Positions 1 through 58,493 of a stretch of DNA of 58,493 bases are shown here, one piece after another. Each line of letters begins with the position of its first letter. Positions within the stretch are counted from its first letter, which is position 1. The stretch comes from a virus, in the IMG/VR virus record IMGVR_UViG_3300029479_000005. One strand, given 5' to 3'. The notes under the pieces were generated by a model. The model did not search any database. It saw only the letters and a program-made list of their open reading frames with translations, and was not told the origin of the DNA. The position numbers and the translations under genes were made by a program.

Positions 1-949
1 AATCGATGCTGAAAAGCACAAATTAGATTATAAACAATCCGAAAAAGACAACGATATAGCCTTGCTAAAGAAAACCTACCAACGCCATCAAAACATGGAT
101 GGAGAAGTAAAGGAGAGTGGGGCATCAACTCTACTATCAAGACGTAAGCAAGAGACTCAAGTGCCTGAAAGAAAAGGTTCAGGAAGAATAAATCAAAAGG
201 GAAAGAGTTGGTATGATCCTACCAAACCTGAGGGAACTATATTATACAAAGAGTCAGGCAGAACATATGTTGATCCGAAGACCGGGAAAACTAAGCAAGC
301 AATGACAAATGTATCGTTGATGTCAGTAATAGACGACGCACATAAGCTGTCATCGGGACACCCTAAGGAAAATGCATATGCTGATTATGCTAATAAAATG
401 AAAGCTATGGCTAACGATGCTCGTAAGGAGGCGGTATATACTGGTAGACTTGCTACTAATGCAAATGCCAAACGTATCTATCAGTCAGAAGTGGATTCAT
501 TAAATGCAAAACTAAATCTTGCCGCACTTAATGCACCGAGAGAAAGAAGAGCTCAAGTTCTTGCTAATTCTGAAGTAAAGGCGAAAAAACAGGCTAATCC
601 TGAATTAGAAAAAGATAAGAAAGCATTGAAAAAAGTAAAACAAATTGCAATTAACAAGGCTCGTATAGCAGTCGGTGCAAGTGGAAAGGGCACACGAATT
701 AACATAACAGACAAAGAATGGGAAGCTATTCAGTCTGGCGCAGTAAGTGATTCTAAATTGACAAAGATACTAAGGTATGCGGATCAAGATGTAATAAGAC
801 AAAAGGCTACCCCTAAGTCTAATGGTGCGCTATCCTCTGCTCAAGTTAGTAGAATCAAAGCTTTGGCTGCATCAGGTTATACAAATGCTGAAATCGCAGA
901 AGTTTTAGGAAAGTCAACATCAACAGTTTCAAAATATCTAAATAGTTGA
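1..949 (+). CDS. C-terminal portion of the wrap-around two-barrel (YonO/beta'-like) RNA polymerase gene. The gene continues from 56587..58493 across the circular junction, giving 918 aa in total. Ends with a sigma-70 region-4-like HTH.
   Basis: I translated frame 2 by hand from 56587 through 58493 and it reads without a stop straight into 62..949. The C-terminus reads SAQVSRIKALAASGYTNAEIAEVLGKSTSTVSKYL, a close match to a sigma region 4 / LuxR-type HTH. Confidence 0.6.
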   Translation, partial: IDAEKHKLDYKQSEKDNDIALLKKTYQRHQNMDGEVKESGASTLLSRRKQETQVPERKGSGRINQKGKSWYDPTKPEGTILYKESGRTYVDPKTGKTKQAMTNVSLMSVIDDAHKLSSGHPKENAYADYANKMKAMANDARKEAVYTGRLATNANAKRIYQSEVDSLNAKLNLAALNAPRERRAQVLANSEVKAKKQANPELEKDKKALKKVKQIAINKARIAVGASGKGTRINITDKEWEAIQSGAVSDSKLTKILRYADQDVIRQKATPKSNGALSSAQVSRIKALAASGYTNAEIAEVLGKSTSTVSKYLNS

Positions 950-965
950 AAGGAAGTGTGAAGTT

Positions 966-1214
966 ATGATTAAATGTGCGTTAACCACAATCGATAATCC
1001 GTTCGATCCATTTGACCAATTCGATCAATGGTATATGTTCGATCTTGACAAAGGTTACAATTCTTGTTCATATTTGGATCGCGTTTCTCATACTTCTGAT
1101 CAATTAAGTGAAGAAGAAAACGATCGTGAAATTGAACGAGCAATTGACGAAATTATTAAATATGATTTTATGAACATTTATAAAAAAGTCACTAAAAAAA
1201 TTAAATCGTCATAG
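966..1214 (+). CDS. hypothetical protein (82 aa)
   Basis: ORF with an upstream GAAAGGAAG ribosome-binding site; no recognisable motifs. Confidence 0.45.
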   Translation: MIKCALTTIDNPFDPFDQFDQWYMFDLDKGYNSCSYLDRVSHTSDQLSEEENDREIERAIDEIIKYDFMNIYKKVTKKIKSS

Positions 1215-1637
1215 AATTTGTTGAGTTTTGAAGTAATTATCATGAAAAACGGCAATATCTAAAAAATAGATGATAATACTTTAACAGAAGTATAAAAGCA
1301 GTTTGACATTTACTGATATGTAATGGTTTTAACCATGTTTGACTATACAACATTGATGTAATAGTATGAAAACATGAGCATTCATTTAATGTGTCATGCT
1401 ATCCTAAACCTCTATTAGTGGAATGTGAATATGTAAGTGTATGTCATCGTTTAGTAATGCTATCATATAAGCTGACATAAAAGAGAGATACTTTTGTGTT
1501 AGTATAAAAGATACAAAATACATTAATAAGCCGATATATTGTATGATAATGAAAATTTTATGATTTAAAAATGCTGGTATAGATAGAATATCATGGTCGA
1601 TAGTCGTTGAATTATAATGTTTGGCTTTGAGGTGTAA

Positions 1638-1709
1638 GGGGGGTTCTCAAAATTAGCACCCCCTCCCTCATCGCCCGCCTCCTTGAAAATTCTCCGGGGG
1701 CAATTTTTG
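1638..1709 (+). promoter_or_regulatory. GC-rich island able to form alternative hairpins: a G6 run (1638-1643) against a C-run (1659-1667), or the C-run against G5 (1696-1700) followed by a T-run (1703-1708). Attenuator- or terminator-like element.
   Basis: The G/C runs are read directly from the sequence, inside an otherwise AT-rich 700-bp non-coding stretch. Confidence 0.3.
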
Positions 1710-1723
1710 AAAAACGTTTTATA

Positions 1724-1859
1724 TTTTCATGTAGTATTCTAAAAGGTTCATAAGGTTGTTGATGCGGTGTTGGTTTTTGTTTGTTTTGGATCGCGCTTAA
1801 CTCCTTTCGGCGAATAGAGTCATATAACTTTATGAACCTCTTTGAGTGCTACATGAAAA
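1724..1859. repeat. Long imperfect inverted repeat: arms of about 30 bp with cores TTTCATGTAG/CTACATGAAA and GGTTCATAA/TTATGAACC, separated by a spacer of about 75 bp. Lies upstream of the small terminase gene.
   Basis: The arms are read directly and match at about 27 of 32 positions. Candidate pac/cos site, operator, or RNA structure. Confidence 0.5.
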
Positions 1860-1914
1860 CTATATAATAATGATAATCTTATAATACCAATCTTTCAGAA
1901 AGGATGACCAAAGT

Positions 1915-2250
1915 ATGGCTAAAATAAAAAAAACAAACGCTATTCCAAATGCCAAGAAAAATAGAGTTGCAACTTCGCCGGAAGCGAGGGAAAATCAACT
2001 TATATCTTTGGCAGTAGATCTTGCTGAGCAGCAATTGAGAGATGGAACAGCATCGTCTCAAGTCATTTCTCACTTTCTTAAGCTGGCTTCAACAAAAGAA
2101 AAGTTAGAACGAGAGATACTTGAAAAACAAAAAGATTTAATAACCGCTAAGACGGAGAATCTTCATTCTGCTCAAAGAATAGAAGAATTATATGAAAACG
2201 CAATGAATGCTTTAAAAGGCTACAGCGGACGAGATGATAGCGATGATTAA
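1915..2250 (+). CDS. putative terminase small subunit (111 aa)
   Basis: Small basic/helical protein immediately upstream of the HNH and large-terminase genes, with a GAAAGGATG ribosome-binding site. The call rests on position, not on motifs. Confidence 0.4.
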   Translation: MAKIKKTNAIPNAKKNRVATSPEARENQLISLAVDLAEQQLRDGTASSQVISHFLKLASTKEKLEREILEKQKDLITAKTENLHSAQRIEELYENAMNALKGYSGRDDSDD

Positions 2251-2653
2251 AACATATTCTGAATTGATAACGTTTGATAGATACATAGATAGATTTAAGT
2301 ATCTTCAATTGAACGGATATGTCGGAAAGGAAACATTTGGGTTCGATAGATATATAAATCAAGCACTCTATCATTCAGCTGAATGGATGAGATTCAGAGA
2401 TAAGGTTATAATCAGAGATTGCGGGTGCGATCTTGCTACGATTGGGTATGAAATATATGGGCCAATAACAATACATCATATTAATCCTATAAGCAGAGAT
2501 GATATTATTAATCGTAATCCATGCGTGTTTGATTTAGAGAATGTTGTATGCACCACAAACGATACCCATAATGCTATACATTACGGAGATGAAAGTTTAT
2601 TAATATGTACACCTAAGGTTCGTACTAAAAACGATACATGTCCGTGGAAATAA
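2234..2653 (+). CDS. HNH endonuclease
   Basis: Cys pairs and the H-N-H pattern are visible: DCGCD...ITIHHINPI...N...VC...HNAIH. Confidence 0.75.
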   Translation: MIAMIKTYSELITFDRYIDRFKYLQLNGYVGKETFGFDRYINQALYHSAEWMRFRDKVIIRDCGCDLATIGYEIYGPITIHHINPISRDDIINRNPCVFDLENVVCTTNDTHNAIHYGDESLLICTPKVRTKNDTCPWK

Positions 2654-2675
2654 TAAAAAAAAGGAGAAAATCAAA

Positions 2676-2993
2676 ATGAGTAAAAACAATAAAATACCAG
2701 AGGAAGTTCTTGAAAAAGAAATTTTGGATGATGAAAACTCGGATTGTGCAGAAACAAAGGTTGATGAGCCGGAAGATAAAAAAACATACGGAATTGTATG
2801 CGGATGCGATAAGCTAAGACTAAGAGCTGAACCAAATGTTGATAGTAGAATAATATCAGAGTTGCCAAAACATACAAGAGTTATCATCGATGAAAATATC
2901 ACTAATGACGAATGGGTTTATGTGGAAACTGAATTTGGATCTGTCGGTTATTGTATGAAAAATTACATAGATCTCAATACAACAGGTGATTGA
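2676..2993 (+). CDS. hypothetical protein (105 aa)
   Basis: ORF with a GGAGAAAATC ribosome-binding site. Confidence 0.45.
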   Translation: MSKNNKIPEEVLEKEILDDENSDCAETKVDEPEDKKTYGIVCGCDKLRLRAEPNVDSRIISELPKHTRVIIDENITNDEWVYVETEFGSVGYCMKNYIDLNTTGD

Positions 2994-3330
2994 TATGACA
3001 GATAGCATATTAACTACTATAAAAAAAATGCTGGGTATATCTGAGGAATACGAGCATTTCGATATCGATATAATAACTCACATTAATTCTACGTTTTCTA
3101 TACTTGCTCAATTAGGAGTTGGACCTGATAAAGGTTTTTCTGTACACGATAAAACTGAAAAATGGTCTGACTATATGCCCGAAAATGCAACACTAGAAAT
3201 GGTAAAAACATATGTTCAGTTAAAAGTAAGAATGCTGTTTGATCCTCCATCGAGTAACGCGGTGTTGGAATCATTTAATAGAACTATACGCGAACTTGAG
3301 TTTCGACTGAATGTTTCTAAAAGTTTTTGA
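2986..3330 (+). CDS. hypothetical protein (114 aa)
   Basis: ORF in the operon context. Confidence 0.45.
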   Translation: MIDMTDSILTTIKKMLGISEEYEHFDIDIITHINSTFSILAQLGVGPDKGFSVHDKTEKWSDYMPENATLEMVKTYVQLKVRMLFDPPSSNAVLESFNRTIRELEFRLNVSKSF

Positions 3331-3355
3331 ATAATCAAGAAGGGAGATGGTATTT

Positions 3356-3775
3356 ATGGAAAACAGTCAACTGTATCATCACGGTATCTTAGGCATGAAA
3401 TGGGGAGTTAGGCGTTTCCAAAATAAAGACGGAAGTTTAACCAGTGACGGAAAAAGACATCTGGAGCAAAATTCAAAAGCTAAACAAGGCAATAATAAAA
3501 AGAAAAAAGGACATACCACCAATAAAGGAAAAAGTATTAATGAGTTAAGCGATGATGAATTAAGAAAACGCATCAATCGTTTGGAACTCGAAAAAAGATA
3601 TGAAGCTTTATCGAAAAAAGAACAAAAGGCTAAAATGTTTGATGGTAAACGATTTGTAACACAAGTTCTTGAAAACTCAGGCAAGGTTGTAGCCACTCAA
3701 TTATCCACATATGTAATGGGAAATATGGTGAATAAGGTAGCTCAAAAAAATATCATCAATGTAAAAAAAGACTAA
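3356..3775 (+). CDS. conserved phage protein with the N-terminal motif HGILGMKWGVRR; Lys-rich C-terminus
   Basis: I prefer the ATG at 3356 because the AAGGGAG ribosome-binding site sits 9 nt upstream of it. The motif resembles small phage proteins commonly found near terminase genes. Confidence 0.5.
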   Translation: MENSQLYHHGILGMKWGVRRFQNKDGSLTSDGKRHLEQNSKAKQGNNKKKKGHTTNKGKSINELSDDELRKRINRLELEKRYEALSKKEQKAKMFDGKRFVTQVLENSGKVVATQLSTYVMGNMVNKVAQKNIINVKKD

Positions 3776-3790
3776 GTAGGTGAATAAATT

Positions 3791-5536
3791 ATGGCATTAT
3801 CAAATACTGCCGTTCCCAAATATTACGGCATGTTTAGAGATGCTGTGATTAGAGGCGAAATACCGGTATGTAAAGAAATTGGCATGGAGATGTATCGGAT
3901 AGACGATCTCATTGCGAATCCCGGAATATATTATGACGATCAGGCAGTTGAGGGCTGGATAAAGTTTTGTGAGGCAGAATTAACTCTAACTGATGGTTCT
4001 GATTTAACATTGCTCGATTCATTTAAATTATGGGGAGAGCAAGTTTTCGGATGGTATTATTTCGTGGATAAAGATGTATACGAACCAAATCCTGATGGAC
4101 ATGGAGGTCATTATGTTCATAAAACTGTGAAAAAGAGACTGATCAACAAGCAATTCTTAATAGTCGGCAGAGGTGCTGCAAAATCACAATATGAATCCTA
4201 TATGCATGAATATTATTTGAATGTTGACACATCGACAACTCATCAAGTGCATACATCTCCGACTATGAGACAAGCCGAAGAAGTGTTGGCACCAATGAGG
4301 ACTGCGATTATGAGAGCACGAGGTCCTTTATTTAAATTTTTAACAGAGGGTTCGTTACAAAATACAACTGGCTCAAAAGCGAACAGAATGAAATTAGCTT
4401 CTACCAAAAAAGGAGTAGAAAATTTTTTGACAGGTTCATTAGTTGAAATTCGACCAATGTCAATAGATAAGCTCCAAGGCTTAAATAGCCGAATAAATAC
4501 TGTCGATGAATGGCTATCGGGAGATGTTCGCGAAGATGTTATAGGTGCGCTTGAACAAGGTGCTTCTAAAAATGACGATTATTTAATAATAGCTGTAAGC
4601 TCAGAGGGAACAGTTCGTAATGGACCGGGCGATACAATCAAAATGGAATTGATGGACATTCTAAAAGGCGAATATGTCAACCCACATGTTTCGATTTGGT
4701 GGTATAAATTAGATTCGGTTGACGAGGTTTCAAATCCTGATATGTGGCTAAAGGCAAATCCCAATTTAGGAAAGACCGTCAGTTATGAAGCATATCAAAT
4801 AGACGTAGAACGAGCCGAAAAAGCACCATCGGCCAGAAATGATATTTTGGCAAAGCGTTTCGGGTTACCTATGGAGGGATACACATATTATTTTACATAC
4901 GAAGAGACTATTCCACATAAAAAAAGAGAGTATTGGCAGTTGTCGTGTGCATTAGGTGCTGACCTATCACAAGGTGATGATTTTTGTGCGTTTACTTTTT
5001 TATTCCCATTAGGTAATGGACGTTTTGGAGTTAAAACTCGAAACTATATTTCCGAAATAAAATTGATGAAATTGCCACAAGCAATGCGTGCAAAATACGA
5101 ACAATTTATTAATGAAGGTAGCTTGGCCGTATTGCCTGGCGTTGTACTTGATATGATGGAAGTTTATGAAGATTTGGATAAATTTATAGCAGAAAACGAA
5201 TACGATGTTTGTTGTCTCGGATTCGATCCATATAACGCAAAAGAGTTTATTGCCAGATGGACTGCTGAAAATGGACCATTCGGAATTGAAAAAGTAATTC
5301 AAGGTGTAAAAACTGAATCAGTACCTTTGGGAGAATTGAAAAAATTAGCCGAAGAGAGATTATTGCTTTTTGACGAAGAACTGATGTCATGGGCAATGGG
5401 GAATAGTATAGTCATGGAAGACACTAACGGTAATAGAAAACTTCTAAAAAAAAGATACGAGGAAAAAATCGATGCTGTCGCAGCTATGATGGATGCTTTT
5501 GTTGCATTCAAGATAAATAGAGAAGCATTCGAATAA
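3791..5536 (+). CDS. terL: terminase large subunit
   Basis: Walker A-like LIVGRGAAKS near the N-terminus; a C-terminal nuclease-like region with acidic residues; typical 581-aa size. Confidence 0.8.
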   Translation: MALSNTAVPKYYGMFRDAVIRGEIPVCKEIGMEMYRIDDLIANPGIYYDDQAVEGWIKFCEAELTLTDGSDLTLLDSFKLWGEQVFGWYYFVDKDVYEPNPDGHGGHYVHKTVKKRLINKQFLIVGRGAAKSQYESYMHEYYLNVDTSTTHQVHTSPTMRQAEEVLAPMRTAIMRARGPLFKFLTEGSLQNTTGSKANRMKLASTKKGVENFLTGSLVEIRPMSIDKLQGLNSRINTVDEWLSGDVREDVIGALEQGASKNDDYLIIAVSSEGTVRNGPGDTIKMELMDILKGEYVNPHVSIWWYKLDSVDEVSNPDMWLKANPNLGKTVSYEAYQIDVERAEKAPSARNDILAKRFGLPMEGYTYYFTYEETIPHKKREYWQLSCALGADLSQGDDFCAFTFLFPLGNGRFGVKTRNYISEIKLMKLPQAMRAKYEQFINEGSLAVLPGVVLDMMEVYEDLDKFIAENEYDVCCLGFDPYNAKEFIARWTAENGPFGIEKVIQGVKTESVPLGELKKLAEERLLLFDEELMSWAMGNSIVMEDTNGNRKLLKKRYEEKIDAVAAMMDAFVAFKINREAFE

Positions 5537-5557
5537 TATTTTACTCGCTTATTAAAT

Positions 5558-5580
5558 GCTGCTAATAGCAGCTTTTTTTT
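5558..5580 (+). terminator. rho-independent terminator (GCTGC-TAATA-GCAGC followed by T8)
   Basis: Hairpin plus T-run read directly from the sequence. Confidence 0.6.
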
Positions 5581-5607
5581 ATTTTAAAATAAAGGGAGGA
5601 ATTTAGA

Positions 5608-6852
5608 GTGAATATATTTAGTAGACTCCAGCATGGCTGGAACGCTTTTATGAACAAAGATCCAACTGTGGTATATAAACCTCAAATAAATACATATTCG
5701 TATCGACCGGATAGAGCTAGATTCTCAGGACGCAATGAACGTTCCATAGCGACATCGATATATAACCGAATTTCTATGGATGCTGCATCCATAGATATAA
5801 AACATGTTCGGTTAGACGCAAATGATCGTTATACAGAAATGATGGATTCCAGTCTTAATAACTGTTTGACACTAGAAGCCAATATTGATCAAACAGCCAG
5901 AGCATTCATGCAGGATATATACTCATCATTGTTGGACGAAGGATGTGTTGCTATTGTTCCGGTAGATACTACGCTTGATCCGAATATTAGTAATTCATAC
6001 GATATTTTATCAATGCGTACCGGACAAATAATTGATTGGAGAACTGATTCGGTAAAAGTTAGATTGTATAACGAAATATCCGGAAGAAAAGAGGATATAT
6101 GGTTAGCTAAAAAAAATATAGGCATCGTGGAGAATCCTTTATACGCAGTTATAAATGAGCCTAATTCGACAATGCAACGTTTGATAAGAAAATTATCTTT
6201 ATTAGACGGAGTAGACGAACAAGCCAGTTCTGGAAAACTGGACTTGATAATCCAATTGCCGTATGTAATAAAAACCGAAGCACGAAAAAAACAAGCCGAA
6301 GAACGTCGTAAAGACATAGAAGAACAATTATCAGGTTCTAAATATGGTATTGCTTATACAGATGGTACAGAAAAAATAACACAGTTAAATCGTTCGGTGG
6401 AAAATAATCTAATGAAACAGATTGAGTATTTAACGAGTATGCTATATAGCCAGTTAGGAATAACTCAAACTATCATGGATGGTACTGCTGATGATAAGAC
6501 TATGTTGAATTATTATTCTCGCACTATAGAACCTATGGTTGCTGCTGTTGCGGATGAAATGAAACGAAAATTTCTTACAAAAACAGCAAGAACACAAGGA
6601 CAATCCATACGTTATTATAGGGATCCATTTAAGCTTGTACCAGTATCTGATTTGGCAGAAATTGCAGATAAACTTACTCGAAATGAAATATTGACTTCGA
6701 ATGAAATGCGACAAATTATAGGTATGAAACCTTCTGACGATCCGAAAGCAGATATGCTAATCAATAGTAACATCAACCAATCGCCAGAAATGCTTAATGA
6801 GAATAAGGCATTAGTAAAACAAGAAAAGGAAGGAGAAAATCAAAATGAATAA
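5608..6852 (+). CDS. putative portal protein (414 aa)
   Basis: Lies between the large terminase and the protease-capsid gene. GTG start with a GGGAGG ribosome-binding site. Confidence 0.55.
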   Translation: MNIFSRLQHGWNAFMNKDPTVVYKPQINTYSYRPDRARFSGRNERSIATSIYNRISMDAASIDIKHVRLDANDRYTEMMDSSLNNCLTLEANIDQTARAFMQDIYSSLLDEGCVAIVPVDTTLDPNISNSYDILSMRTGQIIDWRTDSVKVRLYNEISGRKEDIWLAKKNIGIVENPLYAVINEPNSTMQRLIRKLSLLDGVDEQASSGKLDLIIQLPYVIKTEARKKQAEERRKDIEEQLSGSKYGIAYTDGTEKITQLNRSVENNLMKQIEYLTSMLYSQLGITQTIMDGTADDKTMLNYYSRTIEPMVAAVADEMKRKFLTKTARTQGQSIRYYRDPFKLVPVSDLAEIADKLTRNEILTSNEMRQIIGMKPSDDPKADMLINSNINQSPEMLNENKALVKQEKEGENQNE

Positions 6853-8707
6853 TTACGATTTCGGTGGTTATGCCACTAGAAACGACTTACTTTGTGAAGA
6901 TGGACGAACCATAAAAAAAGACGCTTTTAAAGACAATGACGGAACAACCGTTCCTTTGATTTGGAATCACGATCACAAAAGTTCAGATGCAGTTTTAGGA
7001 CATGCTTTGTTAAAAAATCGTGAGGATGGTGTATATGCTTATTGTACGTTCAATGACACAGAACAAGGTAAGCATGCAAAACAATTGGTTTGTAATGGTG
7101 ATGTGAGATCGCTATCAATTTATGCTAATAAGTTAAAACAGATTGGCGGAGATGTCGTACATGGCTCCATAAGAGAACTCAGTCTTGTACTCGCAGGATC
7201 TAATCCCGGCGCATATATAGATTTTGTTATGGCTCATGGTGACGAAGAAGAAGATGGCGTTCAAATAAATTACGACGAAAGTGCGCTCGTAATATACCAT
7301 TCCAGTGATGAAGAGGAGGAAAAAGATATGGATAATAAAGAGAAGCAAGATTCCAAAACAGCAGAAGAAGTTTTCGATGAACTCACCGAAGAACAAAAAA
7401 GAGTTGTCTTTACTCTGATCGGAATGCTTATGAATGATGAAAATAAGGATGAAGAAGACGGAGAAGACGGAGAAGACGAAAAAGATGAAGAAGACAAAAA
7501 AGATAAAAAAGGAGACGGAAATATGAAGCATAACGTATTTGATAACGATGAAAGAAAACAGGATTATCTATCGCATAGCGCCCAAGAGGACATTATTAAG
7601 CTGGCTAAATCAAGTCAAGTAGGCAGTTTCCAGACAGCCTTTGCAATGTACGCAGAACAAAATGACTTGCAACATGATGCTATAAGCGGCGGATTCACAC
7701 AAAATGGAACAGGTAATGTAACCATGCTATTCCCTGAATATAAGGATGTTAGACCTGGTGCACCGGAATTGATTACTAACGATCAAGGTTGGATTTCAGC
7801 GGTCATGAATAAGGTACATAAGAGCCCGATTTCAAGAATCAGAACACGCCATGTTGATATCCGAAAAATAAATGATCTCAGAGCAAAAGGTTATAAAAAA
7901 GGTAAAGAAAAGGCTCTTGCAGGTAATTTTAACCTTGTAAAGAGAACCACAGATCCTCAAACTGTATATGTAAAGAATGCACTTCACAGAGATGATATCA
8001 TCGATATTACAGATTTCGATTATGTTCAATATCTATACGACATTGATAAGACAATGCTAGATGAAGAACTTGCAACAGCAATACTATTGGGAGACGGTCG
8101 TGATATAGGTGCAGATGATAAGATTATGCCTGACAAGATAAGACCTATTTGGACAGACGATGATTTATATACAATTCATGTTGATCTCGATATTGATAAG
8201 GCTAAGAAAGAACTTCAAGGTAGCGGAACAGGCGTGAGTTTCGGCGAGAATTATATCTATGCAGAAGCTATAATTAACACCGTTCTTTATGCCAGAGAAA
8301 ATTATAAAGGCAGTGGCACACCAGACTTCTTTGTAACTCCGCATATGCTAAATGTTATGTTACTTGCTCGCGATATGAATGGTAGAAGAATCTATTCATC
8401 AAAAGCAGAGCTTGCCACAGCACTTAATGTCGGCAATATTTATACAGCAGAACAGTTTGAAGACAAAACAAGAACGACTGAAGATTCAAAGAAGAAGAAA
8501 ATTCTCGGTATCGTTGTAAATCTTGCAGATTATTCTCTAGGTGCTACAAAAGGTGGAGAGGTAACACATTTCACCCAATTTGACATCGACTTTAACCAAG
8601 AAAAGTCGTTGCTTGAGACAAGATGTTCGGGCGCATTAACAAGAGTGTACTCGGCTATTGCTATTGAGGAAGACGTGACAGCCAATTCTCAAAGTGTAGT
8701 TGGTTGA
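6845..8707 (+). CDS. fused HK97-type prohead protease (S78) - acidic scaffold-like linker - major capsid protein
   Basis: The N-terminus matches the S78 protease pattern: GYATRND...VPLIWNHD...LSIY...ELSLVLAGSNPGAYI. The middle is a poly-E/D/K linker (EEDGEDGEDEKDEEDKKDKK). The C-terminal ~380 aa is the size of a capsid protein. Confidence 0.75.
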   Translation: MNNYDFGGYATRNDLLCEDGRTIKKDAFKDNDGTTVPLIWNHDHKSSDAVLGHALLKNREDGVYAYCTFNDTEQGKHAKQLVCNGDVRSLSIYANKLKQIGGDVVHGSIRELSLVLAGSNPGAYIDFVMAHGDEEEDGVQINYDESALVIYHSSDEEEEKDMDNKEKQDSKTAEEVFDELTEEQKRVVFTLIGMLMNDENKDEEDGEDGEDEKDEEDKKDKKGDGNMKHNVFDNDERKQDYLSHSAQEDIIKLAKSSQVGSFQTAFAMYAEQNDLQHDAISGGFTQNGTGNVTMLFPEYKDVRPGAPELITNDQGWISAVMNKVHKSPISRIRTRHVDIRKINDLRAKGYKKGKEKALAGNFNLVKRTTDPQTVYVKNALHRDDIIDITDFDYVQYLYDIDKTMLDEELATAILLGDGRDIGADDKIMPDKIRPIWTDDDLYTIHVDLDIDKAKKELQGSGTGVSFGENYIYAEAIINTVLYARENYKGSGTPDFFVTPHMLNVMLLARDMNGRRIYSSKAELATALNVGNIYTAEQFEDKTRTTEDSKKKKILGIVVNLADYSLGATKGGEVTHFTQFDIDFNQEKSLLETRCSGALTRVYSAIAIEEDVTANSQSVVG

Positions 8708-8728
8708 TGTTTATAGGAGAAATTCAAA

Positions 8729-9046
8729 ATGACAAAATTCTTTGGGAAAATCGGTTATGCTATGACGCAGGAAACTAAGCCCGGTGTATGGATGGATCAA
8801 ATAATGGAACGTGAATATTACGGGGATTTATTGAGAAATTCTTATAGATTTCAAACATCGGATAAAGTAAACGATGATGTTTCGATAGCTAATGAATTTA
8901 GTATTATAGCCGATTCATTTGCTAAAGATAATTTTCATTTGATGAAGTATATCGAGTTTGAGGGTACTAAATGGAAAATCACAAATGTTGAGGTTAGGTA
9001 CCCTCGACTAAATTTAACGGTGGGAGGTATATATAATGAAAACTAG
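8729..9046 (+). CDS. putative head-tail connector / adaptor protein (105 aa)
   Basis: Called by position, between the capsid gene and the major tail protein. Confidence 0.4.
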   Translation: MTKFFGKIGYAMTQETKPGVWMDQIMEREYYGDLLRNSYRFQTSDKVNDDVSIANEFSIIADSFAKDNFHLMKYIEFEGTKWKITNVEVRYPRLNLTVGGIYNEN

Positions 9047-9341
9047 ATATGAATTGCATGAGTTTTTATGCGAGATTTTAGGCAGTAGAAATGTATATTT
9101 TCAACCACCGGAATCTGTTAAAATGAAATATCCGGCTATAGTTTACGAACGAACCGAAATAAAAAATCGTTTTGCAAATGATGCCGTTTATAAACAGAAT
9201 AATGCATATTTATTAACGGTCATAGATAAGGATCCTGATAGCGAAGTGTCGAAGCAATTAGCTAATATACCATTGTGCAGATTGCAACAACATTTTGTAT
9301 CTGATAACCTTAATCATGATATATTCAAAATTTATTATTAA
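9036..9341 (+). CDS. putative head-closure / tail-completion protein (101 aa)
   Basis: Called by position. Confidence 0.4.
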   Translation: MKTRYELHEFLCEILGSRNVYFQPPESVKMKYPAIVYERTEIKNRFANDAVYKQNNAYLLTVIDKDPDSEVSKQLANIPLCRLQQHFVSDNLNHDIFKIYY

Positions 9342-9357
9342 AAGGAGGATTACTTGA

Positions 9358-10065
9358 ATGAGTAAACTAACATGGGATAAGATCGGTGAAAGACTATATG
9401 AAACCGGTACAAAAAAAGGCGTTCTATATCCAGCCTCAAAAGACGAACAAGGAGCTACCCAATATCCGAAAGGTGTGCCTTGGAACGGTTTGACCGCTGT
9501 AACAGAAAGCCCATCGGGAGCAGAGGCAACGCCTATATATGCAGATGATATTAAGTATTTGAATATCCAGTCAGCAGAAGATTTTGCCGCAACATTGGAA
9601 GCACTTATGTACCCTGAAGAATTTGCAGAATGCGATGGTTCCAAGTCAATAGTTGCGGGTGTAACAATCGGTCAGCAAAAGCGTAAGATGTTTGGATTGT
9701 CGTATGTTACCACTTTGGGTAATGACGTAGATGGAAATGATTATGGATACAAGTTACATATCGTGTATGGATGTATGGCTACACCATCAGAGAAAAACTA
9801 TGCAACAATCAATGATTCACCGGAAACAATTACTATGAGTTGGGAAATTTCTACTACACCGGTAGATATTCCGGGAGTAGATAAGGATGGTAATCCATTT
9901 AAACCAACAGCAACCATGACGTTTGACAGCACAAAGACTGATTCAAAGATAATGAAAGCAATCGAAGACATTCTTTACGGTACAGCTGATACCGAAGCAA
10001 GACTTCCATTGCCGGAAGAAATTCTTGAAATTCTTAAACCAAGTGATACATCAATTGTAGGCTAA
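9358..10065 (+). CDS. putative major tail protein (235 aa)
   Basis: Strong AAGGAGG ribosome-binding site, a strong terminator immediately downstream, typical size, and position before the chaperones and tape measure. Confidence 0.55.
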   Translation: MSKLTWDKIGERLYETGTKKGVLYPASKDEQGATQYPKGVPWNGLTAVTESPSGAEATPIYADDIKYLNIQSAEDFAATLEALMYPEEFAECDGSKSIVAGVTIGQQKRKMFGLSYVTTLGNDVDGNDYGYKLHIVYGCMATPSEKNYATINDSPETITMSWEISTTPVDIPGVDKDGNPFKPTATMTFDSTKTDSKIMKAIEDILYGTADTEARLPLPEEILEILKPSDTSIVG

Positions 10066-10076
10066 AAACATATTTA

Positions 10077-10110
10077 AAGGGACGGACTATTAACCGTCCC
10101 TTATTTTTTT
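10077..10110 (+). terminator. rho-independent terminator (AAGGGACGG-loop-CCGTCCCTT followed by T7)
   Basis: 9-bp stem and T-run read directly. Confidence 0.7.
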
Positions 10111-10131
10111 ATTTGAAAGGAGAACAATATT

Positions 10132-10554
10132 ATGATTAAAAAAACTATAACTTATACAGATTATAACGGAGTAAGCAGAACCGAAGATTTCTGGTTCAAT
10201 CTTAGTACGGCGGAACTTATGAAAATGGAATTGGGTACAAGAGGCGGCTTCTCAGAAATGATGACTAGAATCGTTCAAGCCAATGATGTGCCGACGATGA
10301 TGAAAGTATTTGATGATTTTATCAGAAAATCATACGGACAAAAGAGCCCGGATGGAAAAAGATTTATCAAGTCAGAGGCTATAACCGAAGAATTTTGCCA
10401 AACAGAAGCATACTCGAATCTATTCATGGAATTCATTACAGATACTGATAAAGCTATCGAATTCATGAACGGTATCGTTCCGACAGAAATCAGTAAAAAA
10501 GCCAATCTGGTTAACCAAAAGTCATTGATGGACGGAACAAATACTAATAATTAA
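10132..10554 (+). CDS. putative tail assembly chaperone (140 aa)
   Basis: Lies upstream of the tape measure. The N-terminus, TITYTDYNGVSRTEDFWFNLSTAEL, reads like chaperones of this type. Confidence 0.4.
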   Translation: MIKKTITYTDYNGVSRTEDFWFNLSTAELMKMELGTRGGFSEMMTRIVQANDVPTMMKVFDDFIRKSYGQKSPDGKRFIKSEAITEEFCQTEAYSNLFMEFITDTDKAIEFMNGIVPTEISKKANLVNQKSLMDGTNTNN

Positions 10555-10577
10555 GAAAATAAACGGGAGGAATAAGA

Positions 10578-11123
10578 ATGCTTCAAATAATTATACCTGC
10601 TGAAGAACGATGGGATGAAGAACACGAAGAATTTATTGTGTCTAAAAAAGAGCAAAAATTGATGTTGGAGCATTCTTTAGTGTCCCTTTCAAAATGGGAA
10701 TCTAAATGGCAAGTGCCTTTTCTATCAAAAAAGGAAAAGACATACGAGGAAACTTTAGATTATATAAAATGCATGACAATCACACAGAATGTAAGCGACG
10801 ATGTGTACAAGCGCTTAACATCTGAAAATTTGATGCAAATACGTTCATATATGGAGTCGCCGATGACGGCAACATCTATACATGATGAACCTGCTCCAAA
10901 GAATAGATCAGAAATTCTTACGAGTGAGGTTATTTATAATATGATGATTGCTTTTAATATCCCGTTCGAATGTCAAAAATGGCATTTAAATAGATTATTT
11001 ACTCTTATAAAAGTATGCGAGTTAAAAAATCGTAAGCCGAAGAAAAAAAGCCTGCGAGATATCATGCAACAAAATACTGCGATAAACGAAATGCGTAAGA
11101 AAAAATATAATACGAGGGGGTAA
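10578..11123 (+). CDS. hypothetical tail-module protein (181 aa)
   Basis: Called by position. Confidence 0.4.
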   Translation: MLQIIIPAEERWDEEHEEFIVSKKEQKLMLEHSLVSLSKWESKWQVPFLSKKEKTYEETLDYIKCMTITQNVSDDVYKRLTSENLMQIRSYMESPMTATSIHDEPAPKNRSEILTSEVIYNMMIAFNIPFECQKWHLNRLFTLIKVCELKNRKPKKKSLRDIMQQNTAINEMRKKKYNTRG

Positions 11124-11128
11124 GTAAT

Positions 11129-11512
11129 ATGGAAATTATAAGCTTTAGACACAAAGGTGATTTTTCTAAATTAAGCCAATATTTAGAAAAAGTAAAATCC
11201 GTTATAAGAATGGATATTTTTAATAAATACGGTAAAAAGGGTGTTGATGCATTGTCAGCGGCAACTCCTGTGGATTCGGGTAAAACAGCATCATCTTGGT
11301 ATTACAAAATAGAAAAAAGTGCAGGGGCTACCGTAATAAGTTTTCACAATTCGAACATAAACAAAGGTGTTCCAATTGCTTTACTGATACAGTATGGTCA
11401 CGGTACAAGAAACGGAGGATATGTTCAAGGTCGTGATTATATAAATCCCGCACTCAGACCAATCTTTGACCAATTAGCAGATTCTGCATGGAAGGAGGTA
11501 ACTAATATATGA
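11129..11512 (+). CDS. putative HK97 gp10-like tail component (127 aa)
   Basis: Size fits, it sits next to the tape measure, and its stop overlaps the tape-measure start. Confidence 0.35.
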   Translation: MEIISFRHKGDFSKLSQYLEKVKSVIRMDIFNKYGKKGVDALSAATPVDSGKTASSWYYKIEKSAGATVISFHNSNINKGVPIALLIQYGHGTRNGGYVQGRDYINPALRPIFDQLADSAWKEVTNI

Positions 11513-14500
11513 GTACCGAAATCGATAGCAGAATTGTTGAAATGCGATTTGATAACAAGCATTTCGAAGAAAATGTAGCAACAAGTATGTCTACATTAGA
11601 TAGGCTTAAAGAAAAATTAAAAATGAAAGATGCGGCAACCGGATTGGAGAACATAAGTTCGGCTGCAAAAAAAGTTGATCTATCCGGATTAGACAGTGCG
11701 ATTGATAGTGTTAAAATTAAATTTTCATCAATGCAAGTTATAGCGGCAACTGCATTATCTAATTTAACAACATCTGCGATAAATGCCGGAAAAAAGATGA
11801 CATCAGCATTAGTTGACCCTTTGATTGAAGGGGGCAAAAAGAGAGCACTCAACATTGAACAGGCGAAATTTCAATTAGAAGGTTTGGGTGTTGCGTGGAA
11901 TACTATCAAAGATGACATTAATTATGGCGTAAAAAATACGGCATATGGCTTGGATGCAGCAGCTAAAGTTGCATCGCAATTAGTAGCTTCAAATGTGCAG
12001 GTTGGCGATTCAATGAGAACTGCGCTAAGAGCAGTATCTGGTGTCGCAGCAATGACGAATAGTGAGTATGAAGATATAGGTAGAGTATTCACTACCGTTG
12101 CTGGTAATGGTCGTTTAATGGGAGACCAATTACAACAACTTTCATCTAGAGGAATAAATGCTGCGGCAACACTGGCTAATTATCTCGGTAAAACCGAAGG
12201 TGAAATTCGAGATATGACTTCTAAGGGTAAAATAGATTTTGCTACATTTGCGGCTGCAATGGATGATGCTTTTGGAGAACATGCAAAAGAAGCTAATGCC
12301 ACATTTACAGGTTCCATGTCTAATATGAGGGCAGCATTATCTCGTATAGGAGCGGATATTGCTACACCAGCATTCCAAGATTTACGAGATATATTTAATA
12401 CTTTAACGCCTATCATAGACAAAGTTCATACGGCATTAGGACCACTTATTTCGGATATAGAAAAAGGAATGCGTCTAGCTACTGATTTTGTAATCAATAA
12501 GCTTAATGGTTTTTCAGATAGCTTTTTGACTTCCAATTGGGATAGACTTAAAGCTAAAATATCGGATACCGGAGTGGCGTTTGATGATTTTCAAAATGGT
12601 TTAATTGAAACTGCCAAATCTCATAACATAGCCATAGATGATATGATTCAAAAAGAAGGCTCGTTTGAAAATACTTTAAAAAGCGGATGGTTAACACCTG
12701 ATTTAATAGCAGAAACACTAAAAAATTTTACAAATGGTATTTCTGAAACAACCAGTGAAGTGGTTAACTTTGAAGAGGTTGTTAACCGAGTTATTAATGG
12801 TGATTTTGGAAATGGAGTCGAAAGAATTAATAGACTGACAGAAGCAGGTTATGATTATGCGACAGTACAAGGCTTAGTTAACGACGTATTAAAGGGTAAT
12901 GCTGTAAACTTCGAAAAAGTTGTCGATGTACAACAAAAATTTACGGATGGCGTATCGGAAGCAACGGGAGAAGTTGTTAATCTGAAAGACGTTGTGGATC
13001 AAGTTATAAACGGAGATTTCGGAAACGGAATAGTAAGAGTGAATAAACTAACCGAAGCGGGTTATGACTATGCAACTGTGCAGGGCTTGGTTAATGACGT
13101 ATTGTGGGGTAATGCTGTAAACTTCGAGAAAATGTCCGATGCTCAGTTGGAAAGCTTAGGTTATACAGAGGAGCAGATACAACTGCTTCATCAGTTAGGC
13201 GAAGAAGCCGAACGGACAGGTACTCCGTTAAACGAATTAATACTTAATCTTAATCGACCAACAGGAATATCTTTATTGATTGATTCGATTAGAAATGCAG
13301 TTCAAGGTATTACTAAAATAATAAACACTGTAAAGGCCGCATGGAATGATGTGTTTGCTAGCAACAATACAAATTTGCTATACCTGATGGTAAACGCAAT
13401 ACATAGTTTTTCTGAAAAACTTATAATGAGTGATGAAAATGCTGATAATTTAAGGCGAACTTTAAGGGGTTTATTTTCTGCACTCGATATTATTAAAAAT
13501 ATTGTGACTGGCGGATTAAAAACTGCATTTGATATAATAAATGCTATTTTGGCAGGCTTTGATTTAAATATTTTAGCTGTTACAGCCAAGATTGGAGATG
13601 CTATTACTAATTTTAGAGCATGGTATAAAGAACATAATTTATTAGCAACAGCATTAAAGAAATTAACTTCAATTATAAAAAATGCAATACAATTCGTTAA
13701 AGAATTTGTAAGTAAATTTAAAGAAATACCACAAATTCAATCGATAATCGAAAAAGTTAAAGATATAGCGGTTAAAGCTCTTGAAAAAATCGGTGAAATG
13801 TCCGAAAAAGGGCAAGAAAAAATACTGTCATTTATCGATAAACTAAAATCTTTGAACTCAATAAGTTTAAAAGATATAAAAATTGCATTCAAAGGGTTTA
13901 AAGATAACATATTTGAGTATTTTTTGAATTTTGACAACTTATCAAAAAATGTAAAAAACATATTCGGAACTCTAAAAGCAAAAATAAGCAGTAGCTTAGA
14001 AGCAACGGGTAGTTCGTTTGACGGTTTAAAAGCAAAAATAAATAGCTTTGTACACTTTATCCAAACCAAATTTTCGAAAGTTGGAATAGGAGAAGTATTA
14101 ACAGTAGGTTTTGGTGTATCATTAATAGCGTCTATTAGATTAGTATCTAAAGCTTTAGATAAGATTATGGGACCATTTAATGCAGTATCAAAAGTCGCTG
14201 GAAAAGTAAACGGAGTTTTATCAAAAACACAAGATGTACTTAAAAGCTATTCTGAGAAAATAAAGTCCGAGTCCCTGAAGAACGTTGCGATATCAATAGC
14301 TATTTTAGCTGGCTCGCTAGTGGTTTTAGCACAAGTTGATCCAGCTAAAGTTTGGTCTGCTGTTGGTGCATTAATTGTTTTATCAGGTGCTTTAGTTGGT
14401 ATAACAGCGCTTACGAGCAAAATTGGTAAAGTTGAAAAATTCTCGGTTAATATATTAGCTATATCAGCTGCAATTTTAATGCTTGTATTTGCACTAAAGG

Positions 14501-17500
14501 ATCTTAATAAATTAGATCCAATAAGAACTGTTCAGAGCTTGGCTGTTGTTTTAACTATGATATTAGGTTTAATAGCAGCTATAAGTTTGTTATCGAATAC
14601 CGCACCACAAACTAAATCCAGTGCTTTAACGATATTAGCAATAGCCGTATCGATAGGTATATTAGCCAATGCACTTGAAAAAATAGACAAACAGAATCCC
14701 TCTGGCAAATCTATTTTGGTTTTAATATCTATTATGGGGGCATTAGCCGGATTAATAGCGATAACCAATTTGGTAGCCAAAGACACAGTTAAAGCTGGTG
14801 TCAGTATGGTTGGTATAGCAGCGGCACTGTTAATATTATGTACTGCTTTTAACAAGATTGATCAGTTGAAAATAACTACTAAAACTATAGGCAATCTTAT
14901 AGTGATGGTAGGTGCTTTGACCGCATTGATGGCGGCTACCAGATTAGCAGGAAAAAATGCGACAAAAGCAGGTGTAGGAATGATAGGTGTGGCGTCATCT
15001 ATCTTTATCATGATCGAGGTCCTGAAAAGAATAGATAGCGTCAAAATCACAAGCAAAAAGGTTGAGACCTTAATAGGTATTATGGCTACATTATCACTGC
15101 TTATGGTAGCTACCAGATTAGCAGGAAAAAATGCGACAAAAGCAGGAGCAAGTATGTTGTTGATAGCAATATCGATAGGATTGCTTGCCGGAGTAATAGC
15201 GGTATTAAGTTTGGTAGATCCTAGTGGTTTAGACAGAGGATTGAAAGCTGTAAGTGTATTAGGACTCGTTGTAGCGGGGATCATCGCATCAACTAAATTA
15301 GCATCTACGTGTAAAGAAAGTCTAATAACACTAACTGTAGCAATAGGTATTTTAGTAGCCGGTTTAGGTGTACTGGCTATGATAGAACCGGAAAGCTTAA
15401 AAAATGCTACCGTAGCGATTTCAACAGTATTAGCCATGTTTGCAGTTGTATTGGCAGCGTCAAATTTGATATCAGAATCGTATAAAAGTATAATTGTAAT
15501 GACCGTAGCGATAACCGCTTTAGGAGCAATGTTATATCTGCTATCAGCAATAGATTCGGGTTCGATGTTGGCATCCGCACAATCGCTATCGCTATTGATG
15601 TTGTCTTTGTCGGCATCCATGTTGATTATAAGTAAAGCAGGTAAAGTATCATTATCAGCTATTGGATCTTTAGCATTAATCGGATTAGTAGTTGCAGAGT
15701 TGGCAACCATTTTAGCTGTAATGAATGGACTGAATGTTGCTCCGTCTATGGAAACTGCAAAAGCTCTATCTTTGTTGTTAGGAACAATGACAGGAGTTCT
15801 TGTTGTGCTGTCATTAGTGGGAGCAGGTGCAACTGCCGCATTCACCGGAATAGGAGTTCTCGCTGCTTTAATAGCGGCTGTAGGCGGCATAATGATAGGA
15901 TTAGGTGCGTTGATGGAATATGTTCCTAAGTGTCAGGAATGGCTAGATACAGGAATGGTAATTCTTGAAAAAATCGGCAATGGCATAGGATCATTTTTTG
16001 GTGGTATCGTTAACGGATTTAATACGAGTGCATCTTCTGATTTATCAAAGGTTGGTATTAATTTATCTGCTTTTATGAACTCCATTCAACCGTTTTTCGA
16101 TGGACTTTCGAAAATTGACGAATCAACATTAACTAAGCTAAAGCCGTTGACCAATTTTATGAAAGATTTCAAATCTTTTGATACGAATGAAAACTCCATG
16201 ACCGAAATAGAAAGCCAATTAATAACTTTTGGCGAAGCACTGAAGGGATTCGGAGCAAGTATATCAGGAATAAACATCGATGAGATAAATGTAGCGTCTA
16301 ATGCGGCAAAAGCTATAGCAGAAGTAAATAAGATTTTATCAAAGTATAAAACGACTAATATTTCGGATTTCGGTGCACAATTAGAACCATTTGGTAGATC
16401 GCTTAAAGCTTATGGTGAATCAGTCGATGGACTAAATGTTGAAGCTATAGAATTATCTGCAGAAGCGGCAAGTGCATTAAGCGAATTAGCCTCCGCATTA
16501 CCAAACAGTGGAGGTTGGGCAGGTATGTTTGCCGGTAACAACGACATTGACGATTTTGGCGCAAAGTTAATACCATTTGGAAGAGCATTAAAGAATTATG
16601 GTGATGCTGTTGACGGAGTAAATTCTGAAAGTATTGAGGAATCCGTTAAAGCCGGACAAGCACTGTCAGATTTGGCAAACGCATTACCAAACAGTGGAGG
16701 CTGGGCAGCAGCTTTTGCGGGTGACAACGATATAGCGGATTTCGGGGCAAAGCTGATTCCGTTCGGAAAAGCTATAACCGAATATGGCAACAGTGTTAGC
16801 GGCATAGATGTTGATAGTATAACAAAATCTACTACTGCAATTTCAGCGTTAAGCGAACTGGCTTCCGCATTACCAAACAGCGGAGGTTTTGCAGCGGCGT
16901 TCGCTGGTGATAACAGTATAGACGCTTTTGGAAGTAAGCTTATATCTTTTGGGGAATCTTTGAAAACATATAACGAACAAGTTTCTGATATGGATACGTC
17001 AGGAATTGAACGCGTAAATGATTTTATAAATTCGTTCAATGCATTGTCACAATCGATGTCTAATGGCAACTTAAAAGCTTTTTCTGATAGCAGTATTACG
17101 GATAATTTGAAGACACAATTCAAAGCATTCGGAGATGTTATAAAGAGCTTTAATGACAGTATAAAAGGTATGGATACCAAAGGCTTAGAAGCATCGGCTA
17201 ATGCCGGAAAAAGTATCGCTGAAATATCAAAGATAACTTCAGAAGGAAAACTGGGTAGGATATTCAGCGACGGAAACGGAGAGGGATTTAAAGCCGATTT
17301 AAAAGCATATGGTGAAGCGATAAAAGATTATGGCAAAGCCGTAAAAGGTATGAATACTGAAAATATAGCAGCAAGTGCGACTGCGGCTAATTCTATATTT
17401 AAAGTAGCAAAAACTATGTCCGGTGACGGGACTATAAACAGAATATTTACAGATGACGCAACCGCCGAACAATTTAAAAATGATATGCGTGTCATAACAG

Positions 17501-20500
17501 ATATTCTGCAAACGTATGGTGTTGGTTCACTTAGCATTGATTTAGGACACATAGAGGCCTCGAAAGAAGCATTTAACGATATAAAAGATTTTGTCGTTAA
17601 TATTCCGGATATAGATGACAATACTGATAATATTACAAATCTCAAGAAAAAGATGCAGATTATAGACAGTATTCTGCAAACGTATGGCGTAAGTTCACGA
17701 AGTATTGATTTGGGAAATGTACAAGCCTCGAAAGAAGCATTTAACGATATAAAAGATTTTGTCGTTAATATTCCTAATATAGACGATGATACTGATAATA
17801 TAAATAACTTTAAACAGCGAATGACTGCTATTTCGAGTATTCTTAAAACGTATGGTGGAAGCATTAAAGATATTGATTTAGGAAATGTACAGGCATCACA
17901 AAACGCATTTGACAACATAAAGAGTTTCGTAACCAATATACCTTCTTTGGATGATAATGCGACTAATATTGAAACGTTTGAAAAACAAGCCAATACAATA
18001 TCGAAAATATTATCCTCGTATAGTATAAATACAAAAGACATCGAAGTAAGTACAGTATATACAGCAAAACAAGCATTCGATTCGATAAAAGAGATGTTAA
18101 GTAACATGTCCAGTGTTACCGATTATTCTGCGAATATCGAGTCGTTTAAAGAGCAAATCGACAAAATTATTCGAATGTTAAAAGATTTTAACGAAGATAT
18201 AGTTAATGTCGATTTCAATAACATACAATCAGCGACGACCACATGCGAATCACTAGCAGGATTAGCCAGCAGTGTTTCAGACAACGATGGGAATTTGGAG
18301 GCGTTCGGTAATTCATTAATAGCATTCGGTGAGAAGTTATCTGAATTTTCTAACACAATCGGCGAGGTGGATTTGTCAGGTATCAGTGCCAATATAAATG
18401 ACCTTACCACATCTATACAAAATTCAGCAACACAAATCGGTGACGGGTTTGTTAATTCATTAAATACCGCTGGTTCGCAAATAGTTCAAGCGGCGACTGA
18501 TATGATAAACTCTGCTATATCAGCTATAACCGGTGCTACTTCTAATTTCCAAACAGAAGGAACAAACCTCGGTGATGCTATAGCTTCTGGATTAACAGCC
18601 GCCTCGGGAAATGTAACAGCAGCTGCTCAAAGTGTAGCTTCGGAAAGCGTATCAAGCGTAAGCCAGTATGATGGGCAATATAGAGCTGCCGGCTATAATA
18701 TGGCTGCAGGACTTGCATCTGGAATTAGTGCAGGAAACTCTCTTGCTGTAGATGCTGCTGTAAATATGGCTAAAAGTGCATTGGCCGCAGCAAAAGAAGA
18801 ACTTGGTATACATTCGCCATCAAGAGCTTTTATGGCAATCGGTAGATATATTGGCGAAGGCTTAGCAAACGGTATACGAGATAACGCATATAGAGCAGTT
18901 GATGAAACTGAAGCGTCAGCAGCAAAAGTTAAGAGTGTGGCGAAAAAGTCTTTTGATGATGTCGAAAAATGGGTAGAAGAAGCAAAGTCTTTCGACGAGT
19001 TGAGTTTGGCGGAGGAACTTGAAATATGGGATACTATGATTTCAAAATACTCTGAGGGTAGCGAAGAGAGACTGAAGGCTGAAAAAAATGCTTATGCAGT
19101 TCTTAAGGAATTAAGAGAAGAAGATTATCAGAATTCTAAGGATTGGATCGATAAAGAAAAAGATTACAATCGTATGAGTACCAAAGAGGAACTCGAGGCT
19201 TGGAAACGAGTTCAAGAGCGATACATTGAGGGTACAGACGAACGAGCAGAAATCGATAAAAAGATTTACGATCTGAAACACGAACTTATTGACGGAGATG
19301 TATATGCACTGGAAAGAGAAATTCAGGCTAATGATGACTTAATAGCATCATTGGAAGAAGAAACAGTTGCTTATTCTAATGCTGTAAAAGAAGGTATATA
19401 TCTTCGTAAGTTGTTAAAAGATGCGGAATATAGTACATCTAAGAATTGGATTGAAACCGAAAAAGATTATAATCGTTTAGATACTAAAGGTGAACTTGAA
19501 GCTTGGGAACGAGTTCAGGCAAGATATGAAGACGGTAGTGAAGAACGAATAGAAATCGATAAAAAGATTTACGATCTAAAGCACGAACTTATTGACGGTA
19601 ATATAGATGCGTTGGAAGACGAGATAGAAGCTAACAAACGTCTGATTGCAACTTTAGAAGAGGGTTCGGTTGCATGGTCAAACGCCGTTAAAGAGGGTGA
19701 ATACCTTAATAAACTACTGGTTGATGCTAATTATCAGAATTCTATGGACTGGATTCAAGACCAAGAGGATCGTGGGGAATATTCTTTAGCCGACAAATTA
19801 GCGTGGAATACTCGTATGCTGAATAAATACGGTAAGCGAGATAAGGAAACACGTAAAAAGTACGAAAAAGAAATCTATGCCACGCAAAAAGAAATCTACA
19901 ACGCTTATAAAGACTTTCTTGATGATTGTCAAAATGTTAAGGATGATTACGTCGAGAAAGAAAAGGAATTAAACGAAAAACTCGAACAGGACATTAAAGA
20001 ACTGGAAGATAATTATTCGGATACCCTCGATTCAAGGATTCAGTCACTTTATAATGCATATGGTTTGTTTGATAAGGTGGAGCAAAAAGGAAAAACCAGT
20101 GTTTCTGAATTGACAAAAAATCTTCAAGATCAAGTTGCAGAGTTTGAGGATTGGGACGATACACTTCAACAACTATCTAAACGAGGACTAAACCAAGCTT
20201 TGATAGAAGAACTTCAGGAAATGGGACCATCAGCTATTGCTAATATTCGAGGCTTGAATTCTATGACTGATGCCCAACTTTCGCAATATGCAAATTTGTG
20301 GGCTGAAAAGCATAAAGAAGCAACAGACAGAGCAACTGATGAATTAACCGACTTACGCAAAGAAACAAATAGCCAGATTAAAGAACTTAAAACCACATAT
20401 AATTCAGATTTGGACGAATTGAAGAAAGACACTGACGAAAAACTCAGTGAATTAAAAGATGCTTTCTTAAAGAATATCGGCGCTATCAAAGACGATACCG

Positions 20501-21234
20501 AAGAGAAATTCCAAGAAATTGTTTCTATAGCCAGCACGGTTTTAGGTTCTGCCGGTTGGGATGAACTCGGCGAATATATGGTTGATGGATTAATTGAGGG
20601 TGTAGAAAGCAAACAACCTGAATTTCTTAAAACTTTGGAGAGTCTTATTTCTGCCGGAACGGAAATAACTCAAGATACTGCCGAGATACACTCACCATCG
20701 AGAGTATTTGCCAGAATTGGCGAATATATGGTTGAAGGTTTGATAGGCGGTATTACTAATCGAAGTGATGATGCTTCTAAAGCGAGTGCGGATATGGCAC
20801 GCGGTACAATTCAGTCTGTAAGCAGATTGATAAGTGATATGTCTACAATAATCGATAGCGATATGGAGATAACACCAACCATAAGTCCTATTTTGGATAT
20901 GACAAATGTGCAGAATGGGCTTAATCAAATGGATAGCACACTTTCGGCAAACAGAAGTATTGCTCTAGGAATGAGTGTTGTGTCTAAAAATCAAAATGGA
21001 TTAGCATATCAGTTTGGTGATGCTATATCAAAGTTGGCAGATGCGAATACACAATCGAACGGTCAGATTGTAGACGCAATAGACGGTTTGAAAAGCGATT
21101 TATCTGACTTGGTAGATAGAGTAAGTCAATTACAAGTCGTGATGGATACAGGCGAATTGGTCGGCGCAATAAGTCCTGAAATGGACAGAAGTCTTGGTGT
21201 AGCAGCAATGATGAAAAGGAGAGGTAATATATGA
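11509..21234 (+). CDS. tail tape measure protein, 3241 aa
   Basis: An N-terminal tape-measure core (AYGLDAAAKVASQL...TKGKIDFATFAAAMDD). A long multi-TM segment of about 600 aa. Coiled-coil repeats. Two copies of the C-terminal motif IHSPSR(A/V)F..IG.Y..EGL..GI. Confidence 0.9.
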   Translation: MSTEIDSRIVEMRFDNKHFEENVATSMSTLDRLKEKLKMKDAATGLENISSAAKKVDLSGLDSAIDSVKIKFSSMQVIAATALSNLTTSAINAGKKMTSALVDPLIEGGKKRALNIEQAKFQLEGLGVAWNTIKDDINYGVKNTAYGLDAAAKVASQLVASNVQVGDSMRTALRAVSGVAAMTNSEYEDIGRVFTTVAGNGRLMGDQLQQLSSRGINAAATLANYLGKTEGEIRDMTSKGKIDFATFAAAMDDAFGEHAKEANATFTGSMSNMRAALSRIGADIATPAFQDLRDIFNTLTPIIDKVHTALGPLISDIEKGMRLATDFVINKLNGFSDSFLTSNWDRLKAKISDTGVAFDDFQNGLIETAKSHNIAIDDMIQKEGSFENTLKSGWLTPDLIAETLKNFTNGISETTSEVVNFEEVVNRVINGDFGNGVERINRLTEAGYDYATVQGLVNDVLKGNAVNFEKVVDVQQKFTDGVSEATGEVVNLKDVVDQVINGDFGNGIVRVNKLTEAGYDYATVQGLVNDVLWGNAVNFEKMSDAQLESLGYTEEQIQLLHQLGEEAERTGTPLNELILNLNRPTGISLLIDSIRNAVQGITKIINTVKAAWNDVFASNNTNLLYLMVNAIHSFSEKLIMSDENADNLRRTLRGLFSALDIIKNIVTGGLKTAFDIINAILAGFDLNILAVTAKIGDAITNFRAWYKEHNLLATALKKLTSIIKNAIQFVKEFVSKFKEIPQIQSIIEKVKDIAVKALEKIGEMSEKGQEKILSFIDKLKSLNSISLKDIKIAFKGFKDNIFEYFLNFDNLSKNVKNIFGTLKAKISSSLEATGSSFDGLKAKINSFVHFIQTKFSKVGIGEVLTVGFGVSLIASIRLVSKALDKIMGPFNAVSKVAGKVNGVLSKTQDVLKSYSEKIKSESLKNVAISIAILAGSLVVLAQVDPAKVWSAVGALIVLSGALVGITALTSKIGKVEKFSVNILAISAAILMLVFALKDLNKLDPIRTVQSLAVVLTMILGLIAAISLLSNTAPQTKSSALTILAIAVSIGILANALEKIDKQNPSGKSILVLISIMGALAGLIAITNLVAKDTVKAGVSMVGIAAALLILCTAFNKIDQLKITTKTIGNLIVMVGALTALMAATRLAGKNATKAGVGMIGVASSIFIMIEVLKRIDSVKITSKKVETLIGIMATLSLLMVATRLAGKNATKAGASMLLIAISIGLLAGVIAVLSLVDPSGLDRGLKAVSVLGLVVAGIIASTKLASTCKESLITLTVAIGILVAGLGVLAMIEPESLKNATVAISTVLAMFAVVLAASNLISESYKSIIVMTVAITALGAMLYLLSAIDSGSMLASAQSLSLLMLSLSASMLIISKAGKVSLSAIGSLALIGLVVAELATILAVMNGLNVAPSMETAKALSLLLGTMTGVLVVLSLVGAGATAAFTGIGVLAALIAAVGGIMIGLGALMEYVPKCQEWLDTGMVILEKIGNGIGSFFGGIVNGFNTSASSDLSKVGINLSAFMNSIQPFFDGLSKIDESTLTKLKPLTNFMKDFKSFDTNENSMTEIESQLITFGEALKGFGASISGINIDEINVASNAAKAIAEVNKILSKYKTTNISDFGAQLEPFGRSLKAYGESVDGLNVEAIELSAEAASALSELASALPNSGGWAGMFAGNNDIDDFGAKLIPFGRALKNYGDAVDGVNSESIEESVKAGQALSDLANALPNSGGWAAAFAGDNDIADFGAKLIPFGKAITEYGNSVSGIDVDSITKSTTAISALSELASALPNSGGFAAAFAGDNSIDAFGSKLISFGESLKTYNEQVSDMDTSGIERVNDFINSFNALSQSMSNGNLKAFSDSSITDNLKTQFKAFGDVIKSFNDSIKGMDTKGLEASANAGKSIAEISKITSEGKLGRIFSDGNGEGFKADLKAYGEAIKDYGKAVKGMNTENIAASATAANSIFKVAKTMSGDGTINRIFTDDATAEQFKNDMRVITDILQTYGVGSLSIDLGHIEASKEAFNDIKDFVVNIPDIDDNTDNITNLKKKMQIIDSILQTYGVSSRSIDLGNVQASKEAFNDIKDFVVNIPNIDDDTDNINNFKQRMTAISSILKTYGGSIKDIDLGNVQASQNAFDNIKSFVTNIPSLDDNATNIETFEKQANTISKILSSYSINTKDIEVSTVYTAKQAFDSIKEMLSNMSSVTDYSANIESFKEQIDKIIRMLKDFNEDIVNVDFNNIQSATTTCESLAGLASSVSDNDGNLEAFGNSLIAFGEKLSEFSNTIGEVDLSGISANINDLTTSIQNSATQIGDGFVNSLNTAGSQIVQAATDMINSAISAITGATSNFQTEGTNLGDAIASGLTAASGNVTAAAQSVASESVSSVSQYDGQYRAAGYNMAAGLASGISAGNSLAVDAAVNMAKSALAAAKEELGIHSPSRAFMAIGRYIGEGLANGIRDNAYRAVDETEASAAKVKSVAKKSFDDVEKWVEEAKSFDELSLAEELEIWDTMISKYSEGSEERLKAEKNAYAVLKELREEDYQNSKDWIDKEKDYNRMSTKEELEAWKRVQERYIEGTDERAEIDKKIYDLKHELIDGDVYALEREIQANDDLIASLEEETVAYSNAVKEGIYLRKLLKDAEYSTSKNWIETEKDYNRLDTKGELEAWERVQARYEDGSEERIEIDKKIYDLKHELIDGNIDALEDEIEANKRLIATLEEGSVAWSNAVKEGEYLNKLLVDANYQNSMDWIQDQEDRGEYSLADKLAWNTRMLNKYGKRDKETRKKYEKEIYATQKEIYNAYKDFLDDCQNVKDDYVEKEKELNEKLEQDIKELEDNYSDTLDSRIQSLYNAYGLFDKVEQKGKTSVSELTKNLQDQVAEFEDWDDTLQQLSKRGLNQALIEELQEMGPSAIANIRGLNSMTDAQLSQYANLWAEKHKEATDRATDELTDLRKETNSQIKELKTTYNSDLDELKKDTDEKLSELKDAFLKNIGAIKDDTEEKFQEIVSIASTVLGSAGWDELGEYMVDGLIEGVESKQPEFLKTLESLISAGTEITQDTAEIHSPSRVFARIGEYMVEGLIGGITNRSDDASKASADMARGTIQSVSRLISDMSTIIDSDMEITPTISPILDMTNVQNGLNQMDSTLSANRSIALGMSVVSKNQNGLAYQFGDAISKLADANTQSNGQIVDAIDGLKSDLSDLVDRVSQLQVVMDTGELVGAISPEMDRSLGVAAMMKRRGNI
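12742..13164 (+). repeat. in-frame tandem repeat inside the tape measure, 2 copies of about 70 aa (…VINGDFGNG(V/I)(E/V)R(I/V)N(R/K)LTEAGYDYATVQGLVNDVL…GNAVNFEK)
   Basis: Near-identical peptide and nucleotide copies, seen directly. Confidence 0.8.
14869..15230 (+). repeat. in-frame tandem repeat inside the tape-measure TM region, 2 copies of about 59 aa (KIT(T/S)K…ATRLAGKNATKAG…)
   Basis: The 45-nt stretch ACCAGATTAGCAGGAAAAAATGCGACAAAAGCAGG recurs at about 14938 and about 15115. Confidence 0.75.
16200..17010 (+). repeat. in-frame tandem repeats inside the tape measure: 3 strong plus 2 degenerate copies of about 60 aa (ALPNSGG(W/F)A..FAG(N/D)N(D/S)I(D/A)(D/A)FG(A/S)KLI(P/S)FG)
   Basis: Seen directly. 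Confidence 0.8.
17467..18230 (+). repeat. in-frame tandem repeats inside the tape measure: about 4.5 copies of about 56 aa (…ILQTYG…IDLGNVQASKEAFNDIKDFVVNIP.IDD.TDNI…)
   Basis: Seen directly; the first two copies are nearly identical. Confidence 0.8.
18958..19900 (+). repeat. in-frame tandem repeats inside the tape measure: 2 strong plus 2 degenerate copies of about 101 aa (DWI(D/E).EKDYNR..TK.ELEAW.RVQ.RY..G..ER.EIDKKIYDLKHELIDG…)
   Basis: Seen directly. Confidence 0.8.
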
Positions 21235-22181
21235 TTCAATCGATAACATTTTTTAAAAGTCCTGACGATATTCTAAAATCACATGATAAGAATACAAAAG
21301 TGGACTGTAAAAATACATGGGATGATTGGCATATATTAGCCGAATCCCGTCCGGTCTTTGCGCCACCCGAACCAAAGACGAATTATATAGATGTACCGGG
21401 AGGAAACGGATCTCTGGATTTATCGGAGGCTCTTACGCGTTACCCAACGTACAATAACCGTACCGGTACATTTAAATTTAAGGTTATGAATGATTACGAG
21501 GTCGGTAACCGCATTGTTTTAGAGTCGAATGATCGTAATCGTTGGGCTCAAAGGTATTCGGAAATTATGGAGTATTTACACGGAAAATGCTTATATGCGG
21601 TTTTGGACGATGATCCAACATGGTTTTATCAAGGGCGTTTTACAGTAGATTCGTGGGAGTCAAATGATACTTGGTCTGTTATAACAATCGGGTACAATGT
21701 GAATCCATTTAAATGGAATGTATCATCATCTACTTCTGATTGGCTGTGGGATCCGTTTAACTTTGAAACAGGAGTTACTTGGGATACCATATGTACCGAT
21801 ATAGAAATAGATAATCAAAATGGATTTAGTGAAATGCAATTTCCACCATATACTTTGGATTCCGATTCAATGAATACTTTCTTTGGCGGTGTTCCGATTT
21901 CACCAACGATAACATTTAAACCAAAATGCCCGACTCATCATAACTTATTAACCTATAATAACGGAATATTGAGGTGTCCCAAAAGCAGTTGCGGTGAATT
22001 GGATAAAGGTATAGATATTCGATTTGTCAATTCATATTTGGATATTGACATCACAATGAATTTTAAAGGCGGAACAACATTTGCTCCTGATTTCATTTTC
22101 TATGGACAAACCAGACCGTATAAAATGTATTTTAAAGGAGTAGGTACTGTTTCAATAGATTTTAGAGTGGGGAGGTTATAA
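21231..22181 (+). CDS. putative distal tail protein (Dit)
   Basis: Immediately downstream of the tape measure with an ATGA overlap; 316 aa; siphovirus gene order. Confidence 0.55.
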   Translation: MIQSITFFKSPDDILKSHDKNTKVDCKNTWDDWHILAESRPVFAPPEPKTNYIDVPGGNGSLDLSEALTRYPTYNNRTGTFKFKVMNDYEVGNRIVLESNDRNRWAQRYSEIMEYLHGKCLYAVLDDDPTWFYQGRFTVDSWESNDTWSVITIGYNVNPFKWNVSSSTSDWLWDPFNFETGVTWDTICTDIEIDNQNGFSEMQFPPYTLDSDSMNTFFGGVPISPTITFKPKCPTHHNLLTYNNGILRCPKSSCGELDKGIDIRFVNSYLDIDITMNFKGGTTFAPDFIFYGQTRPYKMYFKGVGTVSIDFRVGRL

Positions 22182-22184
22182 TCA

Positions 22185-24680
22185 ATGTATAGTATAATGG
22201 GTGACGGCGTTATGATTTACAGTGATGTATCTCCTACAGAGAGCCGAAAAGCAGACAGTCCAAAACTTACGTTAAAGGACAATGCCGCAGGCTCTCTGGA
22301 AATAACTCTTCCACCGGGAAACGCCGGATATGATATATTGAAACGTATGACATCTGAAATAATCGTATATCGGGACAAACAAGAATTATGGAGAGGCAGA
22401 ATACTCTCTGAAAAAATGAATTTCTGGAATAACCGAACTTTAACTTGTGAGGGTGAACTGTCATATTTGAACGATACAATTCAACCGCAAGCAAAGTATC
22501 CGGAGGGAACGACTGTCGGAAGTTTTCTGACTTCTATTTTGGACAACCATAATAAACGATATGGCGATGATGAAGAAAGATATAAGTTTTACATTGATGA
22601 AGCATATATCTATAACTACAACGAGCCATTTGCAGAAGAAATTGTTACCGATTACGGAAAGACATTAGATGCTATAAACGAAAATGTTGTCAATGCTTTT
22701 GAATGTCATCTCTGTATAAAAAGAATCGGCGATAAGAAATACATAAGTCTGATAAAAGAAGAATATCAACTTAATGAGAACTCGCAAATTATAAGATTCG
22801 GAGATAATCTTTTAGATTTCACAAAGAATTGGGATTTAACAGATTTGGCAACGGTCTTAATCCCGAGAGGTGCAACCATAGAACAGGAATCAACCGAGGA
22901 TTCGGATGCGTTTGATACTTATGTAACACTGTCCGATATTCCTAAGGGAGATGTGGTTGATAAAGAAGAAATCGGATATTATGAGCGAGATAAAGATGGA
23001 AAACTTACTCACAATGAAGATGGAAATTTGATTTATATTTATCCCGACAAAAAAGACGAAAATGGAAATTTAGTCTATAAATACAAAGTGGATAAAAACG
23101 GTTATATTACTATTGAAAGTAAGACGTTGGATAACTCGGTTACTGTTCCGACGATACGAGTAGACACAAAAACAAATAAGAAAGATACCGTTATGGTTGA
23201 ATTTCTTGATTACAGTATTGATAGCGATAATAAGGTTACATCTACGATTACTGCTAAGATCGAAACAGACGGAACATATGCGAATGTGTACTTGAAGAAC
23301 GAAAACGAGGAGTTCTATTGCCTTAAAGATATATACGGACGAGTCGAAGCCGTTGCAGATTTCAGCGAGGCAAAGGATTCAATCGAACTTTTAAAGAAGA
23401 CACGAGATTATATAAAAGAACATCAGTTTGACCAAATGACTCTTGAAGTATCGGCAGTCGATTTGCGATATTTGTCGAATATTAACGAGCCGGTAAAAAT
23501 TCTTGATCGTATAAGATGTATTTCTTATCCACACGGAATGAATACCTTGTTTACGGTAACTGAACTGAGCATAGAGCTTGATAAGCCTGACAGTGCAAAA
23601 TATACTCTCGAAAAGACTCTTTTGAATACTTCAGGTACATCTTCGTTATCTGAAACAATGAGTTCGGTGTCTTCGGAGATAGAATCACCGCATTCTACAA
23701 TATTAAAGAACGCACAAGCAAACGCCGATAAAATGCTGAGGGAGAATACAAACGGTTATGTGTCATTGATTACAAATAATCAAAATGGACAACATTCAGA
23801 GGCTTTAGTCGTATCTTCAGGTAAGGACTATACACGTTCGGAACACTTTTGGATATGGAACGTTAACGGTCTCGGTCATTATACGGAATATGCCAATCAG
23901 GATGCTCCTCAAGGCGATGCCGATGATAAAACCGATACCTTTTGGAACAACGGAAAACCATATAAGCTAAATCTCGGTATAACTATGGACGGTGCGATTG
24001 TCGCGAATCGTATAACCGTCGGTCATATGAGTGCCGATAGAGTTCGCACAGGTGTATTAATGTCGCAAGACGGAAATGTCGTGTGGAATTTGAATAAAGG
24101 CGGAAGTATGGTTATAAAGAAAGGCTCTATAGATTTGGGAAATAGCTCATTCAGTGTTAATGACAATGGAGAATTAAGAGCTGTTAAAGGTTATATAGGT
24201 GGTTTCGTCATCGAGGCGGATAATCTGCATAATGACTGTATAACTTTGGATAAAAGCGGACTGGTACTCGTCAATGAAAAAACGAATGTCGGTAAAATCG
24301 GAACAACTCAATGGGAAAACGAACCGAGTAAAAAGATTCTGTCTATGAGCTTGGAACCCGATGGCGCTGCGATTGTTTGGGGATATAGAGAAAAGCCTAC
24401 TGATGAAAAATATACTGCTCAGTTTATTTATGCAGCTAAGGATTATGCACAGTATGAAGCAGGAAATTTCTATATGCACGGAAATTTGGATTTGAGAGGT
24501 CGCGAGTTGAAGAATTTTGTAATAGATCCAGTAAACAGTAAGAACAATATATCTGGCAGTATTACATTAGATGATCCAATTTTATTGGTAAAACCAGGTT
24601 TTATAACTGCAGATGGAACAGTCGATTATACAAAAACAATAAGTGTAAAGATTCAAAATGGTTTTGTCGTAAATAGGTAA
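22185..24680 (+). CDS. putative tail-associated protein (Tal) / tail tip protein, 831 aa
   Basis: Called by position after the distal tail protein and by size; no lytic domain recognised. Confidence 0.55.
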   Translation: MYSIMGDGVMIYSDVSPTESRKADSPKLTLKDNAAGSLEITLPPGNAGYDILKRMTSEIIVYRDKQELWRGRILSEKMNFWNNRTLTCEGELSYLNDTIQPQAKYPEGTTVGSFLTSILDNHNKRYGDDEERYKFYIDEAYIYNYNEPFAEEIVTDYGKTLDAINENVVNAFECHLCIKRIGDKKYISLIKEEYQLNENSQIIRFGDNLLDFTKNWDLTDLATVLIPRGATIEQESTEDSDAFDTYVTLSDIPKGDVVDKEEIGYYERDKDGKLTHNEDGNLIYIYPDKKDENGNLVYKYKVDKNGYITIESKTLDNSVTVPTIRVDTKTNKKDTVMVEFLDYSIDSDNKVTSTITAKIETDGTYANVYLKNENEEFYCLKDIYGRVEAVADFSEAKDSIELLKKTRDYIKEHQFDQMTLEVSAVDLRYLSNINEPVKILDRIRCISYPHGMNTLFTVTELSIELDKPDSAKYTLEKTLLNTSGTSSLSETMSSVSSEIESPHSTILKNAQANADKMLRENTNGYVSLITNNQNGQHSEALVVSSGKDYTRSEHFWIWNVNGLGHYTEYANQDAPQGDADDKTDTFWNNGKPYKLNLGITMDGAIVANRITVGHMSADRVRTGVLMSQDGNVVWNLNKGGSMVIKKGSIDLGNSSFSVNDNGELRAVKGYIGGFVIEADNLHNDCITLDKSGLVLVNEKTNVGKIGTTQWENEPSKKILSMSLEPDGAAIVWGYREKPTDEKYTAQFIYAAKDYAQYEAGNFYMHGNLDLRGRELKNFVIDPVNSKNNISGSITLDDPILLVKPGFITADGTVDYTKTISVKIQNGFVVNR

Positions 24681-24687
24681 TATTTTC

Positions 24688-24716
24688 TTGCATAAATTTA
24701 AAACATATGCTATAAT
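24688..24716 (+). promoter_or_regulatory. sigma-A-type promoter TTGCAT-N17-TATAAT
   Basis: Perfect -10 box with a 17-nt spacer, 40 nt upstream of the 24756 gene. Confidence 0.6.
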
Positions 24717-24755
24717 CAAATATACAAAAATTATATTAATTAGGAGGATAAGGTT

Positions 24756-25751
24756 ATGAAAAAGATGATATGTAAAATACTATCGGCTATAATGATACTG
24801 ACAAGTGTAACAGCTATTTCGGTATCGGCCGATGAAGCTGTTCCGACTACCTCTACTGTGTTGGTAAACGGGAATAACATTAAATTTGATTCTTATAATA
24901 TTAACGGAAACAACTATTTTAAACTTCGTGATTTGGCATATGTTTTAAACACAACAGAAAAACAGTTTTCTATAGGGTATAACGAGGTTTTGAATACGGT
25001 TTCATTGACGAGTCGACAGCCATATATCGCTGTCGGAGGCGAAATGGAAATCGGAGATGGTGACAATGTTCAAACAGAGCCTACGAGTTCTACGATTTTA
25101 AAAAACGGCGAAGTGGTTCAATTGCAGGCATATCTTATCGATGACAGCAATTATTTTAAGCTGAGAGATATAGGTGAATTGTTGGATTTCAGCGTAGAGT
25201 GGAATGGTGAAGAAAATAGCATTTCAATAGATACTTCTAAGAGTTATGTTTCAGAGAATGAAGGTGATAAAGTGACTGAAGATACATATTACTCTCAATA
25301 CAAAACTGGTGAGTTTGTTGAAATAACAGGTAAACTGGTTTCTATCGAAAAAATTAAAGAGGTGATTTCAACATCCGATAATGATGTGTGGTTAGGATGT
25401 TTGAAAAATGCGGAAAACACTGAATGGATGGTATGTTTAAATGTGGAGGAATATGGAATAGGGCATAAGAGCGATTTTGAAGGTTGCCTTTATAGTGATG
25501 TGAAAATATCTGGAATATATGAAGGGTATTCAAAAACGTATGAAAAACCTGTCATAACATTATATGCTATGACTTGCTCTAATGGTAATAGCGTAAATGG
25601 TATACGAAAGGTGGAAGAAATGCTCAATAACGGACAAATACCTATAGAAAGTGAATTTGATCCATATGTAGGTGGGATGTCCATTGAATACATGAGTAAA
25701 GAGATGCAGTATCACTTGAGAGGAATAAAACGTAACTTACAATTAGTATAG
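24756..25751 (+). CDS. secreted protein carrying two copper-amine-oxidase-N-terminal-like ('stalk') domains; a moron-type accessory gene
   Basis: Signal peptide MKKMICKILSAIMILTSVTAISVSA. A repeated motif reads VNGNNIKFDSYNINGNNYFKLRDLAYVL, then KNGEVVQLQAYLIDDSNYFKLRDIGELL. The gene has its own promoter and terminator. Confidence 0.65.
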   Translation: MKKMICKILSAIMILTSVTAISVSADEAVPTTSTVLVNGNNIKFDSYNINGNNYFKLRDLAYVLNTTEKQFSIGYNEVLNTVSLTSRQPYIAVGGEMEIGDGDNVQTEPTSSTILKNGEVVQLQAYLIDDSNYFKLRDIGELLDFSVEWNGEENSISIDTSKSYVSENEGDKVTEDTYYSQYKTGEFVEITGKLVSIEKIKEVISTSDNDVWLGCLKNAENTEWMVCLNVEEYGIGHKSDFEGCLYSDVKISGIYEGYSKTYEKPVITLYAMTCSNGNSVNGIRKVEEMLNNGQIPIESEFDPYVGGMSIEYMSKEMQYHLRGIKRNLQLV

Positions 25752-25774
25752 TTTTATAAAGAATAAGAGCCTAT

Positions 25775-25816
25775 ATCATAACGATACGGGCTCTTTTGTA
25801 CTTTTTATGCCTGTGA
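25775..25816. terminator. hairpin terminator (AAGAGCC...GGCTCTT followed by T-rich sequence), shared by convergent transcription units
   Basis: 7-bp stem read directly; it sits between the convergent ends of the 24756 gene and the minus-strand gene 25805..25927. Confidence 0.5.
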
Positions 25817-25927
25817 TAGTTTTTTGATTGCATCAGTTATTTCGCTAAGCGAATTCGGATGGACATTGGCATATATAAAGCATAAACCAAGCGCAACCGT
25901 TGTTATTATAGCAGCATTTGTATCCAT
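25805..25927 (-). CDS. small hydrophobic protein (40 aa; MDTNAAIITTVALGLCFIYANVHPNSLSEITDAIKKLSQA)
   Basis: Translated by hand; AGAGGAG ribosome-binding site 8 nt upstream; one predicted transmembrane helix. Confidence 0.35.
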   Translation of the reverse strand: MDTNAAIITTVALGLCFIYANVHPNSLSEITDAIKKLSQA

Positions 25928-25946
25928 GCAGACTCACTCCTCTCAA

Positions 25947-26123
25947 TCAATGTAATAAATTTTTAAAAAATGATAATAACGGCGATATTACAACAGAAAC
26001 TTTGTATTTTTCAACAAAACCGTCAATTCCGCCACATTCTGTAAAGACGTAATGGTTAAAAGCAGCAGCACCGCATACGTCTTTTCCTGCATCATTCTTA
26101 TACATAAAATCATTTGCTTTCAT
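25947..26123 (-). CDS. small Cys/Gly-containing protein (58 aa; MKANDFMYKNDAGKDVCGAAAFNHYVFTECGGIDGF…)
   Basis: Translated by hand; AGAAAGGAG ribosome-binding site. Confidence 0.4.
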   Translation of the reverse strand: MKANDFMYKNDAGKDVCGAAAFNHYVFTECGGIDGFVEKYKVSVVISPLLSFFKNLLH

Positions 26124-26143
26124 ATGTGTAACTCCTTTCTATT

Positions 26144-26296
26144 TTACATGTTTAAAGCTTTTTTTAATTCTTCTTCGGTATATCCGAACATATAATCTTC
26201 GTCATATCCACTGGACATCCATATATCGGCGGCATCCCAGACACATAAGGATTCATCATCTTCCCAGTCATCGGTTGGTGGGTTTAATTTTGGCAT
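26144..26296 (-). CDS. small highly acidic protein (50 aa; MPKLNPPTDDWEDDESLCVWDAADIWMSSGYDEDYMFGYTEEELKKALNM)
   Basis: Translated by hand; AGAGGAGG ribosome-binding site 9 nt upstream. Confidence 0.4.
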   Translation of the reverse strand: MPKLNPPTDDWEDDESLCVWDAADIWMSSGYDEDYMFGYTEEELKKALNM

Positions 26297-26334
26297 TGTG
26301 TTCAACCTCCTCTATTGATTTATTTGTTAACATA

Positions 26335-26363
26335 AATATACCATATTCTATATTTGATGTCGA
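26335..26363 (-). promoter_or_regulatory. putative minus-strand promoter (TCGACA-N17-TATATT) for the three-gene small-ORF cassette
   Basis: Read on the reverse complement; sits about 25 nt upstream of the cassette's ribosome-binding site. Confidence 0.35.
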
Positions 26364-26424
26364 TAACAATAAGTGTGAAATACACAGTCGAATTTTGCAA
26401 AAAATGAAAATGTTCTTACTGTTA

Positions 26425-26453
26425 TTTACAAAAAATGCGGATTATGATATAAT
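26425..26453 (+). promoter_or_regulatory. sigma-A-type promoter TTTACA-N17-TATAAT with an extended -10 TG
   Basis: TGATATAAT read directly; it is divergent from the minus-strand promoter. Confidence 0.6.
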
Positions 26454-26488
26454 GTTATAGAAATATTTTCGGTGGGGGTATATGTGTA

Positions 26489-26959
26489 GTGAATGTATAT
26501 AAAAAGATAAGGCAAGAAAGCGGATTATCCAGAGAAGAAGTATGTGCTATGACAGACGACAACGGAGTACGAAAGATTGATGCATCACGACTTGAACGTA
26601 TCGAAAATGATAAGTTACGCATTTATCCGAACGAAGTAGTAATTTTATCTGAAGTTTATGATAAACCTATGTTGTGTAATAAATATTGCACAGAGGAATG
26701 TGAAATAGGTAAACGATATGTTTTTCCTATTGCTGACAAAGAATTGGAACTGGAAAAAATAGTTTTACCGTTAATTGCATCACTAAATTCTATAAAACGT
26801 CAACAGGAAAGGTTAATAGAAATAAGTTCAGACGGTAAAATTGATGAGAGTGAACTAAGCGATTTTGTGAAAATCGAAACCGAACTTCAAAATATTTCGA
26901 AATCTATCGAAACTTTAAAAATTTGGACAGAAAAAGAACTTAAACATACGCAAAAATAA
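26489..26959 (+). CDS. XRE-family HTH transcriptional regulator with a C-terminal coiled coil (156 aa; GTG start)
   Basis: The N-terminus KKIRQESGLSREEVCAMT… matches the XRE HTH pattern; GGTGGGGG ribosome-binding site. Confidence 0.6.
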   Translation: MNVYKKIRQESGLSREEVCAMTDDNGVRKIDASRLERIENDKLRIYPNEVVILSEVYDKPMLCNKYCTEECEIGKRYVFPIADKELELEKIVLPLIASLNSIKRQQERLIEISSDGKIDESELSDFVKIETELQNISKSIETLKIWTEKELKHTQK

Positions 26960-27042
26960 CAGCTCCTATTATGGAAAGGAGTGATAAGTTATGATTACTT
27001 GTGAATATGGAATCAAACGTATAAAGAAATAAACAAAAACCA

Positions 27043-27074
27043 AAGAGTCCTAACAAGGGCTCTTTCTTTTTTTT
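27043..27074 (+). terminator. rho-independent terminator, member of the GAGTCCTAACAAGGGCTC hairpin family (copy 1 of 7)
   Basis: 8-bp stem, AACA loop, and a T-run. Confidence 0.7.
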
Positions 27075-27111
27075 TATGCAATTTTTCAACAACGGAGGTG
27101 ATTAAAACTAT

Positions 27112-27489
27112 ATGAAACTAATGAATGTTGAAATGGAAACTATGCTCGGACAAGTACAATCGGTACTCGGGCATGTAGACAAAGTCGGCTATGTTGCCGC
27201 CAGAAATACTCGCCTATTAAACACGGCACTTACTGAATATTTTCAAATCAAGCAAGAGCTTATAACTAAGTATGGCGAGAAAGAAATAATCAACGGCGAG
27301 CCGACAGGCAGAATAGTTGTAACTCCGAAATCAGAACATTTCAAAGAATTTGAAAAGGAGTTTTCTGAAATTGCAACTATCAAGCATGAGGTTGAGTTGA
27401 TGAAGCTCAATTACAACGAGGTCATAGGCATCTTAAGCGGTGAGGAAATACTAAAGCTTGATTGGATGCTAGAAGACGAGGAGGGATAA
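27112..27489 (+). CDS. hypothetical protein (125 aa)
   Basis: GGAGGTG ribosome-binding site. Confidence 0.5.
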   Translation: MKLMNVEMETMLGQVQSVLGHVDKVGYVAARNTRLLNTALTEYFQIKQELITKYGEKEIINGEPTGRIVVTPKSEHFKEFEKEFSEIATIKHEVELMKLNYNEVIGILSGEEILKLDWMLEDEEG

Positions 27490-27491
27490 CC

Positions 27492-28274
27492 ATGGCGAAT
27501 ATATCCGATTGGTTAAATAAAATAAAATCTGCTATATACGGCAGAGAAGTACGAACAGCATTGCACGACTCTATCGATGCTGTGAACCAAGAAACAGAGT
27601 CAAATACAGAGTCTTGTAAGAATTTGCGTAACGACCTTACCACACATTCAAATACAAAAGCAACAGGCAGTGTTTTAGGGCATGTAACTTTATCTGACAG
27701 TGTAAGTGATACTTTCAATAATTCCGAATCGGTTGCCGCAACTCCGCATGCCGTAAAAATTGCATACGACAAAGCGGTTGACGCACGTTCGGCAGCAGAC
27801 TCTAATAGAGCGGCACTGAATGATGAAGTGACAAAACGATCCAATGCAGATAAGGATTTATCTGAACGAATAAACGAACGAGTTAAAACTGATGAGGTTA
27901 TGAGTGAAGATATAAGCACTCTAAAATCAAAAGCACATACGCACGATAACAAGGAAGTTCTTGATGGGATTAGTTCTACAGACATTGAAAAATGGAATGG
28001 CATTAAGGAACAGGTGACACAGGAACAACTTGATGAACATGCTGCTTATAATAACGAACAGATAGCATCTTTGATGCGAGAAATAATGCTTTTACAAACT
28101 GCACTTGGTATTGTAATATACGACGGTGGTTTATTTGAGCAAGACTATGATGAAATAGAATTTGATGGTGGAGATTTCGACAATGAACCGACAGATGAGT
28201 TTGATTGTGGAGATTTCGAACCGTTGAAGATATCAACACAAGTAAACGCTGTCTTAGATGGCGGAAAATATTAA
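27492..28274 (+). CDS. tail fibre / minor structural protein
   Basis: The N-terminal motif SDWLNKIKSAIYGREVRTALHDSIDAVN resembles the conserved N-terminus of Firmicute phage fibre and hyaluronidase-like proteins. Coiled-coil middle; acidic C-terminus. Confidence 0.55.
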   Translation: MANISDWLNKIKSAIYGREVRTALHDSIDAVNQETESNTESCKNLRNDLTTHSNTKATGSVLGHVTLSDSVSDTFNNSESVAATPHAVKIAYDKAVDARSAADSNRAALNDEVTKRSNADKDLSERINERVKTDEVMSEDISTLKSKAHTHDNKEVLDGISSTDIEKWNGIKEQVTQEQLDEHAAYNNEQIASLMREIMLLQTALGIVIYDGGLFEQDYDEIEFDGGDFDNEPTDEFDCGDFEPLKISTQVNAVLDGGKY

Positions 28275-28293
28275 AAAAATGGAGGAATTCAAA

Positions 28294-28959
28294 ATGGCAA
28301 ACACAATTTTAATCAAAAGAGGTTTAATCAAAAATCTTTCAAATCTAACACTAGCAGAGGGCGAATTGGCACTTGCTTATAATGATGACAAAACAAAAAT
28401 TGCTCTTTATGCAGGCAATGGTGGATCAAACATTCTTCTGAATCCGGATGTAACAGTTCCGACAAAGGTTTCAGAGTTGACGAACGACAGTAAGTTTCAA
28501 ACAGAAAGTGAAGTTGCTACTACCGTAGCGGCAGCAATTGCAGCAACAGGACACGCGTCATTCAAGAAAGTTGACAGCATTCCATCTATAGAAACAGCAG
28601 AAGATAACGTATTGTATCTTGTTATGAATAGCAAGACTAATCACTATGATATTTATGCTAAAGTTGATTCGGAAGTAGTATTGCTTGATGACACAACTGT
28701 TGATTTAAGCGGTTATGCAACGGTAGAGGAACTTAATAAGAAAGTTGACAAAGTAGACGGTAAACAACTTTCAACTGAGGATTATACAACAGCGGAAAAA
28801 GAGAAGCTTGCAGGTTTGTCGAATTACACACATCCGACATCACATCCGGCAAGTATGATTACACAAGATTCAACGCATCGCTTTGTTTCAGATGCAGAAA
28901 AAACAGCATGGAACTCTAAATTGGACTCAACAAGTACAATAGATGGAGGAACATTTTAA
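28294..28959 (+). CDS. tail fibre protein (N-terminus MANTILIKRGL…LAEGELAL)
   Basis: Shares its N-terminal motif with the following gene (MAN(T/K)IL(I/L)(K/R)RGL…L..GE.A). Confidence 0.5.
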   Translation: MANTILIKRGLIKNLSNLTLAEGELALAYNDDKTKIALYAGNGGSNILLNPDVTVPTKVSELTNDSKFQTESEVATTVAAAIAATGHASFKKVDSIPSIETAEDNVLYLVMNSKTNHYDIYAKVDSEVVLLDDTTVDLSGYATVEELNKKVDKVDGKQLSTEDYTTAEKEKLAGLSNYTHPTSHPASMITQDSTHRFVSDAEKTAWNSKLDSTSTIDGGTF

Positions 28960-28972
28960 GGAGGTTTAATCC

Positions 28973-30439
28973 ATGGCGAACAAAATCTTATTAAGAAGAG
29001 GGTTAAAATCTAAATTGCCAACTCTTTCGGCAGGAGAACCGGCATATACCACCGATTCTCGTGAATTTTTTATGGGCACCGGAAGTGGTAATGTGAATAT
29101 GGGTGGAAGTCAATGGTATACGGGTACTGCTATGAGCGGCACCAGTACATCAAGCACATATTCGTATACTTCTTGCCCATTGGTTAAAGTTGGCGATATT
29201 TATCTAAACACTTCGTACGGATATATTTATCAATGTACTACCGCCGGAAATGGAAGCAGTGCTAAATGGGTCTATAAAGGCACAATCAGGGGCCCGCAAG
29301 GTGCGACAGGTGCGACTCCAAGTTATTTCCCGAGCAACGGATATTCAAGTATAGACGACTTAACATTAGATGTAGTTGATTTAAAAGGTGAACACTTAGC
29401 ACCGCCTACAACAATTACAATCGGTTGTGTGGATTCAAAACATCAATGGCTGGTCGATTATGTTTGTATGGACGGACAAGATCATTCTGCAATATTTAAG
29501 AAAGCTATTGATGCATTACCATCTAGCGGTGGTAAGATTACAATTTTGGAAGGAAGTTATTCCATTAAAAATACTATATCGTTTAGTAGTAAAAAAGTAG
29601 TGTTTGAGGGCATGGGTTCCGGGACAAGTATAAACGTCAATGGAACTTTTGTAACATCAGGTGGTAACAACAATATAACAATAAGAGACATCGATATTGT
29701 GGCATCTAATGTCGATGGTGGCATATTCGATTTGACAAATACGGACAAGATCAATTTAGATAATTGCAGTATGTCTGTTTCAATAAAATCCGGAATTGTT
29801 ACGAGTACCGACGTAACAGCAGCTGTCAATGGTAGTGGCAACACAGATGTACATTTTAACAATTTGTCATTAACAGCCACATTTAATGCGAATGACGGCG
29901 AATGCGGTGCTGTATTTCGTTATTGTAATGTGCATGGCGATATGTCTAAGATAAAAGTAACAAGAGCATCCGGATGTGATTACAATGTCAATACCTTTAT
30001 GGTTTGTAAAGGTAGGGTGACAAATACCAGCTTGATGAGTGATCATTTCATATTGCATGGCACGGACCCTTTTGTTATTGATAACTGCTATGTGAAATGT
30101 TATTCCATAACACAAATTGAATATGATAACCGCGGAAGTGTAATCAATTCAAGGATTTACATAACAGGAAAAAACACTATATATTGGGCATTAACGCAGA
30201 TTGCAAATTGTCAAATATCTATACCTTATACAAAGACAAAAATCTTATGTAAGGCAGAGATGTTTAATAACAATAAGATAGAAAATAGTGCAAGTAATAT
30301 GTTTGTTTTCTCGCAGTATGCAATTATAGTGGGAAATAAATCAAAATGCACTATGACATCGTCTACCCCTACAGGTGCAGTTATAGCTAATAATGTAGTG
30401 GATTCCTATATGTCCAGTATTCTAACGGGAGAAGAATAA
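28973..30439 (+). CDS. tail fibre / receptor-binding protein with a right-handed beta-helix (pectate-lyase-like, possible depolymerase) domain
   Basis: The N-terminus MANKILLRRGL… is paralogous to the previous gene. Repetitive N/T/G/V/I/D-rich strands such as NITIRDIDIVASNVDGGIFDLTNTDKINLDNCSMS follow. Confidence 0.55.
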   Translation: MANKILLRRGLKSKLPTLSAGEPAYTTDSREFFMGTGSGNVNMGGSQWYTGTAMSGTSTSSTYSYTSCPLVKVGDIYLNTSYGYIYQCTTAGNGSSAKWVYKGTIRGPQGATGATPSYFPSNGYSSIDDLTLDVVDLKGEHLAPPTTITIGCVDSKHQWLVDYVCMDGQDHSAIFKKAIDALPSSGGKITILEGSYSIKNTISFSSKKVVFEGMGSGTSINVNGTFVTSGGNNNITIRDIDIVASNVDGGIFDLTNTDKINLDNCSMSVSIKSGIVTSTDVTAAVNGSGNTDVHFNNLSLTATFNANDGECGAVFRYCNVHGDMSKIKVTRASGCDYNVNTFMVCKGRVTNTSLMSDHFILHGTDPFVIDNCYVKCYSITQIEYDNRGSVINSRIYITGKNTIYWALTQIANCQISIPYTKTKILCKAEMFNNNKIENSASNMFVFSQYAIIVGNKSKCTMTSSTPTGAVIANNVVDSYMSSILTGEE

Positions 30440-30457
30440 AAGAGGAGGTAAATGCAA

Positions 30458-30841
30458 ATGGATATGAACAGATTTTATGTGGAAAATGGAAAAGTAGCAT
30501 TGAACACATATGAAATTGTTGTAAGGCAATATTCAGACCTTGAAAAAAATGAATACTTTGATACGCCTCGTTATGTAAACGATAAAGAGGCATACGAGTT
30601 AGAGGTTAATTATGTGCCAAAGCACAGATTGCTTGAGATTGTGTCAAAAACAGCATTCGACAACTCTGAATATTCTTGGATGGAAGGTATTGAATTGCGA
30701 ACAGCCGATCCACAAAAAGAAATTGCGGACATAGTTTCATATGGTAGTATTGAAGCATACAAGGCAAGTCTTCCGCAGGCACAGGACGAATTTAATCTTG
30801 ATATGGATTATAGAATGTCTAAAATGGAATTGGGATTGTAA
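30458..30841 (+). CDS. hypothetical protein; by position XkdW-like, upstream of xkdX
   Basis: PBSX-like gene order: fibre, then this gene, then XkdX and XhlA. Confidence 0.35.
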   Translation: MDMNRFYVENGKVALNTYEIVVRQYSDLEKNEYFDTPRYVNDKEAYELEVNYVPKHRLLEIVSKTAFDNSEYSWMEGIELRTADPQKEIADIVSYGSIEAYKASLPQAQDEFNLDMDYRMSKMELGL

Positions 30842-30856
30842 AGAGGAGGAAATGAT

Positions 30857-31006
30857 ATGACTTATGGTTATTGCAAAAAAATAATCGCAAGCGGTAAATA
30901 CGATAAAAATGAAATGAAAGATAAATTGGATGTTTTTCTGTTGGCTAATCGTATTACCGATGAGCAATACAAGGAATTAATACAACTAATAAACGGTGGT
31001 GAGTAA
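30857..31006 (+). CDS. XkdX-family small phage protein (49 aa)
   Basis: MTYGYCKKIIASGKYDKNEMKDKLDVFLLANRITDEQYKELIQLINGGE fits the XkdX pattern (Y..IK..Y..G.Y....L..F…I..E.Y.E.I). The ORF falls below the size cutoff of the supplied ORF track. Confidence 0.65.
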   Translation: MTYGYCKKIIASGKYDKNEMKDKLDVFLLANRITDEQYKELIQLINGGE

Positions 31007-31317
31007 TGTTGGATACACCGATTACAAGAGCTGAACATGAAGAATTTCGTAGACGAATAGAGGAAGAACATAGTCGACAAAATAGACGCTTGGAACTTTT
31101 AGAAGAGAGTATCGAGCGTCTTAATGCTCTTAACACGTCTATTGAGAAACTTGCATTAAACATGGAGAGTATGCTAAAAGAGCAGGTTCGCCAAGGTAAA
31201 CGTCTTGAAGTGCTGGAGAATAGGGATGGAGAGATGTGGCGTAAATTATTATCTCATGCTGTTACCACCGTGGTTGGTATAATTGTCGGATACATATTTA
31301 CTCATATAGGTTTTTAA
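31006..31317 (+). CDS. XhlA-family protein (coiled coil plus a C-terminal TM; lysis-associated)
   Basis: Coiled-coil N-terminus followed by the hydrophobic tail AVTTVVGIIVGYIFTHIGF; sits between xkdX and the amidase. Confidence 0.6.
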   Translation: MLDTPITRAEHEEFRRRIEEEHSRQNRRLELLEESIERLNALNTSIEKLALNMESMLKEQVRQGKRLEVLENRDGEMWRKLLSHAVTTVVGIIVGYIFTHIGF

Positions 31318-31334
31318 AAAAGGAAGTGTTATGT

Positions 31335-32141
31335 ATGAGAATAGGTATAAACTGTGGACACACTGTTAGCGGACAACCAGGCTGTGGAGCTGTTGGACGT
31401 ATTGATGAAAGTGTAGAAACTCGGGCTGTAGGAAAAATTCTTATCGATATGTTAAAATCGCAGGGGCATACTGTGCATGACTGTACGAATGATTATGCTC
31501 CATCAACGACGTCTAATTTAAGACAAATAATAGATATGGCTAATGCACATCCGCTAGATTTGTTTGTATCAATTCATTTCAATAGTGGTGGTGGTAGAGG
31601 AACAGAGGTATTTACATACGGAGGAAAAATATTTCCAGAGGCAGAGAATACTTGCAAAGCTATTCATGAATTGGGATTTAAAAACCGAGGCATAAAAGAT
31701 GGTTCAAACTTATATGTTGTTAGAAGAAGTAATGCTAAAGCCATGTTAGTTGAATGTTGCTTTGTTGATACGGATGATGCAGATGAATACAAAAGTATTG
31801 GTGCTAAGAAGATGGCATCAGCAATATGTAAAGGAATAACAGGTCAAGCCGGAAACGAGGATGATGATATGAAAAATTATGATGAAATTATAAACAAAAT
31901 GGGAGAAGAAATTGCATCTTTGAAAGAAGAAGTGAAAATTTTGAAAAATCCAATGATTTATAATTTTGTGGATGAAAATATGCCTGGTTGGGCAAAAGAG
32001 GCTGTTCAATGGTGCATAGATAAAGGTATCATATCGGGTACCGGAAATGGTTTAAATCTAACAGATGCCAAGCTATGGACGTGTGTTGTAATACACAGAA
32101 CAGTAAAATTGATTGCCAAAATTATAAATGTGAAGATCTGA
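31335..32141 (+). CDS. N-acetylmuramoyl-L-alanine amidase (Amidase_3) endolysin with a C-terminal wall-binding region
   Basis: MRIGINCGHT…LDLFVSIHFNSGGGRGTEVF matches the amidase_3 signature (GH…SiH.N…G.E). AGGAAG ribosome-binding site 9 nt upstream of the ATG at 31335. Confidence 0.8.
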   Translation: MRIGINCGHTVSGQPGCGAVGRIDESVETRAVGKILIDMLKSQGHTVHDCTNDYAPSTTSNLRQIIDMANAHPLDLFVSIHFNSGGGRGTEVFTYGGKIFPEAENTCKAIHELGFKNRGIKDGSNLYVVRRSNAKAMLVECCFVDTDDADEYKSIGAKKMASAICKGITGQAGNEDDDMKNYDEIINKMGEEIASLKEEVKILKNPMIYNFVDENMPGWAKEAVQWCIDKGIISGTGNGLNLTDAKLWTCVVIHRTVKLIAKIINVKI

Positions 32142-32156
32142 TAGGGGGGCATTTTT

Positions 32157-32372
32157 ATGAAAATGAATGACAAGACGTATGACGTATTGAAATGGATTGC
32201 TACATATCTATTACCTGCTTTGGGAACTTTATATTTTGCTTTGGCACAAATATGGAATCTTCCATATGGCGAACAAGTTGTGGGATCAATAACCGCAATA
32301 GATACATTTCTGGGAGTTGTATTAGGTTTAAGTACAAGCCAATATAATAAACAGAAAGAGTCAGATAACTAG
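32157..32372 (+). CDS. holin (71 aa, 2 predicted TM)
   Basis: Hydrophobic helices at LKWIATYLLPALGTLYFALAQIW and ITAIDTFLGVVLGLS; lies immediately after the endolysin. Confidence 0.6.
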   Translation: MKMNDKTYDVLKWIATYLLPALGTLYFALAQIWNLPYGEQVVGSITAIDTFLGVVLGLSTSQYNKQKESDN

Positions 32373-32582
32373 CAGTTTGATGTTATGCGACCGTATCAGA
32401 AATAAAAAAGTATAGGTTAAACATACACTATACATACATTTTTGATCTCAAAATGGCTTGAAACCTAACTTTATATGTTTCCGTAGAGGAAGCTGCAAAG
32501 GCTGGTAAGTTCTAATAAACATAGTAAGCATGCGTGTTTACGGAGTGGTAAAAAGTTAAAAAAGGTGGAGTAATGTATGCAA

Positions 32583-32626
32583 TTCCTACATTACTCCTAC
32601 ACTACTCCTATACTTAAATTCCTACA
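32583..32626. repeat. four direct repeats of (T/C)TCCTA(C/T)A spaced about 10-15 bp apart, 3' of the integrase gene: candidate integrase arm-type binding sites / attP arm
   Basis: Copies are ttcctaca at 32583, ctcctaca at 32594, ctcctata at 32604 and ttcctaca at 32619, read directly. Confidence 0.45.
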
Positions 32627-32642
32627 CAACTAAAACTGTAAA

Positions 32643-33875
32643 TCAGTTAATCTTTTCTATTTCTGTTTTTAACCAGGATGCTTCTCTTTTTGTATAGACT
32701 TTTTCTGTCAAATCATTGATTTTGTGTCCAACAATATATTTTATAGCAAATTGGTCTACGTTATATTTTTTTGCTGTTGTAACAAAATATACTCTACCGT
32801 CATGTGGTTTGTGTTCGGGGTTTAAATTTAAACATTCTATAATTTTTTTGAAACGGCTTCTATATTTGTCATATGTAAGGTTGACACTATTTTTTGATTC
32901 AGGGCAGTTAAAAAGATATTTACTATGCAGTCTAACTGCTTCGTCATATCTAAATTTAACAAGCTCTTTTATTTTTGAATGTATCGGAACAATTCTTTCT
33001 GTTCCGGCTTCGGTTTTCATTCCACCAATAAAAGTATTGTTTTTAAAGTCTATATTTTTTAGTTCAATTAAACCAAGTTCTTGCGGTCGCCATCCAGAAT
33101 AGCATTGTATTAACAAAATATCGACATATGGAACTTTATAAAGATTATCCCACAATATTGATATTTCTTCGTCCGAAAATGTTATATGACTGTCGGAGTT
33201 TTCTTCACATTCTTTTAAAACATCGGATGAAGTATTAAAAGTTCGAGCATAATTTCTATCTACTATTTCGTATTCTAATGCATAGTCTAGCATCAGGTTA
33301 AATAGCGATTTTATTCGGGATTGCATATTCGCAGAAGGCAGTCGTTTTTCACCTTTTATTATAGCTACACCATCGTCCATACATCCTTTGATGTGTCGAG
33401 CCCTAATATCCTTGGCTCTCATATTGTATATCGATGAACAATAAGACCATGCGGAAGTGATCGTACGAATACTCGATGCTGATTTTAATGTTTTAAAGTA
33501 TTCACTTGTCCATTTTTCGTATAGTTCTGAGACTGTGATAGCTACATCAAGGTCGTATGGATTATTATTATATTCTATTAATGCTTCGTATGCAGCATTA
33601 TAAGTAGGAAAATATGATTGCGGTTTGAGTGGTTTGCAAATACTTCTTCCTGTTTCTGTTTTACCAACAGTAATCATTGCACGAAATGGATTACGTAACT
33701 TTCTATTCTTAATTTCACTTATTTGACCAAAACCGTTTGGCAATCTTCTTCTTTTATTATTTTTTCCTTTCATTTTTTTTGGTAATTTCTCTGGCTTTAA
33801 AGGAAAGCCACAATGAGGGCAATATATTGCTTTGTCGCTAACATTTAAAGCACATTCGGGACATGGCATTAACAT
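32643..33875 (-). CDS. int: tyrosine integrase (phage integrase family) with an N-terminal zinc ribbon
   Basis: C-terminal catalytic region with …HDGRVYFVT…VGHK…VYTK (R…HxxR…Y). N-terminal CPECALNVSDKAIYCPHCG. Confidence 0.85.
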   Translation of the reverse strand: MLMPCPECALNVSDKAIYCPHCGFPLKPEKLPKKMKGKNNKRRRLPNGFGQISEIKNRKLRNPFRAMITVGKTETGRSICKPLKPQSYFPTYNAAYEALIEYNNNPYDLDVAITVSELYEKWTSEYFKTLKSASSIRTITSAWSYCSSIYNMRAKDIRARHIKGCMDDGVAIIKGEKRLPSANMQSRIKSLFNLMLDYALEYEIVDRNYARTFNTSSDVLKECEENSDSHITFSDEEISILWDNLYKVPYVDILLIQCYSGWRPQELGLIELKNIDFKNNTFIGGMKTEAGTERIVPIHSKIKELVKFRYDEAVRLHSKYLFNCPESKNSVNLTYDKYRSRFKKIIECLNLNPEHKPHDGRVYFVTTAKKYNVDQFAIKYIVGHKINDLTEKVYTKREASWLKTEIEKIN

Positions 33876-33920
33876 GTTTTTTCTCTCCTGTCATAGTTTT
33901 TAGCAAAAATTATACATCAA

Positions 33921-33943
33921 AGTGTAGGAATTGTCAACTCCTA
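33921..33943. promoter_or_regulatory. perfect 7-bp inverted repeat TGTAGGA-N9-TCCTACA in the integrase upstream region (operator / arm-type site). The half-site is the same as the repeats at 32583-32626.
   Basis: Read directly. Confidence 0.5.
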
Positions 33944-33946
33944 CAT

Positions 33947-34270
33947 CTAAAAATACATTTTTAAAAGTCTATTTTTTTCACTTAGCCAACGATTCATAGT
34001 CATCTCGCAAGGATAGTCTTCGTATCCTAGAGTTTCAGGAGTAATCAGACCTTCAATTACACCAATGATTATTTCAGACTCATATTCTTTATATGGTATT
34101 ATTGAACTTGGGAGCTCTCTATGTAACGATTTACACGAACTGCAACGAAGTCTACGAATTACAATCTTTTTAGTTTTCCCTCTTTTTGTTTTCACTGTTC
34201 TTTTTACACTGTCGTAATATTTCAACTTATTTTTACAAATAGGACAATATTTTTCATTTATTTTAATCAT
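33947..34270 (-). CDS. zinc-ribbon protein (CPICK…CSSCKS), co-oriented with the integrase; candidate recombination directionality factor or regulator
   Basis: Two CxxC pairs and a basic region; the functional call rests on position only. Confidence 0.45.
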   Translation of the reverse strand: MIKINEKYCPICKNKLKYYDSVKRTVKTKRGKTKKIVIRRLRCSSCKSLHRELPSSIIPYKEYESEIIIGVIEGLITPETLGYEDYPCEMTMNRWLSEKNRLLKMYF

Positions 34271-34283
34271 GACGTAACATATT

Positions 34284-34313
34284 TTAACACTAATACGCGA
34301 AATTTACAAGGCG
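34284..34313 (+). promoter_or_regulatory. member of the repeated promoter-like motif family (TACGCGAAA-N10-TATTATGAAG)
   Basis: Copy 1 of 11; lies upstream of the tRNA-like element. Confidence 0.35.
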
Positions 34314-34316
34314 TAT

Positions 34317-34390
34317 TATGAAGAGAAAGACATTAGCTCAGTTGGTAGAGCGGCAGATATATCTATCTGAGGGTCGCAAGTTCGATTCTT
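34317..34390 (+). tRNA. tRNA-like element: canonical D-arm (GCTCAGTTGGTAGAGC) and T-arm (GCAAG-TTCGATT-CTTGC), but an imperfect acceptor stem and a non-canonical anticodon loop. Either a phage-encoded tRNA, or the 3' tRNA-derived part of attP.
   Basis: Folded by eye. The acceptor stem has 2 mismatches. The anticodon stem CAGAT/ATCTG closes a 6-nt loop ATATCT. Confidence 0.4.
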
Positions 34391-34545
34391 GCATGCCATT
34401 CTCTTTTTTATAAAACCAACATCGTAATTTATATTTAGGAAAGGAGTTTTTTTGATTACAGAAAAAAGTGGATATTTCCACTCGATGTGTTTTTACAAGA
34501 AGTCATTTTTAAGCTAGAATAGCAGTTGAAAGGAGACGAACGCAG

Positions 34546-34830
34546 ATGGAAAAACAAAACATTAACCAAAAAGAACCAATGAATGAGGTTAAATTTGCCG
34601 ATGGATCTGTACCAGTTGCAGTAGCAGCAAGAGTATATGGAAAAGAGGCACATTGGGTTAGAGCTGGAATTATAGTTGGTTGGTTACCAATAGGAACAGC
34701 TACGAGAAAGGGTCAGGTTGTAAAAACTATAAAAGAAATGGATTCAAGATATGGTAGAATCAACTATTATATTTCGCCTAAGAAGTTATACGAAGACACT
34801 GGCTACATATGGAAGGGAGAAAAAAGATAA
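34546..34830 (+). CDS. hypothetical protein (94 aa)
   Basis: GAAAGGAGACG ribosome-binding site. Confidence 0.5.
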   Translation: MEKQNINQKEPMNEVKFADGSVPVAVAARVYGKEAHWVRAGIIVGWLPIGTATRKGQVVKTIKEMDSRYGRINYYISPKKLYEDTGYIWKGEKR

Positions 34831-34831
34831 G

Positions 34832-35248
34832 ATGAGCACGACTATACGACCAAAAATTTCTGAAAAGAACAAATACTACATCGATAAACATCGTTATTAC
34901 GAATTAAAGCATTTTTGTTTACAGTACCCATTATGGGAAAAGCAATATAATGAGTTAATGAATATTACCAAAATTTCCGATTTAAAGAAAAGTAGTCGAA
35001 CAAATAAGATAACCGATTATACAGCTGAAACTGTAGAAAAAAGGTTATATTATCGCGAAAGAATGGATGTGGTTAACAAGGCTACTCAAGATGCAGATAC
35101 TGAATTGGCAAGTTATATTTTTAAAGCCGTTACACAAGGATTATCATATGAAGCTCTTCGATTACAAATGAATATGCCTTGTTCAAGGGATATATATTAT
35201 GATAGATATAGACGATTCTTCTATTTGTTAAGTAAGTATAGAAGATAA
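34832..35248 (+). CDS. putative sigma-like / ArpU-family phage transcriptional regulator (138 aa)
   Basis: Aromatic-rich N-terminus (YYELKHFCLQYPLW). C-terminal region-4-like HTH (GLSYEALRLQMNMPCSRDIYYDRYRR). Confidence 0.35.
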   Translation: MSTTIRPKISEKNKYYIDKHRYYELKHFCLQYPLWEKQYNELMNITKISDLKKSSRTNKITDYTAETVEKRLYYRERMDVVNKATQDADTELASYIFKAVTQGLSYEALRLQMNMPCSRDIYYDRYRRFFYLLSKYRR

Positions 35249-35294
35249 ACCTACGCATATTTATCATATCCTATTATGATAGGAGGAGATAAAT

Positions 35295-35591
35295 ATGAAC
35301 AATACACTTAGCAAACTTATGAATAAGTTCATAATCAAAACTCATCATTTTATTGTATTTGAAGATGATGTACTAAAAACCATAGAGGTTATCAACAAAA
35401 ATCGGAATTGCGTCAAAATATTATTATATGGACGTATTAGGATTTGGTCAGATGGCCGTATATGGCATATAGTATTTAAAGCTTCTAATACCGAATGGTG
35501 CTCATTGATAAACGAACTGAAAGTTATTCGAGTTTGGGATATTTCTTGTATTCCTAAAACTACGAACGGTAGTATTTATTCAACAGATTAA
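35295..35591 (+). CDS. hypothetical protein (98 aa)
   Basis: GGAGGAG ribosome-binding site. Confidence 0.5.
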   Translation: MNNTLSKLMNKFIIKTHHFIVFEDDVLKTIEVINKNRNCVKILLYGRIRIWSDGRIWHIVFKASNTEWCSLINELKVIRVWDISCIPKTTNGSIYSTD

Positions 35592-35596
35592 AGAAT

Positions 35597-35633
35597 TGAG
35601 TCCTAACAAGGACTCTCTTCTTTTTTTTTTTTT
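35597..35633 (+). terminator. rho-independent terminator, GAGTCCTAACAAGGACTC family (copy 2)
   Basis: 7-bp stem, AACA loop, and a long T-run. Confidence 0.7.
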
Positions 35634-35663
35634 GCACGAAAAAAACATATCTCTTTATGAAGA
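35634..35663 (+). promoter_or_regulatory. promoter-like motif family member (GCACGAAAAAAACA-N6-CTTTATGAAG)
   Basis: Copy 2 of 11. Confidence 0.3.
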
Positions 35664-35702
35664 AAATAGTAGTTAATATTACTAAAAATGGAGGTATGAA
35701 TT

Positions 35703-35939
35703 ATGAAAAGAGTATTAACTAGTATAGCATTAGTGGTATGCACAATAGCAGTTTGTATCGGTTTATATAAAGTCGGATACGATAGCGGAGTTAGTAATGG
35801 TTACAAACGTGGAATTACGGATGGAAAAATCATGAGAAACGAAGAAATCGAAAAGGAAGTTAAAAACCATATGTACAAATTGGGATCATATTACGGAATT
35901 GATGGTATCACAGTTGATTACTACATAAAGAAAAGATAA
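35703..35939 (+). CDS. small membrane protein (78 aa, N-terminal TM)
   Basis: GGAGGT ribosome-binding site; hydrophobic segment ALVVCTIAVCIGLY. Confidence 0.5.
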   Translation: MKRVLTSIALVVCTIAVCIGLYKVGYDSGVSNGYKRGITDGKIMRNEEIEKEVKNHMYKLGSYYGIDGITVDYYIKKR

Positions 35940-36063
35940 CATATTAACCACTAATTAAAAAAAAGGGGAAAGTCTGAGGAAACTTGGACTTCTCTTTTTT
36001 TTTCAGCACACAGGTTACAATAATATATGTTATTTTATTATTGTGGTAAAGGATAGATAAGAA

Positions 36064-36092
36064 CCGCATAAAAAACAGTTTCTTTTATGGAA
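36064..36092 (+). promoter_or_regulatory. promoter-like motif family member (CCGCATAAAAAACA…TTTTATGGAA)
   Basis: Copy 3 of 11. Confidence 0.3.
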
Positions 36093-36127
36093 CTATGAAA
36101 AATTATATTTTTGAAAGGAGAGCTAAA

Positions 36128-36595
36128 ATGAAAAAAAACATTAAAGATTTGTTAGATGAGGAAATTATAGCACAAATTGAAAGTCTAAAAACGCTAGATG
36201 ACGGATCGAAAGAAAAGCAGTCAGCAATAGATGATTTAAACAAGTTGTACCGTTTAAAAATCGATGAGACTAGAATGGGGCTGGAATTTGAAGAAAAGAA
36301 AGAACGACGCGAGATGGAAAATACTCTGCAGTCTGATGAGTTAATAATAAAAGAAAAACAATTAGATGCAGAAAACGATGCTCGTAGTTGCGAGGAACAA
36401 TTCAAAGCAGAACAGCTTAAAGAACAGGTTAAAGATCGATATTTCAAAGTGGGAATAGCAGCTGCAGAAATCATAATACCGATTGTGTTTTATGGGGTCT
36501 GGCTAAAGAGAGGTTTTAAATTCGAGGAGACTGGTATATTTACCTCAACAACATTCAGAAGTTTATTCAATCGTTTTAAACCGACTAAGAAATAA
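36128..36595 (+). CDS. coiled-coil protein with a C-terminal TM (155 aa)
   Basis: GAAAGGAGAG ribosome-binding site 8 nt upstream of the ATG at 36128. Confidence 0.5.
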   Translation: MKKNIKDLLDEEIIAQIESLKTLDDGSKEKQSAIDDLNKLYRLKIDETRMGLEFEEKKERREMENTLQSDELIIKEKQLDAENDARSCEEQFKAEQLKEQVKDRYFKVGIAAAEIIIPIVFYGVWLKRGFKFEETGIFTSTTFRSLFNRFKPTKK

Positions 36596-36654
36596 TATTT
36601 ACAATGCAGTTCTAAACGAGGAGACGCGTTATATGCGCGCACTCTTCGTTTTTC

Positions 36655-36685
36655 TCCGCAAAATTTACAAGGCATATTATGAAAG
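36655..36685 (+). promoter_or_regulatory. promoter-like motif family member (CCGCAAAATTTACAAGGCATATTATGAAAGG)
   Basis: Copy 4 of 11; almost identical to copy 1. Confidence 0.35.
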
Positions 36686-36697
36686 GAAGTGTTGAAC

Positions 36698-36877
36698 ATG
36701 AGAAACAAAATCAAAACATTCTTAAAGGACAAGAAAAAAGAAATTATTATGATTGGAGCGGTATTGACTACAGCTTGTATTGGCGGATATATAGGGGCTA
36801 ATACGGGAAATCGTTATGCACAATTTCATATTAATTTAATTGGTCCTGATGGGGATAAAATAAAAGAGATTGTTTAA
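36698..36877 (+). CDS. small membrane protein (59 aa)
   Basis: AAAGGAAG ribosome-binding site; hydrophobic segment IIMIGAVLTTACIGGYIGA. Confidence 0.45.
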   Translation: MRNKIKTFLKDKKKEIIMIGAVLTTACIGGYIGANTGNRYAQFHINLIGPDGDKIKEIV

Positions 36878-36884
36878 CGTTGGC

Positions 36885-36911
36885 GAAAGATCGAGTCCTA
36901 ACAAGGGCTCT
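36885..36911 (+). terminator. rho-independent terminator, GAGTCCTAACAAGGGCTC family (copy 3)
   Basis: Hairpin plus T-run. Confidence 0.65.
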
Positions 36912-36931
36912 TTCTTTTTCGGGAGGAAAGA

Positions 36932-37294
36932 ATGCGGTATCATTACGAAAAACCACCTATTTACTTATCAATGTATGGAAAACTATATATTTGTAATCAT
37001 CCTGTATATGATAGCTGTACCCTGTTCGAAATAAATGAATTGGGATTAGCTGTTATACAGCAACGGTATGATGCCGAAACCAAAAGCACTTGGTGGAGTG
37101 AGGTTGATCCGTGGCTTACTGATGAAATATATTTGAATCCTTATTTTAAAGGATATTTTGAACAACGATCAAAAAAGTGTTCTGACGACGGCTTATATCC
37201 AACGGTTACAGTTCGGCAAATAATGTGGGCTCTGAAAATGAAGCCTTTATCACGAGAGAGATGGGAAACTGTATTCGATAGACGTGATATTTGA
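36932..37294 (+). CDS. hypothetical protein (120 aa)
   Basis: GGGAGGAAAG ribosome-binding site. Confidence 0.5.
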   Translation: MRYHYEKPPIYLSMYGKLYICNHPVYDSCTLFEINELGLAVIQQRYDAETKSTWWSEVDPWLTDEIYLNPYFKGYFEQRSKKCSDDGLYPTVTVRQIMWALKMKPLSRERWETVFDRRDI

Positions 37295-37296
37295 AA

Positions 37297-37326
37297 TACG
37301 CATAAAAAACAATGTGTATTATGGAA
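37297..37326 (+). promoter_or_regulatory. promoter-like motif family member (TACGCATAAAAAACAATGTGTATTATGGAA)
   Basis: Copy 5 of 11. Confidence 0.35.
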
Positions 37327-37366
37327 ACAATAGACCAAGAGTTTATATTTTGAAAGGAGAATTATT

Positions 37367-37585
37367 ATGTTAGAAACATCAAAAAAATTATTCCGGGAGA
37401 TTGGAGAGGTAGGATTTTTAGTGAGTAAGCTAATTGAGGAGAGACCAAACGATCCTTTAATAGCTATGATCGCTTCAAAAACCGCCGAACTAACTACAAC
37501 AGGAATGGCATGTATGGATAAACAAAGGGAATTCACAGGCAGACTTGAAAAATTACTCAATTCTGTTGTTCCCAATGAACAATAA
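37367..37585 (+). CDS. small protein (72 aa; MLETSKKLFREIGE…), paralogue of 37940..38167
   Basis: The upstream leader and N-terminus are duplicated at 37863-37960. Confidence 0.55.
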   Translation: MLETSKKLFREIGEVGFLVSKLIEERPNDPLIAMIASKTAELTTTGMACMDKQREFTGRLEKLLNSVVPNEQ

Positions 37586-37592
37586 GGAAACA

Positions 37593-37621
37593 GAGTCCTA
37601 ACAAGGGCTCTTTTCTTTTTA
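37593..37621 (+). terminator. rho-independent terminator, GAGTCCTAACAAGGGCTC family (copy 4)
   Basis: Hairpin plus T-run. Confidence 0.65.
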
Positions 37622-37622
37622 T

Positions 37623-37654
37623 ACGCACGATAAACACTCCCTTTTATGAAAGGA
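37623..37654 (+). promoter_or_regulatory. promoter-like motif family member (TACGCACGATAAACA…TTTTATGAAAGG)
   Basis: Copy 6 of 11. Confidence 0.3.
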
Positions 37655-37665
37655 GACGTGATAAA

Positions 37666-37836
37666 ATGTTTTTAATGGCAATTTTATTAGTTATGCTGAT
37701 TCTCTTAACAGCTTTTATTATAATGGCTGTAGGCACAGGAGGTGCTATTTGCATTATAGTATTCGGAGATGTAATCGTATGCATAGCAGGAATAATATGG
37801 TTTATAAAAAGACAATTTGACAAAAAATCTCATTAA
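37666..37836 (+). CDS. small hydrophobic membrane protein (56 aa; MFLMAILLVMLILLTAFIIMAVGTGGAICIIVFGDVIVCIAGIIWFIKRQFDKKSH)
   Basis: Translated by hand; AAAGGAG ribosome-binding site 9 nt upstream; below the size cutoff of the supplied ORF track. Confidence 0.5.
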   Translation: MFLMAILLVMLILLTAFIIMAVGTGGAICIIVFGDVIVCIAGIIWFIKRQFDKKSH

Positions 37837-37842
37837 AGAATT

Positions 37843-37870
37843 GAGTCCTAACAAGGACTCTCTTCTTTTT
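37843..37870 (+). terminator. rho-independent terminator, GAGTCCTAACAAGGACTC family (copy 5)
   Basis: Hairpin plus T-run. Confidence 0.65.
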
Positions 37871-37900
37871 ACGCGAAAAAAACAATGTGTATTATGGAAA
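37870..37900 (+). promoter_or_regulatory. promoter-like motif family member (TACGCGAAAAAAACAATGTGTATTATGGAA)
   Basis: Copy 7 of 11; consensus copy. Confidence 0.35.
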
Positions 37901-37939
37901 CAATAAACCACGAGTTTATATTTTGAAAGGAGAATTATT

Positions 37940-38167
37940 ATGTTAGAAACAACAAACAAATTAATCGAAGAAATGGATGAACTAAAAAAGATGGTAATGA
38001 CGGAGGTTATTCACGGCAATATCGATATAGATATAGAAGATATGTCGGAAATCAAATTCTTAATGAAATCTTTTAAGGCATTAAATTTAAGTATGAGATT
38101 AATGAAAGAACAGGCAGAAAAACTTGATTCGATGGAAGAAAAACTCGATAAATTATTGTCGAAGTAA
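37940..38167 (+). CDS. small protein (75 aa; MLETTNKLIEEMDE…), paralogue of 37367..37585
   Basis: Duplicated cassette. Confidence 0.55.
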   Translation: MLETTNKLIEEMDELKKMVMTEVIHGNIDIDIEDMSEIKFLMKSFKALNLSMRLMKEQAEKLDSMEEKLDKLLSK

Positions 38168-38179
38168 CAATAAGGAAAC

Positions 38180-38216
38180 AGAGTCCTAACAAGGGCTCTT
38201 TTCTTTTATTTTTTCT
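38180..38216 (+). terminator. rho-independent terminator, GAGTCCTAACAAGGGCTC family (copy 6)
   Basis: Hairpin plus T-run. Confidence 0.65.
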
Positions 38217-38236
38217 GATGGGAGGAGGTGAATAGA

Positions 38237-38995
38237 ATGAATAAATTATTAAGTAAAACAGGATGTTTCTTTAAGAAAAACGTAGCTACCATTCTTACTG
38301 GTATAGGTACGGCAGGTGTAGTTATTACTGCTGTTAGTGCAATTAAAGCGACACCTAAAGCTTTATATTCTATAGAAGAAGCAGAAAAAGAAAAAGGTGA
38401 TAAATTATCGAATAAAGAAAAAATCATAACTACGACTCATATATATCTACCTACTATAATTATAGGTGTTTCAACTATAGCTTGTATATTAGGTGCAAAT
38501 GTTTTAAACAAAAAGCAACAAGCATCTCTCATAAGTGCATATGCTTTGCTACAAAAATCGTATAATGAATATCGCGATAAAGTTGATGAGTTGTATGAGA
38601 ATAGCAGTATTGTAGATAAAGAGATAGCAAAAGATGTTTATGATAATACAAAACCATCGGTATCGTCTGATGAAAAATGTTTATTTTATGATATGTTTTC
38701 AAAAAGATATTTCGAATCAAATAAAGTAGATGTAATAGCGGCAGAGTATCATTTTAACAGGAATTTCACATTGCGTGGGTATGCTACGTTAAATGAACTA
38801 TATGAGTTTTTAGGCGTTGATAAAATCGATGGTGGAGATTCCATAGGTTGGAGTATAGATGCCGGTTTGGCATTTTATGGCTATAGCTGGGTTGATTTCG
38901 AACACGATTTTGTAACGACCGATGACGGTATGGAAGTATGTTTGATTTCCATGCCATTTGCGCCAACATCCGACTATCTCGATAGTTGGTTGTGA
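38237..38995 (+). CDS. 2-TM membrane protein, paralogue A of a three-member family (252 aa)
   Basis: Shares the N-terminal TM (…ILTGIGTAGVVITAVSAIKATPKA), a second TM, and the C-terminal motifs (YD.FSKRYFES; LNELYEFLG…GW.ID) with 39555..40316 and 42000..42941. Confidence 0.6.
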   Translation: MNKLLSKTGCFFKKNVATILTGIGTAGVVITAVSAIKATPKALYSIEEAEKEKGDKLSNKEKIITTTHIYLPTIIIGVSTIACILGANVLNKKQQASLISAYALLQKSYNEYRDKVDELYENSSIVDKEIAKDVYDNTKPSVSSDEKCLFYDMFSKRYFESNKVDVIAAEYHFNRNFTLRGYATLNELYEFLGVDKIDGGDSIGWSIDAGLAFYGYSWVDFEHDFVTTDDGMEVCLISMPFAPTSDYLDSWL

Positions 38996-39025
38996 ACACG
39001 CGTAAATAACAATCTCTATTATGAA
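38996..39025 (+). promoter_or_regulatory. promoter-like motif family member (CACGCGTAAATAACAATCTCTATTATGAAG)
   Basis: Copy 8 of 11. Confidence 0.3.
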
Positions 39026-39041
39026 GGGAGGTGAATGCTTT

Positions 39042-39194
39042 ATGATAAACATTAAGCAAATAATGAAAGTAGCAAAACCGCTTATATCAGTATTAGCTAT
39101 CGCAGTACCGATTGCGAGCAGTTTGACAGAAAAAGCGGAAATGAAAGAAACAATTGCAAAAGAAGTAGCAAAAGCAGTCGCTGATAAACAATAA
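39042..39194 (+). CDS. small protein with an N-terminal TM (50 aa; MINIKQIMKVAKPLISVLAIAVPIASSLTEK…)
   Basis: Translated by hand; GGGAGGTG ribosome-binding site; below the size cutoff of the supplied ORF track. Confidence 0.45.
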   Translation: MINIKQIMKVAKPLISVLAIAVPIASSLTEKAEMKETIAKEVAKAVADKQ

Positions 39195-39200
39195 GAAAAC

Positions 39201-39228
39201 AGAGTCCTAACAAGGGCTCTTTCTTTTT
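39201..39228 (+). terminator. rho-independent terminator, GAGTCCTAACAAGGGCTC family (copy 7)
   Basis: Hairpin plus T-run. Confidence 0.65.
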
Positions 39229-39247
39229 CTTGAAAGGAGATATGTAT

Positions 39248-39541
39248 ATGAATTCACCCAATAAGGCAGCGGTGGAGATTGTAAAAAATTATACATACTA
39301 TTTAGAGGAATTGGGTATATGGTATGGATATTCTTTTTTAGAAGTTTGCAATTCCAAATGGGCGGCAGAAGAACTTATTGATATTTTATTAAAAGACATG
39401 TCAATACCGCCATTGTGTGTTGTCGAGAGGTTTAGAGATGAAATGTATCGACTTTCTACACTGAATAAAAAGACAGAACACGTATTCTCAATAGCAGTTT
39501 GTGTTGCTGAGGATATTATGGATCAATTAATCAATAATTGA
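39248..39541 (+). CDS. hypothetical protein (97 aa)
   Basis: AAAGGAG ribosome-binding site 8 nt upstream of the ATG at 39248. Confidence 0.45.
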   Translation: MNSPNKAAVEIVKNYTYYLEELGIWYGYSFLEVCNSKWAAEELIDILLKDMSIPPLCVVERFRDEMYRLSTLNKKTEHVFSIAVCVAEDIMDQLINN

Positions 39542-39554
39542 AAGGAGAAATATT

Positions 39555-40316
39555 ATGTCTAAAAATTTGTCAATGATAACGAAAAATATAGGCAGAAAAT
39601 TAAAAAAGCACAGCCCTGAAATATTAACAGGTATAGGAATTGCAGGTATGATTTCGGCTACGGTGATGGCTGTGAGAGCAACTCCCAAAGCTTTACAAAA
39701 TATTGAACATGAAAAAAAAGAGCAGAATGTAACTAAGTTACCACTTATTGAAATGGCAAAATGTACTTGGAAATCTTATATTCCATCAGCGGTAACTATA
39801 ATTGTTTCTTCGGTATGCTTAGTTGGTGCTTCTACTGTTAGCTTTAAAAGAAACACTGCTTTAGCAACTGCTTATGCTATGACAGAGGCTACATTAAAAA
39901 GCTACCAAGAAAAAGTAGTGGAAACTATAGGTGAAAAGAAAGCAGACGCAATAAAAACGAAAGTTGTAAAAGAAAAGATGGATAGCAATCCGATAAATAA
40001 TAAAGAGGTGATAATTACAACCAAAGGAGATACACTTTGTTATGATTCAGTGAGTGGTCGATATTTTAAATCAGATATAGACACTATTAAAAAAATAGTA
40101 AATGAACTAAACAGGCGAATGCTTAGCGAGTCGTATATATCTTTGAATGATTTCTATTATGAACTCGGGTTGAGTTTTACTAAAATGGGTGACCAATTAG
40201 GTTGGAATATAGATAGAGGTCTAATAGATATATCATATGTGCCACTATTGGCGGACGATGGAAATCCGTGTTTAGCTATGGAGTACACAGTTTCACCGGA
40301 GTACGATTATTGTTAA
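39555..40316 (+). CDS. 2-TM membrane protein, paralogue B (253 aa)
   Basis: Motifs KKHSPEILTGIGIAGMISATVMAVRATPKA and …LNDFYYELG…LGWNIDRG. Confidence 0.6.
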   Translation: MSKNLSMITKNIGRKLKKHSPEILTGIGIAGMISATVMAVRATPKALQNIEHEKKEQNVTKLPLIEMAKCTWKSYIPSAVTIIVSSVCLVGASTVSFKRNTALATAYAMTEATLKSYQEKVVETIGEKKADAIKTKVVKEKMDSNPINNKEVIITTKGDTLCYDSVSGRYFKSDIDTIKKIVNELNRRMLSESYISLNDFYYELGLSFTKMGDQLGWNIDRGLIDISYVPLLADDGNPCLAMEYTVSPEYDYC

Positions 40317-40322
40317 ATTAAA

Positions 40323-40352
40323 TACGCGAAAAAAACAATGTGTATTATGGAA
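40323..40352 (+). promoter_or_regulatory. promoter-like motif family member (TACGCGAAAAAAACAATGTGTATTATGGAA)
   Basis: Copy 9 of 11; identical to copy 7. Confidence 0.35.
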
Positions 40353-40395
40353 GAATAATCTTTCAAGTTTTTATATTTTTAAGGAGGAAAATGAA

Positions 40396-40638
40396 ATGAA
40401 TGAAGAACTTATGACAAATGACGAAATTGAAGTAGTCGGAGAACCAGAGGAAGTAATGGACGAGCGTTCAGGTATGCCAACAGGATTGGCTATGCTTATC
40501 GGAGGTGGAATAACATTGGCAGTAGTAGCCGGTGTTAAGAAGGTGAAGAATGTATTAGTCAAGCGTAAGGCAAAGAACGAAGAACCCGTTATGGTGGTTT
40601 CGGATAATGAAAATGAAATCATTGAAGAGGAAGAATGA
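40396..40638 (+). CDS. small membrane protein with acidic termini (80 aa)
   Basis: AAGGAGG ribosome-binding site; TM at GLAMLIGGGITLAVVAGV. Confidence 0.5.
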   Translation: MNEELMTNDEIEVVGEPEEVMDERSGMPTGLAMLIGGGITLAVVAGVKKVKNVLVKRKAKNEEPVMVVSDNENEIIEEEE

Positions 40639-40730
40639 TCCAAATAAAAACTGAACAGAATTCGAAAAAGGGAAGATACCTTTAACTAGGTATTTTCTCT
40701 TTTATTTTTTATTGAGAGGAATATCGCAGA

Positions 40731-40922
40731 ATGAATAAATACATATACAAAGGTCCAGTAAAAAAATTCGATACCGTGGTCGAAACAAATTGGACCGGAA
40801 CAACATACGCAATATCTGAAATAAAAGCCAGGAGTAATTTGGCATATCAGTATAAGAAAAATAATAACCTGACTGCAAGAACAAGGGTATCATTACCTGG
40901 GAAAATAGAATTGGCTAAATGA
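40731..40922 (+). CDS. hypothetical protein (63 aa)
   Basis: GAGAGGAA ribosome-binding site. Confidence 0.4.
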   Translation: MNKYIYKGPVKKFDTVVETNWTGTTYAISEIKARSNLAYQYKKNNNLTARTRVSLPGKIELAK

Positions 40923-40936
40923 AAGGAGGAGTGATC

Positions 40937-41539
40937 ATGGAAAATTACCCATCTAATTCTCATAAAACTAGAGAACAAAACACTGATAAAAAAGTAGAAA
41001 AAGTTGTTTCAGGGAAGACATCAACTAAGAAAAAGTCAGGCATACGCAAGTTGTCTGACACGTTTCTTAGCGAAGATATTGGTAATGTAAAGAATTATAT
41101 TTTTGCAGAGGTATTATTACCAGCAGCCAAGAAATTGGTGTCGGATATTGTTACCAATGGCATCGATATGATGTTATATGGTGAAATCAAAAATAAAAAA
41201 GGCAATTCGTCTAAGGTTTCTTACAGTCGTTATTATGATGACAGACGAGATAGGGATAGGAGCAGAGATTACAGAACCTCATCTATCCGAAGTGGTTTTG
41301 ATTTTGACGAGATTATATTTGAAACGCGTGGGGATGCTGAAGCGGTCCTCGATGCAATGTATGATATTCTAAATCAATATAAAGTTATATCAGTTGCAGA
41401 ACTGTATGATTTAGCAAGTATCACGACGCACAATTATACATGTAATAATTACGGTTGGGTGGACCTCAGAGGATCAAGCGTTGTTCGGGTGCGAGACGGT
41501 TATATTTTAAAGTTACCAAGAGCTTTAGCGATAGATTAA
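40937..41539 (+). CDS. hypothetical protein with a basic N-terminus and an RD/RS-rich middle (200 aa)
   Basis: AAAGGAGG ribosome-binding site 7 nt upstream of the ATG at 40937. Confidence 0.45.
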   Translation: MENYPSNSHKTREQNTDKKVEKVVSGKTSTKKKSGIRKLSDTFLSEDIGNVKNYIFAEVLLPAAKKLVSDIVTNGIDMMLYGEIKNKKGNSSKVSYSRYYDDRRDRDRSRDYRTSSIRSGFDFDEIIFETRGDAEAVLDAMYDILNQYKVISVAELYDLASITTHNYTCNNYGWVDLRGSSVVRVRDGYILKLPRALAID

Positions 41540-41553
41540 GAAAGGAGATTATT

Positions 41554-41730
41554 ATGAAAACATATATTTTAGAGTATATAGTATACACAAGAATTATAGA
41601 CGGTATGTTGGTATCGGAACGAAAGCAGAAAGAAGTACGTTCGAAAACATTACAAGGAGCTATAAAAAGATTATATTTGGAATCTGAAAAGAACTTTGGG
41701 GGATTAACGGCAATTCTAAAGGAGGGATGA
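41554..41730 (+). CDS. hypothetical protein (58 aa)
   Basis: AAAGGAG ribosome-binding site. Confidence 0.4.
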   Translation: MKTYILEYIVYTRIIDGMLVSERKQKEVRSKTLQGAIKRLYLESEKNFGGLTAILKEG

Positions 41731-41733
41731 TTT

Positions 41734-41997
41734 ATGTATGAATCAAAAGATGTGATGGTGAGTCATCCATCGCATTATAAATCGAAAAATGGTATGGAAG
41801 TAATTGATGTGATTGAGGCTTTTACTTCTGAATTAAAAGGTATTGAAGCTACGGATACGGGAAACGTCATAAAATATATTTGCCGTTGGAAGAATAAAAA
41901 CGGCATCCAAGATCTGGAGAAAGCTGAGTGGTATTTAGTGCATCTAATAGATCATGTGAGATCTTTAAACGAAAACAAAGAAAAGGAGAATAAATAA
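41734..41997 (+). CDS. DUF3310-like phage protein (87 aa)
   Basis: The N-terminal motif VSHPSHYKSKNGMEVIDVIEA resembles the DUF3310 signature (HP.HY…G.E.ID.I). Confidence 0.45.
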   Translation: MYESKDVMVSHPSHYKSKNGMEVIDVIEAFTSELKGIEATDTGNVIKYICRWKNKNGIQDLEKAEWYLVHLIDHVRSLNENKEKENK

Positions 41998-41999
41998 TT

Positions 42000-42941
42000 A
42001 TGAATGCGAAAATTACAATAAATAGAATAGGATTACAAATAAAAAAACACAGCCCTGAAATCATGATGGTTGCAGGTGTTGTAGGAACTGTTGTGGGCGC
42101 TGTTATGGCTTGTAAAGCAACTACTAAAATCGATGATATATTGAACGAGACAAAAAACAACGTTGACAAGATACACGCTGCTGAAGAAAAAGGCCAAATA
42201 ACTACCGATAAAGATGGTGAACTTATAATTGAGGAGTATACAGCGGACGATTGTAAAAAAGACTTAAGTATAACATACGCCAAAACAGGTCTGGAATTAG
42301 CTAAGATTTATGCGCCGGCAGTCGTGTTAGGAGCAATAAGCATCGCGTCCATATTAGCTGCTCATAATGTACTTCGTAAGCGTAACGTTGCTTTGATGGC
42401 TGCATACACGGCTATCGATAATAATTTTAAAGATTATCGCAAACGTGTTATCACCAGATTTGGTGAGAAAATCGATAAAGAGCTAAAGTGCGGAGTGAGA
42501 ACGGAAAACGTTACCGAAACAATTGTAGATGAAAATGGTGAAGAAAAAACTGTTGAAAAAACAGTTACAATAGTTGATGATGTAACAACATCAGAGTATA
42601 GACGTGTTTTCGATGCCGGTAATGCGGGTTGGGAAAAAGATGCAGACCATAATCTTTTCTTCTTAAGATCAGTTCAAAATTGGGCAAATGAGGTTTTAAA
42701 AGATAGAGGGCATATTTTTTTAAACGAGTTGTACGATCAACTCGGATATGAAAGAACAAAAGCGGGACAAATCGTCGGATGGGTTTATAGACCGGACGAT
42801 GTTGAGTATAAAGGTGATGGCTATGTTGATTTTGGAATTTATGATTATACACAGCAGGTAAATCGCAATTTCTTGGACGGAGACGACCCAACAGTTATAT
42901 TAACATTTAATGTGGACGGACCAATATATGATCTGATATAG
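42000..42941 (+). CDS. 2-TM membrane protein, paralogue C (313 aa)
   Basis: Motifs KKHSPEIMMVAGVVGTVVGAVMACKATTK and …LNELYDQLG…IVGW. Confidence 0.6.
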   Translation: MNAKITINRIGLQIKKHSPEIMMVAGVVGTVVGAVMACKATTKIDDILNETKNNVDKIHAAEEKGQITTDKDGELIIEEYTADDCKKDLSITYAKTGLELAKIYAPAVVLGAISIASILAAHNVLRKRNVALMAAYTAIDNNFKDYRKRVITRFGEKIDKELKCGVRTENVTETIVDENGEEKTVEKTVTIVDDVTTSEYRRVFDAGNAGWEKDADHNLFFLRSVQNWANEVLKDRGHIFLNELYDQLGYERTKAGQIVGWVYRPDDVEYKGDGYVDFGIYDYTQQVNRNFLDGDDPTVILTFNVDGPIYDLI

Positions 42942-42953
42942 GAGGAATGTGAT

Positions 42954-43472
42954 ATGAAAAAATTATTAGCTATATTATTCGCAGTAACGACTTTAAATAC
43001 TGCATCCGCTTCGGCAACAGAGTACATAGATATATCAACACCGAATATTGATAGTTCGTTTAAGACGTACATGGATTATAGAACAATTACAAGTCAGTCC
43101 AGCGATCAGTATAAATATATTGATCGTTGGGGATGGTCGGATTATGACGGTTTTATGCGTTGCGATGGCGAACGTGATTTGGGAATCGAAAGTGATTATT
43201 ATCTTATTGCGATGGGAAGTTATTACGGCAGTGAAATTGGTTCTAAATATCGAATTACAACTGACACCGGTAATGTGTTTTACGGTTGTCTAGCAGATCA
43301 AAAAGATGATCGAGACACAAATTATACTCATCAATGGAGCTATAATAATGATGTTGTAGAATTCATAGTCGATACTCAAAAGTTACCTAATATTATAAAA
43401 TTACATGGCAATTGTAATGTATATATGCCGCTTAACGGTAAGGTAGCTAAAGTTGAAAAAATTATATTTTAA
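42954..43472 (+). CDS. secreted protein with a signal peptide (172 aa)
   Basis: MKKLLAILFAVTTLNTASASA followed by a hydrophilic domain. Confidence 0.5.
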   Translation: MKKLLAILFAVTTLNTASASATEYIDISTPNIDSSFKTYMDYRTITSQSSDQYKYIDRWGWSDYDGFMRCDGERDLGIESDYYLIAMGSYYGSEIGSKYRITTDTGNVFYGCLADQKDDRDTNYTHQWSYNNDVVEFIVDTQKLPNIIKLHGNCNVYMPLNGKVAKVEKIIF

Positions 43473-43483
43473 GGAGTATACAG

Positions 43484-43777
43484 ATGGGACAGGCAATAGC
43501 ATTTGGATTGATACTTGTTAGTATCAGTGCTATTATACATTTTAAAAAATATCAATTCAATAGATTAAAGACGAGAAAAAAATACGAACGCAGAAAAAAG
43601 ATATTTGAATATAAAAACAAAATGTTTGAAGAGATGTGCCGTTGGAATAAGGAACATCCTAAGCCTACATATACAGTCGCCGAACAAAATGTTGTATATA
43701 AAGGTGGCAGTGATCTTTTAGACGATGATGCGTTCAAGCAGGCGTTAAGAAGAAAAGGAGGTGTTACAAATGTATAA
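43484..43777 (+). CDS. membrane-anchored basic protein (97 aa)
   Basis: N-terminal TM. Confidence 0.45.
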   Translation: MGQAIAFGLILVSISAIIHFKKYQFNRLKTRKKYERRKKIFEYKNKMFEEMCRWNKEHPKPTYTVAEQNVVYKGGSDLLDDDAFKQALRRKGGVTNV

Positions 43778-43858
43778 CAGTTTGACTTTTATATTTGCGG
43801 CGATGGCTGGAATTTGTTTGATAGGTGGGTTAGCTGTATTGAAAGGAGGACGCTAATC

Positions 43859-44008
43859 ATGGAGGGATTGGATAATATTATTTATATGTTAGATGAAATG
43901 CTGGACACAAAAAGAAAGCGTCATATTACTGGCGGAATTTTATTGAGTATTTCCGCTTTGTTTGGCGGATTGGCTATAACAGTGATGTCTATTGGTAAAG
44001 AAGAGTAA
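43859..44008 (+). CDS. small membrane protein (49 aa)
   Basis: GAAAGGAGG ribosome-binding site 7 nt upstream of the ATG at 43859; C-terminal TM. Confidence 0.4.
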   Translation: MEGLDNIIYMLDEMLDTKRKRHITGGILLSISALFGGLAITVMSIGKEE

Positions 44009-44022
44009 AGGAGAAGAATATT

Positions 44023-44541
44023 ATGAGTGCTAAGAATTTTATATTTTGGGCTTGCGGTGCTATTTGTGGCTTTGGTGCGTCATATATGATGTTGAAAAGA
44101 AAATATGAAAATCTGATTCAGGAAGAAATTGAATCGGTCAAAGCGGTATATAAGAAAAACCAAGATGTTAAAGATAAAGAGACCGAAGAATCTCCGATCG
44201 ATAAGGCGGATTCGATAATAAATCAAAACGGATATAATCCGCTACGATATGGAGCTGTGAAATCAATACAAGTGATATCTCCCGATGAATTTGGAGATGA
44301 GCCAGATTATGAAAAGATTGAATTGTCATATTATGATGATGGTTTCTTAACAGATGATAATGATGAAATTATTAATGATTCGAAAAAAATAATAGGCGAT
44401 GCACTTGAGCATTTTGGTGAACATGAGGAAGATGTCGTTATGGTTGTTAATCATGAATTGCAAGTTTATTATGAAATCATAAGAGATACAAGGCGTTATG
44501 TGGATGTGGTGTCTAAAACACCATATAAAGTGGAGGTATAA
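44023..44541 (+). CDS. N-terminally membrane-anchored acidic protein (172 aa)
   Basis: GGAGAAG ribosome-binding site. Confidence 0.5.
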   Translation: MSAKNFIFWACGAICGFGASYMMLKRKYENLIQEEIESVKAVYKKNQDVKDKETEESPIDKADSIINQNGYNPLRYGAVKSIQVISPDEFGDEPDYEKIELSYYDDGFLTDDNDEIINDSKKIIGDALEHFGEHEEDVVMVVNHELQVYYEIIRDTRRYVDVVSKTPYKVEV

Positions 44542-45075
44542 ATGACAAAAGACGAGTTGGATAACGAATATTTTAAATGGATGTATCAGCTCGTAAGACC
44601 ATCACATGGATCGTATAAGATATTGCTTTGTCAATTGCATGGTATAATTTTTTATAATTTAATTGACATGGATGCTGATAGAGCAGAAGATGGTATAAAT
44701 CTTAGATATCGTTTTGGATATGAAAACGGTTACGAGAGTGCAATGATTGCATCCTGTCTCGACAATCGTCCATGTAGTGTACTAGAAATGATGGTGGCTC
44801 TCGCAATAAAAATCGAAGAACAAATAATGGATGATCCCGATATTGGTAACAGAACGGGTTTATGGTTTTGGAAGATGATTGAAAATCTCGGATTAAAAAC
44901 CATGCGCGATGCTGTAATCGATACTGATTATGTTGAGAAAATTATATTTCGATTCCTTGATAGAAATTATCAACGAGATGGATCAGGCGGATTATTCATA
45001 GTACATGGACATGGGGATCTTAGGAACGTTGAGATCTGGTATCAAATGTTATGGTACTTAAATGATATTTTATGA
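44542..45075 (+). CDS. hypothetical protein (177 aa)
   Basis: ORF translationally coupled to the preceding gene. Confidence 0.5.
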   Translation: MTKDELDNEYFKWMYQLVRPSHGSYKILLCQLHGIIFYNLIDMDADRAEDGINLRYRFGYENGYESAMIASCLDNRPCSVLEMMVALAIKIEEQIMDDPDIGNRTGLWFWKMIENLGLKTMRDAVIDTDYVEKIIFRFLDRNYQRDGSGGLFIVHGHGDLRNVEIWYQMLWYLNDIL

Positions 45076-45090
45076 TGGAGGTGATTTTTT

Positions 45091-45258
45091 ATGGACAAAA
45101 CAATTATCGAACTACATATGACGGTAGATCGTTTAAAAAATATTGAAGAATGCTTGAACAAACAAATCGCATTTCGAAGAAAAGTAACAGTGGCAGTTTT
45201 GCTTGCAGGAACTTATGTAATTTATAAAAAGATAAGGAGTAAACAGAATAATGATTGA
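45091..45258 (+). CDS. small protein with a C-terminal TM (55 aa); overlaps the polymerase start
   Basis: Translated by hand; GGAGGTGA ribosome-binding site 6 nt upstream. Confidence 0.35.
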   Translation: MDKTIIELHMTVDRLKNIEECLNKQIAFRRKVTVAVLLAGTYVIYKKIRSKQNND

Positions 45259-48200
45259 CTTTATGATTGTTGCTACGAAGTGCAGCAAAAAAGGCGTGAT
45301 TGAAATATATCCAAAGTTCATCATTAAAAAGAGTTCCGATCTTATGATTCGAGGAGGCGATTTCTATGCTATTTGGATTGAAGAACGGGGACTATGGTCC
45401 ACGGACGAGCAAGATGCATTACAATTAATAGATAAGGAGCTAGATACATTTGCTAAAGAAAACAAAGACCGTTTTGAAGGAACTGTAAAGATATTGCATA
45501 TGTGGGACGCCGAGTCCGGTATGATAGACTCATGGCACAAGTATTGTCAAAAACAAATGAGAGACAATTTTCACATGCTTGACGAAAAACTTATATTTTC
45601 AAACAGTCCCACAAATAAAAAAGATTATGCAAGCAAACGACTTAATTATCCTCTGGAAAAAGGGGATATTTCAGCGTATGATAAATTAATGTCTACTTTA
45701 TATTCGGAAGAAGAACGCCATAAGATCGAATGGGCTATTGGTTCAATTGTGGCGGGAGATTCTAAACATATTCAAAAATTTATGGTTCTATATGGTGCGG
45801 CGGGTACGGGTAAATCAACAGTTTTAAATATTATACAACAATTATTTCAGGGTTACTATTCGGTATTTGATGCAAAAGCATTGGGATCGAGTAGTAACTC
45901 TTTTGCGTTAGAGGCATTTAAAACGAACCCCCTAGTTGCTATTCAACATGACGGTGATTTATCTAGAATTGAGGATAATACCAGATTAAACAGTTTGGTG
46001 TCGCATGAGCTCATGACCGTAAACGAAAAATTTAAATCAACATATTCAAATCAGTTCAAATGTTTCTTATTTATGGGTACGAATAAACCAGTTAAAATCA
46101 CAGATGCAAAGTCGGGGTTGATTCGAAGATTGATCGATGTTTCTCCATCTGGAAATAAATTGAATTCGAAAGAGTACAAAACAATAGTGAAACAAGTTGG
46201 GTTTGAATTAGGAGCTATTGCTGACTATTGTTTGAATTTATATTTAGACAATACAGGATATTATGACGATTACGTACCTATAAGTATGATGAGTGCATCT
46301 AATGACTTTTATAATTATATAATGGATTCATATTATGTATTCGCTAAAGAAAACGGCACAACATTGAAAGCGGCTTGGGAAATGTACAAGCAGTATTGTG
46401 ATGAGGCAAAAGTACCTTATCCGTTATCACAAAGAGCTTTTAAGGAAGAGCTAAAGAATTACTTTAAGGATTATAAAGAACGTCATACGTTAAGTGATGG
46501 CGTTCGTGTCAGGTCATATTATAGTGGTTTCAAAACTGAAAAAATCGATAATTTAACTGTTATTGATGCCGAGAAAAAAAATGACAGCTATTTAATTGTA
46601 TTTGATAAACAGGAATCTATATTTGATAAAGAATGTGCCGGTTGCGTTGCGCAATACGCAACCAGTAATGAAACTCCATATGAAAGTTGGGATAATGTCA
46701 CAACAAAATTGGAAGAACTCGATACATCGAAACTTCATTACGTTAAACTCCCAGTAAATCATATAGTTATAGATTTCGATATTAAAGACGAATACGGTAA
46801 AAAATCATTTGAGAAGAATCTAGAGGCGGCTAGTAAATGGCCGGCTACTTATGCCGAATTAAGTAAAAGCGGAGCAGGTATTCATCTTCATTATATTTAC
46901 ACAGGAGATCCAACACGCCTGAGTAGAATATATGACGAAGATATAGAAATTAAAGTTTTTATAGGAAAAAGTTCATTAAGACGTAAACTGTCTAGGTGTA
47001 ATGATTTACCTATTGCAACAATTAGCTCTGGATTACCATTGAAAGGAGAAAACAAAATGATAAATATAGAAGCTGTTAAAAGCGAAAAGGGACTTAGAAC
47101 ATTAATAAAGCGTAATCTTAATAAAGAAATCCATCCAGCAACAAAACCGAGTATTGATTTTATACATAAAATATTGGACGATGCTTATAATAGTGGTTTG
47201 AAATATGACGTTACCGATATGAGAAATGCTATACTAGCGTTTGCTGCTAATAGTACAAATCAATCGGATTACTGTATAAAGCTTGTAAGTAAAATGAATT
47301 TTAAATCAGAGGAACCATCTGTCGGAAAAAATAATGACGATGCAAAGCTTATTTTCTACGATGTAGAAGTCTTCCCTAATTTATTCTTAGTCAATTGGAA
47401 ATTTGAGGGTAAGGGTAAGCCTGTTGTACGGATGATTAATCCGTCACCGGCTGAGGTAGAAGAACTTATGAGATTCAGACTGGTTGGGTTTAACTGCCGA
47501 AGATATGATAACCATATACTCTACGCACGGCTAATGGGTTATACAAATGAACAGTTGTATAATTTATCACAGAAAATAATTAATGGCAGTCCCAATTGTT
47601 TCTTTGGAGAGGCATACAATGTATCATATACAGATGTTTATGATTTTTCAAGTAAAAAACAATCATTAAAGAAGTTTGAAATTGAATTGGGTATTCACCA
47701 TCAGGAACTCGGATTGCCTTGGGATCAACCGGTACCTAAAGAATTATGGGCAAAAGTTGCAGAATACTGTGATAACGATGTTATTGCAACGGAAGCTGTA
47801 TTTAATGCCAGAAAAGCAGATTTTATTGCCAGAGAGATATTAGCTGATGTGGCGGGCATGACTGTGAACGATACAACAAATTCTCTTACAACCAGAATTA
47901 TATTTGGTAAGAACAGAAAGCCGCAGGATCAATTTAATTATCGTGATATGGGACTCCCATCGAGTGATGATATTCTAATGGACGGTTTTGATGATTATAC
48001 CAGATTTGATAATCAGAATAGACCTATATTTCCAGGTTATGAATTTAAATTCGGAAAATCCATGTATAGAGGTGAAGAAATCGGTGAGGGAGGATATGTG
48101 TATTCCGAACCAGGTATGTATAGTAACATTGCGCTATTGGATATTGCTTCTATGCATCCGAGTAGCATTATAGCTGAACAGTTATTTGGCTGCGAATATA

Positions 48201-49234
48201 CAAAACGGTTTCAGGAAATAAGAGATGCTCGTGTTGCAATTAAGCACAATGATTTTGAGACTGCCAAAACAATGCTGGATGGAAAGTTAGCAAAGTATCT
48301 TACAGACGAGGGAGCTGCAGCAGATTTGGCACAAGCTTTGAAAATCGCTATTAATTCAGTTTACGGTTTAACAGCAGCAAAATTTGATAATCCATTTAAA
48401 GATAATCGAAATGTCGATAATATTGTCGCAAAACGTGGCGCTTTATTCATGGTTAACCTAAAACATGAAGTACAAGCAAGAGGATTCACAGTTGCTCATA
48501 TAAAAACCGATTCAATAAAAATTCCAAATGCAACGTCTGAAATTATTCAGTTTGTATCGGATTATGGTAAAATGTATGGTTATATATTTGAGCATGAGGC
48601 TACATACGACAGAATGTGTCTTGTAAATGATGCTGTTTATATCGCAAAGTATAAAGACGGAAAGCATGCCGGAGAATGGACTGCCACGGGAACACAGTTT
48701 CAAGTACCATATGTATTCAAAACGCTGTTTAGTAAAGAAGACATTGCTTTTGAGGATATGTGCGTAACAAATAGTGTGACTTCTAGTTTATATTTGGATA
48801 TGAATGAGAAATTGCCTCAATTAACAATTGAAGAGGAAAAAGAATTAGCAAAATTACATAAGGCTTTGGATTCTGAAGATTCTGAGAATATGGAAAAAGT
48901 GCTTAAGTCGTATAGGTATGATGCTGAATATGCCAGCGAAAGATATTCTGAACTTCGTAAAAAAGAGGAAGAATCGCATAACTATGTATTTATCGGAAAA
49001 GTCGGGCAATTTTGCCCTATAAAACAGGGATGTAATGGCGGACTTTTAATGAGAGAAAAAGACGGCAAATATTATGCCGCAGGAGGTAGTAAGGGATACA
49101 GATGGCTTGAAGCCGAGATGGTAAAGGAACTCGGAAAAGAAGCGGATATCGATCGCTCTTATTATGAAAATATGGTCAACGATGCCATTTGTGATATTTC
49201 ACAATATGGTGATTTTGAATGGTTTGTAAATTAA
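45251..49234 (+). CDS. fused SF3 helicase - archaeo-eukaryotic (AEP) primase - family-B DNA polymerase with a 3'-5' exonuclease (1327 aa)
   Basis: SF3 helicase: Walker [10 protein letters not shown] and motif C FMGTN. AEP primase: IDFDIKD and [11 protein letters not shown]. Exonuclease: ExoI FYDVEVF, ExoII FNCRRYD, Exo[11 protein letters not shown]. Polymerase B: motif [10 protein letters not shown], motif [10 protein letters not shown], motif C IKTDSI. Confidence 0.8.
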
Positions 49235-49260
49235 TAACAATGAAGAAAGAGGTAACAAAA

Positions 49261-49716
49261 ATGTCAAGAGTAGAAAATTTAGCTATAGAAAATGCAAGAA
49301 TTATATTTAGAAATTTCGCAGGAAACGAGAGTAAATACAACAGAGCCGGAGACAGAAATTTTTGTGTGATAATAGATGACGCGGATGAGGCTGAACAATT
49401 AGCCAGAGATGGTTGGAATGTAAAAATTCTTCCGGCTAGAGACGAAGATGAAGAATCAAAGCATTATATTCAGGTTTCGGTAAGCTTCCGAAATATTCCG
49501 CCCAAAATCATAATGATAACCAAAAGAGCACAGACACAACTTGATGAGGAAAGTATCGAGACACTTGATTTTGCAGATATAATCAACGTGGATCTTATTT
49601 TGAATCCTTATGAATGGGAAGCAAACGGTAAAAGCGGCATAAAGGCTTATCTGAAAACTATGTATGTAACTATTCAAGAAGATGAATTTGCGGAAAAGTA
49701 TGCATCTAAACAATAA
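49261..49716 (+). CDS. hypothetical replication-associated protein (151 aa)
   Basis: AGAAAGAGG ribosome-binding site. Confidence 0.45.
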
Positions 49717-49786
49717 AAAAGATATTCGCAAGGGGTGTCTATGCTAAAATAGGCACTCTTTGTTTTATTCGAAAGGAGTTATAATC

Positions 49787-50095
49787 ATGCTAACTATAAA
49801 AATTCCAATGTTGTCCAATTTTTCTTTAGGACAACTTGTATGTACTAATAGGATAAACGACAAAATAGAGCAAGATAACGAATTTAAAAAATTTGTAGAG
49901 GAATCTTTGGCTAGATATACCAGTAGTGACTGGGGTGATACATGTAATGTTGATGCGAAAATGAATAATGATGCTATACGAAATGGCGATAGAATTTTAG
50001 CTGTTTATACACAAAAAAATACAGATGTTACAATCTGGATTATAACAGAGTGGGACAGAAGTGTAACAACGATTCTATTTCCAAATGAGTATTAA
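49787..50095 (+). CDS. hypothetical protein (102 aa)
   Basis: AAAGGAG ribosome-binding site. Confidence 0.45.
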   Translation: MLTIKIPMLSNFSLGQLVCTNRINDKIEQDNEFKKFVEESLARYTSSDWGDTCNVDAKMNNDAIRNGDRILAVYTQKNTDVTIWIITEWDRSVTTILFPNEY

Positions 50096-50110
50096 ACACG
50101 GAGGATAAAA

Positions 50111-51334
50111 ATGTCAAAAATCGGATTACGGGATTATCAAAAAAATGCAATCGAAAGAATGCAAAATGGATGTATCTTGTGTGGTGGTGTGGGAAGTGGT
50201 AAATCTCGAACGGCACTCGGATATTATTATGTCCAAAATGGTGGAGATATTGATAGTGATGAATATGTGCCAATGGACGATAACAATGTAAAAGACTTAT
50301 ATGTTATCACTACGGCACGAAAAAGGGATAGTAAAGAATGGGAATCTGATATGATACCGTTTTTACTTTCTACAAATAAGGATGTAAATTTATACAGCAA
50401 TAAAGTTATAGTTGATTCATGGAACAACATAAAAAAATATGAGAATATCAAGAATGCGTTCTTTATATTTGATGAGCAAAGAGTTGTCGGAAGTGGCACT
50501 TGGGTAAAGGCTTTCCTAAAGATAACCAAAGATAACGAATGGATTCTATTGTCGGCGACGCCTGGCGATACTTGGCAAGATTATATTCCGGTATTCATAG
50601 CTAATGGTTTTTATAAAAATCGAACAGAATTTACTCGTGAACACATCGTATATAAACGATTCAGTAAATTTCCTCAAATAGACAGATACATTAATACAGG
50701 ACGCTTAATCCGGTTACGAAATAGAATTTTGATAAACATGGATTTTCGTAGGAAAACAGTATCGCATCATGAAGATATATATACCAAGTATGATATTTCG
50801 ACATACAAGGATACTATGCGTAATCGTTGGAACCCATATAAGGATAAACCGGTGGAAACCGCGAGCGAGCTATGTTATTTATTAAGGAGAATAGTTAATA
50901 GCGACGACTCACGTCAAGTAGCAGTTTGCGAGTTGTTTGAAAAACATCCGAAACTAATTATATTTTATAACTTTGATTATGAATTGGAAATATTAAAGGA
51001 AATTTCGTATGGCGACGATGTTGAAATCGCAGAATGGAACGGGCACAAACATCAGCCTATTCCAGAGAGCACCCGTTGGGTATATTTAGTACAGTATAAT
51101 GCAGGTTGCGAGGGGTGGAACTGTGTTAAAACCGATACTATTATATTTTATAGTCAAAATTATAGTTATAAGGTTATGGCTCAAGCTGCCGGACGAACAG
51201 ACAGATTAAATACACCGTTTTCTGATTTATATTATTATCATTTGAAATCAAGAAGCGGAATTGATTTAGCTATCAGCAAAGCATTGGATAGCAAGAAAAA
51301 GTTTAATGAATTGAGGTATGTTAAATGGAAATAG
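50111..51334 (+). CDS. SF2 (SNF2/DEAD-like) helicase
   Basis: Motif I GGVGSGKS, motif II FDEQ, motif III LSATPG, motif VI QAAGRTDR. Confidence 0.7.
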   Translation: MSKIGLRDYQKNAIERMQNGCILCGGVGSGKSRTALGYYYVQNGGDIDSDEYVPMDDNNVKDLYVITTARKRDSKEWESDMIPFLLSTNKDVNLYSNKVIVDSWNNIKKYENIKNAFFIFDEQRVVGSGTWVKAFLKITKDNEWILLSATPGDTWQDYIPVFIANGFYKNRTEFTREHIVYKRFSKFPQIDRYINTGRLIRLRNRILINMDFRRKTVSHHEDIYTKYDISTYKDTMRNRWNPYKDKPVETASELCYLLRRIVNSDDSRQVAVCELFEKHPKLIIFYNFDYELEILKEISYGDDVEIAEWNGHKHQPIPESTRWVYLVQYNAGCEGWNCVKTDTIIFYSQNYSYKVMAQAAGRTDRLNTPFSDLYYYHLKSRSGIDLAISKALDSKKKFNELRYVKWK

Positions 51335-51482
51335 ATTATCAAGAAGTATATTTCAATATGTATTGTAAAACGTGTGCTCATAAAAATAAGAACGAACGCG
51401 AAGATCCGTGTAACGAATGCTTAGAACAACCATATGTTCAAAATTCCCATATACCACAGAATTATAAAAAGGAGACGAAAAT

Positions 51483-51899
51483 ATGAATGAACACATTGTA
51501 GACTATATAGGTAAAGCGGCTTTATTAGAACAGACTGCAGAGGAAGCTTCTGAATTATCACAGGCATGTCTTAAAATGGCAAGAAAAATAAGAGGCGAAA
51601 ATCCAACCCCCAAAGACACCAATGATATTTTGGAGAATTTAAATGAAGAAATAGCGGATGTTAGTGCATGCTGTAACGAATTAGTAGATGGCGGAATCGC
51701 ATCGTACGACTCTATAGGTGGCATAACAATACGAAAGTATAAGCGATGGTACGAAAGGGTAAAAAACGAAGAAAATAATAGGATGAAACAGAAAGAATGC
51801 TTAGGGGATATTTGCAGTAATTGTGGTGGAAGGATAGATGTACATGACAAATATTGCAGACATTGCGGTAAAAATTGCAGAGAGGTGAGTCGTTTATGA
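51483..51899 (+). CDS. MazG-like nucleotide pyrophosphohydrolase with a C-terminal zinc ribbon
   Basis: EEASELSQA…LNEEIADV carries the EExxE…E..D pattern; followed by CSNCGG…CRHCG. Confidence 0.55.
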   Translation: MNEHIVDYIGKAALLEQTAEEASELSQACLKMARKIRGENPTPKDTNDILENLNEEIADVSACCNELVDGGIASYDSIGGITIRKYKRWYERVKNEENNRMKQKECLGDICSNCGGRIDVHDKYCRHCGKNCREVSRL

Positions 51900-52084
51900 G
51901 TGCGAAAAAAGAAAAAGTTCCGGTAACATTTTTCGATTATAAAAAATATGCTGTTAGAGCAGCAAAAGAATTATTTTATCCGCAAGAAACGGTTGAAAAA
52001 ATCAGACAGGCTAAAAACGATGATGAAATTACATCTATATTAACAAATGCACGAAAACATAATAAACGAAAGGGGAGTAAATAA
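51896..52084 (+). CDS. small basic protein (62 aa)
   Basis: AGAGGTGAG ribosome-binding site. Confidence 0.4.
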   Translation: MSAKKEKVPVTFFDYKKYAVRAAKELFYPQETVEKIRQAKNDDEITSILTNARKHNKRKGSK

Positions 52085-52086
52085 TT

Positions 52087-52764
52087 ATGAATATGGTAAA
52101 TTGGGCAGAAAATGAAGTGAAAATTGCTTGCGAAAAAGAGCATCCTGGTCTTAAAGAGGGAGAATTTGATTACGGTTGTGCATGCTATCAGAGTGCATTA
52201 AAGGCTTATAAAAGTTTAGCCGAAGATGGTCATAGTGGATATAGTTGGGGTGTAACTGCATCTATTCTAAAAAGATTGATGGACAATAAGCCATTAACTT
52301 CTATTGAGGATACGGATGATACTTGGTCTCGTGTTACATGTGGAAAAGATGATCGCACTGAGTATCAATGCAAAAGAAAAGCATCGTTGTTTAAGACTAT
52401 TTATGACGACGGTAGAATCGAATACCGTGATCGTGATCAATTTATTTGCGTTGATATTCATGATGGAAGTACATACATATTAGGTCTTATTAACAATGTT
52501 ATGCGAGAAAAATTTCCTATAACTTTCCCCTATATGCCTGGAAATGCTATCGAGGTATACTGCGAGGATTTTTTGACAGATCCTAAGAATGGTGCTTTTG
52601 ATACTGTCGGGATTATATATTGCAAGACTGATGATGGTAAAGAGGACATAAAAAGATATTTTAAAAAATCTTCTAACGATAGTGGTTGGGAAGAAATTAA
52701 TTTTGACGAGTATATGAAGAGAAAGGTAATGGCTGATAAGCTAAAGGAGAGCAAAGATGATTAA
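52087..52764 (+). CDS. hypothetical protein (225 aa)
   Basis: ORF only. Confidence 0.45.
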   Translation: MNMVNWAENEVKIACEKEHPGLKEGEFDYGCACYQSALKAYKSLAEDGHSGYSWGVTASILKRLMDNKPLTSIEDTDDTWSRVTCGKDDRTEYQCKRKASLFKTIYDDGRIEYRDRDQFICVDIHDGSTYILGLINNVMREKFPITFPYMPGNAIEVYCEDFLTDPKNGAFDTVGIIYCKTDDGKEDIKRYFKKSSNDSGWEEINFDEYMKRKVMADKLKESKDD

Positions 52765-53533
52765 ATTCGAAAATGTGGAAGTAATGGGTTGGGAGGCTGC
52801 CATAAGAGGTATGCGTAATCCAATGAACTCATGGAAGAAAAGTGATAGTTTCTTTTGCAAGAAAGGAGACTGTATAAACTGTGAAGTAAATGATGACTGC
52901 GGAGCTAAACAACTCGATTTTGATATTGGACCTAACGATTATGATCTTATGATTAAACTTCGCAATGCGGGTACAGACCATCGTAAATTCATGCGGATGA
53001 TTACAGTGTATGTTGATGTGACGGCTCCTTTATATTGGTGGAAAGAATTTGATACATATAAAGTAGGTACTGTCGCAAACTCTTGCTCGACGATGCATAA
53101 GATTGCGGATAAGGAGTTTGAACTCGACGATTTCAGCTGTGAGCATCTTTTGCAATCTTCTCCGACGCAACTCGAACTTTATTCGGCTTTAGCTTGCGCT
53201 CCCACTTGCGATGGAAAACCTCAATGGACACCAATGATGCATTTGTTAAGCACTATTGCGGGGTTAAATCATTATCGCGAAAAGTATCTCGAAACCAAAG
53301 ACAAAAAATATTGGTGGCAGATAATCCAGCTCTTGCCGAGCTCTTATAATCAGAGACGTACGGTTATGTTAAACTATGAAGTTTTGGCTAATATTTATAA
53401 GTCTCGTAAAAATCATAAGCTTGATGAGTGGTGTATATTCTGCGACTGGATTAAGAAGCTGCCATATTCGGAGATTATTACAGGAAAGAGTGAAATGAAC
53501 GATCAGGAGGAAGAAAATGAACAAAACAAATAG
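52757..53533 (+). CDS. ThyX-like (flavin-dependent thymidylate synthase fold) protein. It lacks the canonical RHR / S.RY phosphate-binding motifs and carries a Cys-rich insertion.
   Basis: FENVEVMGWEAAIRGMRNPMNS aligns with ThyX GFVELVDVMG…AARVS, and VTAPLYWWKEF aligns with VKAPIFVARQWF. DTY sits where RHR should be, STMH where SGRY should be. Insertion: CKKGDCINCEVNDDCG. Confidence 0.4.
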   Translation: MIKFENVEVMGWEAAIRGMRNPMNSWKKSDSFFCKKGDCINCEVNDDCGAKQLDFDIGPNDYDLMIKLRNAGTDHRKFMRMITVYVDVTAPLYWWKEFDTYKVGTVANSCSTMHKIADKEFELDDFSCEHLLQSSPTQLELYSALACAPTCDGKPQWTPMMHLLSTIAGLNHYREKYLETKDKKYWWQIIQLLPSSYNQRRTVMLNYEVLANIYKSRKNHKLDEWCIFCDWIKKLPYSEIITGKSEMNDQEEENEQNK

Positions 53534-53747
53534 AAAAAACATAGTAGATATTGTATATTCGCAAATTTCAAACGTTATAGAATTGAGAACGTATGGTGAT
53601 GATGGATTAAATCAACCATTATGTGCAGGTGATATCAGCAAAGTCCTAGAACGTCTTCCAGCAGACGCAAAAGTTATATTTGTAGACGATGTTGTGGGCG
53701 TTATTAATATCAGAGGAGGTGAAAAAGAATGTTTTTTGCAAAAGTAA
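53517..53747 (+). CDS. hypothetical protein (76 aa)
   Basis: ORF only. Confidence 0.4.
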   Translation: MNKTNRKNIVDIVYSQISNVIELRTYGDDGLNQPLCAGDISKVLERLPADAKVIFVDDVVGVINIRGGEKECFLQK

Positions 53748-53944
53748 TATTGTTAATAGTAACTATAAATCTATGTGTATACTTGTTGGTTGAAAGGATT
53801 ACAAATTGCATAGAAAAATGCGCGACCGTGAAAGCTTACGAAAAAATCATAGAAACCAATCTAACTTTAAAAAGTGGCAGTTTAAAAGATTTCGTTGATG
53901 AAAACGCTGACAAGGAGGCAACTAATGCTGAACAAAAAAGATAA
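53729..53944 (+). CDS. small membrane protein (71 aa)
   Basis: N-terminal TM at VILLIVTINLCVYLLV. Confidence 0.4.
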   Translation: MFFAKVILLIVTINLCVYLLVERITNCIEKCATVKAYEKIIETNLTLKSGSLKDFVDENADKEATNAEQKR

Positions 53945-54134
53945 AGACCTGAGGAAAAATGCATCGGGGTGCAATGATCCGACAGCGTATGAAGTTTTAA
54001 AAAATTTGGAGGGTGAAGAAGAACGCTTTCATAAATTGTTACATACAATCTTTTATATTTGCAAATTAGCGGATTTTGAGATTGAGGAAAGAATTGTTTT
54101 GATTGATAGGAGGACGGGAAAAACATGGAGATGA
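53925..54134 (+). CDS. hypothetical protein (69 aa)
   Basis: AAGGAGG ribosome-binding site 6 nt upstream of the ATG at 53925. Confidence 0.4.
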   Translation: MLNKKDKDLRKNASGCNDPTAYEVLKNLEGEEERFHKLLHTIFYICKLADFEIEERIVLIDRRTGKTWR

Positions 54135-54322
54135 TATATTTTGAAGTATATTTAAAAGATGGAACTACTTTTGATTTTAACTACAAATGTAACAAAATCG
54201 ATTATGGCGACGATGATTATATCGTTTGCATATGTAAAGAAAAGGATGAAGAACTTGTGTATAGAACACTGGCGATAATTCCTCGTGAAAATGTGAAATA
54301 CATATTAGCCAAAGGACTTTGA
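54125..54322 (+). CDS. hypothetical protein (65 aa)
   Basis: ORF only. Confidence 0.4.
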   Translation: MEMIYFEVYLKDGTTFDFNYKCNKIDYGDDDYIVCICKEKDEELVYRTLAIIPRENVKYILAKGL

Positions 54323-54329
54323 TCGACAT

Positions 54330-54360
54330 TCGCGAAAAATGCAATCACTCTTATGAAAGG
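54330..54360 (+). promoter_or_regulatory. promoter-like motif family member (TCGCGAAAAATGCAATCACTCTTATGAAAGG)
   Basis: Copy 10 of 11. Confidence 0.3.
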
Positions 54361-54371
54361 AGAGTGATATT

Positions 54372-54563
54372 ATGAGATATTTTTTAGCAGTAAATAACAA
54401 GCAACTCGGAATATGTCTGAGAATGCTATATGCTGAACGAATTCAAGGATTTGTTGAAACTGTTATGAACGGTAAAGGCAGAATCGAATTTCATATTGGT
54501 ATAGCAGTGGACGACGAGTTATTTGAAAAATTGAATAGGCGCTATAAAATATTAATATCATAG
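54372..54563 (+). CDS. hypothetical protein (63 aa)
   Basis: GAAAGGAGAG ribosome-binding site. Confidence 0.45.
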   Translation: MRYFLAVNNKQLGICLRMLYAERIQGFVETVMNGKGRIEFHIGIAVDDELFEKLNRRYKILIS

Positions 54564-54644
54564 CGGTTTCTTTCAAACGGTAAGAGGTCATAAACATGGC
54601 CTTTTACTTTTCATCCGATTATGATATACTGTATATAAAGAGGT

Positions 54645-54836
54645 GTGAATATAATGAAAGTAAAATCTAAAATGTCATGTCCTATTCGTAAAGAAGATGG
54701 AAGTTGGACTACGGTTATTAAAGAATTTGAAGAAGAGATTCCTGATAAAGGACGACACTCCTTGATTTGTAATAAATGTATTGAAGAATCGTATCCGGAA
54801 TGTCGAAAATGGTGTCCGATGGAAAAGAATAAATAA
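54645..54836 (+). CDS. Cys-rich small protein (63 aa; C-x…CNKC…C…C)
   Basis: AAGAGGTG ribosome-binding site. Confidence 0.45.
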   Translation: MNIMKVKSKMSCPIRKEDGSWTTVIKEFEEEIPDKGRHSLICNKCIEESYPECRKWCPMEKNK

Positions 54837-54839
54837 AAT

Positions 54840-55225
54840 TGCATCAGGAGAGAATGTGGTCATTTATATTTTTTAAAAGTGGGTTTAAGGTCACTTTTCT
54901 AGAAAAAGATATTTTTAGAATGATATTTTTATCTTTTTCAGAGATGAAATTGGTCATAAAAATGGTCAAATGCCCACTTTTAGCCCACTTTTTGAATATT
55001 AATGACCTGCTAAAAATGGCTTACCTATGCGGTTTTGACGGGTCTGCGGTCAAATGCCCACTTTTATTTCTATTTAATTGCGAATAAAAAAATATATAAA
55101 TATATATAACATATACAACGAAAACGGGTTTTTGACCATCTGATATATATATATATATATATCAGAACTCATTGATTTAACCGAATGAATGTGATACAAT
55201 AAAACGGATTAATATATTAAAAGAT
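54840..55225. other. putative origin of replication: GGTCA(T/A/C)(T/A)T iteron-like repeats, two 19-bp direct repeats, an AT-rich block and a 26-bp (AT)n palindrome
   Basis: GGTCA copies at about 54858, 54889, 54952, 54964 and 55048, and inverted at 55003 and 55133. GGTCAAATGCCCACTTTTA at 54964-54982 and 55048-55066. CTGATATATATATATATATATATCAG at 55140-55165. Confidence 0.45.
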
Positions 55226-55238
55226 GGAGGGATTGATC

Positions 55239-55589
55239 ATGACAAAACACGATAAAGAATATGAAAAACTTTATGAGCATTTACAACGTTCAGGATTCGA
55301 ATTCGGTTATAGCACCCGTATAGGTAAATCTAAAATTATATTTGAAGAAAGCATTAAAAACATTCCATCTTCAAAGAGAAATCACGATAACATTCCTTTA
55401 TTTGTGAAATGCAACAAATGTGATGAATATATGGATTTTCAACAAGGCAAAACAGATGTGCTCGATGGTAGATGGATATGTCCAGTGTGCGGAAACAATG
55501 TTCGAGAACGTACAGTATATAATCAAATTGAAAGAGAAAATTTCAATGATAACTATGAGTATGAAGAAATATATAACGAAAAGTTATAA
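55239..55589 (+). CDS. zinc-ribbon protein (116 aa; CNKC…CPVCG)
   Basis: GATGGAGGG ribosome-binding site. Confidence 0.5.
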   Translation: MTKHDKEYEKLYEHLQRSGFEFGYSTRIGKSKIIFEESIKNIPSSKRNHDNIPLFVKCNKCDEYMDFQQGKTDVLDGRWICPVCGNNVRERTVYNQIERENFNDNYEYEEIYNEKL

Positions 55590-55626
55590 TGACTTTTGTT
55601 AAATGATAATTTATATTTTTTATTGA

Positions 55627-55660
55627 GAGCTTGTGTTAACTACGCAGGCTCTTTCTTTTC
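55627..55660 (+). terminator. rho-independent terminator (AGAGCTTG…CAGGCTCT followed by a T-run)
   Basis: Hairpin read directly. Confidence 0.5.
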
Positions 55661-55661
55661 G

Positions 55662-55692
55662 TACGCGAAAAAAACATGCCCTTTTATGGAGA
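55662..55692 (+). promoter_or_regulatory. promoter-like motif family member (TACGCGAAAAAAACATGCCCTTTTATGGAGAG)
   Basis: Copy 11 of 11. Confidence 0.3.
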
Positions 55693-55763
55693 GAAGGAGA
55701 TATACGTAAAAAAATACGCATCATTTTCTTTTTATATTTTTTGCAGAAAGGAGAATTTAAATA

Positions 55764-56054
55764 ATGTTAGAGAGAAATTTCCAAGCTAAATTAAAAAAAG
55801 AGCTTAAAGAAATGTTCCCAGGTTGTATAGTTACAAAAAACGATGCTAACGACATTCAAGGATTACCCGATTTAACAATATTTTATAAAGATAAATGGGC
55901 GACTCTGGAATGCAAAAAATCAGCGAACGAAAGGAAACGACCAAATCAAGAATATTACGTGGACAGAATGAATGAGATGTCATTCTCAAGATTTATTTGT
56001 CCAGAGAATAAGGAGGAAGTATTGAATGAACTTCAACAAGCATTCAAATCTTGA
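55764..56054 (+). CDS. VRR-NUC domain nuclease (PD-(D/E)XK fold)
   Basis: GLPDLTIFYKDKWATLECK carries the PD…E.K signature; 96 aa. Confidence 0.6.
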   Translation: MLERNFQAKLKKELKEMFPGCIVTKNDANDIQGLPDLTIFYKDKWATLECKKSANERKRPNQEYYVDRMNEMSFSRFICPENKEEVLNELQQAFKS

Positions 56055-56583
56055 AGGTAGGCATGCTTTCTTAGGTGCTAGTAAATATCATTGGATTAGA
56101 TATTCTGATGATAAAATAGCAGAATCGTATTCTAAATTTCTCGCTATTCAAAGAGGAACTGAGTTACATGAATTTGCGGCACAATGTATAAGATTATCGC
56201 AAAAACTTCCGAGATCTAAGAAAACCTTGAATTCTTATGTAAATGATGCTATAGGTTTCAGAATGATACCTGAACAAATTTTATATTATTCAGATAATTG
56301 TTTTGGTACAGCTGATGCTATTATATTTAAAAACAACTTTTTAAGAATACACGATTTGAAGACCGGAGTGATTCCGGCACATATGGAGCAGTTACGAATA
56401 TATGCTGCTCTTTTTTGTTTGGAATATGGAATTAAACCGGGTGAAATTGGTATGGAACTTCGAATTTATCAAAACGACGAAATTATATACGATGTTCCTA
56501 CCGCCGAAGATATTGCACCTATAATGGATCGAATAGTTGTTTCCGATAAGATTATAACGAAAATGAAAGAACGAGAGGAGTAA
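56026..56583 (+). CDS. PD-(D/E)XK-family nuclease (YqaJ/Cas4-like exonuclease fold)
   Basis: Carries D…E.K (TADAIIF…IHDLKTG) and an N-terminal GASKYH. Confidence 0.45.
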   Translation: MNFNKHSNLEGRHAFLGASKYHWIRYSDDKIAESYSKFLAIQRGTELHEFAAQCIRLSQKLPRSKKTLNSYVNDAIGFRMIPEQILYYSDNCFGTADAIIFKNNFLRIHDLKTGVIPAHMEQLRIYAALFCLEYGIKPGEIGMELRIYQNDEIIYDVPTAEDIAPIMDRIVVSDKIITKMKEREE

Positions 56584-56586
56584 GTC

Positions 56587-58493
56587 ATGAGTATTATAGA
56601 CGAAATAAAATCATATTTTGGTTGTGGTTCCAGTGGTAAGGCTTTAGCCCATTATGGTACACCACGACACTCAGGACGTTACCCGTGGGGGAGTGGAGAA
56701 AATCCGTTTCAACATAGCGGAGATTTTCTATCTAGAATAGATGAACTAAAAAAATCTGGTATGACAGAAACGGAAATCGCACATGAATTGGGTTTAAGCA
56801 CTACCCAATATAGAGTGCAAAAACAATTAGCCTCGCATGAGCGACGACAGTTAGAAGTAGATCGTGCTAAATCGTTAAGAGCAGATGGTAAATCTCTTAA
56901 TGAAATAGCAAAGATTATGGGCTATAATAATGATTCGTCCATTCGTTCACTTTTAAACGACAATACTGCTGAAAGAGCAAATCGTGCTCAAAAAGCAGCT
57001 GATGTTTTAAAAAAAGAACTACAGAAAAAAGGAATGATAGACGTAGGTGCTGGTGCAGAGCGAGAGATTGGTATATCGGAAAATACTATGAAAGAAGCTC
57101 TTTATATTTTGGAACGTGAGGGATACAACGTTTATGGTGTAGGAATTCCTCAAGTGACCAATGCCCATCAGCAATCGAACACTAAAGTTTTGTGTAATCC
57201 GGAAATTGAATATAGAGATGTATATCAAAATATGGGTGATGTGCAATCTTTGGGCAATTATCATTCTACTGATGGTGGTGTGACATTCAACGAATTGAAA
57301 AAGCCAACTAGTATAGATTCTAAAAGAATTAGTATATGCTATGGTGATGAGGGCGGTTTGAATAAGGACGGTGTCATTGAAATAAGACGTGGTGTACCCG
57401 ATTTGGATTTAGGAAATTCACACTATGCACAAGTACGTATACTTGTAGACGGTACACATTATTTGAAAGGCATGGCTATGTATTCCGATGATATTCCAGA
57501 TGGAGTAGATATTGTGTTTAATACAAATAAAAAGTCGGGAACCGATAAAATGAATGTGTTAAAACCAATAAAAGATGATCCTGAAAATCCGTTTGGTGCA
57601 TTGATTAAAGCCAATGGTCAAAGTGAATATATAGATCCCAAAGATGGAACTAAAAAACTTTCTGCCATTAACAAACTTAAGGAAGAGGGGGATTGGGATA
57701 CGATGTCAAGAAATCTGTCCCAGCAATTTTTATCGAAGCAACCTTTGAGTTTGATAAAGAAACAGCTGGATTTAACATATGCAGATAGAGAGGCTGAATA
57801 CTCGGAGATAAAATCTCTTACTAATCCGACAGTAAAAAAGAAAATGTTAATGGATTTTGCAAATGATTGTGATGCAGCGGCGGTACATCTACAGGCTGCA
57901 GCATTACCTAGGCAGAATACCCAGGTTATTCTACCTATATCGGCAATGAAAGAAACAGAAGTATATGCTCCTAACTATAAAAACGGCGAACAGGTGGCAT
58001 TAATTCGTTTTCCTCATGGCGGTACATTTGAAATACCGGTATTGACGGTTAATAATAAAAATCCGTCAGCAAAAAGGATATTGGGAAACGTTACAGATGC
58101 CGTAGGAATAAATGCTAAAGTAGCTGAACGACTATCGGGGGCTGATTTCGACGGTGACCAAGTAGTAGTTATTCCTACTAATAATAAGGTTCGTATAAAA
58201 TCAACACCGCCGTTAAAAGATTTGGAGGGATTCGATCCTAAGACTCAGTATGCTTACCATGAGGGGATGAAAGTCATGACTAAAAGTGAAACCCAAAAAC
58301 AAATGGGTATAGTATCCAATCTTATAACTGATATGACACTACGGGGGGCACCTGAGAAAGATATAGCTAAAGCTGTAAAACATAGTATGGTAGTAATCGA
58401 TGCTGAAAAGCACAAATTAGATTATAAACAATCCGAAAAAGACAACGATATAGCCTTGCTAAAGAAAACCTACCAACGCCATCAAAACATGGA
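56587..58493 (+). CDS. N-terminal and central portion of the wrap-around two-barrel RNA polymerase. It runs off the window end and continues at 1..949. It contains two HTH motifs, a beta-like barrel motif, and a beta'-like catalytic motif.
   Basis: The hand translation has no stop through 58493. HTH motifs: MTETEIAHELGLSTTQYRVQKQL and KSLNEIAKIMGYNNDSSIRSLL. Beta-like barrel: GGLNKDGVIEIRRG. Beta'-like: LIRFPHGGTFEIPVLTV…GADFDGDQVVVIPT (compare beta' NADFDGDQMAVHVP). Confidence 0.6.
   Translation, partial: MSIIDEIKSYFGCGSSGKALAHYGTPRHSGRYPWGSGENPFQHSGDFLSRIDELKKSGMTETEIAHELGLSTTQYRVQKQLASHERRQLEVDRAKSLRADGKSLNEIAKIMGYNNDSSIRSLLNDNTAERANRAQKAADVLKKELQKKGMIDVGAGAEREIGISENTMKEALYILEREGYNVYGVGIPQVTNAHQQSNTKVLCNPEIEYRDVYQNMGDVQSLGNYHSTDGGVTFNELKKPTSIDSKRISICYGDEGGLNKDGVIEIRRGVPDLDLGNSHYAQVRILVDGTHYLKGMAMYSDDIPDGVDIVFNTNKKSGTDKMNVLKPIKDDPENPFGALIKANGQSEYIDPKDGTKKLSAINKLKEEGDWDTMSRNLSQQFLSKQPLSLIKKQLDLTYADREAEYSEIKSLTNPTVKKKMLMDFANDCDAAAVHLQAAALPRQNTQVILPISAMKETEVYAPNYKNGEQVALIRFPHGGTFEIPVLTVNNKNPSAKRILGNVTDAVGINAKVAERLSGADFDGDQVVVIPTNNKVRIKSTPPLKDLEGFDPKTQYAYHEGMKVMTKSETQKQMGIVSNLITDMTLRGAPEKDIAKAVKHSMVVIDAEKHKLDYKQSEKDNDIALLKKTYQRHQNM

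Follow-up and report, generated by a model that had tools for sequence, protein, structure and literature searches.

The window analysed here is the entire 58,493-nucleotide stretch of IMG/VR virus record IMGVR_UViG_3300029479_000005, and the features considered below are collected in Table 1. Comparison of the window ends identified 99 bases as their longest overlap, with positions 58395–58493 identical to positions 1–99. Joined translation of 56587..58394 and 1..949 yields a protein of 918 amino acids, the first stop codon being that at 947–949. The independent Logan contig L092 carries the 918-aa gene away from its ends, and the circularized segment 55587..58394+1..4000 aligned with this contig as one HSP of 6,759 bp at 98.5% identity. 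The wrap-around 918-aa frame of the original prediction is thereby confirmed: the frame stays open across the join, L092 is collinear with it, and neither a stop codon nor a frameshift is found at the junction. All four of the peptides that had been quoted from this frame were recovered from the translation (GLNKDGVIEI at residue 257, LIRFPHGGTFEIPVLTV at residue 472, GADFDGDQVVVIP at residue 518 and YTNAEIAEVLGKSTSTVSKYL at residue 896). Taken with the structural evidence given below, these data support the assignment of the wrap-around gene of this circular phage contig to a 918-residue single-chain RNA polymerase that is kin to the cellular polymerases.

Table 1. Polymerase locus, domains of the encoded protein and sites of the promoter-like motif in the window (13 motif sites).
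Feature	Position	Strand	Remarks
Endonuclease, VRR-Nuc-like	55764..56054	+	Opens conserved endonuclease–exonuclease–polymerase block
Cas4-like exonuclease (phrog_3953)	56026..56583	+	Immediately 5' of polymerase gene
Polymerase gene, 5' part (aa 1–635)	56587..58493	+	Extends to window end; final 99 bases repeat 1–99
Polymerase gene, 3' part	1..949	+	Assembly overlap, bases 1–99; stop codon 947–949
Two tandem three-helix HTH modules, aa 47–131	56725..56979	+	T72, T73 and R76 of first recognition helix (nearly) invariant
Winged-helix-like module, aa 150–203	57034..57195	+	Seen in predicted structure
First barrel (beta-like, DPBB-B), aa 245–366	57319..57684	+	Invariant G257, D261, G262 (GLNKDG), R284...H291-x-x-K294-G295
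Second barrel (beta-prime-like, DPBB-A), aa 444–531	57916..58179	+	Invariant R474-x-P476-H477; D520-F-D522-G-D524 at 58144–58158
Two long helices 3' of catalytic barrel, aa 566–609	58282..58413	+	Invariant M573, G574, S577, N578, L579; H599...D605, K608, H609
Two C-terminal HTH modules, aa 836–917	698..943	+	Last module matches HTH_38/Sigma70_r4_2
82-aa protein (phrog_4303)	966..1214	+	Homologue adjoins polymerase gene in many IMG/VR loci
Motif site	26949..26974	+	3' of tail genes; leads into ribosome-binding site
Motif site	34296..34321	+	6 nt 5' of tRNA-like gene
Motif site, weak	35254..35279	+	12.4 bits
Motif site, CAC in place of CGC	35635..35660	+	Immediately 3' of terminator hairpin
Motif site	36065..36090	+	
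Motif site	36657..36682	+	
Motif site	37299..37324	+	
Motif site	37624..37649	+	Immediately 3' of terminator hairpin
Motif site, exact 14-mer of the original prediction	37872..37897	+	Immediately 3' of terminator hairpin
Motif site	38999..39024	+	Leads into ribosome-binding site
Motif site, exact 14-mer	40325..40350	+	
Motif site	54331..54356	+	Leads directly into ribosome-binding site and 63-aa ORF
Motif site, CGCGAAAAAAACATGCCCTTTTATGG	55664..55689	+	About 920 nt 5' of polymerase start; copy at syntenic position in nearly all relatives

The polymerase gene closes the replication module behind both nuclease genes; it stands next to the genome end, with the cos gap directly after it and the structural genes beyond. 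The endonuclease, the Cas4-like exonuclease and the small downstream gene are also its neighbours in FP_oengus, Mudcat and Bilo. In Lactococcus phage P118 the small gene is likewise present, and a lysin gene lies upstream of the polymerase gene instead of the nucleases. No + strand terminator was predicted in positions 1–4000 of the window. The giant tape-measure protein was considered separately as a polymerase fusion of the P23-45 kind and was rejected, as it lacks a DxDGD-type loop, its sole D.D.D string being DDDTD at residue 2092.

By sequence, the protein is a member of the PHROG 4291/FP_oengus gp55 family (1241.7 bits; residues 18–917 against positions 10–906 of the 909 in the profile). 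FP_oengus is a Faecalibacterium phage whose gp55, annotated as a putative RNA polymerase, shares 55% identity with the window protein; neither gp55 nor the actinobacteriophage proteins of the family differ from it in anything essential. Searches with tblastn matched 250 phage records at 97–100% coverage, with identities of about 50% for phages of Arthrobacter, Gordonia and Streptomyces and 37–39% for the 1706-like phages of Lactococcus. At E ≤ 1e-30, at least 1,215 clusters (50% identity) were found, and homology spans the full length in each of the best 150; a 90%-identity cluster with 472 member sequences has as its representative a 918-aa protein (P0001) that is 99.6% identical to that of the window. 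Relatives are encoded in 310 stretches of GTDB species-representative genomes, and the cultured gut isolates that carry one include Hungatella hathewayi, [Ruminococcus] torques ATCC 27756 and Faecalibacterium prausnitzii. Identity of the window protein reaches no more than 70% with any GTDB species representative and no more than 55% with any deposited phage, and no deposited phage gave a megablast match to 18 kb of the window. The family shares one architecture, in which HTHs at the N and C termini flank an RdRP-like core that contains DxDGD; Koert et al. (bioRxiv 10.1101/842583) have described it as RdRP-like, with HTHs at the termini. Since the family is already annotated and described, the window gene is a new sequence within it and not a discovery. 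Databases label the family 'RNA-dependent RNA polymerase' or 'HTH DNA-binding protein'; in a paper of 2026 the former label is taken to mean an RNA-virus enzyme. Literature searches returned no experimental study of PHROG 4291 and no mention of the motif discussed below.

The catalytic assignment was examined at the level of single residues and of the fold. A D[FYLIVM]DGD string occurs once in the three + strand frames of the window; it is not a chance match, because D520-F-D522-G-D524 is invariant in 112 homologues reaching down to 40% identity. The loop aligns with the DNDGD loop of YonO. The same alignment of homologues shows no variation at R474 or P476, which precede D520 by 46 residues; in the two-barrel polymerases R-x-P precedes the aspartate loop by about 45 residues (R962/P964 in QDE-1, R446/P448 in Rpb1; PMC2919709). 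In QDE-1 the beta-like barrel contributes three invariant residues, the acidic D709 and the basic R738 and K743 (PMC2919709). The window protein has D261, R284 and K294-G295 in the right order, all invariant, with a D-to-K spacing of 33 against 34 in QDE-1 as counted along the sequences. On the strength of order, spacing and invariance these are candidate beta-like-barrel residues. Candidate counterparts of all eight residues that define the two-barrel polymerases (PMC2919709) are therefore present and invariant: D261; R284 and K294; R474 and P476; and D520, D522 and D524.

Fold comparison of the predicted model placed the catalytic core in the fold of QDE-1 and P74-26 gp62, with the RNAi polymerases QDE-1 and RDR2 as the nearest solved structures. 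Neither phmmer with the protein nor hmmsearch with the core profile found anything relevant among the PDB sequences, so kinship with the polymerases of the PDB is visible to fold comparison only. Pfam RdRP (PF05183) scored 17.4 bits against the window protein, under its gathering threshold of 23.8, and was matched at E ≤ 0.01 by 35 of 52 family members (best 2.8e-5); it is the sole recurrent family other than the HTH families. The two-barrel RNA polymerase reading of the original prediction is supported by the predicted fold together with the invariant catalytic residues, and the best explanation is that the protein is distantly homologous both to the eukaryotic RNAi polymerases and to the catalytic core that beta and beta-prime form in cellular RNA polymerases. 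QDE-1 and plant RDR2 are nonetheless only 12–14% identical to it, are eukaryotic, lack HTH modules and use mainly single-stranded RNA or DNA as templates. The non-virion RNA polymerase of Thermus phages (P23-45 gp64/P74-26 gp62) differs in its length of about 600 residues, in having no HTH ends and in its GC-rich promoter, and its sequence similarity to the window protein is undetectable.

Membership of the YonO type, which had also been proposed, was not upheld. BLASTP against YonO was not significant (best relevant HSP, E 1.3), and hhalign of the family profile yielded no match to YonO as a single sequence. Only with six YonO members aligned did hhalign register any similarity (E 3.8e-4, probability 36%), and this covers the DxDGD barrel only. 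PHROG 4291 and YonO are sister families and not one family. YonO, encoded by Bacillus prophage SPbeta, transcribes the late genes of SPbeta as a single-chain DNA-dependent RNA polymerase. Both are single polypeptides of 840–920 residues and are prophage-encoded in Firmicutes, with the gene just 5' of the late operon. The invariant pattern of the YonO family (D249-G, R266, K271-G, R492-x-P494, D535/537/539) forms part of a set shared by the two in the same order, D-G...R...K-G...R-x-P-H...D-x-D-G-D...G-x-x-S-N, and the two long helices behind the catalytic barrel align with YonO G593/N597. The families differ in that no phage records are shared between them and that YonO has no Pfam HTH match.

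The HTH motifs that had been noted in the protein were corroborated by Pfam matches at both ends and by the predicted model, in which two three-helix bundles and a winged helix precede the barrels and two further bundles close the chain (Table 1). Pfam matches were weak for residues 48–124; residues 879–917 were matched by HTH_38 (46 bits), HTH_23 and Sigma70_r4_2. The C-terminal module had been equated with sigma-70 region 4. Sigma70_r4_2 is indeed among its matches, but the label is too specific, since HTH_38 is the best match, structure comparison points to a transposase HTH and the protein lacks a sigma region 2 (no Pfam match to Sigma70_r2 in the 918 residues; region 3 at E 0.31 only). 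Strong HTH matches were present in all family members examined in the Pfam scan.

The repeat that the original prediction had offered as a target of the enzyme was extended to a promoter-like element, CGC-N7-ACA-N7-T(T/A)ATGR. A position weight matrix gave 13 sites in the window, all on the + strand, and matches to the motif numbered nine against 1.35 expected. The sites are concentrated downstream of the integrase gene, ahead of small genes of early appearance. Of 80 loci in Clostridial prophages about 76 keep the motif, as do Mudcat (Arthrobacter) and Bilo (Streptomyces), and a copy precedes the nuclease–polymerase operon in nearly all relatives. When IMG/VR was scanned with the motif alone, nearly all matches fell in the polymerase-carrying phage group. 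As the motif and the polymerase co-occur across phyla, self-sufficient promoter recognition with the motif as the target of the enzyme becomes more plausible, and the motif is, from sequence, the best candidate promoter for the polymerase. A general late-operon promoter was rejected for it, because only seven of 48 relatives have a site in the 5 kb that follow the polymerase gene; the window has no site of at least 12 bits in 1–26 kb. A diverged look-alike lies near 1808–1838, its spacer being longer by 1 nt. The motif shares with the non-virion late promoters of phiKZ (T-A-T-G, with G as +1) an invariant T(T/A)ATG end followed by purines; the phiKZ enzyme, unlike that of the window, is multisubunit and its promoters have no conserved upstream box. 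We regard this resemblance as a lead, not as a test.

The motif may instead belong to the host. The RNA polymerase would then be real, the motif would be an early promoter of the host sigma-A polymerase, possibly with a phage activator on the CGC...ACA box at about −30 as in T4 MotA-type middle promoters, and the phage enzyme would use another, late promoter. This alternative has a substantial minority share of our belief. The clustering of sites 3' of the integrase gene fits it, as do the few relatives with a site ahead of the late genes; the early-looking genes behind the sites need expression before a non-virion polymerase exists, which counts against pairing the motif with that polymerase. 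TATTAT is present in eight of the 13 window sites and TATAAT in those of Mudcat and Bilo; both are acceptable sigma-A −10 hexamers, and the distance to the 5' end of the tRNA-like gene is correct. However, a canonical sigma-A promoter as the general reading was rejected: a −35 element is not conserved, the conserved CGC and ACA fall in the would-be sigma-A spacer, and among the sites of relatives T occupies the position of the essential −11 A in 88 of 110 (TTTTATG) while the G after the hexamer is invariant (110/110). Against the host enzyme also stands the occurrence of one motif in phages of both Actinobacteria and Clostridia, nearly confined to genomes that carry the polymerase. Another conserved phage protein could also read the motif.

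The explanation we favour, with a probability of roughly 0.7, is that the single-chain two-barrel polymerase is a phage transcriptase in which the HTH modules replace sigma and for which the motif is the best candidate promoter. By analogy with YonO, P23-45 gp64 and crAss gp66, the protein would be DNA-dependent. Its two barrels would bind two Mg2+ ions and NTP, and the fused HTH modules would take the place of a sigma factor in setting the enzyme on phage promoters. Transcription would begin at the G of T(T/A)ATG or immediately downstream of it, a placement suggested by the tRNA-like gene and the ribosome-binding sites that adjoin the motif. Because the motif lies 5' of the nuclease–polymerase operon and no terminator is predicted between the operon and the late genes, our working model has a self-reinforcing transcript that would run across cos into the late genes. 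More tentatively, this may be the first case of promoter specificity residing in the chain of a two-barrel RNA polymerase itself, the HTH modules reading CGC-N7-ACA and the barrels opening and starting at T(T/A)ATG; the enzyme and its promoter of about 28 bp would form a pair retained all the way from actinobacteriophages to the prophages that human-gut Clostridia carry and would drive most phage promoters, including positive feedback on its own operon. A compact polymerase and a defined, conserved promoter-like motif make a directly testable pair, which could serve as an orthogonal transcription tool in Gram-positive bacteria. What the analysis adds is the motif and its conservation alongside the PHROG 4291 polymerase across phyla; the window gene itself adds one further member to a large, recognized family.

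Three other roles for the protein were weighed against that of a phage transcriptase. It might copy RNA, making double-stranded or antisense RNA for regulation or counter-defence without transcribing DNA, as could be read from its nearest solved structures and from RdRP as its only non-HTH Pfam match. We consider this unlikely: every characterized phage member of the fold is DNA-dependent (YonO, P23-45 gp64 and gp96, crAss gp66), the four or five modules fused to the core are of the HTH and winged-helix kinds, which usually bind duplex DNA, and RNA-silencing partners are not evident in the genome. A replication role, in which the enzyme makes primers or an origin-activating transcript, is suggested by the position of the gene at the close of the replication module, adjoining the endonuclease and the Cas4-like exonuclease, and by a paper on Streptomyces phage Scarif that places the protein in the replication cluster. 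This role is improbable, however, as the phage has its own replicase of 1327 aa, the Bilo counterpart of which is annotated as a DNA primase/polymerase; the replicase looks like the phage 1706 GP55 type, a candidate likeness to a type with its own primase domain. The gene also stands at the late-gene boundary, as does that of YonO relative to its late operon. Finally, a DNA-binding regulator with an inactive polymerase-like core, in keeping with the HTH matches and with the entry 'helix-turn-helix DNA-binding domain protein' in most actinophage records, is very improbable, because the catalytic aspartates, R-x-P and the basic residues do not vary from one phylum to another and the barrels are the most conserved segments (mean column identity 0.73–0.80, against 0.58–0.66 for the winged helix and three of the four three-helix HTH modules), which points to selection on catalysis.

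The window is circularly closed, bases 1–99 being identical to the last 99, and comparison of its ends gave no terminal overlap longer than this. Joining 56587–58394 to 1–949 on the plus strand gave a single open reading frame of 918 codons with its stop at 947–949, and the four peptides quoted in the original prediction were located at residues 257, 472, 518 and 896. In L092, a Logan contig of independent origin, the gene is internal, and this contig was colinear with the circularized window across the junction in a single HSP (6,759 bp, 98.5% identity). The join is therefore not an assembly artefact, and the predicted wrap-around frame runs through the real junction with neither stop codon nor frameshift. 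A 918-residue protein representing a cluster of 472 member sequences differs from the product at four residues. The pattern D[FYLIVM]DGD was found once in the plus-strand frames of the genome.

The structure was modelled with AlphaFold2 on 112 aligned homologues, which were drawn from three clades and had identities down to 40%. The model is confident (mean pLDDT 83.9, pTM 0.76), and only residues 1–44 and 224–237 are poorly predicted. A Foldseek search of the PDB ranked QDE-1 first (E = 3.4e-8), followed by P74-26 gp62 (1.3e-5), Arabidopsis RDR2 (6.3e-5) and then the largest subunits of Pol II, bacterial, archaeal and ASFV polymerases and crAss gp66. Matches in BFVD were RdRP-annotated phage proteins and P23-45 gp64. 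The anticipated likeness to double-psi β-barrel polymerases was thus borne out, and the DFDGD segment does not fall in a non-barrel fold such as Toprim. As HTH modules, the model has two three-helix bundles at residues 47–131, a winged helix at 150–203 and two further bundles at 836–917.

Eight residues are common to all two-barrel polymerases, namely D709, R738, K743, R962, P964, D1007, D1009 and D1011 in QDE-1 (Ruprich-Robert and Thuriaux, PMC2919709). In the present family D261, R284, K294-G295, R474, P476, D520, D522 and D524 are invariant in 112 of 112 sequences and follow the same order; D261 lies inside the GLNKDG peptide of the original prediction. Spacing also comes within one residue of that in QDE-1, with 46 against 45 from R to D and 33 against 34 from D to K. 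For barrel B, the first, β-like barrel (residues 245–366), we infer the residue mapping from order, spacing and invariance. E. coli β GYNFEDS and RHGNKG presumably resemble GLNKDGV and THYLKG of the 918-residue protein. The barrels and the two helices after them are the most conserved parts (mean column identity 0.73–0.80), which argues for selection on catalysis. Pfam RdRP was matched independently by 35 of 52 family members (E ≤ 0.01) and was the sole non-HTH Pfam family matched recurrently among them; the match of the 918-residue protein itself is below the gathering score. Fold and invariant residues together support the core of the two-barrel polymerase interpretation. An N-terminal peptide, HYG-x-x-R-x-SGRYPWGSG-x-x-P (residues 18–40; 56638–56706), is conserved like the barrels (mean column identity 0.79; H22, G24, S29, G30, R31 and P33 invariant) and sits in a segment with pLDDT below 50.

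A truly RNA-templated role for the enzyme is unlikely, as its modules are of a DNA-binding type and all characterized phage homologues are DNA-dependent transcriptases. Action as a primase is also unlikely: the phage has its own 1327-residue replicase, which may be of the 'four-in-one' GP55 type known from lactococcal phage 1706 and whose counterpart in Streptomyces phage Bilo is annotated as a DNA primase/polymerase. The invariance of the catalytic set contradicts the view that the protein is simply an HTH regulator.

PHROG 4291 ('RNA-dependent RNA polymerase') aligned with the polymerase end to end (1241 bits). Matches were found by tblastn in 250 deposited phages, with protein coverage of 80% or more in 249 of them. 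The relative in the Faecalibacterium phage FP_oengus shares 55% identity and is annotated 'putative RNA polymerase'; those of Arthrobacter, Gordonia, Streptomyces and Curtobacterium phages share 44–50% and those of Lactococcus 1706-like phages 37–39% (tblastn). A library of 1.84 billion representatives yielded 1,215 matching clusters at E ≤ 1e-30, the best 150 of which are all 870–1070 residues long and cover the whole profile. Relatives are encoded at 310 stretches of GTDB species-representative genomes; the best 80 are mostly from gut Clostridia, cultured strains among them. The family has already been described by Koert et al. (bioRxiv 10.1101/842583), who reported an HHpred match to Pfam RdRP (95.7%), an HTH domain at either terminus and a DxDGD motif that the family has in common with YonO-like and crAss-like polymerases. 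In the later literature no experimental work on the family was found, and papers from 2024 and 2026 only carry on the existing annotation. The wrap-around gene thus adds a new member to a known family.

The YonO family has the same catalytic-residue pattern, and a single non-significant BLASTP HSP nonetheless lines up RxPH and DxDGD; BLASTP against YonO gave no significant match. The family profile matched a six-member YonO profile weakly (E = 3.8e-4, probability 36%), pairing residues 450–583 with YonO 469–602. YonO-like phage records and those of the present family do not overlap, and Pfam HTH gave no match in YonO. We therefore assign the protein to the superfamily that includes YonO, but to a distinct family.

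The window is the 58.4 kb genome (35% G+C) of a temperate siphovirus, in which nearly all genes besides the integrase lie on the plus strand.

Features of the phage genome other than the polymerase gene
Feature	Position	Strand	Remarks
82-aa protein gene	966-1214	+	phrog_4303; directly after polymerase gene
Non-coding gap, 700 bp	1215-1914		Between polymerase block and first late gene
3241-aa ORF	11509-21234	+	Same place as tape-measure gene in FP_oengus
488-aa protein	28973-30439	+	Mtd_N (major tropism determinant N-terminal) domain
Tyrosine integrase	32643-33875	-	
DUF6431 protein	33947-34270	-	Adjoins integrase; weak zinc-ribbon matches too
tRNA-like gene	34327-34400	+	Rfam tRNA, 39.2 bits
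Small early-looking genes	34.5-45 kb	+	
Reused terminator hairpin, GAGTCCTAACAAGG(A/G)CTC + T-run	35598-39220	+	Six places
Three paralogous DUF6353 proteins	38228-38995, 39555-40316, 42000-42941	+	Early region
1327-aa replicase, helicase-sized gene, other DNA-metabolism genes	45-56 kb		
1327-aa replicase	45251-49234	+	D5-like NTPase domain (DUF5906)
225-aa protein	52087-52764	+	Pfam Tad3 (Type I Thoeris inhibitor), E 5.6e-31

The DNA-metabolism genes are followed by genes for an endonuclease, a Cas4-like exonuclease, the polymerase and the 82-residue protein. The gene order of the genome is identical in FP_oengus, which likewise has three DUF6353 proteins. In the linear genomes of Arthrobacter phage Mudcat and Bilo, the same nuclease–polymerase–small-gene block lies at the right end, whereas Lactococcus phage P118 keeps the polymerase and small downstream gene with a lysin gene upstream instead. 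A small gene is present at this position in all four phages, and tblastn against IMG/VR placed a homologue of the 82-residue protein beside the polymerase gene at many loci; Pfam gave no match to the 82-residue protein, a candidate accessory factor. The 700 bp gap, with a G+C-rich stretch (~1640–1685) in an otherwise A+T-rich genome, is probably a cos or packaging region because the linear ends of relatives fall here. The gap also contains, near 1808–1838, a diverged look-alike of the repeated motif described below. Beyond the gap are HNH endonuclease and large terminase genes, other large ORFs and the giant 3241-residue ORF, which probably encodes the tape measure. This ORF has no DxDGD-type loop, so that a fusion of tape measure and polymerase as in P23-45 gp96 was rejected. 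Further 3′ is a gene for an amidase, the probable endolysin. The 225-residue protein is a probable anti-defence product from its Tad3 match. The helicase-sized product (407 residues) had no family match, and Pfam gave no repressor among the scanned proteins around the integrase.

The repeated 14-mer noted in the original prediction gave nine matches with up to two mismatches (1.35 expected), all on the plus strand. A weight matrix extended these to 13 sites at 26.9, 34.3–40.3 and 54.3–55.7 kb, with none in the structural region (1–26 kb), and the core CGC-N7-ACA-N7-T(T/A)ATGR. Terminator-like sites were predicted at 15 places in 7 kb (2.4 expected), and several motif sites are directly 3′ of intrinsic terminators. 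The early region is thereby divided into numerous short units in which a terminator, a motif site, a ribosome-binding site and a small gene follow one another. Five motif sites lie 17–19 nt 5′ of a start codon, with the ribosome-binding site 2–3 nt past the G, and one ends 6 nt 5′ of the tRNA-like gene. This placement marks the motif as promoter-like, with a putative start site at its 3′ end. A standard σA promoter was rejected: there is no conserved −35, and conserved bases fall in the would-be spacer. In relatives, T stands at the position of the would-be −11 A in 88 of 110 distinct sites, and the G after the hexamer is invariant. The tRNA-like gene has an anticodon loop of abnormal size and acceptor-stem mismatches, and ARAGORN labels it 'tRNA-???' with a two-base anticodon; FP_oengus (2935–3006) has the same odd gene in the same place after a motif site.

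Of 80 Clostridial prophage loci with a related polymerase (identity 55–70%), about 76 have a high-scoring plus-strand site (30–46 bits), mostly ~950 nt 5′ of the polymerase start, before the endonuclease gene. FP_oengus has 12 sites. Mudcat has five strict sites, CGCG(T/A)A(A/G)A(A/T)(A/T)ACA-N5-TATAATG, four in the early region and one before the endonuclease gene, and Bilo has TCGCAnGTTTTnCnnGCnTATAATGAGACCCCTAC in five early intergenic copies. In the reverse direction, the bare pattern was scanned over 2.9 million IMG/VR contigs; 67 of the first 80 loci listed carry homologues of this phage group's genes, and in nearly all 67 the match occupies the syntenic position ahead of the endonuclease, exonuclease and polymerase genes. 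Motif and polymerase therefore co-occur across phyla, as would be expected if a conserved phage protein recognized the motif. Because it carries HTH modules, the polymerase is the evident candidate for this reader; the proposal that the motif is its target gains from the co-occurrence, which does not prove it. Promoter recognition thereby becomes a testable question.

Several observations count against simply taking the motif as the promoter of the phage polymerase. Small early-looking genes sit 3′ of most window sites, at which the hexamer is mostly TATTAT; actinophage sites have TATAAT, and both would suit σA. At the polymerase operon, and at most sites in relatives, the hexamer is TTTTAT. 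A motif site within 5 kb 3′ of the polymerase gene was found in only seven of 48 relatives. In our working model, an inference as a whole, the upstream box would be read by a phage HTH, and sites of the TTTTATG class, 55664 among them, would depend on the phage enzyme. The 55664 promoter would drive endonuclease, exonuclease, polymerase and small gene, and on circular or concatemeric DNA the transcript may run on across cos into the late genes, since no terminator was predicted in 1–4000; the arrangement would give positive feedback. The phiKZ non-virion polymerase initiates at the G of TATG, a resemblance only to the T(T/A)ATG of the motif.
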